Shown: positions 1 to 64,000 of the stretch, piece after piece
How the letters are laid out: the number at the start of each line of letters is the position of its first letter
Numbering within the stretch: position 1 is the first letter of the stretch
NCBI GenBank assembly: GCA_035547515.1
Contig: DASZUS010000045.1
Coordinates: forward strand, 97,156-161,155
Length of the DNA: 64,000 nucleotides
Direction: 5' to 3'
Source of the DNA: Mycobacteriales bacterium
GTDB lineage: Bacteria; Actinomycetota; Actinomycetes; JAFAQI01
Translations under genes and position numbers: made by a program
The notes under the pieces: model-generated
Databases searched by the model: none
Told to the model about the DNA's origin: nothing
Seen by the model: the letters and a program-made list of their open reading frames with translations, nothing else

Positions 1-1
1 G

Positions 2-574
2 GCGCTGGTGCCGCTGTTCGTGGGCGACGTGCTGCATCGCAAGCCGATCTGGACCGGTGTCGGGTTCCTCATCGTGTCCGCGGTCAACGGCGCAACGCTG
101 GTCCCGGCGGGGCGGTTCGCGGACAACGTCGGACGAAAGCCGCTCCTCGTGGGGGGATGCATCGGCAGCGGGATCGGCATCGCCATCCTCGCCGTCGCGC
201 AGGATCTCCCGGGCTACCTCGTCGGGCTTGCCGTGCTCGGGCTCGGCTCAGGGCTGCTCGACGTCGCGCCCGGCGCGATCGTGGGCGACCTCGTCGAAGG
301 CCGGGCCGGGCCGGTGTTCGCGGCGTACACGATGTCCTCCGACATCGGTACCGTCGTCGGGCCGGTGGCTGCCGGCGCGATCGCCGACATCTCCTACGGC
401 GCGGCGTTCCTCAGCACCTCGGGGATCCTCGGCGCCGCCGCGATCATCGCGCTGCTTGCTCCGGAGACGCGAGGCTGGTCAGCCCAGGGCCCGCTGCAGA
501 TCGGCGAGCAGATCGGCCACGGCCTCGATCCCGACGCTCAGCCGAACCAGGTCGGCGGGGACCTCCAGCGCTGA
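2..574 (+). CDS. MFS transporter, C-terminal fragment (5' end outside window)
   Basis: Open from the window edge. Hydrophobic helices with Gly-rich MFS-like segments (GRFADNVGRKPLL, GLGSGLLDVAPGA). The last ~95 nt overlap the convergent metB end, so the true stop is uncertain. Confidence 0.65.
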   Translation, partial: ALVPLFVGDVLHRKPIWTGVGFLIVSAVNGATLVPAGRFADNVGRKPLLVGGCIGSGIGIAILAVAQDLPGYLVGLAVLGLGSGLLDVAPGAIVGDLVEGRAGPVFAAYTMSSDIGTVVGPVAAGAIADISYGAAFLSTSGILGAAAIIALLAPETRGWSAQGPLQIGEQIGHGLDPDAQPNQVGGDLQR

Positions 575-1609
575 CCCGGCAACGCTGGCGTGCGTCATCC
601 GCGCCGGGTGCTCGATGAGCGACTCCACTCCGCCCAGCGACTCGGCGAGCGTGAACAGCTCGGTGCGCCGGCAGATCTCCAGCGCCTGCTCCTCGCCGCC
701 GGCAACCCGGAACGAGACCATCCCGCCGAACCGGCGCATCTGCTGGCGGGCAACCTCGTCGGAGTCCGGGTACCGCACCTCGGTCACCGCGGGGTGGTCT
801 CGGAGCATCTGCACGATCTGCTCGGCGTTGTCGCAGTGGCGATCCATCCGGACCGCGAGCGTCTTGATGCCGCGCAGCACCAGCCACGAGTCGAGCGGCC
901 CGGCCACCGCACCCATCGCGTTCTGGTGGAACGCGACCTGCTCGGCAAGTGAGTCGTCACGGACGATCAGCGCTCCCCCGACGACGTCGCTGTGGCCACC
1001 GAGGTACTTCGTCGTCGAGTGGACCGCGACATGAGCGCCGAGCGCGAGCGGTTGCTGCAGGTACGGCGAGGCGAAGGTGTTGTCGACGACGAGCAACGCC
1101 CCGGCCTCGGCCGCGAGCGCGCCGAGCGCGGCGATGTCGCTGACCCGCAGCATCGGGTTGGTCGGTGTCTCGCACCAGATCACCCGGGTGGTGTCACGGA
1201 TCGCCGCGCGCACCTGGCCGAGTTCGTGTTGGGGGACCGCGGTGTAGCTCAGGCCCCAGCGCTCGAGCACCTTGGCGAACAGCCGGTAGGTCCCGCCGTA
1301 CGCGTCGTCGGGGATGACCACGTGGTCGCCCGGCGAGCAAGCGGCGCGAAGGAGCGTGTCCTCGGCGGCGAGCCCGCTGGCGAAGGCGAAACCGCGCACG
1401 CCGCCCTCGAGCGCGGCAAGGCAGGTCTCGAGCGCGGTGCGCGTCGGGTTCGCGCTGCGGCTGTACTCGTAGCCGCCACGCAGCCCGCCGACGCCGTCCT
1501 GCGCAAATGTCGAGGTCAGGTAGATGGGCGGTACGACGGCGCCGGTCGCCGGGTCCGGCGCCTGGCCAGCGTGGATGGCACGGGTCTCAAAGCCACCCAT
1601 ATCGGACAC
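479..1609 (-). CDS. metB: Cystathionine gamma-synthase/gamma-lyase (PLP-dependent Cys/Met metabolism family)
   Basis: 376 aa. N-terminus FETRAIHAGQ. PLP-lysine motif HSTTKYLGGHSDVVGG. Sits next to cbs, as in mycobacteria. Confidence 0.9.
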   Translation of the reverse strand: MSDMGGFETRAIHAGQAPDPATGAVVPPIYLTSTFAQDGVGGLRGGYEYSRSANPTRTALETCLAALEGGVRGFAFASGLAAEDTLLRAACSPGDHVVIPDDAYGGTYRLFAKVLERWGLSYTAVPQHELGQVRAAIRDTTRVIWCETPTNPMLRVSDIAALGALAAEAGALLVVDNTFASPYLQQPLALGAHVAVHSTTKYLGGHSDVVGGALIVRDDSLAEQVAFHQNAMGAVAGPLDSWLVLRGIKTLAVRMDRHCDNAEQIVQMLRDHPAVTEVRYPDSDEVARQQMRRFGGMVSFRVAGGEEQALEICRRTELFTLAESLGGVESLIEHPARMTHASVAGSALEVPADLVRLSVGIEAVADLLADLQRALG

Positions 1610-1624
1610 GCCTCAACCGTAGAG

Positions 1625-3031
1625 CTAATGAGCGGCGAGGAATCCCAAGAGGTCCTGCCGGGTGACGATGCCCACCGGCCGGCCATCGTCGAGCACCACC
1701 GCGGCGTCGGCTCCCTGAAGGGCTCCGACCGCGGCCGCGACGGGCTCCCCCGCACCGATCAACGGCAACGCACTCGACATGTGCCGCTCGAGGGGGTCCG
1801 CCAGCCGGGCGCGCCCGTTGAACAATGCGTCGAGCAGGTCCCGCTCTACGACCGACCCCATTACCTCGGCCACCATCACCGGCGGCTCCGCGCGCACCAC
1901 CGGCATCTGCGAGACGCCGTACTCGCGGAGGATGTCGATCGCCTCGCGCACCGTCTCGTTGGGATGCACGTGGACGAACTCAGGCAGCCGCCCGCTCTTG
2001 CGGGTAAGCACCTCGCCCACGGTCTGGCCCTTGCCGTCGCCGGCAAGGAAGCCGTAGTCGGCCATCCACTCGTCGCTGAAGATCTTGGACAGGTAGCCGC
2101 GCCCGCCGTCCGGCAGCAGCACCACCACGAGACCGTCGGGTCCGGCGTCTCGCGCGACCTGCACGGCCGCGACCGCGGCCATCCCGCACGACCCTCCGAC
2201 CAGCAGCCCCTCCTCGCGGGCGAGACGCCGCGTCATGAGGAACGAGTCGGCATCGGAGACCGCGATGATCCGGTCGCAGATCTCCCTGTCGTAGTTGGCC
2301 GGCCAGAAGTCCTCGCCGACGCCCTCGACCAGGTACGGACGGCCCGTACCGCCTGAGTAGACCGATCCTTCGGGGTCCGCGCCCACAATCACCACTCGAC
2401 CGTCCGACGCCTCCTTGAGGTAGCGACCGGTCCCCGAGATGGTGCCCCCGGTGCCGACGCCGGCAACGAAGTGGGTGACCTTGCCTTCGGTCTGCTCCCA
2501 GATCTCCGGGCCGGTCGTCTCGTAGTGCGACTGCGGGTTCGCGGGGTTGGAGTACTGGTCGGGCTTCCACCCGCCCGGGCGCTCGCGGGCCAGCCGGTCG
2601 GAGACGCTGTAGTAGGAGTCCGGGTGCTCCGGCGGGACCGCGGTCGGGCATACGACGACCTCGGCGCCGTACGCCCGCAAGACGTTGATCTTGTCGGCGG
2701 ACACCTTGTCCGGGCAGACGAAGACGCAGTGATAGCCACGCTGCTGCGCAACCAGCGCAAGCCCGATCCCGGTGTTGCCGCTCGTCGGCTCGACGATGGT
2801 CCCGCCCGGCGGCAGCGCACCCGAGGCCTCGGCGGCGTCGATCATCCGCGTCGCGATCCGGTCCTTCACCGACCCGCCCGGATTGAGGTACTCGACCTTC
2901 GCCACGACCGCGGCTGCTGCGCCTTCAGTGACGCGGTTGAGACGGACCAGCGGGGTATGACCGATGAGGTCCACCACTGAGTCGAAGACGTCCACGCCTG
3001 GAACGTACTCTTGGGCATCTGTCTTCGGCAC
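1625..3031 (-). CDS. cbs: Cystathionine beta-synthase with C-terminal CBS-domain pair
   Basis: 468 aa. PLP-lysine motif NPGGSVKDR, SGNTGIGLA loop, and a C-terminal tandem CBS region. Confidence 0.9.
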   Translation of the reverse strand: MPKTDAQEYVPGVDVFDSVVDLIGHTPLVRLNRVTEGAAAAVVAKVEYLNPGGSVKDRIATRMIDAAEASGALPPGGTIVEPTSGNTGIGLALVAQQRGYHCVFVCPDKVSADKINVLRAYGAEVVVCPTAVPPEHPDSYYSVSDRLARERPGGWKPDQYSNPANPQSHYETTGPEIWEQTEGKVTHFVAGVGTGGTISGTGRYLKEASDGRVVIVGADPEGSVYSGGTGRPYLVEGVGEDFWPANYDREICDRIIAVSDADSFLMTRRLAREEGLLVGGSCGMAAVAAVQVARDAGPDGLVVVLLPDGGRGYLSKIFSDEWMADYGFLAGDGKGQTVGEVLTRKSGRLPEFVHVHPNETVREAIDILREYGVSQMPVVRAEPPVMVAEVMGSVVERDLLDALFNGRARLADPLERHMSSALPLIGAGEPVAAAVGALQGADAAVVLDDGRPVGIVTRQDLLGFLAAH

Positions 3032-3057
3032 CGAAGCCGACCAGCGAAGGAGCAGTC

Positions 3058-4281
3058 ATGCCCGAGGCCGTCATCGTCGCTACCGCACGCTCCCCGATCG
3101 GTCGTGCGTTCAAGGGATCGCTGGTCGACTTCCGGCCCGACGACCTCGCCGCAACCATCGTCCAGGCGGCCCTGGACAAGGTGGCGGGGCTCGACCCGCA
3201 CACGATCGACGACCTGATCGTCGGGTGCGGCCTGCCGGGCGGCGAGCAGGGCTACAACATCGGGCGCGTGATCGCGGTGAAGCTCGGCCTCGACGACGTC
3301 CCCGGTACGACGATCACCCGTTACTGCTCGTCGAGCCTGCAGTCCACGCGCATGGCATTCCACGCGATCAAGGCCGGCGAGGGCGACGTCTTCGTGAGCG
3401 CGGGCGTCGAGATGGTCAGCCGCTACGGCAAGGGCAACAGCGACTCGCTACCCGACACCCAGAACCCGATCTTCGCGGACGCACAGGCACGCTCCGCGAA
3501 GATGGCAGAGGGCAACTTCACCTGGTCGGACCCGCGCGAGGCCGGGGAGCTTCCCGACGTCTACATCGCAATGGGACAGACCGCCGAGAACGTCGCGCAG
3601 CTCAAGGGCGTCAGCCGGCAGGAGCAGGACGAGTTCGGCGTACGGTCGCAGAACCTCGCAGAGAAGGCCATCGCCAACGGCTTCTTCGAGCGCGAGATCA
3701 CTCCCGTCACGACGCCCGGCGGCGTCCAGGTCGCCAAGGACGACGGCCCTCGGGCAGGCGTCACGATCGAGGGCGTCTCCGAGTTGAAGCCGGTCTTCCG
3801 TCCGGACGGCACGGTGACCGCCGCCAACTGCTGCCCGCTCAACGACGGCGCCGCCGCGGTCGTCATCATGAGCGACACCAAGGCGAAGGAGCTCGGCCTC
3901 ACACCGCTCGCGCGGATCGTGTCAACCGGTGTCTCAGGTCTCAGCCCGGAGATCATGGGGTTGGGTCCGATCGAGGCGAGCAAGCGCGCGCTCGCCTACG
4001 CCGGCAAGTCGATCGATGACATCGACCTCGTCGAGATCAACGAGGCGTTCGCCGCTCAGGTCATCCCGTCGGCGCGCGAGCTCGGCATCGACCCGTTCGG
4101 CGACAAGCTCAACGTCAACGGCGGCGCGATCGCGGTCGGTCACCCGTTCGGCATGACGGGCGCGAGGATCACGACGACGCTGCTCAACGGGTTGCAGACC
4201 CACGACAAGACGTTCGGGCTCGAGACGATGTGCGTTGGTGGGGGCCAAGGCATGGCGATGGTGATCGAGCGCCTCAGCTAG
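3058..4281 (+). CDS. Acetyl-CoA C-acetyltransferase (thiolase)
   Basis: 407 aa. Active-site Cys context YCSSSLQS, NEAFAAQ, and C-terminal CVGGGQGMA. Confidence 0.92.
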   Translation: MPEAVIVATARSPIGRAFKGSLVDFRPDDLAATIVQAALDKVAGLDPHTIDDLIVGCGLPGGEQGYNIGRVIAVKLGLDDVPGTTITRYCSSSLQSTRMAFHAIKAGEGDVFVSAGVEMVSRYGKGNSDSLPDTQNPIFADAQARSAKMAEGNFTWSDPREAGELPDVYIAMGQTAENVAQLKGVSRQEQDEFGVRSQNLAEKAIANGFFEREITPVTTPGGVQVAKDDGPRAGVTIEGVSELKPVFRPDGTVTAANCCPLNDGAAAVVIMSDTKAKELGLTPLARIVSTGVSGLSPEIMGLGPIEASKRALAYAGKSIDDIDLVEINEAFAAQVIPSARELGIDPFGDKLNVNGGAIAVGHPFGMTGARITTTLLNGLQTHDKTFGLETMCVGGGQGMAMVIERLS

Positions 4282-4302
4282 GCATACCTAAGGGGGGAAC
4301 TA

Positions 4303-5313
4303 TTGCCCGCGGATCGGCGGGAAGTACAAGAGAACGGGATCCTCGAGACCTTCGGCCTGACCAGCCAGGCCGAAATGGTCTGGCGGGCACTCATGCGTCA
4401 TCCAGACATCAACCTCGAGGAGCTGACTCAGCGGACCGGATTGCCACTCGGCGAGGTCCAGGACGCCCTGGGTGGCCTCACCTCGGCGCAGCTTGTTCGC
4501 ACGGCGCAGTCGCCCTCGGGCGTTCTCGCAATGGATCCGCAACTGGCGATCGCGAGTCACATTGCGCGAGCGGAGCACGAACTAGCGCTGCGCACGGCCA
4601 AGCTCGCCGAGCTTCGCGCCCACACGGAGGCGCTGTCTGAGGACTACCAGGCGGGCCGCACGTCGACTGCCTCCCTGCCGGGCGCGGAGATCGTCACCGA
4701 CCTAGATGACCTACGTCGCCGCATCTATCTGGCCTCGGAAGGCGCGGTCGAGATGCAGCGGAGTCTCATCCGCTCGCCCTCGGCGGAGGGCCTGCAGGAC
4801 GGCAGTGCCAGAGACAGCGACCAAGCCAATCGCGGCGTCGAACAACGCACGATCATCAGGACATGTGATCTCACTGATCGCGACATCTACGCTCATCTCG
4901 AGGCGCAGCATCGCCGCGGTGAGCGGGTTCGGGCCCTGGGGAACGTCCCGACCCAGATGCTCATCATGGATTCCGCGCTCGCCGTCCTGGCGGTTGATCC
5001 TCAACATCCACGGCGTGGCGCACTCTTCGTCCGCGAGCCCGGCATCGTCAGCCTGATGATCTATCTCTTCGACCATCTGTGGTCCGAGGCGGATCCGGTA
5101 TTCGGCGAGGCAACTGCTGCCGGGGCACCAACCGGCCGGGTCGCTCGCGTGCTTGAGCTGATCGCGGCTGGCGTGAAGGACGAGCGGATCGCACGGACCC
5201 TCGGTGTTGCCACCAGAACGGTGCGGCGCGACATCGCGGAACTCAAGGACAATCTCGGGGTTTCGTCCAGGACGGAGGTCGTCGCGGCCGCGGTTCGGCA
5301 GGGCTGGCTCTAG
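4303..5313 (+). CDS. Transcriptional regulator with N-terminal winged-HTH and C-terminal LuxR-type HTH
   Basis: 336 aa. TTG start preceded by AAGGGGGG. C-terminus ERIARTLGVATRTVRRDIAELKDNLGVSSRTEVV is LuxR/GerE-like. Confidence 0.7.
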   Translation: MPADRREVQENGILETFGLTSQAEMVWRALMRHPDINLEELTQRTGLPLGEVQDALGGLTSAQLVRTAQSPSGVLAMDPQLAIASHIARAEHELALRTAKLAELRAHTEALSEDYQAGRTSTASLPGAEIVTDLDDLRRRIYLASEGAVEMQRSLIRSPSAEGLQDGSARDSDQANRGVEQRTIIRTCDLTDRDIYAHLEAQHRRGERVRALGNVPTQMLIMDSALAVLAVDPQHPRRGALFVREPGIVSLMIYLFDHLWSEADPVFGEATAAGAPTGRVARVLELIAAGVKDERIARTLGVATRTVRRDIAELKDNLGVSSRTEVVAAAVRQGWL

Positions 5314-5314
5314 C

Positions 5315-5641
5315 TCAGCGGGTCGCCTCAAGCGCGCTCCGGAGAGCCGCTTCAACCTCCTGCAACGTCTGGAGGTCCGAGGCCGAGGCGGTCGTGTCAA
5401 GGACGTCGCGACCGACGACCGCGACGGCGTAGGGCAGGACGTGAACCTCGACGACCGGGGCCGGCAGGTCCCGCCCCTGCTGCCGGGCGCTGATCGCGGC
5501 CAACGCGCGCAGTACCTCCTCAGCGGCTGCGCGTCGGCTCCGCCACGCCATTGGCGACAGCCGAGTCAGGCGGGCAACCAGCCGCTCGTGCGCATCGGTG
5601 ACTGCCGCAAGCTTGGTTTGAAAGGGGTCTGACTGCGGCAC
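5315..5641 (-). CDS. Hypothetical protein
   Basis: 108-aa ORF filling an otherwise empty gap. No recognisable motif. Confidence 0.35.
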   Translation of the reverse strand: MPQSDPFQTKLAAVTDAHERLVARLTRLSPMAWRSRRAAAEEVLRALAAISARQQGRDLPAPVVEVHVLPYAVAVVGRDVLDTTASASDLQTLQEVEAALRSALEATR

Positions 5642-5740
5642 GGCAAGACGGTAGTGCCTGCTTCCCTTTGGGTCTTGTCCTGACGCACGGGTTGGGGGAG
5701 GCTAGGCCAACGGTCAGGCGAACGCTTCCAGGAGGCACAC

Positions 5741-5968
5741 ATGTCGATGCCCCAGTCCGAGGACACTCACCAGTCGCTGCTGGCGAGAATTCCCGAGTCG
5801 ACGGGGCGCGACCTGTCTAGCTGGTTCGGCTGTCTGGACGACGGCCCCGCCCTGCTCAGGTTCGACGAACGAGTCACCTGGCTTCGCGACGAGCATGGCC
5901 TTCCCCATGGCTACGCCCGGGCGATCGTGCACGAGCACGACAAACGGCGCGCAGCGACCCGCGCGTAG
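5741..5968 (+). CDS. Small DUF4287-like protein
   Basis: 75 aa with an AGGAGG RBS 6 nt upstream. The pattern LLARIPESTGR...W...HGLPHGYARAIV resembles the DUF4287 family (from memory). Confidence 0.5.
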   Translation: MSMPQSEDTHQSLLARIPESTGRDLSSWFGCLDDGPALLRFDERVTWLRDEHGLPHGYARAIVHEHDKRRAATRA

Positions 5969-5971
5969 TCG

Positions 5972-6382
5972 ATGGACGTTGGGGCCGCGCTCGAGTTCAT
6001 CCGCACCAACCACCACGCTGTCCTCGCCACGCTCCGCAGCGACGGCGCCCCGCAGCTCACCCCGGTCACCGCATCCGTCGATGCCGACGGCAAGGTCGTC
6101 GTGTCGAGCCGAGAGCCGGCGGCAAAGGTCCGCAACCTACGGCGCGACCCGCGTGCCTGGCTGACCGTCTTCACCGACCGCTTCTTCGGCGAGTTCGTCC
6201 AAGTCGAGGGCGACGCCACAATCGTGTCGCTGCCGGAGGCCATGGAAGGCCTCGTGGACTACTACAGGTCCGTCTCCGGCGACCACCCGGACTGGGACGA
6301 CTACCGAGCCGCGATGACTCGGGAGCAGCGGGTGCTGATCCGGGTCGATGTGACGCGGGCAGGCCCGACGTACTCCGGTTAG
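5972..6382 (+). CDS. PPOX-class (pyridoxamine 5'-phosphate oxidase-like) probable F420-dependent enzyme
   Basis: 136 aa. N-terminus HAVLATLRSDGAPQLTPV and the overall length are typical of actinobacterial PPOX-class F420 proteins. Confidence 0.7.
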   Translation: MDVGAALEFIRTNHHAVLATLRSDGAPQLTPVTASVDADGKVVVSSREPAAKVRNLRRDPRAWLTVFTDRFFGEFVQVEGDATIVSLPEAMEGLVDYYRSVSGDHPDWDDYRAAMTREQRVLIRVDVTRAGPTYSG

Positions 6383-6855
6383 GCGTAGACGAGCCGGGTG
6401 ATCCACTCGGCGACAAGCGCCGGCTTGGACTCGCCCTCGATCTCGACAGTCATGGTGCGGATCGTGTGCAGGGTGTTCGGGTCCTTGAGTTCGACACCCG
6501 ACAGAACGCTGGTGCAGCGGATCCGCGAGTTGACCTTGACCGCCTGGATGAACCGGATCTTCTCGAACCCATAGTTGACGCCCATGACGAGGCCGTCGAA
6601 GCGCTCCATCGGCTGCTTGATCGTCTCGCTCAACTTGACCAGCAACGACAGCGTCAGGAAACCGTGAGCGATGGTCACGCCCCACGGCGACATCGCCGCC
6701 GCCTTCTCCGGATCGACGTGAATGAACTGGTGGTCCTCGGTGACGTCGGCGAACGCGTTGATTCGCTCCTGGGTGACCTCGAGCCAGTCGCTGGTGCCTT
6801 CGGTCTCACCAACTGCAGCCTTCAGCTTCTCGTACGCCGCCTCAGCCTTCGTCAT
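6379..6855 (-). CDS. MaoC-like (R)-specific enoyl-CoA hydratase / hot-dog dehydratase
   Basis: 158 aa. Motif DHQFIHVDPEKAA...GVTIAHGFLTLSL is characteristic of MaoC dehydratase domains. Confidence 0.85.
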   Translation of the reverse strand: MTKAEAAYEKLKAAVGETEGTSDWLEVTQERINAFADVTEDHQFIHVDPEKAAAMSPWGVTIAHGFLTLSLLVKLSETIKQPMERFDGLVMGVNYGFEKIRFIQAVKVNSRIRCTSVLSGVELKDPNTLHTIRTMTVEIEGESKPALVAEWITRLVYA

Positions 6856-6889
6856 CCATGCCTCGTCTCATAGGTGTCGCCCGGACCGG

Positions 6890-6964
6890 TGCCCCCGGTC
6901 GGACTCGAACCGACAACGACCAGATTTTAAGTCCGGCGCCTCTGACCTGTTGGGCTACGGGGGC
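6890..6964 (-). tRNA. tRNA with hand-folded anticodon UAA (formally Leu/TTA-decoding) but a class-I short variable loop
   Basis: Minus-strand cloverleaf: acceptor GCCCCCG/CGGGGGC, T-arm GTCGG-TTCGAGT-CCGAC, anticodon arm CCGGA-CTTAAAA-TCTGG, 5-nt variable loop TCGTT, discriminator A followed by CC. Confidence 0.7.
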
Positions 6965-6974
6965 ACCGATGACG

Positions 6975-8294
6975 CTACTTCGATGCGCCCCGCGCCGCTT
7001 CGCGCTGGAAGTCGCTCCGCGGGTCCGCGAACGTGCCGAGCGAGACGATCTCGCGCCGGAAGAACAACGCGAGAGTCCAGTCGGCGACGACCCGAAGCTT
7101 GCGGTTCATCGTTGGCACACGGGCCAGGTGATAGGTCCGATGCATCCACCACGCAGGCAGCCCGCGCAGCTTGACCCCGTAGACCTCCGCCACGCCTCTG
7201 TGCAGGCCAAGGCTCGCGACCGACCCGGCGTAGGCGTGCCGGTAGGGACGAGGCTGCTTGCCTCGCAGGACCGCGACGATGTTGTCACCAAGCTGCTTCG
7301 CCTGCCGGACGGCGTGCTGTGCCGTCGGCCCGCACAGTGCGTCCGGCGAGTCCTTGGTCACGTCCGGCACGGCGGCGCAGTCTCCCGCCGCCCACGCATC
7401 GGGAGTGTCGACGATGCGCAGATCCGCGTGACACTTCACCCGCTTCATCTCGTCGAGCGGCAGATCGGTCTGCTCCAGCAATGGGTTCGGCCTTACCCCC
7501 GCCGTCCAGACGATCGTGTCCGCGTCGAACTCCGCGCCGTCGGACAGAACGACGTGGCCCTGTTCGAGGGACTCGACCCTCGTGTTGAGGCGCACCTTGA
7601 TGCCCTGCTTCTCGAGTTGGCGGACGGTGTACTCCGCCATGTCCAGGCTGACCTCGGGCAGGATGCGCCCGGTCGCCTCCACCATCGTCCAGTGCATGTC
7701 CGAAGCGGCCAGTCCCGGGTAGAACTTCAGCGCGTCGTGTGCCATGTCCTGGAGCTCGGCGATGGCCTCGATGCCGGCGTAGCCGCCTCCCACGAACACG
7801 AAGTTCAGCGCGCGGCTGCGCACGGCCGGGTCGTCCGTCGTCACCGCCAGGTCCAGCCGGGAAAGCACGCGGTTGCGCAGGTAGATCGCCTCCGCTGCGG
7901 TGCGGAACGCGATGCCGGTGTCGGCAAGTCCGGGGATCGGAAGGGTCTTGGCGACCGAGCCCAATGCGACAACGAGGATGTCGTAGCCGAGGTCCTGGTC
8001 CCCGCCCTCCTCGGGTCGCAGGCAGATGCGCCGGGCGGTGTGGTCGATGCTGGTCACCGTGCCGACGAGAACCTCGCACCGGTCGAGCACCCGCCGCAGC
8101 GGCACGACCATGTGCCGAGGCTCAAGGTTCCCTGCAGCAGCTTCCGGAAGGAACGGCTGGTAGGTCATGTACGAGCGGGTGTCGATGACCGTCACCCTGG
8201 CTTCGTCGCGGCGCAGCTTCTGCTGTAGCCGCAGCGCGGTGTACATCCCGACGTAGCCGCCACCGACGATCACGATTCGAGGTTGCGTGGACAC
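6975..8294 (-). CDS. ndh: Type II NADH dehydrogenase (NDH-2)
   Basis: 439 aa. Two Rossmann motifs (IVIVGGGYVG and FVFVGGGYAGIE) and a C-terminal membrane-anchoring region. Confidence 0.9.
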   Translation of the reverse strand: MSTQPRIVIVGGGYVGMYTALRLQQKLRRDEARVTVIDTRSYMTYQPFLPEAAAGNLEPRHMVVPLRRVLDRCEVLVGTVTSIDHTARRICLRPEEGGDQDLGYDILVVALGSVAKTLPIPGLADTGIAFRTAAEAIYLRNRVLSRLDLAVTTDDPAVRSRALNFVFVGGGYAGIEAIAELQDMAHDALKFYPGLAASDMHWTMVEATGRILPEVSLDMAEYTVRQLEKQGIKVRLNTRVESLEQGHVVLSDGAEFDADTIVWTAGVRPNPLLEQTDLPLDEMKRVKCHADLRIVDTPDAWAAGDCAAVPDVTKDSPDALCGPTAQHAVRQAKQLGDNIVAVLRGKQPRPYRHAYAGSVASLGLHRGVAEVYGVKLRGLPAWWMHRTYHLARVPTMNRKLRVVADWTLALFFRREIVSLGTFADPRSDFQREAARGASK

Positions 8295-8383
8295 CCGTCG
8301 GTCCTACCCCAGCCTGTGGATGGGATGCGACGCCGAACGTGTGAGTCTGCGCACGATGGCACTCCGCGACAAGGGGGCCACCG

Positions 8384-9664
8384 ATGCAGGAGATGGGCGA
8401 TGACCGGGCAAACTTCCGGGAGGTCTTGCGAATCCGCGAGTTCCGGGCGCTGTACCTCGCTCAGACGCTGAGCGTGCTCGGCGACCAGCTGGCACGGATT
8501 GCAATCGCCGTGATCGTGTTCGGCCGCACCTCCTCCGCAACGCTCACCGCTGTCAGCTACGCGGTTAGCTACCTTCCGTGGATCGCCGGTGGGCCAACAC
8601 TGTCGAGCCTGGCCGACCATCTTCCACGCAGAACAGTCATGGTCTGCTGCGACTGTTCCCGGGCTCTCCTCATCGGCGTGACGGCGCTTCACAACTGCCC
8701 GACGGCAGGCCTCATAGGTCTGGTAGCTGCGGTTGCTGTTCTCCAGCCGCCCTTCACCGCTGCCCGTGCGGCAACGATCCCAGAAGTCGTCGGCGAGGGC
8801 GCCGGGTATGCCGCAGCCGCGACGCTGACCAACGCCACGCTGCAAGTCGCCGTCCTCAGCGGATTCGCGCTAGGAGGCGTCGTCATCGCGGCCATCGGCA
8901 CAAGCGCCACTGTTCTCGCCGATGCGTTGACGTTTGTCATCTCCGCGATGATCGTGGCTCGATTCGTTCAAAGCCGCCCTCCCGTGGCACCCGAGAAGAG
9001 CGCGTGGCGAGCCGATATGAGAGCCGGCTGGACAGCGGTCTTCCAGGACCATCGGCTGCGGCGCCTAGTCACGATCTCTTGGATCGTCGTGGGCGCGAGC
9101 ATCACCACTGAAGCTGTGGCGGTACCGTACGCCCAGGCACATGGCGAGGGCGCGACCACTGCCGGCCTTCTCACAGCCTCGATGCCCCTCGGAACCGCCG
9201 TCGGCGCGCTGATACTCACCAGATTCGAGTCAGCCCGGCTCGAGCGAGCTTTGCCGCATATCGCTACAGCGGCTCTCCTTGCTCTGGCGCTCACGACCGC
9301 AAACCCGACTCCGCCGCTCGCGGCAGCCGCATGGGTCTTCGCCGGCGCCCTTAGCGCGATAACCGTGTTTGCGAATCGAGTCTTTGTGGTCGCGGTCCCG
9401 AGAGAAATTCGCGGACGAGCTTTCGGCGTGGCCGCAGCCGGTATCTCCGGCGCCCAGGGGATCGGCACCATCCTCGTCGGCCTGGCGGCGAGCCGATTGT
9501 CGCCGGCCCATTCCGTCGGCATGGTGATTTGCGCCTGGTTGCTGCTCCTTATGGTGGCGAACGCGAAGCGGCTCGGGTCGAGATCTGTGAACTTCGCGAA
9601 GATCTCGCCCGAGCCGCTTACGACCCCGTCAGCTACTCCCAGCTGTGACCTGTCTGCATCGTGA
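8384..9664 (+). CDS. MFS transporter (EntS/drug-exporter-like)
   Basis: 426 aa, about 12 predicted helices. N-terminus FRALYLAQTLSVLGDQLARIA is typical of this MFS subfamily. Confidence 0.8.
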   Translation: MQEMGDDRANFREVLRIREFRALYLAQTLSVLGDQLARIAIAVIVFGRTSSATLTAVSYAVSYLPWIAGGPTLSSLADHLPRRTVMVCCDCSRALLIGVTALHNCPTAGLIGLVAAVAVLQPPFTAARAATIPEVVGEGAGYAAAATLTNATLQVAVLSGFALGGVVIAAIGTSATVLADALTFVISAMIVARFVQSRPPVAPEKSAWRADMRAGWTAVFQDHRLRRLVTISWIVVGASITTEAVAVPYAQAHGEGATTAGLLTASMPLGTAVGALILTRFESARLERALPHIATAALLALALTTANPTPPLAAAAWVFAGALSAITVFANRVFVVAVPREIRGRAFGVAAAGISGAQGIGTILVGLAASRLSPAHSVGMVICAWLLLLMVANAKRLGSRSVNFAKISPEPLTTPSATPSCDLSAS

Positions 9665-9756
9665 TCACCTCCGTACCCCAGGTGGTTCCGGTGCACGGAG
9701 CCTCGGAGGCCGCCGCTGTGCGGCGCCAGATGCAGTTCAGGACCTGTGGATAGCCG

Positions 9757-10542
9757 TCAGGCCCGAGCGAGCTCGGCGTTCACCCGAGCGAAGACGGCGT
9801 CGAGCATCGGCTCGGTCAGCCGCCCGGTAAAGGTGTTCTGCTGGCTCGGATGGAATGAGCCGATCACCAGCAGGCCGTCGTCTGCACGTACCTCGACCCC
9901 GTGGCCGAACCTGGTCCGCGGCTTGGGCATCTGGTGCCCGATCGAAGCCAGCACCGGCCACAACGCTGCCCAGGCGAAACCGCCGAGGGCCAGGACCACC
10001 CGCAGTTCCCTGAGCAAGGAGAGCTCGCGCTGCATCCACGGCCGGCAAGTATCCCGCTCGCCGGGGGTCGGCGCGTTCGCCGGTGGAGCGCACCGGACCG
10101 CTGCGATCATCCGCGAGTCGATCAGCTCCTGGCCGTCGTCTGCGCTCACCGAGATCGGCAGCCGAGCGAGGCCCGCGCGATGCAGCGCAGCGAAGAGCCA
10201 GTCGCCGCTGCGGTCGCCGGTGAAGACCCGGCCAGTGCGGTTGCCGCCATGCGCCGCGGGCGCGAGACCCACGATCGCGAGTCGGGCGTCTGCCGGTCCG
10301 AAGCCGGTGACAGGTCGGCCCCAGTACTGCTGGCCGGCGTACGCCGCGCGGCCGGTCCGGGCGACCTCCTCGCGCCAGTCGACGAGCCGCGGGCAGGCCC
10401 TGCAGACGCTCACCATTGCCGTGAGCTCCTCCATCGCCGAAGCTGACTCGGCCAGCTGCGCCACGTCCGCCGGCGAGTGAGCGACCGGGGTGCTGGCAGT
10501 CGCGTGATCACCCGGCCAGCCGGTGCCCGGAGCGACGACCAT
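9757..10542 (-). CDS. Uracil-DNA glycosylase superfamily protein (family 4/5, Fe-S type)
   Basis: 261 aa. Motifs CRACPRLV, GLAPAAHGGNRTGRVFTGD and SFHPSQQN. The exact start is uncertain. Confidence 0.8.
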   Translation of the reverse strand: MVVAPGTGWPGDHATASTPVAHSPADVAQLAESASAMEELTAMVSVCRACPRLVDWREEVARTGRAAYAGQQYWGRPVTGFGPADARLAIVGLAPAAHGGNRTGRVFTGDRSGDWLFAALHRAGLARLPISVSADDGQELIDSRMIAAVRCAPPANAPTPGERDTCRPWMQRELSLLRELRVVLALGGFAWAALWPVLASIGHQMPKPRTRFGHGVEVRADDGLLVIGSFHPSQQNTFTGRLTEPMLDAVFARVNAELARA

Positions 10543-11471
10543 CAGCGCTCGACCGCGCTGAAAGCGATCCCATCGAGAATGTCGTGCTCGCTCGCCACGA
10601 CTTCCGCGAACGCGCCGCGCTCGACGATCGCGTCGAGGATCATCGCCCCGGCCCCAATGACGTCGACCCTGCCGGGATGCATCACCGGCAGCGCCGCGCG
10701 CTCAGCGCGACTGGCCGCGAGCATCTCCTGCGCCACGCGGTGGACCTCGTCAGCGCTGGTTCGCGAGTGGTGAATCCGGTCGGCGTCGTAGCCCGGAAGG
10801 TTCAGCGCCAGCGCTGCCACCGTGGTCACCGACCCGGCCAGGCCGATCAAGGTTCGCGCCTCGCCCAGATCGACAACGGAGGCGGCCGCATCGATCGCCG
10901 TCATGATGTCCTCGCGCGCGGCAGCGATCTGATCCGACGTCGGAGGATCGTCAGCAAGATGACGCTCGGTCATCCGGACACAGCCGATGTCGACCGACTT
11001 CGCTGCAACCGGCCCCGAGGCGTCACCCACCACAAACTCGGTCGACCCGCCGCCGATGTCGACGACGAGGTACGGCGCAGGCACCGCCGCGTCACCGCGT
11101 AGCTCGCGAGTCGCGCCGGAGAACGACAGCCGCGCCTCCTCATCACCACTCACGACTTCGGGCTCGACGCCCAGCCGTGTGACGACCCCCTCGACGAACA
11201 CCGAGCGGTTGGCGGCGTCGCGAGTCGCGCTCGTCGCCACCATCCGAACCGCCTCGGCGCCGAGGTCCCTCACGGTGGAGGCGTAGTCGTCCAGTACGGC
11301 GAAGGTGCGGGCGAGGGCCTCGTCGGCGAACCGTCCGGTCCGGTCCACTCCGGCACCGAGCCGCACCACCTCCATGCGGCGAACCACATCGGTCAGCCGG
11401 TCGTCCACCACGTCTGCGACGAGCAGCCGGAGCGAGTTTGTCCCGCAGTCCAGCGCCGCGACGCGGGTCAC
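10542..11471 (-). CDS. ppx: Exopolyphosphatase, Ppx/GppA family
   Basis: 309 aa. N-terminus AALDCGTNSLRLLVADV and DIGGGSTEF (ASKHA fold). Confidence 0.87.
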   Translation of the reverse strand: MTRVAALDCGTNSLRLLVADVVDDRLTDVVRRMEVVRLGAGVDRTGRFADEALARTFAVLDDYASTVRDLGAEAVRMVATSATRDAANRSVFVEGVVTRLGVEPEVVSGDEEARLSFSGATRELRGDAAVPAPYLVVDIGGGSTEFVVGDASGPVAAKSVDIGCVRMTERHLADDPPTSDQIAAAREDIMTAIDAAASVVDLGEARTLIGLAGSVTTVAALALNLPGYDADRIHHSRTSADEVHRVAQEMLAASRAERAALPVMHPGRVDVIGAGAMILDAIVERGAFAEVVASEHDILDGIAFSAVER

Positions 11472-12007
11472 GAGTCAGCGCCGGCTACATCGACACCGGG
11501 TCCGTCGACACAGGGTCCGTCGATACAGGGTCCGTCGACACAGGGTCCGTCGATCGACCAGTCGTCGATCATCGCGAGAGCCTCGTCGCCGAACGGGTTG
11601 ACCCCCGGGCCCACCGCGAGCGAGTGAGCGACGAGGACGTGCAAGCACTTCACCCGGTTCGGCATTCCCCCGGCGGTCACCGTCGTACCGAGCGGATCGA
11701 TCTCGTCCCGCCGCGCCAGATAGGACTCGTGGGCGGCCTGGTAGCGCGCCGCGAGCTCCGGATCCGCGGCGAGCCGATCGGTCATCTCCTTCATCAGGCC
11801 GGACGCTTCGAGCCGGCCCACTGCCGAGCGCACCCGCGGGCAGGTCAGGTAGTACAGGGTGGGGAACGGCGTGCCGTCCTCGAGCCGCGGCGCGGTCTCC
11901 ACGACGTCGGGCAGGCCGCAGCCGCAGCGGTGCGCGACGGCCCGCGTCGCGCGGGGCGGGCGGTGGAGCTGCGCCGCGACCGCCGCCAGGTCTTCGGGGC
12001 TGGTCAC
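11468..12007 (-). CDS. DUF501 protein with a C-terminal pentapeptide repeat tail
   Basis: Start reassigned to the GTG at 12007, 7 nt after the upstream stop. Core FPTLYYLTCPR is typical of DUF501. The C-terminus is DGPCVDGPCIDGPCVDGPGVD. Confidence 0.75.
   Translation of the reverse strand: MTSPEDLAAVAAQLHRPPRATRAVAHRCGCGLPDVVETAPRLEDGTPFPTLYYLTCPRVRSAVGRLEASGLMKEMTDRLAADPELAARYQAAHESYLARRDEIDPLGTTVTAGGMPNRVKCLHVLVAHSLAVGPGVNPFGDEALAMIDDWSIDGPCVDGPCIDGPCVDGPGVDVAGADS
11491..11556. repeat. 15-bp tandem repeat, 4 full copies plus a partial one (tcgacacagggtccg and variants)
   Basis: Direct reading: units at 11491, 11506, 11521 and 11536, partial at 11551. In frame with the DUF501 3' end. Confidence 0.9.
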
Positions 12008-12014
12008 CTGCGCG

Positions 12015-13708
<1,694 letters not shown>

Positions 13709-13797
13709 TCAGGACTCCTCGTACGGCGACGGGTTCGAAGAACAGGGCGTGTCGAGCCTAACGCCGCAGGTTCCGCGAGCCCGGTAACCGGCGCGGA

Positions 13798-14463
13798 TCA
13801 GGACTCGGCGTGCAACACCTCGTCGCGGTATGCCCGAACTCGGGCGCGCAGCACTGCCTCCGCGTCGATGCCGTGCGCGCGCATCTGGGACACCGCGACC
13901 CACAGCAGCTCCGCTGCCGCCTCGTCGGTCGGGCTGGCCTCGAAGCCCGCAGCGGCCTGGGCCAGCCCAGTGCCGGGCGCAGCGCCCATCTTGCGCTGCA
14001 GCTTCGCGGCGAGCGTCAGCGCCGGCAACGACATCGGGACGTTCGCCAGTGCCGAATCGCCGCCGCGCTCAGCTGCCTTGATCTGCTCCCAGTTGCGGTT
14101 CACCTCGTCGGCATCGGCGACGTCGGCGTCCCCGAAGACGTGCGGGTGACGGCGGACCAGCTTGGCAACCAGGCCGCTGGCAACGTCGTCGATCGACCAG
14201 CGCCGGTCCGGCGGCAGCTCTTCCGCCAGCCGGGCATGGAACAGGACCTGGAGCAGGACGTCGCCGAGCTCGTCACGGAGCGCCTCGAGGTCGCCGTCCT
14301 CGATCGTCTGCAGTGCCTCGTACGCCTCTTCGATGAGGTACGGCGCGAGCGAGCGGTGGTCCTGGGCGGCATCCCAAGGGCACCCACCAGGTGAGCGCAG
14401 GCGATCCATGACCGCGACGGCCTCGAGCAGAGCCTGGCCTAGCGGCGCGCCCGTCTCCCTCAC
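13798..14463 (-). CDS. mazG: MazG-family nucleoside triphosphate pyrophosphohydrolase
   Basis: Start reassigned to the GTG at 14463, 5 nt after the upstream stop. Motifs CPWDAAQDHRSL..YLIEEAYE and ELGDVLLQV. Confidence 0.85.
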   Translation of the reverse strand: MRETGAPLGQALLEAVAVMDRLRSPGGCPWDAAQDHRSLAPYLIEEAYEALQTIEDGDLEALRDELGDVLLQVLFHARLAEELPPDRRWSIDDVASGLVAKLVRRHPHVFGDADVADADEVNRNWEQIKAAERGGDSALANVPMSLPALTLAAKLQRKMGAAPGTGLAQAAAGFEASPTDEAAAELLWVAVSQMRAHGIDAEAVLRARVRAYRDEVLHAES

Positions 14464-14468
14464 GGCGG

Positions 14469-15482
14469 TCAGCCCGCTGAGCTGATCGGGCTCTTCTTGG
14501 CGACGACGGTCTGGGTCTTCGGGTCCCACACGCCGTACCGCGGGCTGACGTGGACGCCGAGCTTGTTGCCCTCGGCGGTGATCGCCTGCTGCAGCAGCGT
14601 GTTCGCCTGGCTGGAGTACAGGGCTTCCTTGAGCTGCGGCGTCGCTTGCGACAGCGGCACGATGTTGCGGCTGTTGACCCGCACCACCGAGTAGACCCCG
14701 TTGCCGTGCGCGATCCCGACGCTGCCGGGCACGGCGTGCGCGGGGCCGCCGAGCAGCGAGATGATCTCCTTGCGCCCGACCGATCCCACTTCGCCGCCGT
14801 TGGTCGAGGTCGTCGTGTCCAGCGAGTACTTCGACGCGAGGCTCTCGAAGCTCGCTGGGTTGCGCCGGACCTGCGCGAGGATCTGCTGGGCCCGGGCTTT
14901 GGTCGAGACCGCGATCTGCGACACGTCGAGGGTGTCGAACTGGTCGATGTCCTTGCGGTACTCCGCCCGCAGCTGCTGCGGCGTCGCCGGCAGGGACGCC
15001 ACGAGCGCGTCGCTGAGCTCCTGCTGCATCACGGTGTAGCGGATCAGCTCGGGAAGCTGTGCGGGCGTGACGCCGACACTCTCCGCTGCCTGCTGCTGCA
15101 GGGCGCTCATGCTCCCCGCCTGTTGCACGAAGCTCGCGGTCTGATCGCTGATGTCCTTGTCGGTGACCGTGACGTGGTGCGCGGCAGCAGCCTCGGCGAC
15201 CAGCTTCTCGCTGATCAGGCGACCCAGCGTGAGCCGGACGAAGCCGGCCTGGCTGCCGCCGAGGCCAGAGCTGAACTGCGAGTCCGGCGAGAGCGCCGAA
15301 CTGATCGTCGGGTCCTTGAGGGCGGCACCGACCTCGCTCTGCAGCGTGGCGATCGAGATGCGGCTGCCGCCGATGACGGCGGCAGCGTCCGGTGCCGTGT
15401 CGCACCCGGCGAGCACCGGGATGGCGACGGCCGCGAGCGCCGCAACCGCGACCCGGCGTACCGCGGGCAGGCCTGGCTTCAT
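14469..15482 (-). CDS. SurA-N/PpiC-like lipoprotein (putative chaperone/peptidyl-prolyl isomerase)
   Basis: 337 aa. Lipoprotein signal AIPVLAGC, and Gln/Ala-rich chaperone-like regions. Confidence 0.65.
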   Translation of the reverse strand: MKPGLPAVRRVAVAALAAVAIPVLAGCDTAPDAAAVIGGSRISIATLQSEVGAALKDPTISSALSPDSQFSSGLGGSQAGFVRLTLGRLISEKLVAEAAAAHHVTVTDKDISDQTASFVQQAGSMSALQQQAAESVGVTPAQLPELIRYTVMQQELSDALVASLPATPQQLRAEYRKDIDQFDTLDVSQIAVSTKARAQQILAQVRRNPASFESLASKYSLDTTTSTNGGEVGSVGRKEIISLLGGPAHAVPGSVGIAHGNGVYSVVRVNSRNIVPLSQATPQLKEALYSSQANTLLQQAITAEGNKLGVHVSPRYGVWDPKTQTVVAKKSPISSAG

Positions 15483-15522
15483 GACACGCGAGGCTATCGG
15501 AGCGCCCAGGCGGTCCTGACGG

Positions 15523-19050
<3,528 letters not shown>

Positions 19051-19083
19051 GACCGGCCCAGGCTATGGGCGGCCGGTGACCGG

Positions 19084-19404
19084 CTAGAGCTTGGTGACCT
19101 TCACCGCGGTGCCGTAGGCGCAGATCTCGGTCCACATGTCGCCCATCTCGGAGGTGTCGAAGCGCATCGCGAGGACGGCGTTGCCGCCGCGGCGCTCCGC
19201 CTCCTCGATCATGCGGCCCATGACCTCGTTCCGGCTCTCATACAGCGCCTTGGTCATGCCCTTGAGCTCACCCCCGAACATGGACTTCAGGCCCGCGCCC
19301 ATCTGGGAGAACGCGTTTCGGGAGCGGACCGTCAGCCCCCACACCTCGCCCAGGACCTCGTCGATGCGATAACCCGGCAGGTCGTTCGTCGTCGCCACGA
19401 TCAT
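19084..19404 (-). CDS. YbjQ/UPF0145 family protein
   Basis: Start set at MIVATTNDLPGYRI, which avoids overlap with pth. Whole-length resemblance to the YbjQ family. Confidence 0.8.
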   Translation of the reverse strand: MIVATTNDLPGYRIDEVLGEVWGLTVRSRNAFSQMGAGLKSMFGGELKGMTKALYESRNEVMGRMIEEAERRGGNAVLAMRFDTSEMGDMWTEICAYGTAVKVTKL

Positions 19405-19423
19405 GGCGCGGACGATACTCGCG

Positions 19424-19996
19424 TCAGTTGAAGGCGTTCTGAGCGGCGGCGAGCCCCTGTGACATGAGCAGCTCGATCGCGTCCGCCGCACGTTCGAGCT
19501 GTACGCCGAGCTCCTCGCGGGCTGCCGCCGGGAAGTCGCGGAGCACGAAGTCGGCGGGGTCCTGGCGACCCGGAGGCCGACCGATCCCGAGCCGCACCCG
19601 GTAGAACTCGCCGGAGCCGAGCGAGGCTCGAAGCGACTTCAGCCCGTTGTGCCCGTTGTCCCCACCGCCGAGCTTCAGCCGGATCACGCCGGGCTCCAGG
19701 TCCAGCTCGTCGTGGACGACCACGAGCCGGTCCACCGGCACCTTGAAGAACTTCGTCAGGCCCGCGGCCGGGCCCCCGGACTCGTTCATGTAGACCCGTG
19801 GCTTGGCGAGCACGCAGCGCTCGCCTGACACCCGGGTCTCGGCGACGTCAGCCCGCGCCTTCTGCGCCTTGAAGGAGCCGCCGACCCGACCAGCCAGGAC
19901 GTCGACCGTCATGAACCCCACGTTGTGCCGGTTGCCGGCGTACTGCGCACCGGGGTTGCCCAACCCGAGCACGAGCCACGGCGGCGCGTCGGGCAT
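19424..19996 (-). CDS. pth: Peptidyl-tRNA hydrolase
   Basis: 190 aa. Motif LVLGLGNPGAQYAGNRHNVGF. Confidence 0.95.
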   Translation of the reverse strand: MPDAPPWLVLGLGNPGAQYAGNRHNVGFMTVDVLAGRVGGSFKAQKARADVAETRVSGERCVLAKPRVYMNESGGPAAGLTKFFKVPVDRLVVVHDELDLEPGVIRLKLGGGDNGHNGLKSLRASLGSGEFYRVRLGIGRPPGRQDPADFVLRDFPAAAREELGVQLERAADAIELLMSQGLAAAQNAFN

Positions 19997-20040
19997 CGCG
20001 TTCGTGTCGTCTCGCCTGAGACGAGTGAGCAGCGCCAGCG

Positions 20041-20727
20041 CTACTCGGCGGCCGGCTCTTCCGAGCCGTCCTCGGCGGCATCCGCGCCGCCGCCAGCCGT
20101 CTGGCCCTCGGCCTCGGCCGGCTCCGCGGTCTCGCTCTCGCCTTCCGCGGCCTCGCCGGCGCCCTCGGCCTCCATCTGCTCCGCGGTCGGCGCGGCGACG
20201 ACATGGAGGACCAGCTGGTCGGCCTCACCGACGAGCTCGGCGCCCTGCGGCAAGGCGATGTCACCCGCGTGGATGGCGGCGCCGACCTCGAGGCCCTCGA
20301 TCGACACCTCGACGCCTGAGGGGATGTGTGTGGCCTCGGCGGTGACGGACAGCGTCGTGAGCGACTGCTCGAGCAGCCCGCCGGATGCGATCGTGCCTTC
20401 GAGGGTGATGGGGATGTCGACCGCGATCCGCTCGCCGCGGCGTACCAGGATCAGGTCGAGGTGCTCGATGTCGCCACGGACCGGGTCGCGCTGGATCGAC
20501 TTGGGAAGCGCGAGCTCGCTGCCCTCGGCGAGCTGCAGCTCGAGGAGCACGTTGGCACCGTCCCTGCGAAGCGCGTGCTCGAACTCCCGAGTCGGCACCG
20601 AGATGTGCCGGGGGTCGCTGCCATGGCCGTACAGGACAGCCGGGATCTTGCCCGACCGGCGGGTACGCCGCGCTCCGCCCTTGCCGAACTCGGTACGCGG
20701 TTCGGCGGCGATACGGACCTCGGGCAC
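20041..20727 (-). CDS. rplY: 50S ribosomal protein L25/general stress protein Ctc
   Basis: 228 aa. Motif GKGGARRTRRSGKIPAVLYG and an acidic C-terminal tail. Confidence 0.95.
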   Translation of the reverse strand: MPEVRIAAEPRTEFGKGGARRTRRSGKIPAVLYGHGSDPRHISVPTREFEHALRRDGANVLLELQLAEGSELALPKSIQRDPVRGDIEHLDLILVRRGERIAVDIPITLEGTIASGGLLEQSLTTLSVTAEATHIPSGVEVSIEGLEVGAAIHAGDIALPQGAELVGEADQLVLHVVAAPTAEQMEAEGAGEAAEGESETAEPAEAEGQTAGGGADAAEDGSEEPAAE

Positions 20728-20812
20728 AGCAATGACTCCTTGATCAGCGACGCTGATGATCAGCGCTGGGAAGCGCGAACGAGTCTAGGTGAAGCCCTGA
20801 AAATGCGCGAAA

Positions 20813-21811
20813 TCAGGCGTTGCCGTCGAACAGCGAGGTAACCGAGCCGTCTTCGAAGACCTCCTTGATCGCCCGTGCGATGAGCGGAGCGATCGACAGG
20901 ACGGTGAGCTTGTCGTAGTGCTGCTCGTCGGTCAGCGGCAAGGTGTTGGTGACGACGACCTCGGAGATCCGGCTGTTCTTGAGGCGGTCAATCGCGGGGG
21001 GCGAGAACTCGCCGTGGGTTGCCGCCACGATGACCTCGGTGGCGCCGGAGTTGAGCAGGATGTCAGCTGCCTTGGCGATCGTCCCGCCGGTGGCGATCAT
21101 GTCGTCGATCAGCAGGCAGCGCCGGCCCTCGACGTCACCGACCACGCGATGCGCGACCACCTCGTTGGCGACGTTCGGGTCGCGGGTCTTGTGCACGAAC
21201 GCGACCGGGGCCCCACCGAGCCGATCGGCCCAGCGCTCCGCCATCCGCACCCGGCCGGTGTCCGGTGAGACGACCGTGAAGTCGCCGCCGTACTTGTCGG
21301 CGACGTAGTCGGCGAGCAGCGGAAGCGCGAAGAGGTGATCCACCGGCCCGTCGAAGAAGCCCTGGATCTGCGCGGTGTGCAGGTCGACCGACATGAGCCG
21401 GTCAGCGCCGGCGGTCTTGAACATGTCGGCGAGCAGCCGAGCGGAGATCGGCTCTCGGCCAAGATGCTTCTTGTCCTGCCGCGCGTACGGGTAGAACGGC
21501 ATGACCACGGTGATCCGTTTGGCGGAAGCGCGCTTGAGGGCGTCGACCAGGATCAGCGCCTCCATGATCCATTTGTTGATCGGCGGCCCGTAGGACTGGA
21601 TCACGAACGCGTCGGCCCCGCGTACCGACTCCTCGGGACGGGCGTAGATCTCGCCGTTGGCGAACTCACGGATCTGCGTCGGGCTGACCGAGATGCCGAT
21701 GTGGTCGGCCACCTCGTCTGCCAGCGCGGGGTGGGCGCGTCCCGAGAAGAGCAGGAGGGTCTTCTCACCCTGGGTCTTGATGCCGGTCACGTAGGGGCTC
21801 TCTCTGCTCAC
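20813..21811 (-). CDS. prs: Ribose-phosphate pyrophosphokinase
   Basis: 332 aa. Motifs [12 protein letters not shown] and DDMIATGGT. Its GTG start overlaps the glmU stop (GTGA). Confidence 0.97.
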
Positions 21812-23298
21812 AGCTCGCTGTCGACCGGGGAAGTCGCCTCCATTGTCGCCTGTTGTTCATCCGGGCGCTGATCTGCGCCGCGGGCGCGCCTCGCGGCCTT
21901 CGCGGCCGGCGAGTCCGGGCGGCGCTTCTCGACCCAGTCTTCGACGTTGCGCTGCTTGCTCCTGGCGACCGCGAGCGCTCCCGGCGGGACGTCTTCGGTG
22001 ACCACCGATCCGGCCGCGGTGTAGGCGCCGTCGCCGATGGTGACTGGCGCCACGAGCATCGAGTCCGACCCGACCCGCACGTCGTCGCCGACGACGGTCT
22101 GGTGCTTGTTCTCGCCGTCGTAGTTGACGAAGACGGTCGCCGCGCCGATGTTCGACCGCTCGCCGATCCGGGCGTCTCCGACGTAGGACAGGTGCGGCAC
22201 CTTGCTGTCCTCGCCGATCTCGGCCTTCTTGGTCTCGACGTACGCGCCGATCTTGCCGCGGGCGCCGAGCCTGGTGCCGGGGCGGAGATAGGAGAACGGC
22301 CCGACGTCCGCGTCCTCGCCGATCTCGGCGCCGGTGCAGTGCGACTTCACGACCTTGGCGCCGGGGCCCACGTTGGTGTTGCGCAGGGTGGTGTCGGGGC
22401 CTACCTCCGCGAAGGCTGCGACGTGGGTGGCGCCGTGAAGCTGGGTGTTCTGGTGGATGACGCAGTCGGGCTCGAGGGTCACGCCGACACCCATCCAGGT
22501 GGTCTGCGGGTCGATGACCGTGACGCCTTCGCGCATCCAGTGCGCCACGATGCGGTCCCGCATCGTGCGGCGTACGGCGGCGAGCTGGATGCGGTCGTTG
22601 ACGCCGAGCGTCTCCGCCTCGGGCGCAGTCACCGCGGACACGATTTCCCCGTCTCCCACGAGCAGGCCGATCACATCGGTGAGGTACTCCTCGCCCTGAG
22701 CGTTGTCGGTCGTGACGCGTGCGAGTGCTGCCCGCAGCTTCGCGCCGTCGAAGGCGTAGATGCTCGTGCCGATCTCGCGAATCGCCTTCGTGGCCTCGTC
22801 CGCGTCGCGATCCTCGACGATGGCCATCACCTGGCCGTCCGCGCGTCGTACCACCCGGCCGTAGCCACTGGGATCAGCGACCTCGCTGGTGAGCAGCGTG
22901 GCTGCGGCCGCGGAGCGCGAGTGCTCGGCGAGCAGTGCCTGCAGCGACTCGGTCGTGATCAGCGGCGCATCGCCAGGCAGCACCAGGACGGTGCCCTCGC
23001 CCGGGACGCCCGCCGCCTTCAGCGCCATCCGCACCGCATGGCCGGTGCCGAGCTGCTCTTCCTGGACGACCGGAATCGCGGTCGACGCGATCTCTTTGAG
23101 GTGCTCGATGATCTGGTCGCGGTTGTGGCCGACGACCACCACTGTGTGCGTAGCGCCAAGCGGATCGGTAGCGGCCAGCACATGACCGAGCAGGCTGCGG
23201 CCGCAGATCGCGTGGAGCACCTTTGCGAGCGCGGACCTCATGCGCTTGCCCTCACCTGCCGCCAGCACCACCACAGCAGCAGGCGCGTGGTTGCTCAC
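21808..23298 (-). CDS. glmU: Bifunctional UDP-N-acetylglucosamine pyrophosphorylase / GlcN-1-P N-acetyltransferase
   Basis: 496 aa. Motif [10 protein letters not shown] and C-terminal left-handed beta-helix hexapeptide repeats. Confidence 0.97.
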
Positions 23299-23341
23299 AG
23301 CGGCTCCAAGTGACGGGCTAGCCGCCGCCTAGTGACGGCGG

Positions 23342-23417
23342 TGGCTCCCGGGCAGGGATTCGAACCCCGATTCTACGGACCAAAACCGCATGTCCTGCCT
23401 GGTTGGACGACCCGGGA
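23342..23417 (-). tRNA. tRNA-Gln (anticodon UUG), CCA encoded
   Basis: Hand fold: acceptor TCCCGGG/CCCGGGA, anticodon arm TGCGG-TTTTGGT-CCGTA, T-loop TTCGAAT, 3' GCCA. Position next to glmU matches mycobacteria. Confidence 0.9.
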
Positions 23418-23477
23418 CGGCGCCCGCAGCCTAATGGGCGCGTATCGCGCTGATCTCGAGTCGGACTGGCGTCCGCG

Positions 23478-24368
23478 TCAGCCGGCGGCGATACCAGCCC
23501 ACCACCCTGTAATCGAGTCGTACAGGGCGCGTGACCTTCGAACGCTGACGGTGAGACACCCGTGGTAGCTATCGCCTCGGTTGTGGCGAGAAGGCTTCGG
23601 GTTATGCCGCTTGATCGTGGCACGCTGGAACTCCACATCGCCGAGCCCAAGCTGGGCCGCCCACCACTGCTCGTGGGTCGCCACCTCTGCGCTCTCGTGG
23701 ATGTTCAGTCGATAGCAGCGATCTGCTGCCGTCACCCCGACTAGGTCGAGCCATCGCAGGAAGACCCGCAGGACCGTGACATCACTGTTGATGAAAATCA
23801 CCCTGCCGCTCCGGCGCCACGGCTTCTCTTTGGTGCCCTCCGCCCAGTAGAGAGCTGCCCCGACGAGAAGTAACTCTCGGTCACTCAGCTCGCCTACGTC
23901 TCGCAACGCGGAAGCAGATGCCGCCTCACTTCGGGCGACCGCTCGCTCGTGGAGTTTTCGAGCGGCTGCCTGCCGCGCCAGCATGTGGCGTTCTCGGCGT
24001 GCCGGGCTCTCACGTCGCGGGGCAGTGACATCACGAATCCACGGGCTGATCGTGCCCTTCGAAACCCCGAGGAACTCGGATATCTCCGTGATCGTTAAGC
24101 CTTGAGCGCGCAGTTCGCGCGCCTTCCGCCGCTCTTCGGGCATCGCCCGGCCGGTGCGATTCGTCTCCGGCGGACGAGCAATTCCTTTCATCCAGAGCCG
24201 CAACATGTCATTCGAGATTGGGCCGATAGCGGCTCGTATCTCGTCGTACGTCTTGCCTTCGCGGCGTAGCAATCGGGCCTTGCCGATCAGGTGAGAACGT
24301 TCAAGATCACGCATGTGGTGAGGGTTACCGGCGGGTATGACGGTGCAGGCAGACTGTCCACAGCACAC
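23478..24368 (-). CDS. Two-HTH protein with a C-terminal LAGLIDADG-like (homing-endonuclease-like) domain
   Basis: 296-aa ORF; a GTG or an internal ATG at 24314 could be the start. HTH-like segments GKTYDEIRAAIG and GLTITEISEFLGVSKGTIS. LLLVGAALYWAEGTKEK...VIFINSDVTVLRVFLRWL resembles a LAGLIDADG motif plus its following beta-strands. Confidence 0.5.
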   Translation of the reverse strand: MCCGQSACTVIPAGNPHHMRDLERSHLIGKARLLRREGKTYDEIRAAIGPISNDMLRLWMKGIARPPETNRTGRAMPEERRKARELRAQGLTITEISEFLGVSKGTISPWIRDVTAPRRESPARRERHMLARQAAARKLHERAVARSEAASASALRDVGELSDRELLLVGAALYWAEGTKEKPWRRSGRVIFINSDVTVLRVFLRWLDLVGVTAADRCYRLNIHESAEVATHEQWWAAQLGLGDVEFQRATIKRHNPKPSRHNRGDSYHGCLTVSVRRSRALYDSITGWWAGIAAG

Positions 24369-24406
24369 GTGAAACGATTGAGGTCCCTCCGAGAGGACTG
24401 GGCGCC

Positions 24407-25378
24407 ATGACGCAGACCATTACTCCCCCGACCGACGAGACCGTCGAGGCGGGTCCGCGCGCTGCGCTCCCCGCGACCGGTCTCGTCCGCAGCAAGGCCG
24501 CGGCGCGGGCCGAGCAGGTGATCCTGCTCGTCGTCATCGCGGTGCCGCTGGCCGCGGTCGTCGCGGCGATCCCGGTCGCGTGGGGCTGGGGCCTCGGCTG
24601 GCGCGACATCATCATCGCCTTTGTCATGTACGCGATCTCCGGCCACGGCATCACGGTCGGCTTCCACCGGTACTTCACGCACGGGGCGTTCAAAGCGAAG
24701 CGGGCCCTCCGCGTCGCGCTCGCGATCGCGGGCAGCCTCGCCATCGAAGGCCCGGTGATCCGCTGGGTCGCCGACCACCGGCGTCACCACGCGTACAGCG
24801 ACCGCGAGGGCGACCCCCACTCACCGTGGAAGTACGGCGAGAACCTGCGCGCGCTGATCAAGGGGTTGTGGCACGCGCACATCGGATGGATGTTCGACAT
24901 CGAGCAGACCAACCACGAGCGCTACGCGCCCGACCTGCTTGCCGACAGCGCCATCGTCAAGATCTCCAACGCGTTCCCATGGTGGGCCGCGGTCAGCCTG
25001 CTCACCCCGCCGCTCGTCGGCTACCTCTGGTCAGGGTTCACCTGGCAGGGTGCCGCGACCGCGTTCTTCTGGGCGAGCCTGGTTCGGGTGGCGCTGCTGC
25101 ACCACGTGACGTGGTCGATCAACTCGATCTGCCACGCGACCGGCAAGCGCCCGTTCACCAGCCGCGACCGGGCGGGCAATGTCTGGTGGCTCGCGATCCC
25201 CTCGATGGGCGAGTCGTGGCACAACCTGCACCACGCGGACCCGACCGCGGCGCGACACGGCGTGCTTCGCGGGCAGCTGGACTCGACCGGCCGGATCATC
25301 TGGGCCTTCGAGAAGCTCCACCTCGCCTATGACGTCAGGTGGCCGTCCGCCGAGAGAATCCAGGCCAAGCTGGCGTAG
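24407..25378 (+). CDS. Membrane acyl-CoA/fatty-acid desaturase
   Basis: 323 aa. Three His boxes: HRYFTH, HRRHH and HNLHH. Confidence 0.9.
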   Translation: MTQTITPPTDETVEAGPRAALPATGLVRSKAAARAEQVILLVVIAVPLAAVVAAIPVAWGWGLGWRDIIIAFVMYAISGHGITVGFHRYFTHGAFKAKRALRVALAIAGSLAIEGPVIRWVADHRRHHAYSDREGDPHSPWKYGENLRALIKGLWHAHIGWMFDIEQTNHERYAPDLLADSAIVKISNAFPWWAAVSLLTPPLVGYLWSGFTWQGAATAFFWASLVRVALLHHVTWSINSICHATGKRPFTSRDRAGNVWWLAIPSMGESWHNLHHADPTAARHGVLRGQLDSTGRIIWAFEKLHLAYDVRWPSAERIQAKLA

Positions 25379-25401
25379 CGGGACCCGCGGTCGCGGCAGC
25401 C

Positions 25402-26313
25402 TCAGCTGATGATGCGGGCACCCGGGGCGGGGCCGGTTGCCCGGCGTACCGTCCGGCAGACGTCGTAGCCCGCAAGCGCGGAGGCGATCCGCACCGCGTC
25501 ACCCGCCGACTCGGCCAGCAGCGCGACAGTCGGACCGGATCCGGAGATGATCCCGCCGGTCGCCCCGAGCTCCCGCCCGACTTCGAGGACGCGCGCGAGG
25601 TTCGGACGCAGCTGCAGCGCGGGCGCCTCCAGGTCGTTGCGCAGCGCATGCCCGAGCGCGACCGGATCGCCGGCACGCAGCGCGGTCAGCACCTCGTCCG
25701 GCGGCGATGCGACAACCTCCGCGTGGTCACCCCGCTGCCGGTCCAGCTCGGCGTAGACAGTCGGCGTCGACAGTCCTGACTCGGCGACGGCCAGCACCCA
25801 GTGCCACTCGCCGCGGGTCAGTACCGGCGAGACGATCTCACCGTGTCCGGTCCCGAGCGCCGTACCGCCGTGCAGCAAGAACGGAACGTCGCTGCCCAAC
25901 GCCGCCGCAAGCCGCTCGAGGTCGCGCTCAGGGAGGTTGGCGCCCCACAGCGCATCGGCGGCGACCAGCGCAGCCGCCGCGTCGGCGCTGCCGCCGGCGA
26001 GCCCGCCTCCGACCGGGATGTCCTTGAGAAGCCGGATGTGCGCGCCAGCCTCTACTCCCGCGACCGATGCAACCGCACGGACGGCTTGCACAGCGAGGTT
26101 GTCGTCACCGACCGGTACGACGCCCTGACCCTCGCCCTCGATCTCCACGGTGATGCCGCGCTGGTCGGCGCGCTCCACAACAACCGTGTCGAAGAGGCCC
26201 ACCGCGTGGTAGATGGTGTGCAGCTCGTGCTTGCCGTCGGCGCGCAACGGCCCGACGCCGAGATGCAGGTTGACCTTCGCCGGAACCCGGACGGTCACGC
26301 TCTGGGCCGACAC
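25402..26313 (-). CDS. ispE: 4-diphosphocytidyl-2-C-methyl-D-erythritol kinase
   Basis: 303 aa. GHMP motif PVGGGLAGGSADAAAAL. GTG start. Confidence 0.93.
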   Translation of the reverse strand: MSAQSVTVRVPAKVNLHLGVGPLRADGKHELHTIYHAVGLFDTVVVERADQRGITVEIEGEGQGVVPVGDDNLAVQAVRAVASVAGVEAGAHIRLLKDIPVGGGLAGGSADAAAALVAADALWGANLPERDLERLAAALGSDVPFLLHGGTALGTGHGEIVSPVLTRGEWHWVLAVAESGLSTPTVYAELDRQRGDHAEVVASPPDEVLTALRAGDPVALGHALRNDLEAPALQLRPNLARVLEVGRELGATGGIISGSGPTVALLAESAGDAVRIASALAGYDVCRTVRRATGPAPGARIIS

Positions 26314-26345
26314 CCATCGATCGTATGGCGACCGTCCAACCCCGC

Positions 26346-26404
26346 GTGATCTTGACCAAGTGCACGCTATGGCGCCGCCGTAGCGTGCACTTGGTCAAGA
26401 TCAC
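26346..26404. repeat. Perfect inverted repeat with 24-bp arms (gtgatcttgaccaagtgcacgcta / tagcgtgcacttggtcaagatcac) and an 11-nt spacer
   Basis: Read directly; the arms at 26346-26369 and 26381-26404 are exact reverse complements. The right arm contains the ksgA stop codon (26401-26403). Confidence 0.95.
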
Positions 26405-27252
26405 CGCGAGGGGTGGGCCTCCGCGATGCGGGCGTACGACGCGACATCCAGCCGTTCTCCGCGCCAGGTCGGGTCGATGCCCGCGGCCACCAGGGCCGCC
26501 TCGGCCGCCGCGGGTGAACCGGCCCATCCGCCCAACGCGGCCCGAAGTGTCTTGCGCCGCTGCGCGAACGCGGCGTCGATCACCGCGAAGACCTCTGCGC
26601 GGGACGCGGCCGTCGACGGCGGCTCGACACAGCGGAAACGGACCAGCCCCGAGTCGACGTTCGGCACCGGCCAGAACACACCGCGTGGCACTGCCCCGGC
26701 ACGCTCGGCCTTCGCCCACCACGCGAGCTTGACGCTGGGCGCGCCGTACACCCGCGACCCCGGAGCAGCCGTCAGCCGATCCGCAACCTCCGCCTGCACC
26801 ATCACCAGTCCTCCGCGAAGCGACGGCACCACCTCCAGCAGATGCAGCAGCACCGGCACCGAGACGTTGTAGGGAAGGTTCGCCACCAAGGCCGTCGGAC
26901 GCCCGGGCAGAGCCGGCAGCCGCAGCGCGTCCTCGGCGATCACCTCGAGCCGGTCGGCGTACGCCGGCGCGTACTCGGCAACCGTCGCCGGCAGCGCGGC
27001 AGCGAGTGCCGGCTCGATCTCGACCGCGATGACCTTGGCAGCGCGCGGCAGCATCGCCAGTGTCAGCGATCCCAGGCCGGGGCCGACCTCGACGACGACA
27101 TCGGTGTCGCCGAGCTCGGCGGCCGCGGCGATGCGGCGCACCGTGTTCGGATCGATGACGAAGTTCTGGCCCCGGGACTTGCTCGGCCGTACGTCGAGCG
27201 ACGCCGCTAGCGCGCGGATCTCCGCGGGCCCGAGCAACCGGGCCTCGGTCAT
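26401..27252 (-). CDS. rsmA: 16S rRNA (adenine1518/1519-N6)-dimethyltransferase
   Basis: 283 aa. SAM motif [12 protein letters not shown] and NLPYNVS. Confidence 0.95.
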
Positions 27253-28091
27253 CCCCAGCCGAACACCCGAGCCGCGTTCGCGGTGACGGCCGCCGCGATC
27301 TCCGCCTCGTCGACCCCCTTGACCTCAGCGATCGCCCGGACGGTCAGCGGCACGAGGTACGGCGAGTTCGGCGCCCCGCGATACGGCATCGGGGTCAGAA
27401 ACGGCGCGTCGGTCTCGACCAGGATCTGGTCGAGAGGCGCCACCGCGGCCGCATCGCGCAGGTCCTGCGCATTCTTGAAGGTGACGTTGCCCGCGAACGA
27501 CATCACGTAGCCGCGGTCCGCGCACTTGCGCGCGAACCCGGCGTCGCCGGAGAAGCAGTGGAAGATCACTCGCTCCGGCGCACCCTCGCTCTCCAGGACC
27601 CGCAGCACGTCCTCGTGCGCCTCCCGGTCGTGGATCATCACCGCCTTGCCGGACTGCTTCGCGATGGAGATGTGCCTGCGGAACGACTCCTCCTGAGAGC
27701 CCCAGCCGGCGTCCTCAGTCCTGAAGTGGTCGAGCCCGGTCTCGCCGATCGCCACGACGCGCTGATGCTGCGCCAGCCGAGCGATCTCGTCCCACTCCGC
27801 CTCGGTGGCGGCGTGCGCTTCGTTGGGATGTACGGCGACCGCGGCCCACACGTCATCGCGCGAGTCCGCCAGCTCAACGCTCCAGCGCGACGACGGCACG
27901 TCGATCCCGATTTGCACCACCCGTTCGATGCCGACCTCGCGGGCGGCGGCCATGATCTCGGCGACGTCGGTCTTCATCAGGTCGAGGTGGCAGTGGCTGT
28001 CGATCGCCGGCGCCGCCAACCGCGGCGGCCGTGGCGGCGGGTCCCCCTTGCGGCCCGGCTCGCGTTCCCGTCCGGAAGCAGACGTGCTCAC
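27249..28091 (-). CDS. TatD-family metal-dependent hydrolase
   Basis: 280 aa. Motifs DSHCHLD, GETGLD and HCFSG. Confidence 0.9.
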
Positions 28092-29875
28092 GAGCCCTCC
28101 AGCCGGGCAAGCTCCTCGTCGACGACGCTCGGGTCGAGCTTCGCGAACATCGGCGTGGGCGTCGCCACCGGCTTGCCGACGTTGAGCGGGTCGCGCTGCC
28201 AGCGCACCGCACTGCCGTAGTCGCCCATCAGCACGGGGTACGCCGGACCGCCGTCGAGGTCGTCGACCTCGCGCAGCTCCGGCTGCGGCGCGAGTACCCC
28301 GTCACGCCCGAGCAGCTCGTGCACCTGCTGCGACGTCTGCGGCAGGAACGGGGCCAGCATCGTCGTGCAGTCGCTGACCGCCTGCAACGCGACATGCAGG
28401 ATCGTCGCCATGCGCTCCGGCTCGGTCTCGCGCAGCTTCCACGGCGCCTGCTCCGACAGGTACTTGTTCGCCTCGGCGACGACCCGCATCGTCTCGGTCA
28501 GCGCTGCTCGCATCCGGGAGCGCTCGAGGTCGGCGCCGACCGCGCCGAAGGCGGCCTCGGTGGTCACCAGCAATGCGCGGTCGATGTCGGTGAGGTCCCC
28601 CGCCGCGGGCAACGACCCGAGGTTCTTGGCTGTGAAGGACAGCGTCCGGTTGACCAGGTTCCCCCACGCCGCGACCAGCTCGTCGTTGTTGCGGCGCACG
28701 AACTCCGACCAGGTGAAGTCGGTGTCGTTGGACTCCGGCCCGGCGGCGGTCAGGTAGTAGCGCAACGAGTCGGCGGAGTAGCGCTCGAGGAAGTCACGGA
28801 CGTAGATGACGACCGCGCGGCTCGAGGAGAACTTGCGGCCCTCCATCGTGAGGAACTCACTCGACACGACCTCGGTCGGCAACTGCAGCTCGCCGTACTG
28901 TCCGGGGCTCCCACCCTTGGCCCCCCGCCCGTCGTAGCCGAGCAGCTCCGCCGGCCAGATCTGGGAGTGGAAGGTGACATTGTCCTTGCCCATGAAGTAG
29001 TACGACTCTGCGGAGGGGTCGGTCCACCACGCCCGCCAGGCGTCGGCATCGCCGCTGCGCCGCGCCCACTCGATCGAGGCCGACAAGTAGCCGATGACCG
29101 CGTCGAACCAGACGTAGAGCCGCTTGGTGGGGTTGTCCTCCCAACCCGGCAGCGGGATCGGCACACCCCAGTCGATGTCCCGGCTCATGGCCCGCGGCTT
29201 GAGGTCGTCGATGAGGTTCAACGAGAACTTCAACACGTTCGGCCGCCAGTCCGTGCGGGTCTGCAGCCACGAGCCGAGGGCGTCGGCGAGCGCGGGCAGG
29301 TCGAGGAAGAACTGCTCGGTCTCGACGAACTTCGGCACCTCACCGTTGATCCGCGAGCGCGGGTTGATCAACGCGTCGGCGTCGAGCTGGTTGCCGCAGT
29401 TGTCACACTGGTCGCCGCGCGCACCGTCGTACCCGCAGATCGGGCAGGTGCCCTCGATGTAGCGGTCCGGGAGGGTGCGCCCGGTCGAGGGAGAGATCGC
29501 ACCCTTGGTGGTGCGCTCGACCATGTAGCCGTTGCGGTGCAGCGTGCGGAACATCTCCTGTACGACGGCGTAGTGGTTGCGCGTCGTCGTACGCGTGAAC
29601 AGGTCGTAGGACAGCCCGAGCCGCTGCAGGTCCTCGGCGATCACGCGGTTGTAGCGGTCGGCCAGCTCCCGCGGGGTCACGCCTTCCTGGTCGGCCTGCA
29701 CGAGGATCGGCGTGCCGTGCTCGTCGGTGCCGCTCACCATGAGGACGTTGTTGCCGGCGAGACGGTGGTAGCGGGCGAAGACGTCGGACGGTACGCCGAA
29801 GCCGGCGACGTGACCGATGTGCCGCGGTCCGTTCGCATACGGCCACGCCACCGCGGCAAGGATCTGGCGCGACAT
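28088..29875 (-). CDS. metG: Methionine--tRNA ligase
   Basis: Start reassigned to the ATG at 29875 ([22 protein letters not shown] = HIGH motif). KMSKS-like GRKFSSSRA. The upstream 49 codons of the long ORF lie in non-coding-looking DNA. Confidence 0.95.
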
Positions 29876-29953
29876 GGGTTTGAGCCTATTGATCCGCGCG
29901 AATGAAAGGCGGGTAGCCGAGTGTCGCTGCCGCGTCGCCGGCCGAAAGGCCGC

Positions 29954-29999
29954 GAAAATAGCGCGAAGCCCCTCCGTGTATGAGACGGAGGGGCTTCGC
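29954..29999 (-). terminator. Intrinsic terminator (minus strand)
   Basis: 15-bp GC-rich stem GCGAAGCCCCUCCGU / ACGGAGGGGCUUCGC with a 7-nt loop, followed on the minus strand by GCUAUUUUC. Confidence 0.6.
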
Positions 30000-30395
30000 T
30001 CGAATCCTTGCTGCACCGGCAAAGCCGACCGATCAACCGAGGTCGATCACTCAACCGCCGTGCGTTGCAAGAACTCGGACTCCAGTCCCGAGGACCCGCT
30101 CGATGCCCCGCCGCCACCACGCTTCGGTTGCCCGAGGCAGGTGAACCGCGACGCGGCCCGGTCTCCCGAACCGCTTCGCTCTGCGCCTCGACTGGCTGCT
30201 CCAGTTGCCTAGAGCACAGCCGCCTCGCTTCGCGTCGTACCTGGCGTTACCGACGCCTCCCGTCGGGTTGCCCAGACGATCGGCCCCGGTTGCCCGAGTA
30301 CGTCACACCCTGTTGCCAAGGTGCTTCGCATCTTGCGTTGCTGAGGGTTCCCGAAGGCCCCCTCCGCGTGGTCCCCGTTTCCGGTGACAGACGGA
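29954..30395 (-). ncRNA. Candidate unclassified structured RNA (about 435 nt) between rsmI and metG
   Basis: No credible ORF. Promoter-like TTGTGC-N17-TAGAAA at 30424-30396 (minus). UUCG-capped hairpin GAGGGGGCCUUCGGGAACCCUC. Five CUNGGCAAC motifs. Ends at the terminator above. Confidence 0.3.
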
Positions 30396-30532
30396 TTTCT
30401 AGTGGGTACATGAAGGCTGCACAAGGGGTTTCCAGAAGTATTTTCAAGATCTTTTTTCGTGCACAGACATGTCCACAGACCGGGGGCGGTTGTCCCCCGA
30501 AAGCGCCGTCCACGCACCGGTAATCCACCGCT

Positions 30533-31390
30533 TCATCCCCAGCTGGGGAAACCCTTGCCTAGTGCAGATTCGTAGACGAGGCGCCGCGGCAAGCCGGCCT
30601 CGGCCGCCACGGCGGCTACGGCGTCGCGCCGGCTCGCCCCTGCCGCGACCCGCGCGTCCACCTGCGCGCGCAACGTCACCGGGTCCACCTCGACGGCGGT
30701 CCGCGACGCCCCGGCGACGACGATCGTCACCTCGCCCAGCACCTCGTGGTCTGCTGCCCATTCGGCGAGCTCGCCGAGGACACCGCGGCGTACCTCCTCG
30801 TGGGTCTTGGTGAGCTCGCGGCAGACGGCCGCGCGGCGGTCGGCGCCGAACGCCGACGCCAGCTCCACCAGCGTCGCGGCGACCCGCCGCGGCGATTCGA
30901 AGATCACCAGAGCGCGGGGATCGCGGGCCAGCTCCGCGAGCCGCGCCCGTCGCTCCCCCGCCTTGCGAGGCAGGAACCCTTCGAAGCACCAGCGGTCCAC
31001 GGGCACCCCGGCCAGCGCGACCGCGGTCGTCACGGCCGACGGGCCGGGCAGCGCCGTGACCGGCAGGCCCCGCCCAATCGCCTCGGTCAGCAACACATGG
31101 CCGGGATCGGAGACCAGCGGTACGCCGGCGTCACTGACCATCAGCACCGTCCGGCCTGCTGCAACCTCGTCGAGCAAGCCATCGGCCCGACCGCGCTCGA
31201 CAGCGTCATACACCGCGACGACCTTCGCGGTAACCGTGACGCCGAGCGCCGAGGCAAGCCGTCGCAGCCGCCGGGTGTCCTCAGCGGCGATGACATCCGC
31301 CTGAGCAAGTGCGTCGACCAGTCGCGCAGATGCATCGCGCGCGTCACCGATCGGTGTCGCGGCGAGAACGAGCGGCATTGACCCATTCAA
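30533..31390 (-). CDS. rsmI: 16S rRNA (cytidine1402-2'-O)-methyltransferase
   Basis: 285 aa. Motif LVLAATPIGDARDAS..L...DVIAAEDTR (tetrapyrrole-methylase fold). Confidence 0.92.
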   Translation of the reverse strand: MNGSMPLVLAATPIGDARDASARLVDALAQADVIAAEDTRRLRRLASALGVTVTAKVVAVYDAVERGRADGLLDEVAAGRTVLMVSDAGVPLVSDPGHVLLTEAIGRGLPVTALPGPSAVTTAVALAGVPVDRWCFEGFLPRKAGERRARLAELARDPRALVIFESPRRVAATLVELASAFGADRRAAVCRELTKTHEEVRRGVLGELAEWAADHEVLGEVTIVVAGASRTAVEVDPVTLRAQVDARVAAGASRRDAVAAVAAEAGLPRRLVYESALGKGFPSWG

Positions 31391-31418
31391 CCCGTCGGGC
31401 CTGCGGAGGCTTCATACG

Positions 31419-33185
31419 ATGAGCGGCATGCCGGCCTCCGCGACGCTGGACGAACCGGCGCCCATCCAAGCCAGTACCGAAGCAGCGGCGCTTGCCCGGA
31501 TCAGAGCGCGCCTCGTGCGGCCGATGCCGGACGACCGGTTGCGCGGATGGCTCCTTCCCCTCGCGATCACCGTCCTCGGCGGCATCGCGCGGTTCTGGCG
31601 GATCAGCCGCCCAGGGGGGCACACGCTGCACAGCGCCAGCAGCATCGTCTTCGACGAGACCTACTACGCCCACGACAGCTGGTCGTTGCTTCACCACGGA
31701 GTCGAGACCAACGGGCCGATGACCGCTTCGGGGTTCGTCGTACATCCCCCGCTGGGCAAGTGGCTGATGGCGATCGGCGAGGCGATCTTCGACCACGGCA
31801 AGACCGTGACGTTCCACAACACTGTGTACCCGGCCAGCCCGCTGGCCTTCCGCTTCATGGGTGCGCTGCTCGGCACGCTGGCGATCCTGATGGTTGCGCG
31901 CATCGCCCGCCGGATGTTCCGGTCCACCGCGCTCGGCGTTGTCGCCGGCGCGCTGCTGGCGCTCGACGGCCTCGAGTTCGTGCAGAGCCGTACGGCGATG
32001 CTCGACATCTACCTGTTGTTCTGGGTTCTCGCCGCCTTTGGCTGCCTCGTCCTCGACCGCGACTACGGCCGCCGAAAGCTCGCCGACAAGCTCGCGGCCC
32101 CGCTGGGCTGGCGGGAGTGGGGTCCCTCGATCGGCTTTCGCCCCTGGCGCTGGGCCGCAGCGATCTGCCTCGGCGCGGCGTGCGCCACCAAGTGGAACGG
32201 CGCCTACTACATCCCGGCAGCGATCCTCCTGGCGCTCGCCTGGGATGTCGGCGCCCGGCACAGCGCAGGCGCCACCGGGCGGGACTGGAGCCAGTCGACG
32301 GCCGGGAAGCAAACGCGCCGGAACTTCGACTGGTGGCTGGTCGGCAACGCCGCCGTACGGGTGCTGCTGCCGCTCATCGCCTTGATGTTGATCGTCCCCG
32401 CGGTCGTGTACGTCGCGTCGTGGACCGGGTGGTTCGTTTCGAGCGGACGGTACGCCTACGACCATGACCTCTACACCCACCCCGGGCAGTCGTGGCTCGC
32501 GCACGACTGGTCGGTCCTGCACGGGTGGTGGACCTATCAGCGGGAGATCTGGCACTACGACAAGACGCTGCACGCCGCGCACCCTTACCTGTCGCGACCG
32601 TGGGGCTGGTTGCTGCTGGAGCGGCCGGTCGCCTATTACTACGAGTCGCCGAGCGGCTGTGGCGCGGCGTCGTGCTCGCAAGAGATCCTCGGGATCGGGA
32701 ACCCGGCGCTGTGGTGGGCAAGCATCCCTGCGCTGATCGCGGTCATCTGGGTCTGGATCTCCCGCCGCGACTGGCGGGCCGCCGCGGTCATCGTGACCTT
32801 CGCCTTCGGCTACGTGCCGTGGATAGTGGCCGAGCTGTTCAAGGTCAACACCGATCCGGCGTGTACCCCGGCGGGTGACTGCCACCGCACCATGTTCTTG
32901 TTCTACATGCTGCCGAACGTCCCGTTCATGGTGCTCGCGGTGACGATGACCATCGGACTGGTCATCGGAAAGCGCACCGCAAGCGACGCCAGACGGGCGG
33001 TGGGAGCGAGCGTCGCGACGAGCTATCTCGCCGCCGTGCTGATCCTGTTCATCTTCTTCTATCCGATCCTGTCCGCGCGCAACATCCCGTCGAGCGCCTG
33101 GCACAAGCGGATCTGGTTCAGCAGCTCATGCTCAACTGATCCGCATCGAAATCAGCATCATGAGGATGCGCCCTGCTGGATCTGA
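31419..33185 (+). CDS. pmt: Dolichyl/polyprenyl-phosphate-mannose protein O-mannosyltransferase
   Basis: 588 aa, polytopic. IVFDETYYAHD loop. Divergent from rsmI, as in mycobacteria. Confidence 0.88.
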   Translation: MSGMPASATLDEPAPIQASTEAAALARIRARLVRPMPDDRLRGWLLPLAITVLGGIARFWRISRPGGHTLHSASSIVFDETYYAHDSWSLLHHGVETNGPMTASGFVVHPPLGKWLMAIGEAIFDHGKTVTFHNTVYPASPLAFRFMGALLGTLAILMVARIARRMFRSTALGVVAGALLALDGLEFVQSRTAMLDIYLLFWVLAAFGCLVLDRDYGRRKLADKLAAPLGWREWGPSIGFRPWRWAAAICLGAACATKWNGAYYIPAAILLALAWDVGARHSAGATGRDWSQSTAGKQTRRNFDWWLVGNAAVRVLLPLIALMLIVPAVVYVASWTGWFVSSGRYAYDHDLYTHPGQSWLAHDWSVLHGWWTYQREIWHYDKTLHAAHPYLSRPWGWLLLERPVAYYYESPSGCGAASCSQEILGIGNPALWWASIPALIAVIWVWISRRDWRAAAVIVTFAFGYVPWIVAELFKVNTDPACTPAGDCHRTMFLFYMLPNVPFMVLAVTMTIGLVIGKRTASDARRAVGASVATSYLAAVLILFIFFYPILSARNIPSSAWHKRIWFSSSCSTDPHRNQHHEDAPCWI

Positions 33186-33963
33186 GCCGCAGGCGTCCCA
33201 GAGCGACCGCGATCAGCCACGCCGGGACCAGCAGTGCGCACGCCGCGATGCCGTCCAACCAGTAGTGGTTGGCGGTCGCGACGACGACGAAGATGGTGAT
33301 CAGGCCGTGGAGCAGCCCAAGCCAGCGCCAACGACTCGGGCTGCACGTCACGATGGCGATCGAGATCAGCACCGCCCAGCCGACATGGATCGACGGCATC
33401 GCGGCGTACTCGTCGGCGATCCCGGACCCGATCGCGGCGTAGACCGACTGGCCGTAGACCGCCGCGGTGTCGATCAGCCCGGTGCCGCCGATGAGGCGCG
33501 GCGGGGCGACCGCGACCATCTGGATCAGCAGCGACATCGCGGTGAAGGCCGCGATCGTGTTGCGCACGAGCGGATAGCGGTCGCGGTGCCGCAGCCACAG
33601 CCAGACCAGGAAGACCACCATCAACGTCAGGTGAGCGGTGTCGTAGAAGTAGTTCGCGCTCCGGACCAGCCACGGGTGGCTGATGATCAGGTCCTGCACC
33701 GACTTCTCGCTCGGCAGGCCAATGACTCGTTCGGCATGCCAGATCCACCGGCCGCGGCTGCGCCCCCCGGTTGTGTGCCCACGGGTCAGCCGGTTGGCGA
33801 TCTGCCACAACGCGAACAACGCGCAGACCACCGCGATCTCGAACGACGCCGCCGCCATGAACCGGGCGCGGCGGGAGGTCCAGCGGTGCGCGATGACGCA
33901 GACGACAAGCATCGCGGCGGCAAGTGCGGATGCGCTGTCGACGTCCAGGCGCAACCACGACAC
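33118..33963 (-). CDS. PAP2-superfamily membrane phosphatase/phosphotransferase-like protein
   Basis: 281 aa, multiple TM helices. Motifs AAMPSIHVGWAV and ATANHYWLDG resemble PAP2_3-type domains. The 3' end overlaps the pmt 3' end by 68 nt. Confidence 0.65.
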   Translation of the reverse strand: MSWLRLDVDSASALAAAMLVVCVIAHRWTSRRARFMAAASFEIAVVCALFALWQIANRLTRGHTTGGRSRGRWIWHAERVIGLPSEKSVQDLIISHPWLVRSANYFYDTAHLTLMVVFLVWLWLRHRDRYPLVRNTIAAFTAMSLLIQMVAVAPPRLIGGTGLIDTAAVYGQSVYAAIGSGIADEYAAMPSIHVGWAVLISIAIVTCSPSRWRWLGLLHGLITIFVVVATANHYWLDGIAACALLVPAWLIAVALGRLRLRSSRAHPHDADFDADQLSMSC

Positions 33964-34002
33964 GGCGACACGCTATGCAAGCCGCGCGCGCAGTGGGGTC
34001 GT

Positions 34003-35463
34003 TCAGGCGTCCTGTCGCGCGTCGGCAAGCGGGATCGGCGAGACCTCCATCGCCACGATCGGCGGCAGCGCCACGCTGACCTCCGTGCCGCCTGAGGGCC
34101 GGTTGTGAATCTGCACGGTCCCGCCGTGTCCGTCCACGACCTGCTTGACGATCGAGAGCCCGAGCCCCGAACCTGGCAGCGCGCGGGCCTCGTCGGCTCG
34201 GTAGAAGCGGTCGAAGACGAACCGGATCGACTCCTCCGGGATGCCCGGCCCCCGGTCGGCAACGGTGAGCACGCCGTTGGAGTCAAGGTCGACGTCGACG
34301 ATGCCCCCGGACAGACTGAACTTCCCCGCGTTGTCGAGGACGTTCGCGACCGCGCGGTCGAGTCTCTGCGGTACGCCGCGGACCGCCACGGGGCGGAGGT
34401 CCGCGCGGAAGTCGACGTTCGGCCAGTGGCGGCGGGCGCGGTCGACCGCGTGGGCCACCAGCTCGTCGAAGGCCACCTCCTCCTGCGCCGACTCCGGCGC
34501 CTCGCCGCGTGCCAGCTCGACCACGTCGGCGACCAGGCCGGTCAGCTCATCGAGCTGCGTCACGATGCCGTTGAGCAGCGAGCGCCGCTGGTCGACGGGG
34601 AGTCGCTCGACGTCATGGAGCACCTCGACGTTGGTGCGCAGGCTGGCCAGCGGCGTCCGCAGCTCATGGCTGGCGTCGAGGATCAGCTGGCGCTGCTGGT
34701 CGAGGGAACGTTCGAGCGCATCGAGCATGCCGTTGAAGGTCGAGGCGAGACGCCCCAGCTCGTCGGCGCCGTAGTCCTCGATCCGCGTGGTGAGGTCGCG
34801 GGTCTCGGCGATCTGCTCGGCTGCCGCGGTGAGCCGCGCCACGGGCCGCATCGTTCGCCGTACGACGAAAGAGGCACCGGCGGTGGCCATGCCCAGACCG
34901 AGCAGGACGAGGAGCAGGAAGGCGAACCGCAACTTGTGCAGCTCGCTGTTCGCGGCGGTGAGCGGCAACGCAACCTGCAAGGCGAGATCGACCTGCTGGC
35001 CGGTCGCGGACGTGAACGCGCGCTGCCTGGTGAAAAGCCGCATTGGTACGCCGTCGACCATTTCGGTGCGCAGCCAGGTGCCGCCGTCGCGCGCGATCGT
35101 CAAGTCGCGCTGCGCAACCGGCAGCGTGAGGCCGCCGGCCTCCTTGATGGTGTCGCCGTTGACGTCGACGACCTGCACGTTGCCGGCGCTCTTGTCCGGG
35201 TCCGGGTTGACGACGGGCTGGTAGGTCCGCGGGTCGACCGAGATCGAGTGGGAGTTCCCGGCCTGGTCGCGGAGCTGGCCGTCGATGTTGCTGTAGAGCT
35301 CGTGTCGCACAGCGACGTAAGCCACCGCCACGACCGCGACGATCGCGAACGTCGCGGCGAACGCGGCCGCGCCGGTGAGCCGGCTGCGAATCGGGGCGTT
35401 CTGCCACCGCGCTTCGATGGCGCCGATGCCGCGACGCAGCCGGTCGATGACCGGGCCGGTCAC
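34003..35463 (-). CDS. Sensor histidine kinase (HAMP-HisKA-HATPase; MprB-like)
   Basis: 486 aa. H-box [18 protein letters not shown] and GSGLGLSIV. Confidence 0.87.
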
Positions 35464-36155
35464 CCATCACCACGAAGGACGTAGCCGACCCCGCGCACGG
35501 TGTGGATCAGCCGCGGCTCCCCGGCCGCCTCGGTCTTGCGGCGCAGGTAGCCGACGAATACCTCGAGGGAGTTGCTCGTGGGCTCGGACTCCCAGCCCCA
35601 CACCCGGTCCATGATCGTCTCCCGGGGCAGCGGCCGTCCCGCGTTGCGGAGCAGCAGCTCGAGCAGTGCGAACTCGGTGCGTGTGAGGTCGATGCTGCGA
35701 CCGCCGCGGCGGACGGTGTGCGCCGCCGGATCGAGCTCGAGATCCTCGTAGACGAGTACGGCGCTCTCGTCGCCTTCGCCGGCCGAGGTACGCCGCAGCA
35801 GCGCGCGAAGCCGCGCCCGCAGCTCCTCGAGCGCGAACGGCTTCGTCAGGTAGTCGTCGGCCCCCGCGTCGAGGCCAGCCACTCGGTCACCAACCTCGTC
35901 CCGCGCGGTGAGGACGAGAATCGGCAAGGGATCGTTCTTGCTACGCAAGGTCCGGCAGACGTCGAGCCCGCCGACGTAGGGCATCATCACGTCGAGCACC
36001 ATCACGTCAGGCCGGTTTGCGCCGACCGCCTCGAGCGCCTTCACCCCGTTGCTCGCCGTCGACACTCGGTAGTCGTCGAGCTCGAGCGCCCGCGTCAGTG
36101 CCTCGCGCAGCTGAGGGTCGTCGTCCACGACGAGCACCTGCGGGCCGGATGACAT
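35460..36155 (-). CDS. OmpR-family response regulator (MprA-like)
   Basis: 231 aa. Motifs [17 protein letters not shown] and C-terminal [11 protein letters not shown]. Overlaps the kinase start by 4 nt. Confidence 0.92.
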
Positions 36156-36167
36156 GGTCGGCTCAGG

Positions 36168-37454
36168 TCAGCTCGTCGTCGAGTCGGAGAGCGTCACGGT
36201 CGCCGTCTTGGTCGAGCCGCCGCGGACGAACGTCACGGTGATCCGGTCGCCGGGCTGGAAGGAGCGCACGTAGGCGATCACTGCGTCGGCACCTGCGGTC
36301 GGGTGCCCGTTGATCGCCGTGATCACGTCGCCCTCCTTGATGCCTGCCTTGTCGGCTGGTCCACCAGCGGTCACCGCGCGCACCAGCGCCTGGTCGGCGC
36401 CGTTCGCGGAGGTGGCGTCGGTCAACGTCACCCCGAGCAAAGGATGCGTCGCGTGGCCGTTCTGGATCAACTCGCTGGCGATCACCTTCGCCTGGTTGAT
36501 CGGGATCGCGAAGCCCACGCCGATGTTGCCGCTTTGGCCGCTGAGGTCGGTCGAGCCGAGCGAGGCGATCGCCGAGTTGATGCCGATGACCTGGCCCGCG
36601 CTGTCGACCAGGGCGCCCCCGGAGTTCCCGGGGTTGATGGCCGCGTCGGTCTGGATCGCGTCGATGACCGTCGGCTCCGTGGGCTGCGGAGCGCTCTGCC
36701 CGAAGCCGAAGCCGAACGGGTTCTCCTGCTGCTGCTGGCTGTCGTCCTCGGTTTGCACCGGACGGTTCAGCGCAGACACGATGCCCTCGGTGACAGTGCC
36801 TTGCAGGCCCAGTGGCGAGCCGACGGCCAGCACCGGGTCGCCGACCTGGATCGCGGAACTGTCACCCAGCGTCGCCGGGGTCAGACCAGACTTCGACACC
36901 TTGATCACGGCCAGGTCGTCGAGGGGATCGGTGCCGACGATCTTCGCTGAGACGCTCGACCCGTCGTTGAAGCTCACCGAAATCTGGCCGCCTTGGCTCG
37001 CGGCCGCCACCACGTGGTTGTTGGTGAGGATGTAGCCGTCCGACCGCAGGACCACCCCCGAGCCGGTGTCGGACTCGCTCTGCGACGTCACGTTGATGTT
37101 GACCACGGAAGGCAGAACCTTGGCCGCGATCGCGGCATAGGACTTCGGGCTCGTGGTCAGCGCGGCGGAGCTCGCCGTACCGACAGTGAGGCCCGACGCA
37201 GCCACGCTGACGCCCGAGTTGTTGTTGAGGAGCTCGGCGCCCACGGCGACGCCGCCGCCCCCGAACACGAAGGCGGTGGCGGCCACGACTGCCGCCGTCC
37301 ACCTGCGGGAGCGTGCGACCGGGTCGACTGGTGCAGTCTGCGACGAAGCCGCGGGGTACGGAGCTGTCGGGTACGGCGTGGTCGGGGCGGTCGATGCCGG
37401 CTCCGGCTCAGGCGCCGCGAAAGGAGACCAGAACAGCTCGTCGTCGTCGCTCAT
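36168..37454 (-). CDS. HtrA/PepD-like trypsin-family serine protease with PDZ domain
   Basis: 428 aa. Motifs TNNHVV (His) and GNSGGALV (Ser), a C-terminal PDZ, an N-terminal TM anchor, and a GGAGGAG RBS. Confidence 0.9.
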   Translation of the reverse strand: MSDDDELFWSPFAAPEPEPASTAPTTPYPTAPYPAASSQTAPVDPVARSRRWTAAVVAATAFVFGGGGVAVGAELLNNNSGVSVAASGLTVGTASSAALTTSPKSYAAIAAKVLPSVVNINVTSQSESDTGSGVVLRSDGYILTNNHVVAAASQGGQISVSFNDGSSVSAKIVGTDPLDDLAVIKVSKSGLTPATLGDSSAIQVGDPVLAVGSPLGLQGTVTEGIVSALNRPVQTEDDSQQQQENPFGFGFGQSAPQPTEPTVIDAIQTDAAINPGNSGGALVDSAGQVIGINSAIASLGSTDLSGQSGNIGVGFAIPINQAKVIASELIQNGHATHPLLGVTLTDATSANGADQALVRAVTAGGPADKAGIKEGDVITAINGHPTAGADAVIAYVRSFQPGDRITVTFVRGGSTKTATVTLSDSTTS

Positions 37455-37632
37455 TGCACTCCTCCGTGGATTCGAACACCAGCGACGTTGCCCGTGCGGT
37501 CTGAATGATTGCTGAGACGGACCTGGCTAAACCCGGTGTGCGGCAACCGGGATACGCAGCGCGCCGGGTGAGTTCTCCCACTGTTCTCGTCGATCTTGGC
37601 TAAACGGTGAATCCAGAGGTGACACTTGTCGC

Positions 37633-38307
37633 ATGACCGCCCACCGCGACCTTGCGAACGCGGCCGTCGCGCTTGCCAAACCGAAGCTGCGCGGATGGCT
37701 GCATGCCGTCACCTCGCCGCTGGCCCTCGCCGCCGGGATCGTCCTGGTGTGCCTCGCCCCGACAACCTCCGCGCGACTGGCCGCGGCGGCCTTCGCACTT
37801 ACGTCGTTCGTGTTGTTCACGACGAGCGCCCTCTACCACCGGGGTCAGTGGTCGCCGCAGGCTGAGCGGCGGCTCAAGCGGCTAGACCACGCCAATATCT
37901 TCCTGCTGATCGCGGGTTCTTACACACCCTTCGCCGTACTCGCGCTGAAGGGCGACGCGAGGGTCGCGATCATGTCGGCAGTGTGGTGCACCGCCGTGCT
38001 CGGCGTCGTGTTCCGGGTGCTGTGGGTGGGTGCCCCCCGGTGGTCCTACGTCCCGCTCTACATCGGCCTCGGCTGGGCGATGGCCTTCGTCTTCCCGCAG
38101 CTGCTGCACGGGGCAGGTGTGGCGGCGTTCGTGCTCGTCGCCGTCGGCGGCCTGCTCTACACGGCAGGCGGCCTGATCTACGGCATGAAACGACCGAATC
38201 CGAGTCCGCGCTGGTTCGGCTTCCACGAGATCTTCCACACCTGCACGATCGCCGCGTTCGTCTGCCAGTACGTCGCGGCCTCCTTCGTGGTGTACCGGGC
38301 TGCCTGA
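37633..38307 (+). CDS. Hemolysin III / PAQR family membrane protein
   Basis: 224 aa, 7 TM helices. Motifs LDHANIFLLIAGSYTP and GFHEIFH. Confidence 0.9.
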   Translation: MTAHRDLANAAVALAKPKLRGWLHAVTSPLALAAGIVLVCLAPTTSARLAAAAFALTSFVLFTTSALYHRGQWSPQAERRLKRLDHANIFLLIAGSYTPFAVLALKGDARVAIMSAVWCTAVLGVVFRVLWVGAPRWSYVPLYIGLGWAMAFVFPQLLHGAGVAAFVLVAVGGLLYTAGGLIYGMKRPNPSPRWFGFHEIFHTCTIAAFVCQYVAASFVVYRAA

Positions 38308-38310
38308 GTC

Positions 38311-39081
38311 TCAGGGCGGGGTCTGCCACTCCGGGATGGGTCCCGGCGCCGGACCGGTGGGCTGACTCCCAGGGACGACGGCGTACAGCCATCCGACGGT
38401 TCCCGCTCCCGCGGAGCCGTCGGCTGCGACGTTGAGCAACCGGCCTCCCGCCGCGGACACCTGGCGGCTCACCTCGGCCCGGGGCACCCCGAACATCCGG
38501 ATCGTCTTCGCATCGTCGCTGGCGCCGCGCAACAAGTGCGAGAGTCCTCGTCGGGCCTGGGCCAACGGGCTGAGCAATGGCTCCGGGATCTGGAACAGCG
38601 CGAGCCCGCCGGGACGCAGGATGCGGACGAACTCGGAGACGTACCCCAACGCGAGGGCTGCCGGCATGTGCTGCAGCACGATCCGCGAGTACACGAAGTC
38701 GAAGCTGGCGTCCAGCAGAACCGACAGGTCATCCCGGTCGTTGCAGATGAAGTCGCAGTTCTGCACCGTTCCGCGACGCCGCTCGGCGAGCTCGATCATC
38801 GGCGCCGAGATGTCGACGCCTACGGCGTGGGAGAAGTGTGCGGCCAGCGCGTAGGTCAGGCGGCCCGGGCCGCAGCCGAAGTCGAGCGCGTCTCCTCGGG
38901 CCAGGTCGGGACGCAGCGCGCCGGCATAGGACATGACGTAGTCGATCTCCGCCTGGCCGGAGGCGTAGAAGGCGTCGACATCCCACTTCCCGCCTCGCTT
39001 CGCGGGGTCAGAGAGCACCGCCCAGTAGGCGTCGTGCTCCGCCAGACGCTCCCAGTCCTCGCGCAGCCGCTTGAGACGCAT
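38311..39081 (-). CDS. Class I SAM-dependent methyltransferase
   Basis: Start set at the ATG at 39081, with GGGAGG 9 nt upstream and no overlap with the upstream gene. SAM motif ALDFGCGPGRLT. Confidence 0.8.
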   Translation of the reverse strand: MRLKRLREDWERLAEHDAYWAVLSDPAKRGGKWDVDAFYASGQAEIDYVMSYAGALRPDLARGDALDFGCGPGRLTYALAAHFSHAVGVDISAPMIELAERRRGTVQNCDFICNDRDDLSVLLDASFDFVYSRIVLQHMPAALALGYVSEFVRILRPGGLALFQIPEPLLSPLAQARRGLSHLLRGASDDAKTIRMFGVPRAEVSRQVSAAGGRLLNVAADGSAGAGTVGWLYAVVPGSQPTGPAPGPIPEWQTPP

Positions 39082-39104
39082 AACGGAAGCCTCCCATCCG
39101 CGGG

Positions 39105-40154
39105 TCAGCGCTCGTCCGCGCCGAGACTGCTCGCGTCGTGCCACGCCCGGATGAATGCGGATGCGACCGAGCCGACGTTGTCGGCCGAGATCTGCTGGTA
39201 TACGAAGAAGCTGAACGGGTAGCCGGGCAGGTGCAAAGGGTCCCCGCCGCCGTCGGAGACGCCCCGGAAGCCGATGAACGGCAGACCGGCCCGCCGTGCC
39301 GCCTTGGCCACCTCAGCGGTCTCGTTGTCGGAGCTCACGTAGTGCCCCGCGACGGTAGAGGACGCGAAGTAGCCGGTGATGAAGCCGGGATTCGCCAGTG
39401 CGAGCAGTCGGTCCAGGACGGCGCCGGCACTTTGCGGCGTGACGCTGGCGGAGTTGCACGGCCGGCAGCTGAAGACGTCGGTGACGCCGGGCACGCACGG
39501 GAACGCCTTGCCCCCGAAAGGATCGGTGGTCAGGCCCGTCCCGCCCACCTTGAATGTCGGCGCGTGCGTCAGCGTGATCGCCGGTCCGAGATCCGCCGGC
39601 AGGACCGGCAGGCACGGAACATTGGGAAGGTGCGCACCACGAGAGAGGCGGAAGCGGTGGTCTCGCTCGACGTCGCGTGCGACGCGGAGCATTGCGCGGC
39701 TGACCGGGACGAAGTGCTTGCCGTCCTCCGTCCACCGCGACGCGGCATTGACGTCCCCGATGTAGTCGCCGCCGGCCACGCCCGAGAACACGATCCCGGT
39801 GATCGTCGACCTGCCGTCGCAGCGGAAGTGGGCGACCGCGAGACGCGTGGTGTCGCGCGCGTTGACGGGGCCGATGCCGGTCAAGGTCAACGCGACCCGA
39901 TGGCCTTCGAGACTGCCGAGATAGAACGTGTGGTCCCCGACCGGTACGGCGCTACCGCCTTCAGGATCGGTGCGGTCGAGCAGTGGCCCGAGCTCGGTCG
40001 GGAACGCCGACAGCACGAGCAGCCGGGGAAGGCAACCCGCGGGGGCGGCTGCGGCCACCCGGGCGACCGCGCTCGAGGCGGTCGCGCCGGCCACCCCGGC
40101 GACGCCGAAGGACAGGGCAGCGGCGAGCGCGGCGAGCAGCACACGCGTCTTCAT
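39105..40154 (-). CDS. Exported PNP_UDP_1 / MTA-SAH-nucleosidase-like protein
   Basis: 349 aa. Signal peptide MKTRVLLAALAAALSFGVAGVAGA. Motifs LTGIGPVNA, VFSGVAGG and FRGVSDGGGD match the nucleoside phosphorylase/nucleosidase fold pattern. Confidence 0.6.
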   Translation of the reverse strand: MKTRVLLAALAAALSFGVAGVAGATASSAVARVAAAAPAGCLPRLLVLSAFPTELGPLLDRTDPEGGSAVPVGDHTFYLGSLEGHRVALTLTGIGPVNARDTTRLAVAHFRCDGRSTITGIVFSGVAGGDYIGDVNAASRWTEDGKHFVPVSRAMLRVARDVERDHRFRLSRGAHLPNVPCLPVLPADLGPAITLTHAPTFKVGGTGLTTDPFGGKAFPCVPGVTDVFSCRPCNSASVTPQSAGAVLDRLLALANPGFITGYFASSTVAGHYVSSDNETAEVAKAARRAGLPFIGFRGVSDGGGDPLHLPGYPFSFFVYQQISADNVGSVASAFIRAWHDASSLGADER

Positions 40155-40181
40155 GCGGCTAGTTTCGCCGCGCCCGCCGAG

Positions 40182-41714
40182 CTACCTCTTCGGCTTGCTG
40201 CCGGCAGGCTCTGTGCCGCCCTTCGGCCTGGTCTTGGCGGGCGAGGGCGGGTTGGGGCGACCGTGCTGGTAGCCGGCCAGCAGGCCCGGCGTCGGGTTCG
40301 CGGGTTTGGCAAGCGACGGCGGGTCGTAGAACGCAGGCTTCGAGGTGTCGAGGAAGTCGGCCAGCGTCGAGGCGTTGGCGTCACGGCGCGTGAGTGCCGG
40401 CAGGTTCCACTGCCGCTCGATCGTGGCGAGGACCGAGGTGTGGTCATGGACCACGTTCGTCACCCCGTGCTTGCGGGCGTACGGGCTCACGACCACGGCT
40501 GGCACCCGCGGGCCGAGCAGGTTGTAGGCGCCCGGCAGGTTGTCGCGTTGCAGGTCTGGCTTCCACCCGTCGGGCTCGATCGCGGAAGGCGGGGCGACGT
40601 GGTCGTAGTAGCCGCCGTGCTCGTCGTAGAACCAGATCAACAGCGTCCGATCCCAGTTCTTGCCGTTCATGACCGCGTTGACCACCCGCGCCACGAACGC
40701 CTCGCCGAGCTGGACGTCCTCCGGGTTCTCCTCCGACTCGCAGGTGATGTCGATCGCGGTGTCCGGAACGCGGGTGAAGGTCGGCACCGGCGCGGGCAGC
40801 GACTCGACGACGCCGGGGACCTCAGTCTGGATCGCGCCCATGTTGCAGTCGACGAGGCTCACGGCCGGCAGGTTGCCAAGGGCGGCGTCGACGTAGAACT
40901 GTTCGATGCGGCGCAGGTTGACGGTGTGCCGCAGCTCGGTGTCGAGGATGATCGCCGTCGTCGGCGCATCGCTGAAGTAGTTGGCCCACGAGATCCCGTG
41001 CCGGCTGAGCTGGTCCCAGATCGTGCCGTTCTTCGGATACGTCGTGAGTGTGTCCATGGAGGTTTGGATCACGCCGGTCGCCGTACCCGCCATCAGGAAC
41101 CGCCGGTTCGGGTAGGTCTGCGCCGGCACCGAGCAGAACCACCTGTTCGCGAGGGCGAACGTCTTCGCCAGCGAGTAGTAGAAGGGCAGCTCGTCCTCGG
41201 TGTAGTAGCCCATCGAGCCCGGCCCGGTCTTGGCGAAGCCGTTCATCGCGCCGTTCGCGATCTGGAGATGGGAGTCGTTCCACGACTGGCTGCCGGTGTC
41301 GTTCGCGCCGATCGCGCCGGACTGCCGGTAGACGTACATCCGTTCCTTGCCGAGCGGGTTCCAGTTGATCGGCTCGTCACGCTTGTTGAAGGTGAACCCG
41401 TCGGCCTTCGGCTGGCCGCAGACCGGCAGCATGCCGAGGTAGTTGTCGAACGAGTGGTTCTCCTGCATGACCAGCACGATGTGGTCGAACGGGAACTCCC
41501 AGGTCTTCTTGCCCACCGGCCGCCCCGGGAACGGCAGCGAGCCGGCCTCGCGGATCCGCCGCTTCGTCGGCACCGCGCCGAGCGCGCGGTCGACCGGGCG
41601 GAGCGCTCCGAACGTGCCGAGTGCGGCAGCGGCCGCGCCGTACTGCAGGACGCGGCGCCGGCTCAGCCGGGCGGAGTGGGAGTCGGGGTAGCGCAGAGGA
41701 TCCACGGCATCCAT
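40182..41714 (-). CDS. Tat-exported phosphoesterase (phospholipase C / acid phosphatase family)
   Basis: Start set at MDAVDPLRY, giving a twin-arginine signal SRRRVLQYGAAAAALG. Motif VLVMQENHSFDNYLG is typical of the PLC/AcpA phosphoesterase family. Confidence 0.85.
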   Translation of the reverse strand: MDAVDPLRYPDSHSARLSRRRVLQYGAAAAALGTFGALRPVDRALGAVPTKRRIREAGSLPFPGRPVGKKTWEFPFDHIVLVMQENHSFDNYLGMLPVCGQPKADGFTFNKRDEPINWNPLGKERMYVYRQSGAIGANDTGSQSWNDSHLQIANGAMNGFAKTGPGSMGYYTEDELPFYYSLAKTFALANRWFCSVPAQTYPNRRFLMAGTATGVIQTSMDTLTTYPKNGTIWDQLSRHGISWANYFSDAPTTAIILDTELRHTVNLRRIEQFYVDAALGNLPAVSLVDCNMGAIQTEVPGVVESLPAPVPTFTRVPDTAIDITCESEENPEDVQLGEAFVARVVNAVMNGKNWDRTLLIWFYDEHGGYYDHVAPPSAIEPDGWKPDLQRDNLPGAYNLLGPRVPAVVVSPYARKHGVTNVVHDHTSVLATIERQWNLPALTRRDANASTLADFLDTSKPAFYDPPSLAKPANPTPGLLAGYQHGRPNPPSPAKTRPKGGTEPAGSKPKR

Positions 41715-41775
41715 CTTTCGGCGCAAGAAGACGAAGGCCTGCCACCAGCAGGCGAAGTCAGGGTGAACTCTGCCA

Positions 41776-42852
41776 CTACGCGCGCAGCACAGCGAGCTGG
41801 CTGAAGGCTGCGTCGAGGTCGGCGTAGCAGCCCTGCAGGTGGCGACGCCCGCTCTCGCTGAAGCCGGTGCGCGCGTGCAGCACGCGAGTGTTGTCGAAGA
41901 CCAGGCAGTCACCGGGCGCGAGCCGGATGGCCAGCTGCGCCTCGGGCCGCGCAAGGAGCTCGGCGAAGCGTCGGTACGCCGCGTAGAACTCGGCGAGCGC
42001 AGCGCGGTCGAGGGTGACCGGGCACAGTGAGCGGTTGTTGAACCTGATCTGCGTGATCCGCCCCAGGGGGTCAACCCCGATCATCGGGTGGGTTGCGCTG
42101 AGCGAGGCGGTGCCGTCGGCGTACCGGAAGGTCACCGGCGTCGAGCTCAGCACCTCGAAGGCCGCGGGCGAGGCCTCACGCAGCGCGGATGCTGCCGCGA
42201 AGCCGTCGAGCAGGCCCGAGTCGCCGCCGACGGCGTCGTTGGTGAGGCAGTGCAGCAGTTGCACGGTGGGGACCGGGTCGCGGTACGGGTTGTCGGTGTG
42301 CGGCGCGATGGGCAGCGAGCTGTACGCCAAGTTGGCTGCCGCCGGCTCGACCCTGACGTCGAAGATCTCGCCGTAGTTCGTCGTGCGGACGAACCCGAAC
42401 GTCTCCGCGACGGTGCGCACCGCGCCTTCGACCACCGGTACGCCGTGAAGCAGGAACAGGCCGACGGATTGCAGCGACGCGAGGCAGTGCGCGCGGACCC
42501 GCGAGGCGGCGGTGTAGTCGTCCCAACTCACTTCGGGCAGCACGCCGAGCTCAGCGGTCGATCCCCAGAGCGTCTTCGCGTCCTCCGCCCTGTCGTCGAA
42601 CGGCGGGCGGCCCTCGGTGCAGTGCGCCGCGAGCCAGGACAGCTCGAACCGTGAGCGGTGGCCGTCGGGGGCGAAGGTCAGGTCGAGGATGTCGCCGTCG
42701 ACCGACTCTCGGCTGACCTGCACATCAGCTGGCAGGTCGAGGATGCCGAAGAGCTTCTGCCCGCTCGGCGTCAGGCACTGGGCGCAGCGACAGTTGTCGC
42801 GGAGCCAGATCGCGGCGTACCGATGGCCGTCGACCGTGATCTCGCGCGCCAC
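41776..42852 (-). CDS. Fe(II)/2-oxoglutarate dioxygenase, TauD/TfdA family with gamma-butyrobetaine-hydroxylase-like N-terminal domain
   Basis: 358 aa. N-terminus WLRDNCRCAQC (GBBH-type Zn/Cys domain), facial-triad context PHTDNPY, and the C-terminal TauD fold. Confidence 0.82.
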   Translation of the reverse strand: MAREITVDGHRYAAIWLRDNCRCAQCLTPSGQKLFGILDLPADVQVSRESVDGDILDLTFAPDGHRSRFELSWLAAHCTEGRPPFDDRAEDAKTLWGSTAELGVLPEVSWDDYTAASRVRAHCLASLQSVGLFLLHGVPVVEGAVRTVAETFGFVRTTNYGEIFDVRVEPAAANLAYSSLPIAPHTDNPYRDPVPTVQLLHCLTNDAVGGDSGLLDGFAAASALREASPAAFEVLSSTPVTFRYADGTASLSATHPMIGVDPLGRITQIRFNNRSLCPVTLDRAALAEFYAAYRRFAELLARPEAQLAIRLAPGDCLVFDNTRVLHARTGFSESGRRHLQGCYADLDAAFSQLAVLRA

Positions 42853-42907
42853 CTCCCCATCGTGGGCGACTCACGCCGCCGAGCGGCGAACTCCTGGTGA
42901 ACGCCGG

Positions 42908-44356
42908 TCAGCGCGTGACTGCGACGAGGTCGGCACCGGCGGCCCCAGCCACGTCTCGGCCCACCAACGCGGTGGCGTGCGACCCGCTCGCGGTGAGCGC
43001 CTCACCGGTGTTGCCGATCGAGAACTGCTTGGTCGTCGTGGCGCCGGGCGCGTAGACCGTCAGCAGTGCGGTGTCGCTCGGCTGATGGGCGAGGAACTTG
43101 GTGATGTCCTGGGTCCCCCAGAGCAGGAACGTCCCCGCCGCCCCTGAGGCTGCGAGCAGGCCGTTGCTGCTGGTCTGGTCGGAGCCCGCGACGGTGTCGG
43201 TGTCGACGAGCGCCGGGTCCGTCCAGCCGGTCGGGCCGTACGACGCGGTGTACAGGCTGAGGCTCGTCGAGTCGGAGGCGGCGGCGGTCTTCACCCAGTA
43301 CTCGGCCAGGCCCGCGTCGCTGACGAGGAAGGTCTCGTCGTCGGCGATCCCGAGCGATGAGATGTCCCGGCTGGTGCTCGCCCATGGCCCAGTGGCGGTC
43401 TTGGTCAACACGTACGCAGTCTTGCCCTCGTCGTCCTTCCAGATGATGGCGGCAGCACCGCTCGGTGCCATCTGGACCGACTCGACCCCGAGCCGGTACT
43501 GCGGCGCCGGCACGAGGTTCACGACCTTGCCCACCTTGCCGCCGGCACCGACGCTGGTGCGCTGCAGCCGGGTGTCGGAGCCAGAGCGGTCCTGGAAGTA
43601 GGTCCACCCCCATGCGGCGATGACGCTGCCCTTGCCGTCGATCGCTGCCTTCACATCAGCGGCGCCGGTCCCCGCGTGCGTCTTGCCCTGGTAGGTCGGC
43701 AGAGCGTTGCTCGACACCCGACGCGCTGGCCCCCACTTGCCCGCCGGCGTGAGCTTGCGGATGTAGGCGACGCTCAGCTTCGGCCTAGCCGGGTTGACCT
43801 TGACGTACTTGCTGCCGGCCAGCACGCCGTAGCCGTTCGGAGCGCTGGCGAACGACGTCGCATCGAATCCCGAGGAACCCGGAACCACCCGGTTCGCCGT
43901 CCACTTCGAGCCGCTGTGCACGGCGTAGTGGACCGTCCCCGTACCGATGCCGAGCGTCCAGATCGCCGTCGCGCGGCCGGTGCTGGAGATGTCGGCGAAG
44001 AAGCGGCCGTTGTGCACGTTCTTCGCGAGGACGTGAGGCGCGCTCCACGCCTTGCCGGGCGCCCGGGTCGCTGCGAGGTAGCGGTAGCTCCTGCCTTGCA
44101 GCGCGCTCCAGACTGCGATCGACGCGCCGCTCGGACTCGTCGCGACCGCGGACGCGCCGGAGATCGTGTTGGACTGCAGATGGCCGAGAACCGTCGGCGT
44201 GCTCCAGTCGGTCGGCGTCGCGGCGCCAGCCGGGCTTGCGCTCAACGAGAGTGCGGCTGCCGCGAGCAGGCTGACGGAGGCGATCTTCACGCTCCACGAA
44301 GCGCGAGACGTACGCGCGGCGTTACAACGGCGTGGGCTGCAGTCGATCTTGATCAC
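42908..44356 (-). CDS. Secreted repeat protein (beta-propeller-like), function unknown
   Basis: 482 aa. Signal peptide ...LSLSASPAGA. About six degenerate 50-60-aa repeats, each with a conserved Trp (AVWS, AIWT, AAWG, IIWK, EYWV, LLWG). Confidence 0.55.
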   Translation of the reverse strand: MIKIDCSPRRCNAARTSRASWSVKIASVSLLAAAALSLSASPAGAATPTDWSTPTVLGHLQSNTISGASAVATSPSGASIAVWSALQGRSYRYLAATRAPGKAWSAPHVLAKNVHNGRFFADISSTGRATAIWTLGIGTGTVHYAVHSGSKWTANRVVPGSSGFDATSFASAPNGYGVLAGSKYVKVNPARPKLSVAYIRKLTPAGKWGPARRVSSNALPTYQGKTHAGTGAADVKAAIDGKGSVIAAWGWTYFQDRSGSDTRLQRTSVGAGGKVGKVVNLVPAPQYRLGVESVQMAPSGAAAIIWKDDEGKTAYVLTKTATGPWASTSRDISSLGIADDETFLVSDAGLAEYWVKTAAASDSTSLSLYTASYGPTGWTDPALVDTDTVAGSDQTSSNGLLAASGAAGTFLLWGTQDITKFLAHQPSDTALLTVYAPGATTTKQFSIGNTGEALTASGSHATALVGRDVAGAAGADLVAVTR

Positions 44357-44769
44357 ATGTCCATAGTGCCGGGGACCAGCTCGGCGACCAGCTCCTTCAC
44401 CCGCCGGTCGATCTCGTCGCGGATCGGCCGGACGTCCTCGACTGCCAGTCCGGCGGGGTCAGTCAGCTGCCAGTCGAGGTAGCGCTTGCCGGGAAAGATC
44501 GGGCAGGCCTCGCCGCACCCCATCGTGATCACCACGTCGGCGGCTTCGACCGCGTCCCGCTCTAGCAACTTGGGGCGCGCGCCGGTCAGGTCGACGCCGA
44601 TCTCCCTCATGACCTCGACGACCGCAGGGTTCAGCTCGCCGGCGGGCGCCGACCCAGCGCTGACGACATCGACCCGGCCCGCCGCGTGGCGCTCCAGCAG
44701 CGCCGCGGCCATCTGGGATCGCCCGGCGTTGTGCACGCAGACGAACAGCACCCGCGGCCGGTCAGGCAC
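44353..44769 (-). CDS. arsC: Arsenate reductase (LMW-PTP type)
   Basis: Start set at the GTG at 44769, overlapping the aquaporin stop. P-loop CVHNAGRS (CX5R) and ITMGCGEACP. Confidence 0.85.
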   Translation of the reverse strand: MPDRPRVLFVCVHNAGRSQMAAALLERHAAGRVDVVSAGSAPAGELNPAVVEVMREIGVDLTGARPKLLERDAVEAADVVITMGCGEACPIFPGKRYLDWQLTDPAGLAVEDVRPIRDEIDRRVKELVAELVPGTMDM

Positions 44770-45490
44770 GAACGCTCCGATCGACGTGCGGGACCACGAT
44801 CTCGTCGGCGACGGTCTCCGCACTCGGGTAGAGCAGTGCCAGCAGACCAAGGCCGAGTACGGCGCCGACCAGCTGAGCGGCGACGAAACCTGGGACCGAG
44901 ACGGGGGCGATGCCCGCGAAGGTGTTGGTGAAGGCGCGACCGATGGTGACCGCCGGGTTGGCGAACGAGGTCGAGGAAGTGAAGAAGTACGCGCCGCCGA
45001 TGTAGGCCCCGACCGCCCACGGCGTCTGGCTGGTCTTGTCGGACTTGGCGAGCGCGAAGATCACGAGCAACAGGCCCACTGTCGCGACGGCCTCGCCGAG
45101 CCAGAGATGCGGGCTGCTGCGGTGGTGCTGGGACCAGGAGACGATCGGCTCGGCGAACATGCCGTCTGCGAGCATCGCGCCGCCGACTGCCCCGACGCTC
45201 TGCGCGACCGCGTAGCCGACAAGCTCGCGCCCGGCCAGTCCACGCCCGCTCCGGCGCGCGAGCCAGAAGTCGGCGAGTGAGACAACCGGGTTGAAGTGCG
45301 CTCCGCTGAGCGGTCCGAACACCAGGATCAAGATCGCCAGCGCCGCGGCCGTCGCTAACGCGTTCTCGAGCAGCTGCAGGCCGGCATCGCTGCTCAACGT
45401 CTGCGCGGCGATGCCCGACCCGACGACCGCCATCACGAGCAGGCCGGTCCCGAGGAACTCCGCCAGCAGCCGCCTCGCGTACGGGTTCAT
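44762..45490 (-). CDS. MIP-family aquaglyceroporin (putative arsenite channel)
   Basis: Start at MNPYARRLLAEFLGT. Two half-helix motifs, HFNPVVSLA and ANPAVTIGR. Its start shares one base with the arsR stop (TGATG). Confidence 0.85.
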   Translation of the reverse strand: MNPYARRLLAEFLGTGLLVMAVVGSGIAAQTLSSDAGLQLLENALATAAALAILILVFGPLSGAHFNPVVSLADFWLARRSGRGLAGRELVGYAVAQSVGAVGGAMLADGMFAEPIVSWSQHHRSSPHLWLGEAVATVGLLLVIFALAKSDKTSQTPWAVGAYIGGAYFFTSSTSFANPAVTIGRAFTNTFAGIAPVSVPGFVAAQLVGAVLGLGLLALLYPSAETVADEIVVPHVDRSVRA

Positions 45491-45843
45491 CAGGCGGTGA
45501 CGCGGTCGGTGAAGAGGTTGCCGACCGCCTCCAGGGCGCCGCGCTCGGCGCGATACCAGACCCAGGTGCCGCGGCGTTCGCAATCCACGAGGCCGGCATC
45601 GCGCAGCACCTTCAGGTGGTGGGAGATGGTCGGCTGCGACACGTCGAACGGGGACGTCAGGTCACAGACGCAGGCCTCGTCAGTAGCCGCGATCAGCGAC
45701 ATCAGACGCAACCTGGTCGGGTCGGCGAGCGCCTTGAGCAGCCCGGCGATCTTGTCTGCTTGCTCGGCACTCATCGGCTCGACGCCGATCGGCGCGCAGC
45801 AACCCAGCACGTCCTCACCGCGCTCGGCTTTCAACTTCGACAT
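45490..45843 (-). CDS. arsR: ArsR/SmtB-family metalloregulator
   Basis: Start at MSKLKAERG. Motifs LADPTRLRLMSLI, CVCDL and QPTISHHLKVL. Confidence 0.87.
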   Translation of the reverse strand: MSKLKAERGEDVLGCCAPIGVEPMSAEQADKIAGLLKALADPTRLRLMSLIAATDEACVCDLTSPFDVSQPTISHHLKVLRDAGLVDCERRGTWVWYRAERGALEAVGNLFTDRVTA

Positions 45844-45852
45844 CCGTCTATG

Positions 45853-45914
45853 TTGACAGAAGTCGATACAGCCGGCAAGGTTGTGCAACAGCTTGATTCG
45901 ACAGATATCGATAC
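45853..45914. promoter_or_regulatory. Divergent ars promoter region with two 17-bp repeat boxes (putative ArsR operators)
   Basis: TTGACAGAAGTCGATAC (45853-45869) and TCGACAGATATCGATAC (45898-45914) share 14 of 17 positions. Each has a TCGA...TCGA dyad. They lie between arsR and the divergent VOC gene. Confidence 0.5.
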
Positions 45915-45930
45915 GATTTTCGGGAGCACC

Positions 45931-46437
45931 ATGTCGCGAGTCCAGCTCGCCCTCAACGTCGACGACCTCGAGCAGGCAATCGACTTCTACAGCACGCTCT
46001 TCGGTACGACGCCGGCCAAGCGGCGCCCGGGCTACGCCAACTTCGCGATCGCCGAGCCGCCGTTGAAGCTCGTCCTGCTGGAGAACCCCGGCAGCGGTGG
46101 CACGCTCAACCACCTGGGTGTCGAGGTGGACAGCTCCGACGCCGTCGAGCAGCATCAGCAGCGCCTTGCCGACCACGGCCTCGTGGCAGGCAAGGAGTCA
46201 AGCGTCGACTGCTGCTACGCGGTCCAGGACAAGTTCTGGGTCACCGCCCCCGACGGGGAGCAGTGGGAGCACTACGTCGTGCTTGCCGACTCCCACGCCG
46301 AGCTCGAAGGCAACACCGACATCTCGCTGTCGATGGTCGACGGCGACGCCACCTGCTGCGCCAGCACCGTCGCTCAGGTGATGCCTGCTGCCGGCCAGGG
46401 GTCGGCCGGCAAGGTCTCCGGCGCGCCGAGCAGGTAG
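45931..46437 (+). CDS. ArsI/CadI-type VOC (glyoxalase-fold) protein
   Basis: Start at the ATG at 45931 (MSRVQLALNVDDLEQAIDFY). Motif LNHLGVEV and a Cys-rich tail (DCCYA, TCCAS). The 3' end overlaps the convergent gene by 64 nt. Confidence 0.72.
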   Translation: MSRVQLALNVDDLEQAIDFYSTLFGTTPAKRRPGYANFAIAEPPLKLVLLENPGSGGTLNHLGVEVDSSDAVEQHQQRLADHGLVAGKESSVDCCYAVQDKFWVTAPDGEQWEHYVVLADSHAELEGNTDISLSMVDGDATCCASTVAQVMPAAGQGSAGKVSGAPSR

Positions 46438-47156
46438 ACGACCAGGACGGCGACGATCGTCTGGGCCGCGAGGATTGCCGCCAGCACGACGAGCTGGAAC
46501 CGCGCGGCCTGGATCGGGTTCGCACCGCCGAGCAACGCGCCGATGAACGCGCCGGGCAGGGTGACGACCCCGGTCGTACGGGTCTGGTCGATGGCCGGCA
46601 CGAGGGCTTCCGCGGCAGCGCGGCGGCCGATGTCGCGGATCGCCTGGCGGGCAGTCGCGCCGATCGACAGCCACGCCTCGACCTCGTCGCGGCGCGAGAT
46701 CAGCCCCGACAGCAGGTTCCTTCCCGACAGGGTGGCGGCAGTCATCGTGTTGCCGATCACGATGCCGCTCAGCGCGACCACGTAGCGCGCGCTGAAGGGA
46801 AGCACGCCGAGCGCGAAGACGACGCCGAGCGCGACAACAGACCCGCAGACACACGCGATGACAGCGGCGCGCCGTCCGCCCTGGAGGCCGGCCAGCCGGT
46901 GTCCCGCGGTCCAGGTCGCGGTCGCCAGCATGACGACGATCACCGCGGCAGCTGTCGGCGGCGCGGACAGCACGCCGCGCAGCGCGAGGCCGACCGCGGC
47001 CAGCTGGATCGTGCCGCGGAGGATCGCCAGCAGCGGCGCCCAGCGCAGCGGCACCTGCGCCGTACGCAGCACGGCGTACGTCACCGCCAGCAGGACGGCG
47101 ACGCCGACGCCGAGGTGGATGAGCTGGCTACCGGTGATCGACCCAGCAGCGGTCAC
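46374..47156 (-). CDS. UPF0014/FetB(YbbM)-like ABC-type permease, no adjacent ATPase
   Basis: 260 aa, polytopic. IGNTMTAATL...EAWLSIGAT..QA...RRAA..ALVPAID resembles the YbbM/FetB family. Confidence 0.7.
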   Translation of the reverse strand: MTAAGSITGSQLIHLGVGVAVLLAVTYAVLRTAQVPLRWAPLLAILRGTIQLAAVGLALRGVLSAPPTAAAVIVVMLATATWTAGHRLAGLQGGRRAAVIACVCGSVVALGVVFALGVLPFSARYVVALSGIVIGNTMTAATLSGRNLLSGLISRRDEVEAWLSIGATARQAIRDIGRRAAAEALVPAIDQTRTTGVVTLPGAFIGALLGGANPIQAARFQLVVLAAILAAQTIVAVLVVYLLGAPETLPADPWPAAGIT

Positions 47157-47216
47157 GGGGTCAGCATGCCGTCAGGACGTGATCACGGCGAGAACCGGTG
47201 CCTCCCGACAGGTCTG

Positions 47217-48161
47217 CTAGCCGGGCTCGGCCGCCAGCTCGTCCGTGCCGTGCACGCCAAGGCGCGAGGCCTGGTGAGCAGCCTCGGCGTGCGGGTGGAC
47301 CGCCGCGGGCGAGTCCGGGTCGCGCTCGCGTCGCGCCAGGACGGTGACGAGGCCCGTCATGACGATCGCCAAGCTGCCCCACACGATGAAGCGATAGACG
47401 CCGAGCCCGCCGGCGTTGCGCGGGTAGTCGAACCAGTCCGCGAACGACGCGCCGAGCGGTCGGGTCAGCACGTAGGCGCACCAGAAGGTCGTGATCGGGC
47501 TGGCGCCGAGGCGGTAGGCGATCGCAGGCAGCGTGATCGCTCCGCAGAACAGCATGGCGGAGCTGAAGAAGCCGAGGTGCAGGCTCGTGGCAGTCCAGTC
47601 ACCAGTCGCGGTGCCCAGCGCGAACGTCGCGAGGACGGTCGACCAGTAGAAGTGCTCGCGGCGTCGCGTGTCGATGCTGTGGATCGACAGCGTGCGCTCG
47701 TTGGCCCACCAGCGCCAGAACACCAGCCCGAGCACGATCGCGTAGAAGATCGTGACCAGCCAGTACGGCGCACCGAAGAACTGGTGCGGCGCGTCGGCTG
47801 CCATCGTGCCGAACGTCGCCACCATGGCGATCGCAAACCAGTAGACGCCGGTGGTGTAGCGGGTGGTCCGGAACTGCCAGCGCAGGGCCACGACGAACGC
47901 GACCAGTGCCAGCACCGAGCCGGCTCCCGCCGCGATCAGGTTGCTCGGGCCATCGAGAAAGTCCGCGAGCGCCTCGCCCATCGCCGTGCTGCAGATCTTG
48001 ATCGCCCAGAACAGCAAGGTGATCTCGGGCACCTTGATGGCCAGCGGCGTCACCCCTTTGGTGTCGACCAGCCGGCCAAGAGCACGCGTGAAGCGATATC
48101 GCACGAGAGACCTCGAATAGCGAGAGGGAGGGTGGCCTGCGCGGCTTGACGCACGCGCCAT
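47217..48161 (-). CDS. Polytopic membrane protein (COG4705-like), function unknown
   Basis: The hydrophobic core begins KVPEITLLFWAIKICSTAMGEALADF. Start uncertain (ATG at 48161 chosen). Confidence 0.55.
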   Translation of the reverse strand: MARASSRAGHPPSRYSRSLVRYRFTRALGRLVDTKGVTPLAIKVPEITLLFWAIKICSTAMGEALADFLDGPSNLIAAGAGSVLALVAFVVALRWQFRTTRYTTGVYWFAIAMVATFGTMAADAPHQFFGAPYWLVTIFYAIVLGLVFWRWWANERTLSIHSIDTRRREHFYWSTVLATFALGTATGDWTATSLHLGFFSSAMLFCGAITLPAIAYRLGASPITTFWCAYVLTRPLGASFADWFDYPRNAGGLGVYRFIVWGSLAIVMTGLVTVLARRERDPDSPAAVHPHAEAAHQASRLGVHGTDELAAEPG

Positions 48162-48335
48162 CGGACTCCAGAAGGGTACGGGCGAAGCGCAGCCGGAAGC
48201 GTCAACCAAAGGTCGTATCTGGGCCGTCGGCGTTCATCCGGGCGACCGAGGAGAAAGCCGCCACGGGTGTGATCGGCTCGGGCCGATGAACTGTGCTCGA
48301 CCGCCGTACCCGGCAAGCTCTGCAACGCTAGATGC

Positions 48336-49562
48336 GTGACGGGCCGCGCCGTGCAGAGTGACCAGCTCGAGACCGGTCTCTGGCATCCGCTGGACGCGCT
48401 CGCCCGGTTCTCACACCGCCGGCCGCTGCTGTTCGACATCTCCCTGGCGCTGATCGTCGACGTCGTGGCATCAGGCCAGCTGCTGGTCGGCGGCGAGAGC
48501 CGGTGGTGGGTGTGGCTGCTGGGTCAGTTGCTCGTGCTGCCACTGGTCGCCCGCCGGCGCAACCCGATGGTGGTGTTCGGGCTGCTGGCGGTGATCGCGT
48601 TCGTCCAGTGGCTGACGCACGTCCCGCTCGCCGCCGACGCGGGCCTGCTGGTCGCCCTGTACACGGTTGCCGCGCGCGAGTCGCAGCTGCGGGCGCTGGG
48701 GGCGGCCGGCGTACTCGAGATCGGGGTCGTGCTCGCCTCGGTGCGCTTCGCACCCGCGAGGGACGGCCTGCTCGGGTCGCTGGCGTTCCTGACCGGCATG
48801 GTCTGTGCGGCCTTATTCGGCGGCATCGCGTTGAGCACCCACCGCGCCTACCTGGCGTCGTTGATGGACCGCACCCGCCAACTCGAGCTCGAACGCGACC
48901 AGCAGGCCCAGCTCGCGGCGACCGCCGAACGCACGCGGATCGCCCGCGAGATGCACGACATCGTCGCCCACAGCCTCTCGGTGATGGTCGCGCTCGCGGA
49001 CGGCGCAGGGTTGAGCAACCGCGACGGGTCGCCGGAGTCGACCGAGGCGATGCGGAAGGTCTCCGAGACCGGCCGGGAGGCGCTCGGCGAGATGCGCCGT
49101 CTCCTCGGTGTCTTGCGTGACGGCGCCGGCGCAGTTGGGCGGGCGCCGCAACCGAGCCTGGACCTGCTCCCCGACCTCGTCGATCAGGTCCGGGCGGCGG
49201 GACTGCCGGTCGAGCTCCACACCCTCGGCAAGCCAAGACCGCTTCCCGCGACGGCGGAGGCCACGGCGTACCGGATCGTGCAGGAGGGGTTGACCAACAC
49301 GCTGAAGCACGCCGTGGACCCGACCGCTGTCTCGTTGACCGTGCGCTGGTCCGAGGCTGAGCTCTGCATCGAGATCACTGATGACGGCCGGGCACCGCAG
49401 ACGAGTGCGACCACGGGTCACGGGATCACCGGCATGGCGGAACGAGCGGCGCTGTTCGGCGGGTCGCTGTCCGCGGGCCCGCTCGGGCAGAGCGGATGGC
49501 AGGTCACCGCGGTCTTGCCGCTGCAACGCAGTGACCTCGATCGGTCGGGGTCCAGGCGGTGA
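48336..49562 (+). CDS. Sensor histidine kinase, HisKA_3 (NarL-partner) type, intramembrane-sensing architecture
   Basis: 408 aa. Multiple N-terminal TM helices without a large loop. H-box REMHDIVAHSLS. Confidence 0.85.
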   Translation: MTGRAVQSDQLETGLWHPLDALARFSHRRPLLFDISLALIVDVVASGQLLVGGESRWWVWLLGQLLVLPLVARRRNPMVVFGLLAVIAFVQWLTHVPLAADAGLLVALYTVAARESQLRALGAAGVLEIGVVLASVRFAPARDGLLGSLAFLTGMVCAALFGGIALSTHRAYLASLMDRTRQLELERDQQAQLAATAERTRIAREMHDIVAHSLSVMVALADGAGLSNRDGSPESTEAMRKVSETGREALGEMRRLLGVLRDGAGAVGRAPQPSLDLLPDLVDQVRAAGLPVELHTLGKPRPLPATAEATAYRIVQEGLTNTLKHAVDPTAVSLTVRWSEAELCIEITDDGRAPQTSATTGHGITGMAERAALFGGSLSAGPLGQSGWQVTAVLPLQRSDLDRSGSRR

Positions 49563-50263
49563 GCATCTCCGTGCTCCTGGTCGACGACCAGCCGTTGCTG
49601 CGTACCGGGTTCCGGATGGTCCTTCACGCCACGGACGACATCAAGGTGGTGGGCGAGGCCGCGGATGGGTCGGCGGCGGTGCGAGAGGTCGGCCGGCACC
49701 GCCCGGACGTCGTACTGATGGATGTCCGGATGCCAGGCCTCGACGGCATCGAGGCGACCCGCCAGATCGTGGCGTCAGGCTCGCCGTCGAAGGTGCTGAT
49801 CCTCACGACGTTCGACCTCGACGAGTACGCGTTCGCCGGGCTGCGCGCCGGCGCCAGCGGGTTCCTGCTCAAAGACGTGCCGCCCGGTGAGCTTGTCGCG
49901 GCGATCCGCGCCGTCGCAAACGGTGACGCGGTGGTGTCGCCGCGGATCACCCGGGAGCTTCTCGACCGCTACGCCGCCCGGCTGCCCGACCCTTCGACCG
50001 CCCCGGATCGCGAGGTCCACCCGATCGTCGCCGCGCTGACGGACCGCGAGGTCGAGGTGGTGCTGGCGCTGTCCCGCGGGCTGTCCAACGCGGAGATCGC
50101 TCGAGAGCTCGGCCTTTCGCAGGCGACCGTGAAGACACATGTGACGCGGATCCTGGCGAAGCTGAACCTTCGGGACCGGGTGCAGCTCGTGGTGCTGGCC
50201 TACGAGCAGCGCCTGGTCGAACCTGGCCGACCCGCGCGCGACGACGTACATCGGAAGTCGTAA
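49559..50263 (+). CDS. NarL/LuxR-family response regulator
   Basis: 234 aa. Motifs VLLVDDQPL, DVVLMDVRMPG and LSNAEIARELGLSQATVKTHV. Its GTG start overlaps the kinase stop. Confidence 0.92.
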   Translation: MSISVLLVDDQPLLRTGFRMVLHATDDIKVVGEAADGSAAVREVGRHRPDVVLMDVRMPGLDGIEATRQIVASGSPSKVLILTTFDLDEYAFAGLRAGASGFLLKDVPPGELVAAIRAVANGDAVVSPRITRELLDRYAARLPDPSTAPDREVHPIVAALTDREVEVVLALSRGLSNAEIARELGLSQATVKTHVTRILAKLNLRDRVQLVVLAYEQRLVEPGRPARDDVHRKS

Positions 50264-50366
50264 TCACGACAACCTGCGTGCGACCGACGGACGACCCAGC
50301 GCAAGATCCTCACCCGTAGGGTCGGTCTTTCGAAGACTGCGACGGTCACCTTTCTTTGGAGGTTCG

Positions 50367-50963
50367 TTGACCGGCCACAACAGCCCGGTGAGCTCGGGGA
50401 CTGCGCTCGGCCTCAGCACGATCAACGGGCTGCCCGCTCACGTGCTGCTCGTCCACCTCGTCGTGGTGTTCGTACCGCTGTCCGGCATAGTCCTGATCGT
50501 CGCCGCAGTTCGCGACAGCGCTGCTCGGCGTCTGGGCATCTGGCTTCCGCTGCTTGCGGCGGTGGCGTTCCTGTCCGTGCTCGCGGCGATGAACGCGGGT
50601 GGCTGGCTGCAGAGCCACGTGGCCAACACCGCGCTGGTCCGCAAGCACACTCAGATCGCAGGGCAGCTCTGGCCGTTCTCCGCTGCGGTCCTGCTGCTTG
50701 CGCTGGTGGTCTGGTGGCGGCGCGGGCGCACGCAGAACATGGGGGCCGATGCGCCCGCTGACGCCGCCCGGTCCGGCTGGCGAGCCCTCGCTCCGCTCGA
50801 TGCCGTCGTCCTCGTGGCGTGTGTGGTGATTGCGGCGGGGTCGATCGTCGAGGTGTACCGGATCGGCGACTCCGGCTCACGCGCCGCCTGGCACAACCAC
50901 TTCAGCGCCGCAGCGACCGCAGAGCGGCCAATCGCTCACGCGGCTCTTGGCCGGAATGACTAG
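50367..50963 (+). CDS. DUF2231-like membrane protein
   Basis: 198 aa. TTG start with GGAGG 5 nt upstream. N-terminus GLPAHVLLVHLVVVFVPL is typical of DUF2231. Confidence 0.65.
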   Translation: MTGHNSPVSSGTALGLSTINGLPAHVLLVHLVVVFVPLSGIVLIVAAVRDSAARRLGIWLPLLAAVAFLSVLAAMNAGGWLQSHVANTALVRKHTQIAGQLWPFSAAVLLLALVVWWRRGRTQNMGADAPADAARSGWRALAPLDAVVLVACVVIAAGSIVEVYRIGDSGSRAAWHNHFSAAATAERPIAHAALGRND

Positions 50964-51149
50964 GGACGAACTACCCGAGATCGCTATGGATCGATCTCGC
51001 TGGCCGACGCACGATGTGTCCGCGACATTCCGTATTGGGACTTTCGGGCGTCCTGCTCGACGGGTTCCGAGTTCGGTAGCGACGGCACCTACACGGTGAC
51101 GGGCTCCGGCTGAGCGTCGCTTTCGCGTCGTTCTGCTGGAGGATTTTCC

Positions 51150-54100
51150 ATGGCTCGCTCGGCTCGTCCTGTCTTGCGCGCCTTCCGCGCGTCCGCGGTC
51201 GCGTTGTCGGTGTCGCTACTCACCTACGGGCTGGTCGCGCTGCCTGCGCAGCCTGCGAGCGCTGCGTCTTCGGCGACGGACGTGTCGTCGCGTCCCGACG
51301 CGGTCTCGGCCGCGCTGTCCGCTCGCCTCGAGGGTCATCGGGTGGCGATCACCGATGACGAGACCGACTCATCGACGACCTACGCGAACCCGGACGGCAC
51401 GTTCACGACGGAGACGAGCCAGGGCCCGGTGCGGGTGGCGCAGCCTGGTGGCGGTTTCGCCCCGCTGAACCTGACGCTCACCCAGAACGCGAACGGCTCC
51501 TACTCGCCGACTACCGCGGCGGCGCCGTTCACCCTCGACAACGGCGGCTCGACGACCGCGGCGACGCTGCCGGAGGCATCTGGCCGCTCGGTTGGCGTGG
51601 GCTGGACCTCGAAGCTGCCTGCCCCGACGGTGTCGGGTGGTACCGCGAGCTATGCGATCTCGAGCACCGAGAAGCTCGTCGTCGCCGCGACGTCGGAGGG
51701 CTTCACCGCGGACGTGGTGCTGACCGCGCCGCCGACGTCGTCGAGCTTCACGGTGACGTTGCCGTTGAGCCTGGCGAAGCTGACCGCGACCCAGGCCGCT
51801 AACGGCACGGTGAGCTTGCAGGACGCTGCCGGTGACACGGTCGCCAGTGCGCATCAGTTCGCGATGTGGGACGCCAGCGCCGGCACGACGCCGTTTCCGG
51901 ACCAGGAGACGGCGGTGCCGACCAAGCTCTCCACCTCCGCGAGCGGCGCACCCGAACTGGTGCTGTCCCCGTCGATGAGCTTCCTGGACAGTCCCTCGAC
52001 GCAGTACCCGGTGACGATCGACCCGAGCATCGGATCCCTCGCCCGCACCGGAAGCACGTTCTGGTACACCAACAACACCAGCCCGCAGGCGGGGAACTAC
52101 GAGCTGATCGTCGGCCCGAACACCAGCGGCTCGGTCGCGTACCGGTCGTTCGTGAACTTCAACGCGAACCCGATCATGGCCTCCCACGTCACCAACGCCA
52201 ACCTGAGCCTCTACCAGATCTACGCCGCGTCCTGCTCGGCGCAGTCGATGACCGCCTACGCCTCCTCGGCGGTCGCGAACTCCAGCACCGTGTGGTCCAA
52301 CGCTCCGGGCAAGAACACCAGCTACAGCGACGCGGTGTCTTCCAACACGGCCGGCCCGAGTTGTAGCCCGGCGCAGCCGTATGGGTCGGAGTCGATCCCG
52401 GTCACCAACATCCTCAACGCCTGGAGCAACGGCACGATCGCCGCCAAGGGCATCCAGCTGTGGGCAACCAGTGAGACGAACACCGCCGCAGGCAAGATCT
52501 TCTGCTCAGAGGTCGTCACCGCCGGCACCACCTGCAACAACTCCGCCTATGAGCCGACCCTGTCAGTGACCTATGACGACTACCCGCAGGTCGCTACCCA
52601 CCTTTCGGCCGAGCCGAGCTCGATCGGGTCCACCGGCAAGACGTACACGACGTCTCTGACTCCCACGCTGCAGGCACTCTCCACGGACCCCGACGGCAGC
52701 AGCAACTATGTTGAGTTCCAGGTCCTTCACGACCCGAGCTACCCGAGCGAAGGCACCGGCAGCGTCTGGACTGGCTACTCACCACTCACCCCGCAAGGCG
52801 CCTCTGCATCGATCAATGTGCCATCCGGACAGCTCGTCAACGGTTACCACTACGAGTGGGAAGCCATCGGCTACGTCCAGAACAGCCTCGGCGGCTACGA
52901 CTTCGCCCCCACCTGGTCGACCATGCAGTACCTCGCCGTCGATAGCAACATCCCCCCGACACCCACTGTCAGCTGCACCGCGTTCCCGTTCGGCTCGTGG
53001 ACCAACGCAAGCCCCGCTGGTGCGACCTGCACCGCGTCGGACTCAGCGGTGGATCTGTCCGGCTTCTATTACTCCTTTGACAACCCCGACCCCGAAACGC
53101 CGGTCACTCAGAGTTCCGGGTCCGCCACCATCACGATGCCCTCCGGCGGCAACACGCTCAGCAACGGAATGCACACGCTGTATGTGCAGGCCTACAACAT
53201 CGCCTACAGCCGATCCGCCACGATCACCCAGTACAGTTTCGGGATCGGCGTCGGCGGTTTGAGTTCGCCAAGCAACGGCCAGACCACCCAGCAGGCCGTC
53301 GTGCTCACCACGACCGCTGCGCCCGCCGAGACCGGCGTCACGTTCAGCTACCGCCAAGGCACTACTGGCACCTGGATCACCGTTCCTACCAGCGACGTGA
53401 CGATCCCTGGCACCAGCACCAACCCCACCTGGCCGCAGGCTATAAGCGGTGGGACCTCCACCCCGCTTGACTGGGATGTAGCCCAAACCATTGCCAACGC
53501 AGGCGGCTCCGACGGACCTCTTCAACTAGAAGCATGCTTCAACCACAGTGGCACGCAGGACGGGTGTTCGGGAAGTACCAATCTCAGCCTGGCGCAGACT
53601 GCGTTTGGCGACAGCCAAGCGACTACCAATGTCGGCCCCGGTTCCTTGTCACTCCTCACGGGGGATCTCGACGTACCGGCGACCGACGTCAACGTCAGCA
53701 GCGTCGGTGGTGGACTTTCCCTCGGACGAGACCTCACCACCTTGGCGCCGTCGACCAGCGACACGGGAGCCGACGGAATCTTTGGGCCCGCATGGAGCGC
53801 CGATCTACCTTCGCCGACAGACGGCTACGCGACTGATTCCCTATTCATGGCTCACGATCTCGGGTACGCGACGTTGACAGGTCCCGACGGCACCGTGTTC
53901 GACTACATCACCCCGAGCACGGGCTACCCGTACGTCTTTACCGGCGAGAGCTCAGCTGACGACGGATCTATCCTTACGCAGCCCTCGATTGACGCTGCCA
54001 ACATCACCGAGTCGGACGGGAGCGTTACGAGTTGGACGCGTAGCGCTGTCGGCTCGCCCTGGGAACTTGCGTCGGTGGTGGTAGCAGGGTCCAACAGCAC

Positions 54101-57100
54101 GACTAGCTACACATACAACGGAGCAGGTCAAGTCGTTCAGGTCGTCGCTCCTACCGCGGCGGGCGTGACCTGCACCAGTCCACTCACTACCCGCGGCTGC
54201 CGCACCCTGACGCTGGCGTATGCCACCTCCACCACGGCCAGCGGTACCAGTCCGTCGCAATGGGGCGACTATTACGACTCAGCGAACGGTGTGGGTCGGT
54301 TGAAGACGGTGCAGTTGACCGCCTACGACCCGTCGTCATCGACCATGACTACGGTCGCGGTGGCTGACTACTCATACGACAGCAACGGAATGCTTCGCGG
54401 CGAGTGGGATCCGCGAATCAGCCCGGTTCTTGAAACGACCTACAGCTATGGAGCCGGCGATCGACTTGCTACCGTCACCCCGCCCGGTCTCACCGGAGAC
54501 ACGATCAACTACGACAGCGAGGGTCGGGTAGCGAGTATCCAGCGGGTTGATCCAGTTAATGGCACAGCCACCCAAGCGATCGCCTACACCGTGCCGATTA
54601 CCGGTAGTGGCGCGCCGATTGACATGTCGGCGAGCGCGACAGATTCGTGGGGCCAGACCACCGACCTGCCGTTTACGGCTACCGAGGTTTTCCCACCCGA
54701 CCACGTGCCAGCGACAGGTAGCAACGGCGACTACGCGCCTTCCGCGACTGACTATCCGTACGGTTCAATCAGCTATCTCGATGTCAACGGCTATAGCGTC
54801 GACGCGGCCGCGTTTGGCGCCGACGCATGGCAGGTGAGCGCGACTCAATACAACGGCAACGGCGGCGTCATCTGGCAACTGAGCGCCGACAACCGCGATC
54901 AGGCACTTAGCCCGACCGCCCAGACGGATCCCCTGGTCGCGGCCATGCCGAACTCGGCAGAACGAGCAGACGCTCTCGCCAGTACAAGCCAATACGCGTC
55001 GGACGGATACGACCTAAGCGACACGTACGGGCCAACCCGGCCGACAGTCCTCGACAACGGTGCGTTGGCGGGAGCCGTCGTGGATGCAAGAGACCACATT
55101 CACTACGTGTATAACCAGGGAGCTCCGGGCGGTGGCTATGACCTCGTCACTGAGACGAGTGAGTCTCCGTCATTCGCACAGTCCGGCTCCTCGGTGATGG
55201 CCGACTACGCCCCCGATACCAGGAGCACCATCGCTGGCTACAACCCGGTGGACGGCTCCGGCGACTCGGGGCCGACCAGCGGCTGGACGCTTAGTGAGCC
55301 GACGTCTACTACGACCGTGATGCCCGGTTCGGGCAACAACATCACTACCGAGACCGAATACGACGCGGATGGCAACGTCATCGAGTCGATCATGCCGAAG
55401 GCGACGAGCGCAGGCGTCGACGCATACACGACCGACACCGGGTACTACACAGCCGGCGCGAACGCGCAGTATCCAGCTTGCGCAAATCGCCCCGAGTGGG
55501 CCGGCTTACTGTGCGAGACCGGACCGGCCGTCCAACCGACAAGCGGACCCCCTGTCCCCACAACAACGACGACGTACAACATCTATGACGAACCACTCGT
55601 CGTAACTGCTACATCGGGTACGGGCGGCGCGATGGCAACCAGGACCACAACCTTCACATACGACGCGGCGGGACGAACCCTGACCACAGGAATCACCGAC
55701 TCATCCAGTGACGCGACGAATGTTCCGACGACTACGACGTCTTATGACCCCGGAACCGGGCTTGCCACGACGATGTCGACCTCGGCGGGCACGATCAGTA
55801 CGGGGTATAACTCGCTTGGCGAGGCGACCAGCTACACGGCACCGACAGGCACCGGGACGAACACCACCACGACGACGTACAACATCGACGGCAACGTCTC
55901 TTCGATCAACGACGGCAAGGGCACGACCACGTTCACCTACAACGGCACCGACAGCCTCGGGCGTGCAGAACATCGCGGACTGGTTACATCAGAGTCGACA
56001 GGAGTCGCGAGCGGCGACACGTTCTCCGGCTCGTACGACGCCGACGGGAACCTTACGAACGAGACCTATCCGAACGGCCTCGTAGCCACTACCGGCTATA
56101 ACAACACCGACGAACCGACGAACTTGACCTACGCGATGGGTAGCTCGACATGGGCAACCTTCGCCGATGCCTACAACGAATTCGGTCAGGTTGTTGATCA
56201 ATCGAGTCCAGAGTCATCCCAACAGATTCAATACGACCAGGACGGCCGCATCAGCCAGGTAGCCGACAACGGCGACGGCACGTGCGTGACCCGCACCTAC
56301 TCATACGACGCCGACTCCAATCGGATCGGGTACACGGTGTACCCCGCCACAAACACAAACCAGTGCTCAACGACAACCACACCGACCGCGAACGAGACGT
56401 CTACTCACGACCAAGCAGATCGGATCACCAACGCCGGCTACACGTACGACAACATGGGCCGGACCACGACGATCCCGGCCGTCGACACTTACGACACCAA
56501 CCCGAGCCCAACGAACTTGACCCTGACGTATTTCGCTGACGACACCGTCCACACGGAGAGTCAGGACGGGGTCACCGACACCTTCACGCTCGACCCGGGC
56601 GGACGCGTTCTCAGTGAGACCAATAGTGGCACTTCCGCCACGGTCACCGACGTCTACAGCGACAGCAGCGACTCACCGGCATGGACGTCTAGTAGCGGCG
56701 GCGGATGGAGTCGGTTCATTCCTGATTTGGCAGGCAACCTGAGCGAGATCGAGACCTCAACAGGCACCGCCAACGCAACGCTCCAACTTGTCAACCTCCA
56801 CGGCGACGTCGTTGCGACCGCTCCGGACTCGAGTGCCGACACCGGCTACAGCAACTACAGCGAGGACACGGAGTTTGGCGCGCCACGTGCGGCGAACGCC
56901 ACCTCGTCCACGACCTATGCGTGGCTTGGGGGTAAGGAGCGGTCGAGTAATACTTTGGGCGGCCTTGTCGTGATGGGAGCCCGGGCCTACTCCCCGACTA
57001 CTGGCAGGTTCCTCACTACCGACCCTATCCGTGGAGCCAGCGCAAATTCCTACGACTACTGCGACCAAGATCCGGTGAATGTCTTTGACATCTCCGGAAC

Positions 57101-57509
57101 AAGTCCAAGTCAGGCATCCGTCAGTGCGCCTACGCCCCTTTGGGTGAGCTTCAACGGCGTCATCGCCTGCAAGCCTCACGAGAACAGCGCCATCCTCGAG
57201 GGCACGGCAAAGATCAATCCCGCGAATTACGCTTGGTACTTCGGTGGGTGGAAGCCATTCCACGTTGTCGACCACGGTGACGTCGAGACCTGGACCACCG
57301 TCCAGAACTCCTATTCGCGTGAAGACATCTATTGCGGCTGTCGAGACGGAAAACCGAGCGAGTGGGGAGTCGGCTACGACCCCGTTCACAGGTTCCACAA
57401 GATCTACTACGACTGCTTCAATCTCTCGTGCGTCTGGTTCGGCGACGCCACGCTGCCCTGGGAAGAAGGGCCTATGGCATGGCACCCGGACTACGACGGA
57501 GATGCCTAG
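51150..57509 (+). CDS. Sec-signal RHS/YD-repeat polymorphic toxin (2119 aa)
   Basis: GGAGG RBS. Signal peptide ending PASA|AS (about residue 38). DNRLRE-like region (about residues 300-477). More than 20 YD repeats (YTYNGAGQV, YSYDSNGML, INYDSEGRV, TEYDADGNV, FTYDAAGRT, IQYDQDGRI, YTYDNMGRT...). RHS core end ARAYSPTTGRFLTTDPIRG...YDYCDQDPVNVFDISG. A 136-aa C-terminal extension follows. Confidence 0.92.
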   Translation: MARSARPVLRAFRASAVALSVSLLTYGLVALPAQPASAASSATDVSSRPDAVSAALSARLEGHRVAITDDETDSSTTYANPDGTFTTETSQGPVRVAQPGGGFAPLNLTLTQNANGSYSPTTAAAPFTLDNGGSTTAATLPEASGRSVGVGWTSKLPAPTVSGGTASYAISSTEKLVVAATSEGFTADVVLTAPPTSSSFTVTLPLSLAKLTATQAANGTVSLQDAAGDTVASAHQFAMWDASAGTTPFPDQETAVPTKLSTSASGAPELVLSPSMSFLDSPSTQYPVTIDPSIGSLARTGSTFWYTNNTSPQAGNYELIVGPNTSGSVAYRSFVNFNANPIMASHVTNANLSLYQIYAASCSAQSMTAYASSAVANSSTVWSNAPGKNTSYSDAVSSNTAGPSCSPAQPYGSESIPVTNILNAWSNGTIAAKGIQLWATSETNTAAGKIFCSEVVTAGTTCNNSAYEPTLSVTYDDYPQVATHLSAEPSSIGSTGKTYTTSLTPTLQALSTDPDGSSNYVEFQVLHDPSYPSEGTGSVWTGYSPLTPQGASASINVPSGQLVNGYHYEWEAIGYVQNSLGGYDFAPTWSTMQYLAVDSNIPPTPTVSCTAFPFGSWTNASPAGATCTASDSAVDLSGFYYSFDNPDPETPVTQSSGSATITMPSGGNTLSNGMHTLYVQAYNIAYSRSATITQYSFGIGVGGLSSPSNGQTTQQAVVLTTTAAPAETGVTFSYRQGTTGTWITVPTSDVTIPGTSTNPTWPQAISGGTSTPLDWDVAQTIANAGGSDGPLQLEACFNHSGTQDGCSGSTNLSLAQTAFGDSQATTNVGPGSLSLLTGDLDVPATDVNVSSVGGGLSLGRDLTTLAPSTSDTGADGIFGPAWSADLPSPTDGYATDSLFMAHDLGYATLTGPDGTVFDYITPSTGYPYVFTGESSADDGSILTQPSIDAANITESDGSVTSWTRSAVGSPWELASVVVAGSNSTTSYTYNGAGQVVQVVAPTAAGVTCTSPLTTRGCRTLTLAYATSTTASGTSPSQWGDYYDSANGVGRLKTVQLTAYDPSSSTMTTVAVADYSYDSNGMLRGEWDPRISPVLETTYSYGAGDRLATVTPPGLTGDTINYDSEGRVASIQRVDPVNGTATQAIAYTVPITGSGAPIDMSASATDSWGQTTDLPFTATEVFPPDHVPATGSNGDYAPSATDYPYGSISYLDVNGYSVDAAAFGADAWQVSATQYNGNGGVIWQLSADNRDQALSPTAQTDPLVAAMPNSAERADALASTSQYASDGYDLSDTYGPTRPTVLDNGALAGAVVDARDHIHYVYNQGAPGGGYDLVTETSESPSFAQSGSSVMADYAPDTRSTIAGYNPVDGSGDSGPTSGWTLSEPTSTTTVMPGSGNNITTETEYDADGNVIESIMPKATSAGVDAYTTDTGYYTAGANAQYPACANRPEWAGLLCETGPAVQPTSGPPVPTTTTTYNIYDEPLVVTATSGTGGAMATRTTTFTYDAAGRTLTTGITDSSSDATNVPTTTTSYDPGTGLATTMSTSAGTISTGYNSLGEATSYTAPTGTGTNTTTTTYNIDGNVSSINDGKGTTTFTYNGTDSLGRAEHRGLVTSESTGVASGDTFSGSYDADGNLTNETYPNGLVATTGYNNTDEPTNLTYAMGSSTWATFADAYNEFGQVVDQSSPESSQQIQYDQDGRISQVADNGDGTCVTRTYSYDADSNRIGYTVYPATNTNQCSTTTTPTANETSTHDQADRITNAGYTYDNMGRTTTIPAVDTYDTNPSPTNLTLTYFADDTVHTESQDGVTDTFTLDPGGRVLSETNSGTSATVTDVYSDSSDSPAWTSSSGGGWSRFIPDLAGNLSEIETSTGTANATLQLVNLHGDVVATAPDSSADTGYSNYSEDTEFGAPRAANATSSTTYAWLGGKERSSNTLGGLVVMGARAYSPTTGRFLTTDPIRGASANSYDYCDQDPVNVFDISGTSPSQASVSAPTPLWVSFNGVIACKPHENSAILEGTAKINPANYAWYFGGWKPFHVVDHGDVETWTTVQNSYSREDIYCGCRDGKPSEWGVGYDPVHRFHKIYYDCFNLSCVWFGDATLPWEEGPMAWHPDYDGDA
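57099..57509 (+). other. C-terminal variable (toxin) domain of the RHS protein, residues 1984-2119, family unassigned
   Basis: Begins right after the DPxN..D.SG core boundary. Has 5 Cys (IACKPH, YCGCRDG, YYDCFNLSC) and is rich in Trp/Tyr/His. No motif I can match to nuclease, deaminase, ART or peptidase toxin families. Confidence 0.6.
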
Positions 57510-57703
57510 CCATGGCACACACCTCAGGACACCGAATACTTGACAGTAAGGAGGCGACGCAGGGCAATGCCGGCACCGAACGTGACGAGGCCTTGGCAGT
57601 CACCGCTTCCAGCGGCGCGCTTCCCAGGAGCGCGGCGACAACCTACTCGATGCGGGGTAGCTCAGAACCTGACCCTAAGGCCAGATTCAGATTGGAGGAC
57701 ATC

Positions 57704-57877
57704 ATGAAGGTCTGGAAAGACCAATGGGTTCCCGGCGACCCGTTGCCAGCACGCGGGCTGCTCCGGGCAGCGGAGAATCTCGACGGTAGAGGAAACCGCG
57801 GTAAAGCCATCGCATGGGTCGCGCTAATCTCGATCCTTGGCGGCATCGCCTTCGTGGCTGTTCAGATCACGCGATGA
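57704..57877 (+). CDS. Small single-pass membrane protein (immunity-module candidate)
   Basis: 57 aa (MKVWKDQWVPGDP...AIAWVALISILGGIAFVAVQITR), with GGAGG 5 nt upstream. An in-frame longer version could start at the ATG at 57512, 2 nt after the RHS stop. Confidence 0.45.
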   Translation: MKVWKDQWVPGDPLPARGLLRAAENLDGRGNRGKAIAWVALISILGGIAFVAVQITR

Positions 57878-58266
57878 GACCGTCAGTCTCTCACGATCTT
57901 CCGAGCCGTGGTGCGGCCTTGGCCGCGCTCTGTCTGTTCGTGGTGCTGATCAGCGCCTGCGGGAGTGGTACACCCTCTACGTCAAGCCAGTTGCGACCGA
58001 TGGCTACGAGCTCGGCCCGGGGCCAAACGCCCGCCGATATCGCCTGCGATGACTTCGCTCGTTTTGTTGATAGCCATTCTGCTGCGGATTTGGCCGCAGC
58101 AGTCAGCACATCTCGCAGCATCCGAGGCGCGGGTCGCGCCGCTACAAATGTGAGCGCCGACATCGCTACCTACGTAGAACAGAAGCGGGCGCACGCCAAG
58201 GAGTTTCTTGCAGCGACGACGGCCGCAATTGAGCACGACTGCGCGAGCCTTCCACACAGGGTTTGA
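57874..58266 (+). CDS. Small lipoprotein (immunity candidate)
   Basis: 130 aa. Its ATG overlaps the upstream TGA (ATGA). Lipobox LFVVLISAC. The mature part of about 100 aa is helical-looking and has two further Cys. Confidence 0.6.
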   Translation: MRPSVSHDLPSRGAALAALCLFVVLISACGSGTPSTSSQLRPMATSSARGQTPADIACDDFARFVDSHSAADLAAAVSTSRSIRGAGRAATNVSADIATYVEQKRAHAKEFLAATTAAIEHDCASLPHRV

Positions 58267-58365
58267 GTGGCCACCCTACTAAGGAGGGTCGGGGTCGGGA
58301 GGGACTGCCCCGTGAAGCGCCCCAGGTTTGATGCCGCCTCCTTGTGAGTCCAGGAGGATGGTGTC

Positions 58366-58520
58366 GTGCCGAAGAAGATTGATCCGAAGGTAACGCAGCG
58401 TTGCGTTCAGCAGATCCTCGAGCACGTGCAGGAGCACCGAACCCGACCGCGGCGGCGGAGGTCAGCGCGGGGCTCTGGCAGGCGTGCGCAGACAGAGCCA
58501 GGCTCGGCACCGGTCGCGAC
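58366..58520 (+). mobile_element. Degenerate remnant of an IS3-family transposase orfA (N-terminal HTH region only, frameshifted)
   Basis: A GTG start with an AGGAGG RBS gives MPKKIDPKVTQRCVQQILEHVQEH. The next frame continues PNPTAAAEVSAGL...LGTGRD. This parallels the MPKKIDPEV..AVRLV.EH..EYPSLTAA..AVA.QLGVGRES pattern of IS3 OrfA proteins (from memory). No orfB or inverted repeats found. Confidence 0.35.
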
Positions 58521-58545
58521 CGGCATGAACCACGCCTCGCGGCGC

Positions 58546-59001
58546 TCAGGCCGGGCTTGGTGCCGGCCGAGCTTCCTGGATCTGCTCGAGCATGGCGCGG
58601 ACCTTCGATGGTCTGTACGACCCTGTAGGCATCGCCCGCACCACCTCTCCCGAGTTCAAGATGAGCGCCACGCACGTCGCGCGGCCGGTGACGTTGCCGC
58701 TGTCCACGATGGTCAGATCGCGGACGCTCTCCCAACTGAAGACCTTCGTCGATCCGATATTTCGAATGGTGACCGTCCTCGGGCCGACCTCGACGCCAAG
58801 TCGGAGGGAACGGAGCGCTGCGGCGGCAAACGCGACAGCCACAAGTCCATCCCCGACTTGGTCGCCGTACGTCGGATCGGAATGAGCCCCGCGAACGGCG
58901 GCGCCCAGCGCGAACGCCGCGGCGAGCAGGCCAGTAGCGGAAAACACGCCATAGGTCTGCGCGCGGTTAGTGATCAGCACGTCGCCCGGACCGAGCCGCA
59001 C
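58546..59001 (-). CDS. Membrane protein with bacterial PH-like domain (paralogue 1)
   Basis: 151 aa. Two N-terminal TM helices, then VGPRTVTIRNIGSTKVFSWESVRDLTIV...VALILNSGEVVRA. Same architecture as the neighbouring gene. Confidence 0.55.
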   Translation of the reverse strand: MRLGPGDVLITNRAQTYGVFSATGLLAAAFALGAAVRGAHSDPTYGDQVGDGLVAVAFAAAALRSLRLGVEVGPRTVTIRNIGSTKVFSWESVRDLTIVDSGNVTGRATCVALILNSGEVVRAMPTGSYRPSKVRAMLEQIQEARPAPSPA

Positions 59002-59028
59002 CCTGCGAAGGTGAGCTGCGAGTGGCGT

Positions 59029-59499
59029 TCACACCGCCTCCATCCGACGCGAGCTGATCAGTTCGTTGAGCGCAGCGATGAGCTCGTTGTCCTGCGCCAT
59101 GCGCTTGGCGCCCGCGAATGAGGCGGTCGCGAGACCTTCGAGACGGATCTTCTCGCCCGAGGCGAGGAGCAAGGTGCCCGCCCGTCCACGAGATAGGGTG
59201 ATGCTTTCCACTTCAGACCACCTGAAGGTCCTCACATCGAAGTAGTTTCGCACTTTCATCCCGGCGTCCGAGACGAAGACGCCGGACCGCGCGCCCGCAG
59301 CGAAGATCACCGCAACAGGAACGACCGTGGCTGCGATGACAATGCGGACGCCTACTGGGTACTGCGCATCGCTGATCGGCGCCGCCCCGATGAGAAGCGT
59401 GACTGCGGCAGCCGTCAGCCCACAGCGCCGGGCAAACCTCGTCTGGATGAGCTCACGATCCAACGTGGCACGCGAAGCGCGACGTCGGCGCGGCCTCAC
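59029..59499 (-). CDS. Membrane protein with bacterial PH-like domain (paralogue 2)
   Basis: Start set at the GTG at 59499. TM helices, then VSDAGMKVRNYFDVRTFRWSEVESITLS...LLLASGEKIRLEG. The upstream part of the 220-aa ORF looks non-coding. Confidence 0.55.
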   Translation of the reverse strand: MRPRRRRASRATLDRELIQTRFARRCGLTAAAVTLLIGAAPISDAQYPVGVRIVIAATVVPVAVIFAAGARSGVFVSDAGMKVRNYFDVRTFRWSEVESITLSRGRAGTLLLASGEKIRLEGLATASFAGAKRMAQDNELIAALNELISSRRMEAV

Positions 59500-59909
59500 G
59501 AGGCGACCCCGGTTCCTTTGAAAGCCCAGTCGCCACCAGCGCCAAGTCTGACCTGATGCTCGCGGTCGGACACAACCCGGCGCCGCGTCGCGGTCATCCC
59601 GGTCGGATGATGGGAGATCACCACCGCCCCCGGCGTCACGCTGCAAACAAGACTGAGATAACGACGCGCATGCGGACCTCCCCCAACCCATATCCCGGCG
59701 CCCCTACCGGCTGTCGGCACCGGCAGTTCAGGCTGGCGATCCTGGCACGGCCAAAGCCGCGCGTCAGGACACTCTGATAGGCCAGATGGATGTTGGGGTC
59801 GGGGCGGCCCTCGGAATAGGCCTGTCTGTCATGGTGGACATACTTGCCTTCTGACGCAGCGCGGGCACGTCCTCCTCGTCAACAGCTACAGACTTGGGAG
59901 GTGTCTTCC

Positions 59910-60581
<672 letters not shown>

Positions 60582-60664
60582 TTGAGCGGCGACGAGTCTA
60601 GCCGCCGTCATCGCCGACTGGCTGTGCTCTATGACAGTCAGGCGGCGATCGGGCCTGCGAGGGG

Positions 60665-61813
60665 TCAGTCGTTGACCGCCCACCGGCGGTCCAGGATCGC
60701 CTCGAGGTCGTCGTCTGACTGCAGCTCGCTCGCCGGCTCGAGCGGCGGCAGCAGCCGGTCGCGGGGCGACTCGTAGATCGGACGCGACGGCGCAGCGGGC
60801 TTGGTGGCGTAGGTCGGCTTGGGCACCGGGACTGGCTCCCACGGCTTGCCGCCGACCGCGAGCACCTCAGCCGCGGCGTGAGCCGCAGCGCGGGCAGCCC
60901 GCTCGCTGCTGTACTCGCGCGCCAGCGCGGCCTCCTCTTCGGTCTCGAGCTCGACCCGCGGCCGACTGGCGGGCTTCGCAGCGGCGGCGACCTCCGCCGC
61001 GGGCTCCGGCTCCGGCTCCGGTTCTGCCTCGAACAGCTCCTGGTCGAAGACGCTGTCGCGGGCCGCGGCCCGTCCAAGCGGCTCAGCAACCGCGGTGGCG
61101 AACATCGACTCCGCCTCGTCCCAGGGCTCGGTCTGGTCGAACACCTCGTCGGCAACCGCGGCAGCGCTCGAGCTGCGCGGCATGGCGACCGTACGCACCG
61201 ACGACGGAACCGGCCCGCCGTGGACGGTGATGCCCTCTTCCCACCCCGGCTCCGGCCGGTCCCAGCTCGTCTCGCGCTCGAGCTCCGCGAGCTCGCGCGT
61301 GTCGCGGCGCCGGGCGAGCGCTCGCCGACGCGAGGCCGCGGCCCGCAACGCCAGGCGACGCAAGTGCATGCAGTAGCTGAGCGCCGCGAGGTCCAGGACG
61401 ACCTGCACTGCCCACAGCACGACCCCGCCAACAGCGAGGGCGGCCACGAAGGTCACCAGCACCGTGACGGCGAGGCCGACGAGAAGGTTCCGCCGGCGCC
61501 TCGCCATGGTCCGCTTGCGGCGAGCCGCGATCGCCTCGGGCGCGGAGGCGCCGGAGACGTGCACCAGGACGTCCGCCGGGGCCTGGCGCCTCGCGGCGTA
61601 CGCCTCGCGCTGGCGCGCCGGGCCTGCGCCGTACGACGACGTCTTCACATTGCGCGGCGTGGGCCGGGCGTCGTGTCCGGACAGCGTGCTCATCGCGGTC
61701 GAGAACTTGTCGACCGAGCGGGACTCCTCGACCTCGTCGTGGCGGCGCAGCCACATGGGGACGAGGACCACGGCCCACATCAGGATCAGGCCAAGGATGA
61801 TTACTGGGCTCAT
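60665..61813 (-). CDS. Conserved actinobacterial membrane protein (Rv0996-like by position)
   Basis: 382 aa. N-terminal TM MSPVIILGLILMWAVVLVPMW, a second TM pair, and an Ala/Glu/Pro-rich C-terminus. Confidence 0.7.
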   Translation of the reverse strand: MSPVIILGLILMWAVVLVPMWLRRHDEVEESRSVDKFSTAMSTLSGHDARPTPRNVKTSSYGAGPARQREAYAARRQAPADVLVHVSGASAPEAIAARRKRTMARRRRNLLVGLAVTVLVTFVAALAVGGVVLWAVQVVLDLAALSYCMHLRRLALRAAASRRRALARRRDTRELAELERETSWDRPEPGWEEGITVHGGPVPSSVRTVAMPRSSSAAAVADEVFDQTEPWDEAESMFATAVAEPLGRAAARDSVFDQELFEAEPEPEPEPAAEVAAAAKPASRPRVELETEEEAALAREYSSERAARAAAHAAAEVLAVGGKPWEPVPVPKPTYATKPAAPSRPIYESPRDRLLPPLEPASELQSDDDLEAILDRRWAVND

Positions 61814-61915
61814 GTCAGATCACCGCGCACGACGGGCCCATGACATTGGGGCCAACGACAGGTGACGTCCATCGTGGATAGGACGCTAACGAGGGATGGG
61901 ACGTTGGGCACGGAC

Positions 61916-62548
61916 CTACGCCGGTGTGTCGCCGACCTGATCGCGGACCCGGTTCCAGCGGGCGAGGAGGCCTCCCGGCACGTCTTCGCGGACGAGGGCG
62001 TACGCGAGGTGGTCACGCCAGTCGCCGGAGATGTGCAGGAACCGTTCCCGGGTCCCCTCGAGCCGAAAACCCAGCTTCTCGACGACCCGCCGGCTCGGCG
62101 CGTTCTCCGGGCGGATGTTGATCTCGATCCGGTGCAGCCCGACAGCGGTGAAGCAGTGGTCGGTGGCGAGCGCGACGCAGGTCGGCATCACCCCGCGCCC
62201 GGCCACCCGCTGGTCCACCCAGTAGCCGATGCTGGCCGACTCCAGCGAGCCGCGCACGATCCCCGAGACGTTGAGCTGGCCGGCAAACGCGCCGTCGACC
62301 TCCACCGCGAAGGGCAGGCCGCGGCCCGCCCGCGCCTCCGCGCGCAGGCGGCGCGCCATCGAGACGAAGACCGCGCGCGACGACGCGAAGATGCCGGACC
62401 CGCCCGGGGGTGTCGCCTCCCACGGCCGCAGCCACTCGACGTTGCGCTTGCGCGAGTCGACCCATGCCGCCGCGTCGCGCACCCGCAGCGGGCGCAGCGT
62501 GACCGCTCCGTCGCGCAGCACCGCCGGCCAGCCGGGCACCACCGTCAC
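61916..62548 (-). CDS. rimJ: GNAT-family N-acetyltransferase (RimJ-like)
   Basis: Start set at a GTG overlapping the moeA stop (GTGA). Motifs LRPLRVRDAAAW and GYWVDQRVAGRGV (acetyl-CoA site). Confidence 0.78.
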   Translation of the reverse strand: MTVVPGWPAVLRDGAVTLRPLRVRDAAAWVDSRKRNVEWLRPWEATPPGGSGIFASSRAVFVSMARRLRAEARAGRGLPFAVEVDGAFAGQLNVSGIVRGSLESASIGYWVDQRVAGRGVMPTCVALATDHCFTAVGLHRIEINIRPENAPSRRVVEKLGFRLEGTRERFLHISGDWRDHLAYALVREDVPGGLLARWNRVRDQVGDTPA

Positions 62549-63777
62549 GGCTGGCGACGCTCGAGCATCATCACCGTCGCCGGCGCCCCGGCTTCGAGGA
62601 CAGTGACGTCCTCCGGTACGACGATCAGCGCATTGGCAGAGGCCAGGCCGGCGAGCTGGCGGGAACTCGCGCCGCTCATCGCGCGCACCGTGTAGGCGCC
62701 GTCCTCCACCGCAAGCCACGCCGCGAGATGGCTGCGTACGCCGGGCGCCGACCTGACCTGCTCGTGCAGCCTCGCGCGCACCAGCGGACGCGTGATCGGC
62801 TCGGCACCGATCATCCGACGCAGCGCCGGACGGACGAACACCTCGAAGGACAGGTACGCCGCGACCGGGTCGGCGGGCAGTGCGAAGAACGGCGTGTGGT
62901 CAGGCCCGATCAGTCCGAAGCCCTGCGCGTACCCGGGCTGCATCGCGACGTGGTCGAAGCCGACCTGGCCGAGTCGGGAGACCACCTCACGGAGTACGCC
63001 GGACCCGCCGCCCGAGCCGCCGGCCGCGATCACCAGGTCGGCCCGGATCAGCTGGTCCTCGAGGGTGTCGGCGAGAACACCGGGATGGTCGGGGACGATG
63101 CCGACCCGGAACGCGATGGCGCCCGCCTCCGCAACCGCCGAACTCAACAGGGCGCTGTTGGCGTCCGGCCGCTGGCCCCGCGCCAGCGGCTGCCCCGGCT
63201 CGACCAGATCCTGGCCGCAGGACATCACGACGACCCGCGGGCGTGGCATGACGGCGACCCGGTCGCGCCCGACCGCGGCGAGCAGCCCGATCTGGGCGGC
63301 ACCGAGATTCGTGCCGGCCGCCATCAGGCGGGTCCCGGACGGCGCCTCGCCGCCTGCGACGCTGACGAACCGGCCCGGGGCACTGGCCTGCCGGATCGCG
63401 ACGTTGGCCACGCCGCCGTCGGTCGCGGCGTAGGGCACCACCGCGTCGGCTCCCGGCGGCATCGGCGCGCCCTCCATGATCCGCACGGTCAGCCCGGGCT
63501 GCACCGTGTACGGCGTGCCGCTGCCGGCAATCACGTCACCGACGACCGGCAGGACCGTCGGCGTGGACGGGGTGGCGAGCCGTACGTCGTCGCTTCGCAC
63601 CGCGTAGCCGTCGGTGGCCGCAGTGTCGTACGGCGGCAGCGGGAAGGTCGTGAAGACGTCTTCGGCGAGGACGCAGCCGTGCGCGTCGGACAGGTTGAGG
63701 ACGAGGCTGCCCAGCGGAGGCACCGCGGCGAGGATCTCCTGCAGGTGGGCGTCGACCGGCTTGAGAGCCTGCGCCAC
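62545..63777 (-). CDS. moeA: Molybdopterin molybdenumtransferase
   Basis: Start set at the GTG at 63777, 7 nt after the galU stop. MoeA N-terminal, MoCF-binding and C-terminal domain pattern (PPYDTAATDGYAV, SGGSG). Confidence 0.88.
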   Translation of the reverse strand: MAQALKPVDAHLQEILAAVPPLGSLVLNLSDAHGCVLAEDVFTTFPLPPYDTAATDGYAVRSDDVRLATPSTPTVLPVVGDVIAGSGTPYTVQPGLTVRIMEGAPMPPGADAVVPYAATDGGVANVAIRQASAPGRFVSVAGGEAPSGTRLMAAGTNLGAAQIGLLAAVGRDRVAVMPRPRVVVMSCGQDLVEPGQPLARGQRPDANSALLSSAVAEAGAIAFRVGIVPDHPGVLADTLEDQLIRADLVIAAGGSGGGSGVLREVVSRLGQVGFDHVAMQPGYAQGFGLIGPDHTPFFALPADPVAAYLSFEVFVRPALRRMIGAEPITRPLVRARLHEQVRSAPGVRSHLAAWLAVEDGAYTVRAMSGASSRQLAGLASANALIVVPEDVTVLEAGAPATVMMLERRQP

Positions 63778-63784
63778 TACCGGC

Positions 63785-64000
63785 TCACGGCTCGATCGGG
63801 TCGGTCGGCACACCGTCGGCGTTCCCGTTGGCAACGAACTCCGTCAGCCACGCGCGGAACTCCACGCCGAAGTCGGAGCGGTCGCAGGCCAACCGCACCA
63901 CGGCCTTGAGGTAGTCGGCCTTGTCGCCGGTGTCGTACCGCCGACCGCGGAAGACGATGCCATGCACCGGGCCGCCCTCGTCCGCAGACCGGTCGATCAT
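63785..64000 (-). CDS. galU: UTP--glucose-1-phosphate uridylyltransferase, C-terminal fragment (5' end outside window)
   Basis: Motif VFRGRRYDTGDKADYLKAVVRLA is typical of the GalU C-terminus. Open to the window edge. Confidence 0.85.
   Translation of the reverse strand: MIDRSADEGGPVHGIVFRGRRYDTGDKADYLKAVVRLACDRSDFGVEFRAWLTEFVANGNADGVPTDPIEP

Follow-up and report, generated by a model that had tools for sequence, protein, structure and literature searches.

What does a 2119-residue RHS protein with an orphan C-terminal tip do, where would that tip act, and which of the small genes behind it would protect the producer? We addressed these questions for a locus in a 64,000-nucleotide stretch of DNA from a Mycobacteriales bacterium, the whole of which is referred to as the window (Table 1). 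The locus is a real and fairly ordinary kind of secreted RHS "cocoon" weapon, and together with its relatives it forms a small RHS subfamily. It is probably a WapA-type, i.e. Sec-dependent, RHS polymorphic toxin of a soil Mycobacteriales-like actinobacterium, with a tip that works outside the cytoplasm.

Table 1. Features of the RHS locus and its flanks, in positions of the window.
Feature	Position	Strand	Basis
rhs/wapA-like gene, 2119-aa precursor	51150..57509	+	ORF listing, translation, ATG start, orthologues
Sec-type signal peptide, aa 1-38, predicted cleavage between ASA and AS	51150..51263	+	Sequence reading, orthologues
DNRLRE domain, aa ~308-474, CBM96-like carbohydrate-binding module	52071..52571	+	NF033679
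RHS/YD repeat shell, aa ~980-1908	54087..56873	+	RHS_repeat, YD_repeat_2x, YDxxG motifs
Rhs-associated core, aa 1909-1983, aspartyl autoprotease motif GRFLTTDP...FDISG	56874..57098	+	TIGR03696
C-terminal tip (cargo), 136 aa, aa 1984-2119, orphan, Cys- and Trp/Tyr-rich, predicted beta-rich	57099..57509	+	Homology searches
C-terminally anchored membrane protein, 121 aa (ATG 57512) or 57 aa (ATG 57704)	57512..57877	+	Sequence, Logan contigs
Lipoprotein, 130 aa, lipobox ISAC	57874..58266	+	Sequence
Presumed remnant like the N-terminus of IS3-family transposase OrfA (MPKKIDPKV...), cassette end	58366..58460	+	Translation
tRNA-Ala(CGC), bounds the low-GC stretch holding the RHS cassette	60506..60581	-	ARAGORN

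Architecture of the RHS protein

The rhs gene has the SD sequence GGAGGA 6 nt 5' of its ATG. Its product begins with MARSARPVLRAFRASAVALSVSLLTYGLVALPAQPASA followed by AS, in which a positive n-region, a hydrophobic h-region and an AxA c-region can be read; equivalent signal peptides are present in the two orthologues described below (L005 and L004), in agreement with the cleavable Sec-type signal of the original prediction. A Tat signal was considered and dropped because this reading of the signal peptide found no twin-arginine (RR) motif. The DNRLRE-like region proposed for the N-terminal part was recovered with NF033679 (E = 8.3e-12, 45.5 bits, cutoff 34), a match that emerges from a scan of the N-terminal fragment by itself and is missed in the whole-protein scan. 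DNRLRE has been connected to CBM96 (PMC9971899). The Ig-like segments that had also been proposed found no counterpart in the fragment scans, which gave no HMM match at aa ~475-900.

Pfam RHS_repeat matches the whole protein (E = 6.6e-13) as well as three sub-fragments between aa ~980 and ~1900, and NCBIfam YD_repeat_2x matches it too. The predicted YD repeats are thus present, but the count of more than 20 was not reproduced: the strict pattern Y[DN]xx[GN] occurs 13 times in the repeat region, accompanied by degenerate copies, and a 14th strict match lies inside the tip. The C-terminal 537 aa match the Rhs structure PDB 8h8a weakly, and phmmer with the whole protein gave no match in the PDB. 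The core, aa 1909-1983, is recognised by TIGR03696 with 49.8 bits (cutoff 32.5, E = 3.8e-13); its end reads ...GRFLTTDP...YDYCDQDPVNVFDISG, as originally quoted, and a 136-aa extension follows. The boundary motif is DISG, not the canonical DPxG. Throughout the RHS protein the cysteines are arranged in close pairs, which fits an oxidised exported protein.

HMM scans detected no PAAR, LXG or WXG domain (Pfam, NCBIfam) and no LysM, CWB or DUF6531 domain in the protein, and the scan of the flanking genes, which reached ~17 kb upstream and 6 kb downstream, turned up none that belongs to a T6SS or T7SS. These results uphold the earlier WapA-type reading of the locus.

Comparison with described RHS systems

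The T6SS Rhs effectors (RhsA, Tse5, V. parahaemolyticus Rhs, PDB 8h8a) and the Tc-toxin TcB/TcC resemble the present protein in having a YD-repeat shell, an aspartyl autoprotease in the core and a variable cargo enclosed by the shell, features that are predicted here from the sequence. Unlike the T6SS effectors, the present locus has no PAAR, prePAAR, VgrG adaptor or T6SS genes and encodes a cleavable Sec signal instead. Closer in its mode of export is WapA/WapI of Bacillus subtilis, a contact-dependent Rhs-family toxin reportedly described by Koskiniemi et al. in 2013, whose tips are said to be tRNases acting in the cytoplasm and whose WapI is said to be cytosolic. WapA is exported by Sec and associated with the wall, as the present protein is predicted to be; in both loci the YD-repeat protein ends in a polymorphic C-terminal toxin, putative here, and the next gene lies directly downstream (WapI immunity there, candidates here). 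In contrast to B. subtilis, the present tip looks extracytoplasmic, judging from its predicted disulfides and from a homologue that is secreted, and envelope-targeting signals are found on the genes behind it.

The architecture is not new, since WapA of Streptococcus suis, a proven antibacterial toxin, has already been described with the same domain set of Sec signal, DNRLRE, Rhs and CT (PMC12704120). The likeness extends to an N-terminal region containing the DNRLRE domain, wall-binding in S. suis and possibly so here, an Rhs cocoon and core, a variable C-terminal toxin and an adjacent immunity gene, for which there are candidates here. Two of the S. suis toxins, CT3 and CT7, are toxic only if directed to the periplasm (PMC12704120). 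The present locus differs in that it has no LysM or DUF6531 match and lacks SecF-like or sortase B genes next to it, in its high-GC actinobacterial host, in its tip, which has no relative among the S. suis CTs, and in offering a lipoprotein and a tail-anchored membrane protein as immunity candidates.

Tips and downstream genes both differ between related loci

Two orthologues from soil Mycobacteriales MAGs, L005 (77% identity) and L004 (59% identity), can be aligned with the present protein over exactly aa 1-1983, and the tips beyond are unalignable. The sequence GRFLxxDP...YDYCDQDPxNxxD[IL]xG is invariant in all three, and identity drops abruptly past D[IL]xG. In L005 a tip unrelated to ours is followed by a 2-TM protein, the two genes overlapping by ATGA. 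In L004, another unrelated tip precedes a different lipoprotein 10 nt downstream, and a 37%-identical paralogue fragment lies further on. The more distant metagenomic relative L006 carries yet another tip and then two 2-TM proteins, and one more distinct tip is found in L008. Among the compared loci (L005, L004 and L006), a different tip comes with different downstream genes. Five related loci were examined, the present one among them, and in four of these the tip is paired with membrane or lipoprotein genes. A relaxase gene adjoins the RHS gene in two related loci, in one of which an integrase and a tRNA do so too. These sequence comparisons support the view that the tip is exchanged as a cassette along with the genes behind it, the classic polymorphic-toxin pattern.

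The tip and its single full-length relative

The tip contains 8 Trp and 8 Tyr in 136 aa and four or five Cys. It had been placed outside the characterised toxin families, and our searches agree: nothing was matched in Pfam or NCBIfam at E <= 0.1, families of characterised toxins (Tox, Ntox) included, and a profile of the tip and its relative P0007 retrieved nothing from the PDB sequences at E <= 10. A word-index search of 5.8 billion proteins with the tip gave no match and also missed the tip's own protein. An exhaustive search of 1.84 billion representative proteins returned one full-length relative, P0007, a stand-alone protein of 145 aa with its own Sec signal peptide (contig L001). The homology begins at what would be the released N-terminus of the tip (TPLW), and four Cys are conserved. 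With P0007 as the query only P0007 itself came back, making it a singleton, and scans of metagenomes and viruses with the alignment of the two gave no match. In these searches the tip domain thus occurred at one other place, the P0007 gene. AlphaFold2 models were unusable, whether built from the tip and P0007 (pLDDT 35) or with repeat units added (pLDDT 43).

Since P0007 is Sec-secreted and the four Cys are conserved, we favour an extracytoplasmic site of action for the tip, and its target may lie in the envelope. Several specific identities were considered and rejected. An L,D-transpeptidase-like site (H...SxGC[IV]R) and a papain/NlpC-like Cys-His site both misfit in their spacing and in their conservation in P0007, and the YkuD and NlpC HMMs, respectively, gave no match. 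Small disulfide proteins of the neocarzinostatin, SSI and CBM2 types had no HMM support.

Two observations on the tip count against our model. One is that it has no homology to any toxin as far as the sequence searches could recognise. The other is that P0007 has no immunity-like gene next to it, although a domain toxic to its own producer would be expected to have one: the P0007 gene stands alone, with a terminator-like hairpin ~60 nt past its stop, and L001 holds no counterpart of the present downstream ORFs. The absence of these ORFs at P0007, the sole other site of the tip domain, bears on one of the refuting conditions named with the original prediction, namely that tip and downstream ORFs are not linked; among the orthologues the downstream genes differ when the tip differs.

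The lack of an immunity gene beside P0007 would be expected if the tip were instead a glycan- or surface-binding beta-sandwich of the CarboxypepD_reg type, or an effector against fungi, amoebae or insects; no immunity would be needed, and the downstream ORFs would be unrelated small envelope proteins or non-genes. We regard this as unlikely. It would suit the low GC3 of the downstream ORFs and their want of homologues, the richness of the tip in Trp and Tyr, and weak matches in the same exhaustive search to six large surface proteins (P0001-P0006) through ~75-aa YYxGGW repeats, which align over tip residues 11-102. With these CarboxypepD_reg-like (PF13620) repeats the tip shares the pattern P-x-V-[FW]...YYxGGW[KR]xF...NSYS/NYSF...D-P-x-V-x-F over ~85 residues, whereas its four or five Cys and its 35-aa C-terminal extension are missing from them. 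One of the six repeat proteins scores as CarboxypepD_reg, and hhalign gave a tip-repeat probability of 75%. However, the phmmer E-value of 1e-15 between the tip and a repeat protein is summed over 11 near-identical repeats; BLASTP with one repeat gave E-values of 1e-5 pairwise, which are not significant database-wide, and a profile of the repeats retrieved only noise from the PDB. The resemblance is weak and unproven. Moreover, a position after the Rhs core, replacement of the tip in orthologues and tight coupling to the genes downstream are hallmarks of toxin-immunity systems, and the L005 tip is glycine-zipper-like, i.e. membrane-active.

A toxin of this descent is also conceivable, if improbable: the tip and P0007 would then form a new family, one of small beta-sandwich proteins that are rich in aromatic residues, locked by disulfides and remotely descended from CarboxypepD_reg-type surface repeats. 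Bound to an envelope component, such a protein would act on neighbouring actinobacteria from outside, killing them or arresting their growth, and would be neutralised by the lipoprotein.

Downstream genes and candidate immunity proteins

The original prediction had a 57-aa single-pass membrane protein and a 130-aa lipoprotein behind the toxin gene. Both ORFs and their ATGA overlap (between 57704..57877 and the lipoprotein ORF) are as described, but the first may alternatively be 121 aa long, starting at an ATG only 2 nt past the RHS stop, as it was called in two same-strain Logan assemblies. A strong SD (GGAGGA) lies 4 nt 5' of the internal ATG, and the upstream one has only GGAG at 10 nt. The TM segment, AIAWVALISILGGIAFVAV, is preceded by RGNRGK and followed by QITR. 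These charges predict an N-in topology, so that the soluble part of the protein would be cytoplasmic. The two halves of the ORF have the same GC3, 0.67, and HMM scans assigned it to no family. For the lipoprotein, the signal ...ALCLFVVLISAC followed by GSG fits the lipobox [LVI][ASTVI][GAS]C as I-S-A-C by reading of the sequence; the mature part is helical, with 2 Cys, and is unrelated to the L004 lipoprotein past the signal peptide. No relatives were found outside the present strain, only identical copies of the locus. Both downstream ORFs have a weak coding signal (GC3 0.63-0.67), and their low GC3 and the restriction of homologues to identical copies speak against our model.

Immunity proteins of periplasm-acting effectors (T6SS Tle/Tli and similar) are located where the toxin works, and a lipobox or a TM segment on an immunity protein would therefore mark an envelope-acting toxin. 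Such effectors (Tle/Tli, JAB etc.) are recognisable enzymes (lipases, amidases, JAB), whereas the present tip belongs to no recognisable catalytic family. Lipoprotein immunity was rare in the 2012 census, with Imm65 as its only example (Zhang et al. 2012, PMC3482391). We infer that the 130-aa lipoprotein is the best immunity candidate and that the membrane protein may also have an immunity role. The usual cytosolic immunity gene had been called absent. Envelope signals are indeed present on both ORFs, but strict absence does not hold given the predicted cytoplasmic soluble part of the membrane protein, which is itself a point against an extracytoplasmic toxin.

The same topology lends itself to a different reading of the RHS scaffold, in which the tip enters the target cytoplasm in the manner of the B. 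subtilis WapA tRNase tips, the 121-aa ORF with its ~95-aa cytoplasmic N-terminal part is the real immunity protein, and the lipoprotein is an unrelated passenger. The frame is open from ATG 57512 right after the RHS stop and is called at its full 121 aa in the Logan assemblies, the charges predict N-in, and GC3 is equal in the two halves. We nevertheless find this reading quite doubtful. The four conserved Cys of the tip and its Sec-secreted homologue point to an oxidising, extracytoplasmic workplace, the internal ATG 57704 has the stronger SD, related loci have lipoprotein or TM genes directly downstream of the tip, and ATGA coupling of the lipoprotein is not expected of a passenger.

Genomic surroundings

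GC content falls from ~0.70 to 0.60-0.65 over ~52000-60500. The cassette ends at a short remnant that we take to be IS3-family OrfA, for which there was no HMM match, and beyond it lies the tRNA-Ala gene; a search of the other island border for att-like direct repeats of its end found none. Unlike L004 and L005, the present locus retains neither an integrase nor a relaxase. A promoter and terminator scan was uninformative. Logan contigs break ~75 nt past the lipoprotein gene, and identical copies of the locus were found in two independent sequencing runs. These identical copies, an intact 6.4-kb reading frame with a good SD and the conservation of both signal peptide and core protease motif make it very improbable that the locus is decaying and without present function, a leftover of a genomic island in degradation, as the low GC, the IS3-like remnant and tRNA flanking the cassette and the missing integrase and relaxase might suggest.

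Proposed mechanism

In the WapA-type, extracytoplasmic model, the 2119-aa precursor would be exported unfolded via Sec, with removal of the 38-aa signal peptide. The N-terminal region with its DNRLRE/CBM96-like glycan-binding module could retain the protein on the producer's wall or contact the glycans of neighbours. The YD repeats would fold as a shell enclosing the tip, and the aspartyl protease of the core is predicted to cut between ...FDISG and T, leaving the tip loose inside. Once released onto a neighbour, the tip, a putative small beta-rich domain with two disulfides, which are expected to pair C2007 with C2064 and C2089 with C2094, would act on the outer face of the membrane or on the wall, more probably by binding or sequestering a target than through a recognisable enzymatic activity. 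The translationally coupled downstream genes would protect the producer, with the lipoprotein as the likelier direct neutraliser and the tail-anchored membrane protein as a possible partner. One difficulty for this route is that a Sec product of ~220 kDa would have to cross the outer mycomembrane, if the organism has one.

Significance

Although RHS toxins exported by Sec have been catalogued well, few studies of them concern actinobacteria, and the literature searched held no experiments on those of Mycobacteriales. The present locus leaves the known concept of RHS polymorphic toxins unchanged; its cargo is an orphan. If the tip and P0007 did form the family of envelope-binding proteins considered above, that family would be a non-enzymatic, externally acting class of cargo for RHS shells with a dedicated lipoprotein antidote, deployed either fused to an RHS protein or secreted alone, with targets such as a wall precursor or a surface receptor. 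The tip is almost unique in sequence, and its activity, if demonstrated, would add a family to the known toxins and perhaps a new target in the envelope. More broadly, the pairing of tips with genes for membrane proteins or lipoproteins suggests that soil actinobacteria have a repertoire of toxins that act on the envelope, together with immunity proteins to match.

Architecture and genomic setting of the RHS gene

The N-terminus of the 2119-aa RHS protein, MARSARPVLRAFRASAVALSVSLLTYGLVALPAQPASA/AS, reads as a typical Sec signal without a twin arginine, and an equivalent signal is retained in two orthologues (loci L005 and L004). Whole-protein HMM scans returned RHS_repeat (Pfam), the Rhs-associated core and YD_repeat_2x, and nothing else. 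A separate scan of the N-terminal 441 aa added a DNRLRE domain above the NCBI cutoff, which the full-length hmmscan had evidently lost in HMMER's filters; as this case illustrates, long, compositionally biased repeat proteins are better scanned piecewise. DNRLRE domains share ~30% identity with CBM96, an alginate-binding module (PMC9971899). Fragment scans gave no HMM match for aa 475–900 and did not detect DUF6531. The repeat region contains 13 strict YDxxG motifs, and the C-terminal third of the protein weakly matched the solved Rhs protein 8h8a. Outside the C-terminal tip (aa 1984–2119), cysteines come in close pairs, as expected for folding outside the cytoplasm. Pfam and NCBIfam scans detected no PAAR, LXG or WXG domain in the protein, and no T6SS or T7SS genes were present among those scanned up to ~17 kb 5′ and ~6 kb 3′ of its gene, which are housekeeping genes (two-component systems, HtrA-like protease, phosphoesterase, MIP, MoeA, DUF2231). 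The original prediction was therefore right about the DNRLRE-like region, the RHS core and the lack of such adaptors and secretion genes; two further details that it gave, Ig-like segments and over 20 YD repeats, were not confirmed.

Features of the RHS protein and its locus (nucleotide positions in the window unless marked aa)
Feature	Position	Strand	Details
RHS gene	51150–57509	+	ORF intact, 2119 aa, ATG start
DNRLRE domain	aa ~308–474		E 8.3e-12, 45.5 bits vs NCBI cutoff 34
RHS repeats	aa ~980 to ~1900		HMM scans of sub-fragments
Rhs-associated core	aa 1909–1983		TIGR03696, E 3.8e-13
Membrane ORF, long form	from ATG 57512, same frame as short form		121 aa; 2 nt past RHS stop
Membrane ORF, short form	ATG 57704 to TGA 57877		57 aa; GGAGGA 4 nt upstream
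Lipoprotein ORF	ATG 57874, overlapping preceding stop (ATGA)		130 aa, …VVLISAC/GSG
tRNA-Ala(CGC)	60506–60581		end of low-GC stretch

A ribosome-binding site (GGAGGA) lies 6 nt 5′ of the RHS start codon, after an intergenic gap of 186 nt. Flanking host genes have a GC content of ~70% and GC3 of 0.84–0.90. Along the RHS gene, GC3 falls from a host-like ~0.9 (aa 1–500) to ~0.73 (from aa 700 on), and the 5′ part may have been ameliorated or recombined apart from the shell and tip. A low-GC stretch (52000–60581; 0.60–0.65 vs ~0.70 around it) begins inside the gene, stops at the tRNA and contains, starting at 58366, a remnant that we take to be an IS3-like OrfA transposase; we found neither att repeats nor an integrase in this stretch. 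Taken together, the low GC, the IS3-like remnant and the neighboring tRNA argue that the cassette sits in a horizontally acquired stretch.

Directly past the cassette, on the opposite strand, are two adjacent paralogous membrane proteins (58546–59001 and 59029–59691) with bacterial PH domains (bPH_6, slightly over the Pfam cutoff). Elsewhere in the window (34003–37454, minus strand), the genes of a HAMP/HisKA sensor kinase and an HtrA-like Trypsin_2-PDZ protease are separated by a 231-aa ORF (35460–36155); this arrangement, which we take to recall mprB-pepD of mycobacteria, fits a Mycobacteriales-like host.

The cassette boundary is conserved in related loci

Of 185,579 species-representative genomes scanned, two held orthologues, both soil MAGs labelled Mycobacteriales, with 77% (L005) and 59% (L004) identity. 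Both alignments stop at exactly query residue 1983, and in a three-way alignment the C-termini are near-invariant through GRFLxxDP...SANSYDYCDQDP[VI]NxxD[IL]xG, after which there is no similarity. In L005 (11940–12893), the tip gene is joined by an ATGA overlap to that of a 2-TM protein of 176 aa, likely a pair of membrane-disrupting tip and membrane immunity protein. L004 has a tip that differs from both others; the gene of a 135-aa lipoprotein (LGGC), unrelated to the window lipoprotein except for the signal peptide, starts 10 nt after it. A further metagenome scan that used the conserved core as its seed added L006, where another tip precedes two 2-TM proteins, and L008, where an orphan core-plus-tip fragment (3989–4564) precedes a soluble ORF and looks like a displaced tip cassette. 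Membrane or lipoprotein genes thus lie directly 3′ of the tip in four of the five related loci, window included.

Several further features of these loci were observed. The L005 tip ends in a glycine-zipper-like hydrophobic stretch (GMGAGGMVGGPDGMVAGGVIGGIGGCIAGAV). The L008 fragment begins inside the core (…LMGARLYNPATGRFLQVDP…YDYCDQDPIN…), has a tip of its own, with a TM segment at the C-terminus, and adjoins a large gene (5720–7858, 712 aa). The L004 lipoprotein gene (12284–12691) has a 37%-identical paralogue fragment ~750 nt downstream (13036–13308); the two look like an immunity array, comparable to the orphan or poly-immunity arrays at polymorphic toxin loci elsewhere. A TrwC-type relaxase gene lies beside the RHS gene in both orthologous loci (L005:777–5310; L004:1358–4420), and L005 additionally has a tyrosine integrase and tRNA-Leu(CAG) just upstream, which suggests that integrative mobilisable or conjugative elements carry the RHS subfamily as cargo.

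The tip is nearly an orphan

Of the 136 residues of the tip, 8 are Trp, 8 Tyr and 5 Cys. Searched alone, it matched nothing in Pfam or NCBIfam at E ≤ 0.1 and nothing in a word-indexed search of 5.8 billion proteins; phmmer, run exhaustively against 1.84 billion representatives, yielded seven matches, none to a characterised toxin family. Six are large surface proteins (one scoring as Pfam CarboxypepD_reg) whose ~75-aa tandem units, of the pattern …VVFQTVN…YYxGGW[KR]xFG…NYSFRMxY…DKKQDIGxDP…, align to tip residues 11–102. Their E-values (down to 1e-15) sum over up to 11 near-identical repeats, a single repeat not being significant database-wide, and profile–profile comparison reached a probability of only 75%. 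We regard this apparent kinship as a lead rather than a finding.

The remaining match, P0007, is the sole full-length relative; it is 145 aa long and carries a signal peptide of its own. The mature form is 31% identical to the tip over ~106 residues (pairwise E 2e-12) with four Cys in register, and the alignment opens at the tip's released N-terminus (TPLW). P0007, a singleton, comes from a metagenomic contig of 902 bp (G+C visibly lower, about 50% by eye) that holds no neighboring ORF; ~60 nt past its stop is a GC-rich 13-bp hairpin followed by U4 (z = −4.3). The stretch with which the released tip begins, TSPSQASV (57099–57125), also aligns with P0007 residues 21–28, TVPAQA/SV, in the signal-peptidase site region; this may be chance, or may reflect secondary processing or a mature N-terminus common to both.

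Two AlphaFold2 runs were of low confidence (pLDDT 35 and 43) and pointed to nothing beyond beta structure, including a hairpin that Cys2089–Cys2094 would close. That P0007 stands alone without an immunity gene, and that the tip weakly resembles surface repeats, would fit a binding or non-antibacterial module, a reading to which we give a small but appreciable chance.

Two envelope-addressed ORFs follow the RHS gene

The predicted short membrane protein and lipoprotein, joined by an ATGA overlap, were present as described, with an alternative start that extends the former. GC3 is equally compatible with both starts; in Logan assemblies SRR12170512 and SRR12170515, which carry the locus at 100% identity, the longer form is called. 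The single TM segment lies at the extreme C-terminus, with RGNRGK before it and only QITR after, and these charges predict a cytoplasmic location for the soluble part. We consider it improbable that the tip acts in the cytoplasm with the 121-aa ORF as its immunity. The mature lipoprotein is helical with two cysteines. HMM scans gave no family match for either protein, and the lipoprotein had no relatives besides its own copies among 5.8 billion clustered proteins.

Discussion

The interpretation in the original prediction is supported in part. We think it probable that the tip acts extracytoplasmically, in a mode that is probably non-enzymatic or at least unrecognisable, and is neutralised by the lipoprotein. 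The locus shares testable features with RHS polymorphic toxins (repeats, a core and, bounded by it, a variable tip) and with WapA-type proteins (signal peptide, no T6SS/T7SS adaptor); its N-terminal DNRLRE module may bind the surface. The closest described system is WapA of Streptococcus suis, with an identical order of Sec signal, DNRLRE, Rhs and CT, which mediates bacterial competition and has some CTs that are toxic only in the periplasm (PMC12704120). A 2012 census of polymorphic toxins listed many RHS-containing toxin families found in actinobacteria with Sec-type ("T2SS") trafficking, and lipoprotein immunity was exceptional in it (PMC3482391). The kind of system is therefore already known; our literature search found no experimental work on such toxins in Mycobacteriales, the host lineage. 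Particular to this locus, as judged from sequence, are an essentially orphan tip whose sole relative is a predicted free secreted protein, and candidate immunity proteins addressed to the envelope, a theme that recurs in the related loci.

Follow-up and report, generated by a model that had tools for sequence, protein, structure and literature searches.

The 136-residue C-terminal tip described here is probably the variable cargo of an RHS polymorphic toxin of the WapA-like, Sec-exported kind, encoded in a Mycobacteriales MAG, and it would act on the cell envelope from outside. It is encoded in a window of 64,000 nucleotides, which is the whole stretch of DNA that was analysed. The tip follows the RHS-associated core of its carrier, differs from the tips of closely related carriers and belongs to no known family in the databases searched. 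The argument for an envelope target comes from the carrier, from the tips of related RHS proteins and from the genes that follow them.

The RHS gene and its C-terminal tip

The locus comprises a single long RHS gene and two small downstream genes, all on the plus strand.

51138..51143, plus strand: Shine-Dalgarno-like GGAGGA, 6 nt 5' of the ATG at 51150, read from the sequence
51150..57509, plus strand: RHS/YD-repeat polymorphic toxin gene, 2119 aa, from its ORF and domain profiles
51150..51263, plus strand: predicted Sec-type signal peptide (MARSARPVLRAFRASAVALSVSLLTYGLVALPAQPASA followed by AS), read from the translation
56874..57098, plus strand: RHS-associated core, residues 1909-1983, ending in ...DQDPVNVFDISG (TIGR03696, E = 3.8e-13)
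57099..57506, plus strand: variable tip, 136 aa, consisting of the linker TSPSQASVSAPTP and a Cys/Trp/His-rich domain of ~123 aa, from the translation after DISG
57512..57877, plus strand: orf121, encoding an orphan 121-aa protein, found by public gene callers and listed as HVW80801.1
57874..58266, plus strand: predicted lipoprotein of 130 aa (MRPSVSHDLPSRGAALAALCLFVVLIS-A-C...), called in Logan assemblies

The position of the GGAGGA element favours the start that yields the 2119-residue protein, including the signal peptide, over the publicly annotated start of a 2055-residue protein. In translation, the N-terminus resembles a signal peptide: a basic n-region precedes an h-region of hydrophobic residues, and the cleavage motif is A-S-A (ASA followed by A). 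The Pfam RHS_repeat profile (PF05593) matches four stretches of the protein with an E value of 6.6e-13, the NCBIfam profiles TIGR01643 and TIGR03696 both match it, and a precomputed TEN_YD-shell (PF25023) record exists for an identical protein. Searches of Pfam and NCBIfam yielded no match to PAAR, VgrG, LXG or WXG, and none to DNRLRE (NCBIfam) or CBM96 (PF24517) at E <= 0.1-1. PF24517 or the DNRLRE name is attached to relatives at 30-45% identity, to which the window protein is homologous while falling short of an HMM match itself. The identical RHS gene was recovered in four sequencing runs and one MAG. The locus sits within a lower-GC island and adjoins apparent remnants.

The RHS repeats and the TIGR03696 core stop exactly at DISG (residues 1980-1983). 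About 90 full-length actinobacterial RHS relatives carrying different tips were found; the core-end motif aligns in ~80 of them, and the sequences diverge exactly there. P0011 and P0012 match the window protein at 77% and 76% identity over 94% and 92% of its length, respectively, and continue into unrelated tips after the same motif. The assignment of the tip as an RHS C-terminal domain, made earlier in a sequence-only reading, is thus borne out. The end of the core (...DQDPVNVFDISG) is a presumed autoproteolytic boundary.

Translation from DISG to the TAG stop at 57507-57509 reproduces exactly the 136 residues quoted in that reading. A recount returns its eight Trp and its five Cys in CGC and C-x4-C contexts (C24, C79-G-C81 and C106-x4-C111), and six His instead of the seven reported. 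Along the tip, the RHS frame keeps the GC3 of 0.75 seen in the remainder of the gene, and the high-GC3 frame changes at the stop codon. This marks the tip as genuine coding sequence and rules out a non-coding or chance read-through origin. Cys is ~5-fold, Trp ~4-fold and His ~5-fold more frequent in the tip than in the RHS body, with binomial P values of 0.004, 0.0006 and 0.0009, respectively. Among 74 related RHS tips, 12 are richer in Cys, 22 in Trp and 19 in His; this composition is in the upper quartile only, typical of related tips and not exceptional.

Searches for a known family or fold

Profile searches of Pfam, NCBIfam, PHROGs and PDB sequences agree with the earlier statement that the tip carries no recognisable catalytic signature. 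The best Pfam match was the zinc finger Ogr_Delta at a non-significant E value of 0.17, NCBIfam returned nothing, and the best PHROGs match had an E value of 0.24. No PDB sequence matched at E <= 10, either with the single sequence or with a two-sequence profile that included the tip of the RHS protein P0016. The tip has no significant profile match to HNH/AHH/GHH/SHH nucleases, deaminases, ART, HExxH peptidases, papain-like enzymes or the Pfam Ntox/Tox families. A word-indexed search of 5.8 billion proteins and a tblastn search of plasmids gave no match to the tip. When 185,579 reference genomes and JGI metagenomes were scanned with patterns, each set yielded a single short match by chance: 15 residues in a Dysgonomonas MAG in one case, and the literal string 'REDIYCGC' terminating an unrelated ORF in the other. 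A full HMMER (phmmer) scan of 1.84 billion representative proteins returned six tip matches, P0001-P0006, with E values of 5e-16 to 9e-4, all of them artefacts of repeat summing (see below). AlphaFold2 produced models with pLDDT of 33 from the single sequence and 36 from the two-sequence alignment, both unusable.

Several active-site patterns were considered and rejected. The spacing in the tip misfits both the M23/LAS peptidase pattern (HxxxD...HxH) and the M15 pattern (ExWH). An HNH arrangement has the wrong spacing as well, and the N108 and H129 that it would use are not kept in the P0016 tip. Colicin M-like lipid II hydrolases have the signature DxYDx5HR; the corresponding segment of the tip reads VGYDPVHR, in which the first Asp is absent and the spacing is 2 instead of 5. 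An apparent internal duplication in the tip, 'W-x-F-G...H..D.GD', gains no support from the alignment with the P0016 tip.

Related tips, a probable homologue and the downstream genes

Pfam recognises no domain in roughly nine of every ten tips of these actinobacterial RHS proteins. Tips that can be named are Phage_lysozyme2 (P0013 and P0054), a prokaryotic phospholipase A2 (P0030) and DUF6973 (P0020, with P0088 matching below threshold only), and no tip of the same architecture has a cytoplasm-acting Pfam domain. Of the 74 related tips, 52 have an even number of Cys residues, 10 an odd number and 12 none, so that the window tip, with five, is unlike most of them. The first downstream gene encodes a lipoprotein or a membrane protein in seven of the nine relatives' loci examined (a lipoprotein at P0016, P0013, P0012 and P0014, a multi-TM protein at P0011, P0030 and P0051).

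P0016 (MBV9871349.1) is an RHS protein of a Frankiaceae MAG, the tip of which is also 136 residues long and 27% identical to the window tip. All five Cys residues are colinear, and NP, GD, CGC, W, HxxH, Cx4C and YDG are common to both. The Smith-Waterman score of 72 (z = 6.6) was reached by 5 of 20000 shuffles (p about 2.5e-4), and the next best tip has a z of 3.6. Correction for 84 comparisons leaves an expectation of ~0.02, and masking of the Cys residues raises p to 0.085. The P0016 tip is a probable distant homologue, a judgement that draws mainly on the Cys columns and on borderline statistics. An HMM built from the two tips found no third member among 84 related tips, the best E value being 0.41. 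The residues kept in P0016 include C24, D61, CGC, H97, H100 and Cx4C, and retention of the five Cys and both His in a diverged homologue argues for selection. HVVDH, which had been suggested as a target for mutagenesis, is absent from this sole probable homologue; the best candidates for functional residues would be C24, D61, H97 and H100.

Both genes downstream of the window RHS gene are candidates for immunity, as judged from their position. The first candidate, orf121, begins 2 nt past the RHS stop. A hydropathy scan predicts a single C-terminal TM helix, preceded by basic residues, as in a tail-anchored protein. Its frame has a GC3 of 0.67-0.73, and an internal ATG at 57704, with GGAGGA before it, would yield a 57-residue version. 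A homologue search recovered only orf121 itself. The ATG of the second candidate overlaps the orf121 stop codon (ATGA). This 130-residue ORF has the lipobox ISAC and a hydrophobic segment, its coding signal is weak (GC3 of 0.64), and it matches no family in Pfam, NCBIfam or PHROGs and falls in a single-member cluster. At the P0016 locus, a lipoprotein gene overlaps the 3' end of the RHS gene, and its product has no sequence similarity to either of the window candidates.

Site of action and comparison with known systems

The proposal that the tip folds or acts outside the cytoplasm gains circumstantial support from the predicted Sec signal of the carrier, the lysozyme, phospholipase A2 and DUF6973 tips, the even Cys counts and the lipoprotein or membrane-protein neighbours. 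In the mechanism that we favour, the precursor would be exported via Sec, the YD shell would enclose the tip, and the RHS-associated core would cleave after ...DISG. Contact with a competitor would then release the tip, which would act on the envelope from outside and not pass into the cytoplasm. An all-beta fold is probable for the tip, and C79-G-C81 together with C106-x4-C111 may form two disulfides or a metal site. The producer would be protected by the co-transcribed downstream genes, either the tail-anchored orf121 or the lipoprotein, or the two together. Weighing against an envelope target are the odd Cys count, the apparently cytoplasmic location of the soluble part of orf121, which better fits an intracellular target, the weak coding signal of the lipoprotein ORF, and the dissimilarity between the lipoproteins downstream of the window and P0016 RHS genes.

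Some of these points suit a different reading, which we regard as rather unlikely though the strongest of the alternatives, namely that the tip is a zinc-binding enzyme acting in the cytoplasm, such as a small nuclease or another toxin modifying nucleic acids or nucleotides. The CGC, HxxH and Cx4C motifs would then be metal ligands, orf121 the immunity protein and the lipoprotein unrelated. The conserved C-x-C...H-x2-H...C-x4-C pattern is equally possible as a zinc site, five Cys residues break the even-Cys rule of the family, and the one weak Pfam match is to a zinc finger. The start of orf121 directly after the RHS stop is the classic immunity position, and the basic residues before its TM helix point to an N-in topology. 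However, the tip has no nuclease, deaminase or ART profile match, cytoplasm-acting Pfam domains are missing from tips of the same architecture, and it is a lipoprotein and not a cytoplasmic protein that directly follows the probable homologue. Moreover, only a 13-residue linker separates the RHS core from the tip domain, and no translocation domain is evident there.

It is less probable still that the tip is not a toxin at all but a module for binding or adhesion, or else a cargo that recombination left behind and that has decayed to inactivity, next to small unrelated genes. The lack of a catalytic signature or detectable family, the orphan status of both downstream ORFs and the lower-GC island with its apparent remnants could be read in this way. 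Against it, the GC3 and ORF integrity of the tip equal those of the RHS body, the same gene recurs in four sequencing runs and a MAG, the diverged P0016 homologue keeps the five Cys and both His, and the position after the core is occupied by an effector in all studied RHS proteins (PMC12704120). Finally, identity of the tip with one unit of the ~72-residue, CarboxypepD_reg-like beta-sandwich tandem repeats of the large surface proteins P0001-P0006 is effectively refuted: all six share Y-x-G-G-W-K/R-x-F and one P0003 repeat matches PF13620, but their scores are artefacts of summing 5-13 near-identical repeats worth only -3.5 to 14 bits each, an HMM of 43 units gives the tip 13.1 bits over 27 residues, against a top score of 12.8 bits among 5000 shuffled versions of it, and the same proteins gather spurious Pfam matches with zero significant stretches.

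An envelope-acting cargo thus remains the reading that we prefer. As a tentative extension of it, doubtful at present, the window and P0016 tips may represent a new toxin family, made up of small beta-fold proteins that are rich in disulfides or bind metal. Such toxins would attack the actinobacterial envelope, possibly one containing mycolic acids, by an activity not yet described, would be exported via Sec in an RHS shell without a specialised secretion system, and would be neutralised by a lipoprotein outside the cytoplasm. The RHS system itself is a textbook polymorphic toxin in which unannotated tips are the rule, and the tip alone is one more orphan cargo. The family combines tips of the lysozyme, phospholipase A2 and Gly-zipper-like kinds with even Cys counts and putative lipoprotein or membrane-protein immunity genes, which suggests that the RHS proteins exported via Sec in Actinomycetota have specialised in cargo that acts on the envelope. 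If this is true, their tips form a store of proteins that act from outside to kill actinobacteria, relatives of mycobacteria among them, and the window tip, in which the pattern of Cys and His is conserved, would be a tractable test case.

The window protein resembles the WapA-type Sec-exported RHS toxins (Bacillus subtilis WapA and Streptococcus suis WapA-CT1/CT3/CT7, PMC12704120) in its predicted N-terminal Sec signal, long surface-associated N-terminal region, YD/RHS shell, RHS-associated core, variable C-terminal tip and small gene directly downstream. It differs from them in its actinobacterial (Mycobacteriales) origin, in having no LysM, DUF6531 or DNRLRE/CBM96 HMM match, in that no sortase or SecF-like partner was seen, and in that its tip bears no relation to the nuclease and tRNase tips known from that work. 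DNRLRE domains do occur in WapA/RHS toxins exported via Sec, and some of the S. suis tips have to be sent out of the cytoplasm, to the periplasm, to be toxic (PMC12704120). Bacterial teneurin-like proteins also have a TEN_YD-shell, together with an encapsulated variable C-terminal toxin and an adjacent immunity gene, and one of their C-terminal domains is toxic only with a signal peptide (PMC13018210); the window protein, in contrast, has no FN-plug or NHL match and an N-terminal region of another type. Another related group consists of the actinobacterial 'DNRLRE domain-containing' RHS proteins of ~2000-2200 residues (P0011-P0089, from Microbispora, Actinomadura, Kitasatospora, Streptomyces, Frankia and MAGs), which are homologous over 91-97% of length at 30-77% identity. 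Their cores end in the same motif, and their tips are comparable in length at about 100-160 residues; every tip is different, and that of P0016 alone resembles the window tip. TelC/TipC of Streptococcus intermedius and colicin M/Cmi pair a toxin that acts on the envelope outside the membrane with a membrane-anchored or lipoprotein immunity protein. Although these toxins have no sequence relation to the window tip, the logic proposed here is the same as theirs.

The RHS gene and its C-terminal tip

The tip is the C-terminal end of an RHS protein that is encoded by a single very long open reading frame (ORF) and carries a typical predicted Sec-type leader.

51150..57509, + strand: RHS gene, ORF of 2119 codons
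6 nt 5' of the RHS ATG: GGAGGA
N-terminus of the RHS protein: predicted Sec-type leader, MARSARPVLRAFRASAVALSVSLLTYGLVALPAQPASA/AS
57099-57506, + strand: tip, 136 residues after DISG, from translation

The protein contains RHS repeats (Pfam PF05593, E = 6.6e-13) and an RHS-associated core (NCBIfam TIGR03696, residues 1909-1983, E = 3.8e-13) that ends in DQDPVNVFDISG. The same protein is found in the public metagenome-assembled genome (MAG) record HVW80800.1 (Mycobacteriales bacterium) and in four Logan assemblies (SRR12170512-15). HVW80800.1 is annotated at 2055 aa, with a start 64 codons 3' of the ATG at 51150 (window 51150-51341). This choice loses the signal peptide, and the GGAGGA ribosome-binding site precedes the upstream ATG at 51150.

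The translation after DISG agrees exactly with the sequence quoted in the sequence-only reading, whose counts of five Cys and eight Trp are right, whereas six His are found rather than seven. The Cys residues are C24, C79-G-C81 and C106-x4-C111. In the RHS frame, GC3 of the tip (0.75) matches that of the 4 kb of gene before it (0.73-0.75), and the high-GC3 frame switches immediately past the stop codon; the tip is therefore translated sequence. Its C, W and H content falls merely in the upper quartile among 74 related tips, and the richness in these residues is a family trait. The original observation is confirmed.

Database searches and a probable homologue

The tip had been described as lacking a recognisable catalytic signature, and the Pfam, NCBIfam, PHROGs and PDB libraries bear this out. 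The best Pfam match was the Ogr_Delta zinc finger (E = 0.17) and PHROGs gave E = 0.24 at best; NCBIfam returned zero matches, and none was found among PDB sequences at E <= 10 with either a single sequence or a two-sequence profile. Zero matches were obtained in a word-indexed search of 5.8 billion proteins and in plasmids, and searching reference genomes and metagenomes with tip patterns yielded two short chance matches and nothing else. The structure prediction suggested as a check was run with AlphaFold2, but pLDDT was 33 for the tip alone and 36 when a second sequence was added, values at which no fold comparison was meaningful.

Six proteins (P0001-P0006, E 5e-16 to 9e-4) came out of an exhaustive HMMER scan against 1.84 billion cluster representatives. 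All are large surface proteins in which a ~72-75-aa unit is repeated in tandem 5-13 times, and the tip has the motif Y-x-G-G-W-K/R-x-F in common with this unit. These E-values arise because near-identical tandem copies are summed. Membership of the tip in this repeat is essentially excluded: single copies score -3.5 to 14 bits, an HMM of 43 units gives the tip 13.1 bits over 27 residues versus 12.8 bits for the best among 5000 shuffles of the tip (one shuffle), and the same six proteins draw nonsensical Pfam 'hits' without any significant stretch. The six proteins are Bacteroidota-like and archaeal. Their unit, VVFQTVN..V.L.DS....L.....VKYY.GGW..FG.T..G...KELLP..Y.FRMTY…..DK.QDI…, has no Pfam family except for one unit that matches CarboxypepD_reg, and their full-sequence E-values are misleading for the tip and for unrelated Pfam models because the copies are tandem.

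Among 84 related tips compared, only that of P0016 (MBV9871349.1, from a Frankiaceae MAG), whose RHS body is 49% identical to that of the carrier, stands out. The Smith-Waterman score of the two tips is 72, where shuffles average 33 (z = 6.6; second-best related tip, z = 3.6), and 5 of 20000 shuffles reach it (p ~2.5e-4; ~0.02 after 84 comparisons). Each is 136 aa long with exactly five Cys at equivalent positions, and the alignment has 27% identity. Residues kept in the P0016 tip are N19, C24, N40-P41, G60-D61, C79-G-C81, W89, H97, H100, C106, C111, W121 and Y132-D133-G134; the HVVDH motif named in the sequence-only reading is not conserved. Because the similarity falls to p = 0.085 when Cys is masked, homology of the two tips is considered probable, not proven. 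The pattern C-x-C...H-x2-H...C-x4-C plus a lone Cys allows two disulfides and a free, possibly catalytic, Cys; it equally allows a second reading, with one or two metal sites.

Related RHS proteins, downstream genes and mobility

With the full-length RHS protein as query, ~90 actinobacterial RHS proteins of ~2000-2200 aa were found in Microbispora, Actinomadura, Kitasatospora, Streptomyces, Frankia and MAGs, many of them named 'DNRLRE domain-containing protein'. The part of the query left uncovered by the closest relatives, P0011 (77% identity over 94% of the query) and P0012 (76% over 92%), is the tip. The core-end motif aligns in all relatives and is followed by complete sequence divergence after D-x-x-G, with tips mostly 85-180 aa long, which defines a polymorphic toxin. 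Pfam identifies Phage_lysozyme2 tips in P0013 (1.6e-24) and P0054 (1.2e-13), a prokaryotic phospholipase A2 (PLA2) tip in P0030 (3.9e-16) and DUF6973 in P0020 (1.8e-14) and, below threshold, P0088 (0.014). The lysozyme and phospholipase A2 tips are envelope-acting enzymes. Of the 74 related tips, 52 have an even number of Cys and 10 an odd number, while 12 have none; disulfide-bonded exported proteins would be expected to show this pattern. Many related tips have a Cys pair near the N-terminus, a few residues past the predicted cleavage motif, and many have hydrophobic stretches rich in glycine. Together with the Cys counts, these traits suggest family-wide disulfide bonding and membrane activity.

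Two ORFs follow the RHS gene as candidate immunity genes.

57512-57877, + strand: orf121, 121 codons, 2 nt past the RHS stop (HVW80801.1; called by two pipelines)
57874-58266, + strand: lipoprotein ORF, 130 codons, start overlapping the orf121 stop (ATGA)

GC3 frame analysis gives orf121 a moderate coding signal. Its product has one C-terminal transmembrane (TM) helix preceded by basic residues, and a homologue search found none. An internal ATG at 57704 (57704-57877, + strand), preceded by GGAGGA at 57694-57699, would yield a 57-aa single-pass membrane protein. The 130-codon ORF has a weak coding signal and, as read from its sequence, a canonical lipoprotein leader (...ALCLFVVLIS-A-C).

The region past the RHS stop was also read in nine relatives. 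The first downstream gene encodes a lipoprotein in P0016 (LAGC, overlapping the stop), P0013 (lysozyme tip; VVGC), P0012 (VAGC) and P0014 (LGGC), a multi-TM protein in P0011, P0030 (PLA2 tip) and P0051, and a soluble protein in P0015 and P0017, the latter followed by a 2-TM protein. The P0016 lipoprotein shows no similarity in sequence to orf121 or to the window lipoprotein. Lipoprotein genes lie directly 3' of related RHS genes at the following loci; those of L007, L011 and L015 are absent from the listed gene calls and were found solely by ORF reading.

L007, 9064-9508: lipoprotein gene
L010, 7114-8133: lipoprotein gene
L011, 8766-9821: lipoprotein gene
L015, 8745-9152: lipoprotein gene

GC content is 60-65% across the RHS gene and ~3 kb 3' of it (window 51700-60700) but 70-75% on either side, a contrast that suggests an island acquired horizontally. 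The RHS cassette of relatives adjoins a phage-type integrase and a TrwC relaxase (L008, L009, L013, L015) or is flanked by IS21 copies (L011); the cassette is therefore mobile. Other genes neighbour the RHS gene in the window.

48336-50963, + strand: HisKA_3 histidine kinase, NarL/LuxR-type response regulator and DUF2231 membrane protein, directly 5' of the RHS gene
58546-59001 and 59029-59691, - strand: adjacent bPH_6 ORFs, each with a bacterial PH domain (E about 1e-4)

Both bPH_6 ORFs sit within the low-GC island. The three upstream genes have the native high GC; in the Logan contigs, too, these three stand 5' of the RHS gene.

Proposed function and comparison with known systems

We favour, with some reserve, a reading in which the RHS protein would be a WapA-like polymorphic toxin exported through Sec, its tip would be the cargo, directed at the envelope of rival actinobacteria, and its neutralisation would fall to orf121, to the lipoprotein or to the two together. 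In seven of the nine relatives' loci and in the window, the gene that comes first after the RHS gene codes for a protein that is exported or sits in the membrane, which fits toxins acting at or outside the membrane. The position and apparent topology of orf121 and the odd Cys count of the tip speak instead for the main rival, in which the tip would be a zinc enzyme acting in the cytoplasm and orf121 its immunity protein; we consider this unlikely. A non-toxic or decayed tip is very improbable. The interpretation offered in the sequence-only reading, a toxin folding outside the cytoplasm, is supported, its compartment argument being circumstantial.

Tips that belong to no known family are the norm among RHS polymorphic toxins, and the present one is a new cargo domain within a well-known kind of system. 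It is a tentative proposal that the tip adopts a new toxin fold which targets the envelope and acts against actinobacteria.

The WapA proteins of Streptococcus suis also have a Sec signal and an RHS shell, along with a DNRLRE domain, and two of the tips they carry must reach the periplasm to be toxic (PMC12704120). In one bacterial teneurin-like YD-shell protein, a C-terminal domain is likewise toxic only when exported, and an adjacent immunity gene accompanies nearly all genes for proteins of this type (PMC13018210). The findings of both studies support the class of exported RHS/YD-shell toxins, and S. suis WapA resembles the RHS protein described here in its Sec signal, RHS shell and variable tips.

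Follow-up and report, generated by a model that had tools for sequence, protein, structure and literature searches.

Tips of WapA toxins are tRNases, and the corresponding immunity proteins are soluble and cytoplasmic. Immunity proteins placed in or outside the membrane have been described as well, e.g., for the Rhs protein Tse5 of Pseudomonas aeruginosa, a T6SS-delivered toxin with a PAAR-like domain and a hydrophobic, pore-forming tip, whose immunity protein Tsi5 is encoded alongside and is an integral membrane protein with two transmembrane helices (PMC9637101, PMC10684867). In Bacteroidetes, the RHS-borne Tox-JAB-1 is paired with Imm65, the sole lipoprotein immunity in the survey that reports it (PMC3482391). 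TelC of Streptococcus intermedius exerts its action beyond the membrane, in the wall zone, and the immunity domain of TipC is anchored on the outer face of this membrane (PMC6193138). For EsxX, a glycine-zipper depolarising LXG toxin of Staphylococcus aureus, both polytopic (ExiCD) and soluble (ExiAB) immunity proteins were reported (PMC12744356). Little is understood of how RHS toxins that Gram-positive and actinobacterial cells secrete by Sec get to their targets.

The locus described here lies in a window of 64,000 nucleotides, i.e., the whole stretch of DNA that was analysed, and starts with a large carrier gene and its tip:

51150..57509, plus strand: RHS/YD-repeat polymorphic toxin gene, 2119 aa (ORF list, Pfam, TIGR03696)
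57102..57506, plus strand: variable C-terminal tip, presumed toxin, 135 aa (aa 1985–2119), beginning where homology to relatives ends

The carrier combines YD repeats with an RHS-associated core domain, as seen from matches to RHS_repeat in Pfam (6.6e-13), to TIGR03696 Rhs_assc_core at aa 1909–1983 (3.8e-13) and to YD_repeat_2x, and the gene ends with a TAG stop codon at 57507–57509. A Sec-type signal peptide, read off the sequence, covers aa 1 to ~38 (MARSARPVLRAFRASAVALSVSLLTYGLVALPAQPASA, followed by ASS), and the conserved core closes in a DPxG-like motif (...YDYCDQDPVNVFDISGT) at aa 1984. The tip behind this motif is hydrophilic, acidic (pI 4.85) and devoid of a transmembrane segment; it contains 8 Trp, 8 Tyr and 5 Cys residues, the latter spaced as CxC...Cx4C, and its AF2 model was unusable (pLDDT 32).

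The protein match to the closest RHS relative L005 (71% identity over the aligned core) and to L006 (59%) and L007 (55%) stops at query residue 564/565, corresponding to aa 1984, and in blastn the homology to L005 reaches no further than 57092, leaving 9 nt to the tip. The tip consequently differs among otherwise similar homologues, and the small genes right downstream change with it, the downstream ORFs of the relatives being unrelated to those found here. Since homology to the closest relative does not extend past the junction of core and tip, the tip and the genes behind it constitute a swapped cassette. L005 and L006 likewise have their first downstream ORF right behind the RHS stop (ATGA overlap or 11 nt apart); it encodes a transmembrane protein in L005, while L006 features a lipoprotein and then a transmembrane protein. 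Including L008 and L009, where transmembrane or lipoprotein ORFs likewise follow the RHS gene, such ORFs were observed at four related actinobacterial loci. Codon models trained on the RHS gene of each relative gave negative margins for these mostly membrane-protein ORFs, and we take the codon test as uninformative for them and base their assignment on sequence features. Downstream genes of more distant actinobacterial RHS loci encode soluble proteins, and distant plasmid-borne relatives carry K/R-rich tips followed by soluble Asp/Glu-rich ORFs. The tips of L005 and L007 are glycine-rich and hydrophobic, reminiscent of Tse5-CT.

Behind the tip, the cassette continues with the following elements:

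57498..57501, plus strand: GGAG, Shine-Dalgarno (SD) sequence for ATG 57512, 10 nt upstream, weak to moderate (-6.6 kcal/mol)
57512..57877, plus strand: 121-aa ORF, favoured coding layout (codon-frame test; gene calls of four assemblies)
57694..57698, plus strand: GGAGG, SD sequence for ATG 57704 with a 5-nt spacer, the strongest of the region (-12.3 kcal/mol)
57704..57877, plus strand: shorter 57-aa reading of this ORF from an internal ATG, a possible isoform or else the true start (SD strength)
57800..57874, plus strand: C-terminal transmembrane helix, residues 97–121 (AIAWVALISILGGIAFVAV), Kyte-Doolittle 19-mer mean 2.5
57874..58266, plus strand: 130-aa lipoprotein precursor (lipobox rule, codon-frame test)
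57946..57960, plus strand: lipobox L-I-S-A-C, residues 25–29, with the Cys29 codon at 57958–57960 (lipobox rule)

The original prediction had placed this pair directly downstream of the toxin, and indeed only 2 nt separate the RHS stop from ATG 57512, with both genes lying within the part exchanged along with the tip. Start and frame of the in-frame version from 57512 were correctly anticipated, but its length is 121 aa rather than 122 (122 codons including the TGA at 57875–57877). The 57-aa ORF with its GGAGG ribosome-binding site, the terminal transmembrane helix and the overlap of the TGA with the ATG of a LISAC lipobox protein (ATGA, 57874–57877, 4 nt) were all recovered as predicted. The gene calls listed for four public assemblies contain the same two genes, the first of them starting at 57512, and no gene with a product exactly equal to the 57-aa version is on record.

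The 121-aa protein comprises a hydrophilic N-terminal part of ~96 aa without signal peptide, the first 64 residues of which are of low complexity, and one C-terminal helix in a tail-anchor-like arrangement, immediately preceded by RGNRGK. In the codon-frame test, performed with two independently trained models and 2000 shuffles for each comparison, the score of the whole ORF was reached by 0–6 shuffles and that of its part in the 195-nt gap alone by 4–141, favouring the 121-aa frame through this gap. The start of the first gene is nevertheless ambiguous, as the best SD sites serve ATG 57704 and a 46-codon ORF in another frame (ORF46), not ATG 57512. With its anti-SD duplex, ATG 57704 belongs to the best 0.25% of the 1582 start-like triplets that the window contains, and because the strongest ribosome-binding site precedes this ATG, a short 57-aa isoform is possible. 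An RNA element in the gap was considered and rejected (no Rfam match; fold z-score -0.34).

The second gene has no SD sequence of its own at ATG 57874 (-1.5 kcal/mol). Its N-terminus (MRPSVSHDLPSRGAALAALCLFVVLISAC) passed a PROSITE-PS51257-style rule for lipoprotein substrates of Lgt/LspA (positive N-region, hydrophobic core, [LVI][ASTVI][GAS]C, Cys at position 15–35) with R2 and R12, a hydrophobic core at residues 13–28 (KD 2.24) and I-S-A-C ending in Cys29. The signal peptide (residues 1–28) is followed by a Ser/Thr/Gly/Pro linker and by ~75 aa predicted to form a helical domain, which includes Cys58 and Cys123; the mature protein has 102 aa. AF2 placed helices at 53–66, 70–79 and 81–125 with low confidence (pLDDT 61), and Foldseek searches with this model gave no structural match (best E-value 1.7). 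Of 2000 shuffles, 1–69 reached the codon-frame score; GC3 gives a weak signal (GC1/2/3 of 0.61/0.61/0.63). An earlier start at ATG 57814, giving a 150-aa lipoprotein, was discarded: the extension has a GC3 of 0.45, it overlaps the region coding for the transmembrane helix, and the cysteine would fall at position 49. A terminator-like hairpin at 57910–57929 was discarded as well; it lies inside the region coding for the signal peptide, has no proper T-run, and such sites are fewer than expected from shuffles.

Tip, 121-aa protein and lipoprotein are orphans in every collection searched. A k-mer-indexed search of 5.8 billion proteins returned the lipoprotein and the 121-aa ORF themselves without any further match, and for the tip no match at all, and an exhaustive phmmer search of 1.84 billion representatives with the lipoprotein gave, besides itself, three signal-peptide/low-complexity matches that are not homologues. 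No relative emerged from metagenome scans with the tip and the 121-aa ORF, none from plasmid tblastn with the tip, and when all fetched loci and the window were searched by tblastn with the three proteins, no paralogues appeared. Likewise, Pfam, NCBIfam, PHROGs and PDB sequence searches, the last by phmmer for the 121-aa protein and the lipoprotein, yielded nothing significant for any of the three. Known immunity families (Imm65, Imm-CdiI, Imm17, SUKH and others) are covered by Pfam and NCBIfam, where the 121-aa protein had no match (E ≤ 0.1 and E ≤ 1, respectively) and the lipoprotein sub-threshold signal-peptide matches only; a second Pfam scan at E ≤ 10 gave nothing for either.

We consider the chances about even that this locus is an RHS toxin–immunity cassette with exported immunity, implying an envelope-acting toxin. 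The two overlapping genes behind the tip are probably self-protection genes, a role we infer from their position only, since none of the three proteins has a known relative. The RHS protein would be exported by Sec and enclose the 135-aa orphan tip, whose presumed toxicity derives from its membership in the RHS family. The 121-aa protein is predicted to keep its N-terminal part in the cytoplasm and its single C-terminal helix in the membrane, and the 57-aa isoform may be made as well. Synthesis of the lipoprotein probably occurs by termination-reinitiation, in step with the toxin, because stop and start overlap and the gene has no ribosome-binding site of its own. Lipidated at Cys29, this protein would be anchored on the outside of the cytoplasmic membrane, with its small, probably disulfide-stapled helical domain placed where the incoming tip arrives. 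Cysteines come in close pairs in the exported RHS body; together with the exactly two cysteines in the mature lipoprotein domain, this would fit disulfide-bonded extracytoplasmic proteins.

We propose that one or both proteins represent the cognate immunity, acting at or in the membrane; the tip would in consequence attack the envelope, be it a wall precursor, the membrane or a surface protein, and not nucleic acid. The tip does not look nuclease-like, as it has no family match and is acidic, unlike the K/R-rich tips of the plasmid-borne relatives, which counts for the envelope reading. The transmembrane or lipoprotein ORFs behind the RHS genes of L005, L006, L008 and L009 count for it by analogy, and the soluble downstream products at the more distant actinobacterial loci count against it. 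Pfam, NCBIfam, PHROG and PDB revealed no nuclease, deaminase or other nucleic-acid-targeting domain, and the nuclease-type tip presupposed in the original prediction has no support in these searches or in the pI of 4.85; a novel nuclease, compatible with the lack of a family match, is possible. Also possible is a two-part immunity. A more far-reaching version, which we regard as doubtful, combines a novel envelope-acting toxin fold with a two-protein module of tail-anchored membrane protein and lipoprotein, forming either one extracytoplasmic complex or inner and outer compartment-specific immunities. If true, the unrelated membrane-protein/lipoprotein ORF pairs of L006 and L009, which also follow RHS genes, would suggest a design that recurs in this lineage of RHS proteins.

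Among the rival explanations, the one surviving best, although we consider it unlikely, assigns immunity to the first gene alone, directed against a cytoplasm-acting tip, or splits immunity between compartments; the lipoprotein would then be an accessory, a second outer layer or unrelated cargo. Here, the ~96-aa N-terminal part would face the cytoplasm, tail-anchored, and catch the imported tip. Consistently, the gene right after the toxin is normally the immunity gene and most immunities are cytoplasmic (PMC3482391), the codon test backs the 121-aa frame through the gap, and the CxC...Cx4C arrangement in the tip could equally be the zinc site of a cytoplasm-acting enzyme. EsxX offers a precedent of distinct cytoplasmic and membrane immunities existing side by side (PMC12744356). 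However, the N-terminal 64 residues are hydrophilic, of low complexity and without family match, and the strongest SD sequence would begin translation past them. Moreover, the lipoprotein, having no SD sequence of its own, probably depends on the first gene for translation, which argues for a shared function.

It is improbable that the two ORFs exist by chance or are in decay within a rearranged island, with the true immunity gene lost to an IS3 event or never present, e.g., in the case of a eukaryote-aimed tip. This explanation draws on one further element:

58310..58421, plus strand: IS3-family left-end remnant, cutting the cassette 44 nt after the lipoprotein stop (blastn)

The remnant matches IS3 transposase ends on Gordonia, Rhodococcus and Frondihabitans plasmids, and at 58341/58342 four independent assemblies have a break; the sequence of the four public assemblies equals that of the window at 100% identity, without variation among them. 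The rearrangement of the locus, documented by the remnant, could have removed a soluble immunity gene. The orphan status of all three proteins, the weak GC3 periodicity and the fact that long spurious ORFs arise in high-GC genomes point in the same direction. Nevertheless, an equally hydrophobic segment occurs in just 9 of 640 stop-to-stop ORFs (at least 57 codons, whole window), and the lipobox rule was passed by 6 of 2048 start/ORF combinations in the window, two of them with a real, convincing hydrophobic core. Neither feature is likely to arise by chance, and their coincidence in adjacent, ATGA-overlapping ORFs is very unlikely. In addition, both independently trained models give a codon-frame signal above that of shuffles, and the lipoprotein shows the typical linker and a two-Cys helical domain. 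Based on codon signal, transmembrane helix, lipobox and the 2-nt and 4-nt junctions, both downstream ORFs look like real genes.

A different coding layout, which we hold to be quite improbable, would leave 57512–57566 non-coding and join three genes by ATGA overlaps, namely ORF46, the 57-aa protein (57704–57877) and the lipoprotein:

57567..57707, plus strand: 46-codon ORF (ORF46) in another frame, judged non-coding (GC3, codon-frame test)

The two strongest SD sequences of the region serve exactly the starts of ORF46 (-11.1 kcal/mol) and of the 57-aa version, the TGA of ORF46 (57705–57707) overlaps ATG 57704, an overlap that the original prediction does not mention, and TAAGGAGG, found at 57547–57554 ahead of the ORF46 start at ATG 57567, occurs just twice in the 64 kb. 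In contrast, the GC3 of ORF46 is only 0.54, its frame loses the codon test by 23–36 log units, with ~93% of shuffles scoring higher, whereas the 121-aa frame wins it over the same bases, and its Arg/Pro-rich product (pI 11.9) resembles an out-of-frame read. Furthermore, the spacer between SD sequence and ATG amounts to 12 nt, and the first downstream gene of the relatives abuts the RHS stop. The coding layout, left unresolved in the original prediction, is thereby narrowed: ORF46 preceded by TAAGGAGG is present as described, but GC3 and codon test disfavour it and favour the 121-aa frame. A role of TAAGGAGG as flanking repeat was rejected, as the surroundings of the two copies are dissimilar and no similarity extends beyond either.

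A lysis lipoprotein is the last product encoded in colicin operons, and some Tc-toxin clusters rely on lysis cassettes similar to those of phages. That the pair helps to release the large toxin or to lyse the cell, in the manner of a holin, a spanin or a colicin lysis protein, is still a most improbable explanation, although the order of the two, with the small membrane protein first and the lipoprotein overlapping it, resembles lysis architecture: the RHS protein carries its own Sec signal peptide, no holin, spanin or lysis protein matched in PHROG (E ≤ 0.1) or Pfam, the membrane helix is C-terminal, unlike in i-spanins, and not N-terminal as in the membrane partner of a lysis cassette, the mature lipoprotein exceeds colicin lysis proteins in size, and the ORF list holds no endolysin-like ORF nearby.

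In its present state, the immunity reading is an annotation-level inference on an orphan cassette, for which we propose a mechanism. If it holds, the locus would contribute a toxin fold and an immunity pair that are both new, from a soil lineage that has been little studied, and no import step would be required of an envelope-acting tip. Joint action of the two proteins would make this one of the rare cases in which an RHS toxin has multi-part immunity.

Compared with known systems, the carrier corresponds most closely to WapA/Rhs-type proteins such as Bacillus subtilis WapA-WapI, with which it shares the Sec-exported RHS/YD architecture, the DPxG-like core end, the exchanged hypervariable tip and the small genes immediately downstream (PMC3482391). 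It differs from WapA in its orphan tip without nuclease signature and in that both downstream proteins are predicted to be membrane-bound or exported. With Tse5-Tsi5, the cassette has in common an Rhs-encapsulated tip and an adjacent gene for a membrane protein, here the putative immunity, whereas the tip here is hydrophilic and acidic, a lipoprotein is added, sequence similarity is lacking, and the 121-aa protein has one C-terminal segment and no homologue found, compared with the two helices of Tsi5. Tox-JAB-1/Imm65 stems from another phylum; the tip has no JAB match and the lipoprotein no match to any known family. TelC-TipC, a Gram-positive toxin with extracytoplasmic, membrane-anchored immunity, matches the proposed arrangement, but TelC is a T7SS LXG toxin and not an RHS protein, TipC is held by an N-terminal transmembrane helix instead of a lipid, and no similarity exists. 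The EsxX-ExiAB/ExiCD system resembles a two-part immunity in having more than one immunity protein per toxin, with parts for different compartments that include membrane proteins, but it contains neither a lipoprotein nor an RHS protein. The view that membrane or lipoprotein immunity is unusual for RHS systems was overstated, given Tse5-Tsi5 (PMC9637101), Imm65 (PMC3482391) and the four related actinobacterial loci. Exported or membrane immunity is already established in Tse5-Tsi5, Imm65 and TelC-TipC, and the cassette described here would join that kind.

The exchanged part of the RHS locus carries two coding-like and tightly joined ORFs, the first encoding a membrane helix and the second a lipoprotein signal. 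Seven related RHS loci were found, and the match to the three closest ends at the core/tip junction (identity of 71% to L005, 59% to L006 and 55% to L007), while DNA homology to L005 covers 50955-57092 with no resumption beyond. Consequently, the tip and the downstream genes were exchanged as a unit, as is expected of a polymorphic toxin. The closest relatives of the RHS gene are found in genomes of uncultured Mycobacteriales and Propionibacteriales, and the locus has those hallmarks of an RHS polymorphic toxin cassette that can be tested. It belongs to a lower-GC island reaching from ~51.8 kb to a tRNA-Ala gene (GC about 0.60–0.64 vs. 0.70–0.76 in the flanks; window 68.5%), with the following features:

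51150-57509, + strand, RHS/YD-repeat protein of 2119 aa (Pfam RHS_repeat match; TIGR03696 RHS-associated core at aa 1909-1983)
57102-57506, + strand, C-terminal tip of 135 aa, the remainder after the core end at aa 1984
58310-58421, truncated left end of an IS3-family element, starting 44 nt past the lipoprotein stop
58546-59001 and 59029-59691, - strand, two adjacent bacterial PH-domain (bPH_6) genes, matches just at the Pfam threshold
59844-60302, + strand, acidic ORF of 152 aa between the bPH_6 genes and the tRNA (GC3 0.58; coding status uncertain)
60506-60581, - strand, tRNA-Ala(cgc), adjoining the island end (~60500)

The island thus contains the RHS gene, two small genes, the IS remnant and the two bPH_6 genes, and what it has in common with L005 is limited to the RHS gene plus its promoter region (from 50955); no family match was obtained for the 152-aa acidic ORF. 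The 3' end of the exchanged unit is not mappable because the flanks are not syntenic and the IS3 left end lies downstream. Against IS3 ends on plasmids of Gordonia, Rhodococcus, Microbacterium and Mycobacterium, this remnant shows 76–86% identity, and it retains only ~25 codons of a transposase-like frame. Four independent public assemblies break within it, at 58341/58342, so that further copies exist in the genome.

The RHS protein starts with a Sec-type signal peptide, as read directly from the sequence, and its core terminates ...YDYCDQDPVNVFDISGT at aa 1984. Cysteines of the RHS body lie in close pairs (362/405, 452/462, 609/627, 796/806, 1008/1017, 1444/1455, 1712/1739), which suggests disulfides in an exported shell; Cys1971 is part of a conserved YDYCDQDP motif common to L005, L006, L007 and L009. 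With a pI of 4.85 and a net charge of -9, the tip is acidic; it contains 5 Cys along with 8 Trp and 8 Tyr and showed no hydrophobic segment in composition analysis; its CxC...Cx4C spacing could form a zinc site.

Every feature listed in the original prediction was found in the sequence, with one correction of length: the ORF opening at ATG 57512, 2 nt past the RHS stop, encodes 121 aa, the predicted 122 including the stop codon. An internal ATG at 57704, in frame and with GGAGG 5 nt upstream, gives the predicted 57-aa version, and both share the ending AIAWVALISILGGIAFVAVQITR, a C-terminal TM helix whose 19-residue hydropathy of 2.5 is matched in 9 of the 640 window ORFs of at least 57 codons. 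ATGA at 57874-57877 joins the stop of the 121-aa ORF to the start of the 130-aa ORF, whose N-terminus MRPSVSHDLPSRGAALAALCLFVVLISAC satisfies a PROSITE-style lipoprotein rule with Cys29. This rule is satisfied by 6 of 2048 window ORF starts, only two of which have a convincing hydrophobic core, namely the 130-aa ORF and the start at 15482(-). The former fits the sequence definition of a lipoprotein; the latter, a 337-aa ORF with MKPGLPAVRRVAVAALAAVAIPVLAGC..., is the one further place in the window where a lipoprotein signal is convincing. The predicted 46-codon ORF (ORF46; ATG 57567) lies in another frame downstream of TAAGGAGG at 57547-57554, and its TGA overlaps ATG 57704 (ATGA), making ORF46, the 57-aa version and the lipoprotein a fully coupled chain on paper. 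Just two copies of TAAGGAGG occur in the 64-kb window (expected 0.36), at most 734 nt apart; the second (58280-58287) lies 14 nt past the lipoprotein stop and is not followed, ahead of the IS3 end, by a start codon at SD distance. It may be a ribosome-binding site left behind by the loss of a downstream gene, or a chance occurrence.

Regarding function, the RHS protein would be exported via Sec and its tip freed at the core-end motif, as known for the RHS family. Coupled translation would supply the two small proteins, the lipoprotein may be lipidated at Cys29, and one or both could act at the membrane surface to shield the producer as well as its siblings; protection there would imply a tip acting on the envelope. 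We consider the chances of such exported immunity at the membrane against an envelope-acting tip to be evenly balanced. The paired cysteines of the RHS body and the two of the mature lipoprotein domain (Cys58 and Cys123, close to opposite ends of the helical domain) fit disulfide-bonded exported proteins. A rather unlikely alternative is a tip that acts in the cytoplasm, where the N-terminal part of the 121-aa protein, tethered to the membrane, would catch it; the lipoprotein would then be an accessory or an outer layer.

Among related loci, the more distant actinobacterial RHS genes, carried on plasmids (Arthrobacter, Frondihabitans, Streptomyces), have K/R-rich tips and soluble, Asp/Glu-rich downstream proteins without transmembrane segment or lipobox, the classical cytoplasmic pattern. 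In contrast, the near loci carry membrane or lipobox ORFs that are predictions only, the codon test being uninformative for them: in L005 the RHS stop overlaps, by ATGA, an ORF with two hydrophobic segments (a two-helix membrane ORF), in L006 (12054-13078) a 135-aa lipobox ORF 11 nt past the RHS stop is followed by an 80-aa membrane ORF, L008 has a polytopic membrane ORF, and L009 (12955-13894), disrupted by a transposase gene, has a membrane ORF and a Cys-rich lipobox ORF. Exported partners would therefore be a recurring minority type, apparently concentrated in the lineage nearest to the window. The tips of L005 (11672-12106) and L007 (7243-7559) end glycine-rich and hydrophobic (e.g., GMGAGGMVGG...GGVIGGIGGCIAGAV) and recall membrane toxins of the glycine-zipper type, such as Tse5-CT and EsxX. 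The lipobox/small-membrane ORF pairs of L006 and L009 are unrelated to the pair described here; in L006 the lipobox ORF additionally has a partial paralogue (12806-13078), and L009 has an orphan RHS-tip fragment between its two ORFs.

That the downstream ORFs are chance or decaying frames is improbable. GC3 periodicity is indeed weak in this region (the lipoprotein has GC1/2/3 of 0.61/0.61/0.63, the 57-aa part 0.66/0.50/0.67; tip GC3 0.76), and therefore six-frame triplet models were built from two training sets (28 high-GC3 window genes; the RHS body) and every candidate ORF was compared with 2000 shuffles of itself. In both models the whole 121-aa ORF outscores all five other frames by a margin reached by at most 6/2000 shuffles, the gap part alone (57512-57703) stands 14–15 log units above the two other sense frames (4–25/2000), and the lipoprotein frame ranks top (1–69/2000). 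The gene lists of four public assemblies from this strain likewise contain the 121-aa and 130-aa genes. Still less probable is a layout of ORF46, the 57-aa protein and the lipoprotein, although the strongest anti-SD duplexes precede ATG 57704 (-12.3 kcal/mol, top 0.25% of start-like triplets) and ATG 57567 (-11.1), as against -6.6 before ATG 57512 and -1.5 before ATG 57874. Ribosome-binding strength thus points the other way from the codon-frame evidence, in which ORF46 falls behind by about 23 log units, with ~93% of shuffles scoring higher. Its Arg/Pro-rich product (pI 11.9) is what high-GC DNA typically yields when read out of frame. On codon statistics we regard ORF46 as unlikely to be coding and lean towards the 121-aa form as the main gene, with a 57-aa isoform plausibly also made. 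Since the lipoprotein ATG has no SD of its own, its synthesis probably relies on reinitiation at ATGA. The gap matched no known RNA family and its RNA fold is not unusual. A role of the pair as release or lysis helper is very improbable.

Tip, 121-aa protein and lipoprotein are orphans, none matching Pfam, NCBIfam, PHROG or the PDB. For the lipoprotein, an indexed search of 5.8 billion proteins gave no homologue, exhaustive phmmer against 1.84 billion representatives gave three weak matches, all to signal peptide or low complexity, and known immunity families gave none; for the 121-aa protein and the tip, the indexed search, two metagenome scans and plasmids yielded no homologue. The AF2 model of the tip (pLDDT 32) is unusable, and that of the lipoprotein (pLDDT 61), without structural match in Foldseek, shows three helices (53-66, 70-79, 81-125) behind a signal helix and a Ser/Thr/Gly/Pro linker that is disordered. 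The bolder version of exported immunity, in which the toxin fold would be new and envelope-acting and the immunity would consist of two exported proteins, is a tentative proposal that we think doubtful.

The original prediction thus held as an observation and in part as an interpretation. Its sense that membrane or lipoprotein immunity is rare was fair, because a 2012 survey finds nearly all immunity proteins cytoplasmic (PMC3482391), but precedents exist. By analogy, the cassette would function like TelC-TipC, in which a Gram-positive cell exposes the immunity domain on the outer side of its membrane (PMC6193138), and would resemble Tse5-Tsi5, an Rhs tip with membrane immunity (PMC9637101). 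Imm65, the sole lipoprotein immunity of the survey, is RHS-linked like the lipoprotein described here (PMC3482391), and EsxX with ExiAB and ExiCD sets a precedent for multi-part immunity (PMC12744356). The cassette is a new, orphan addition to an already known sort of system.
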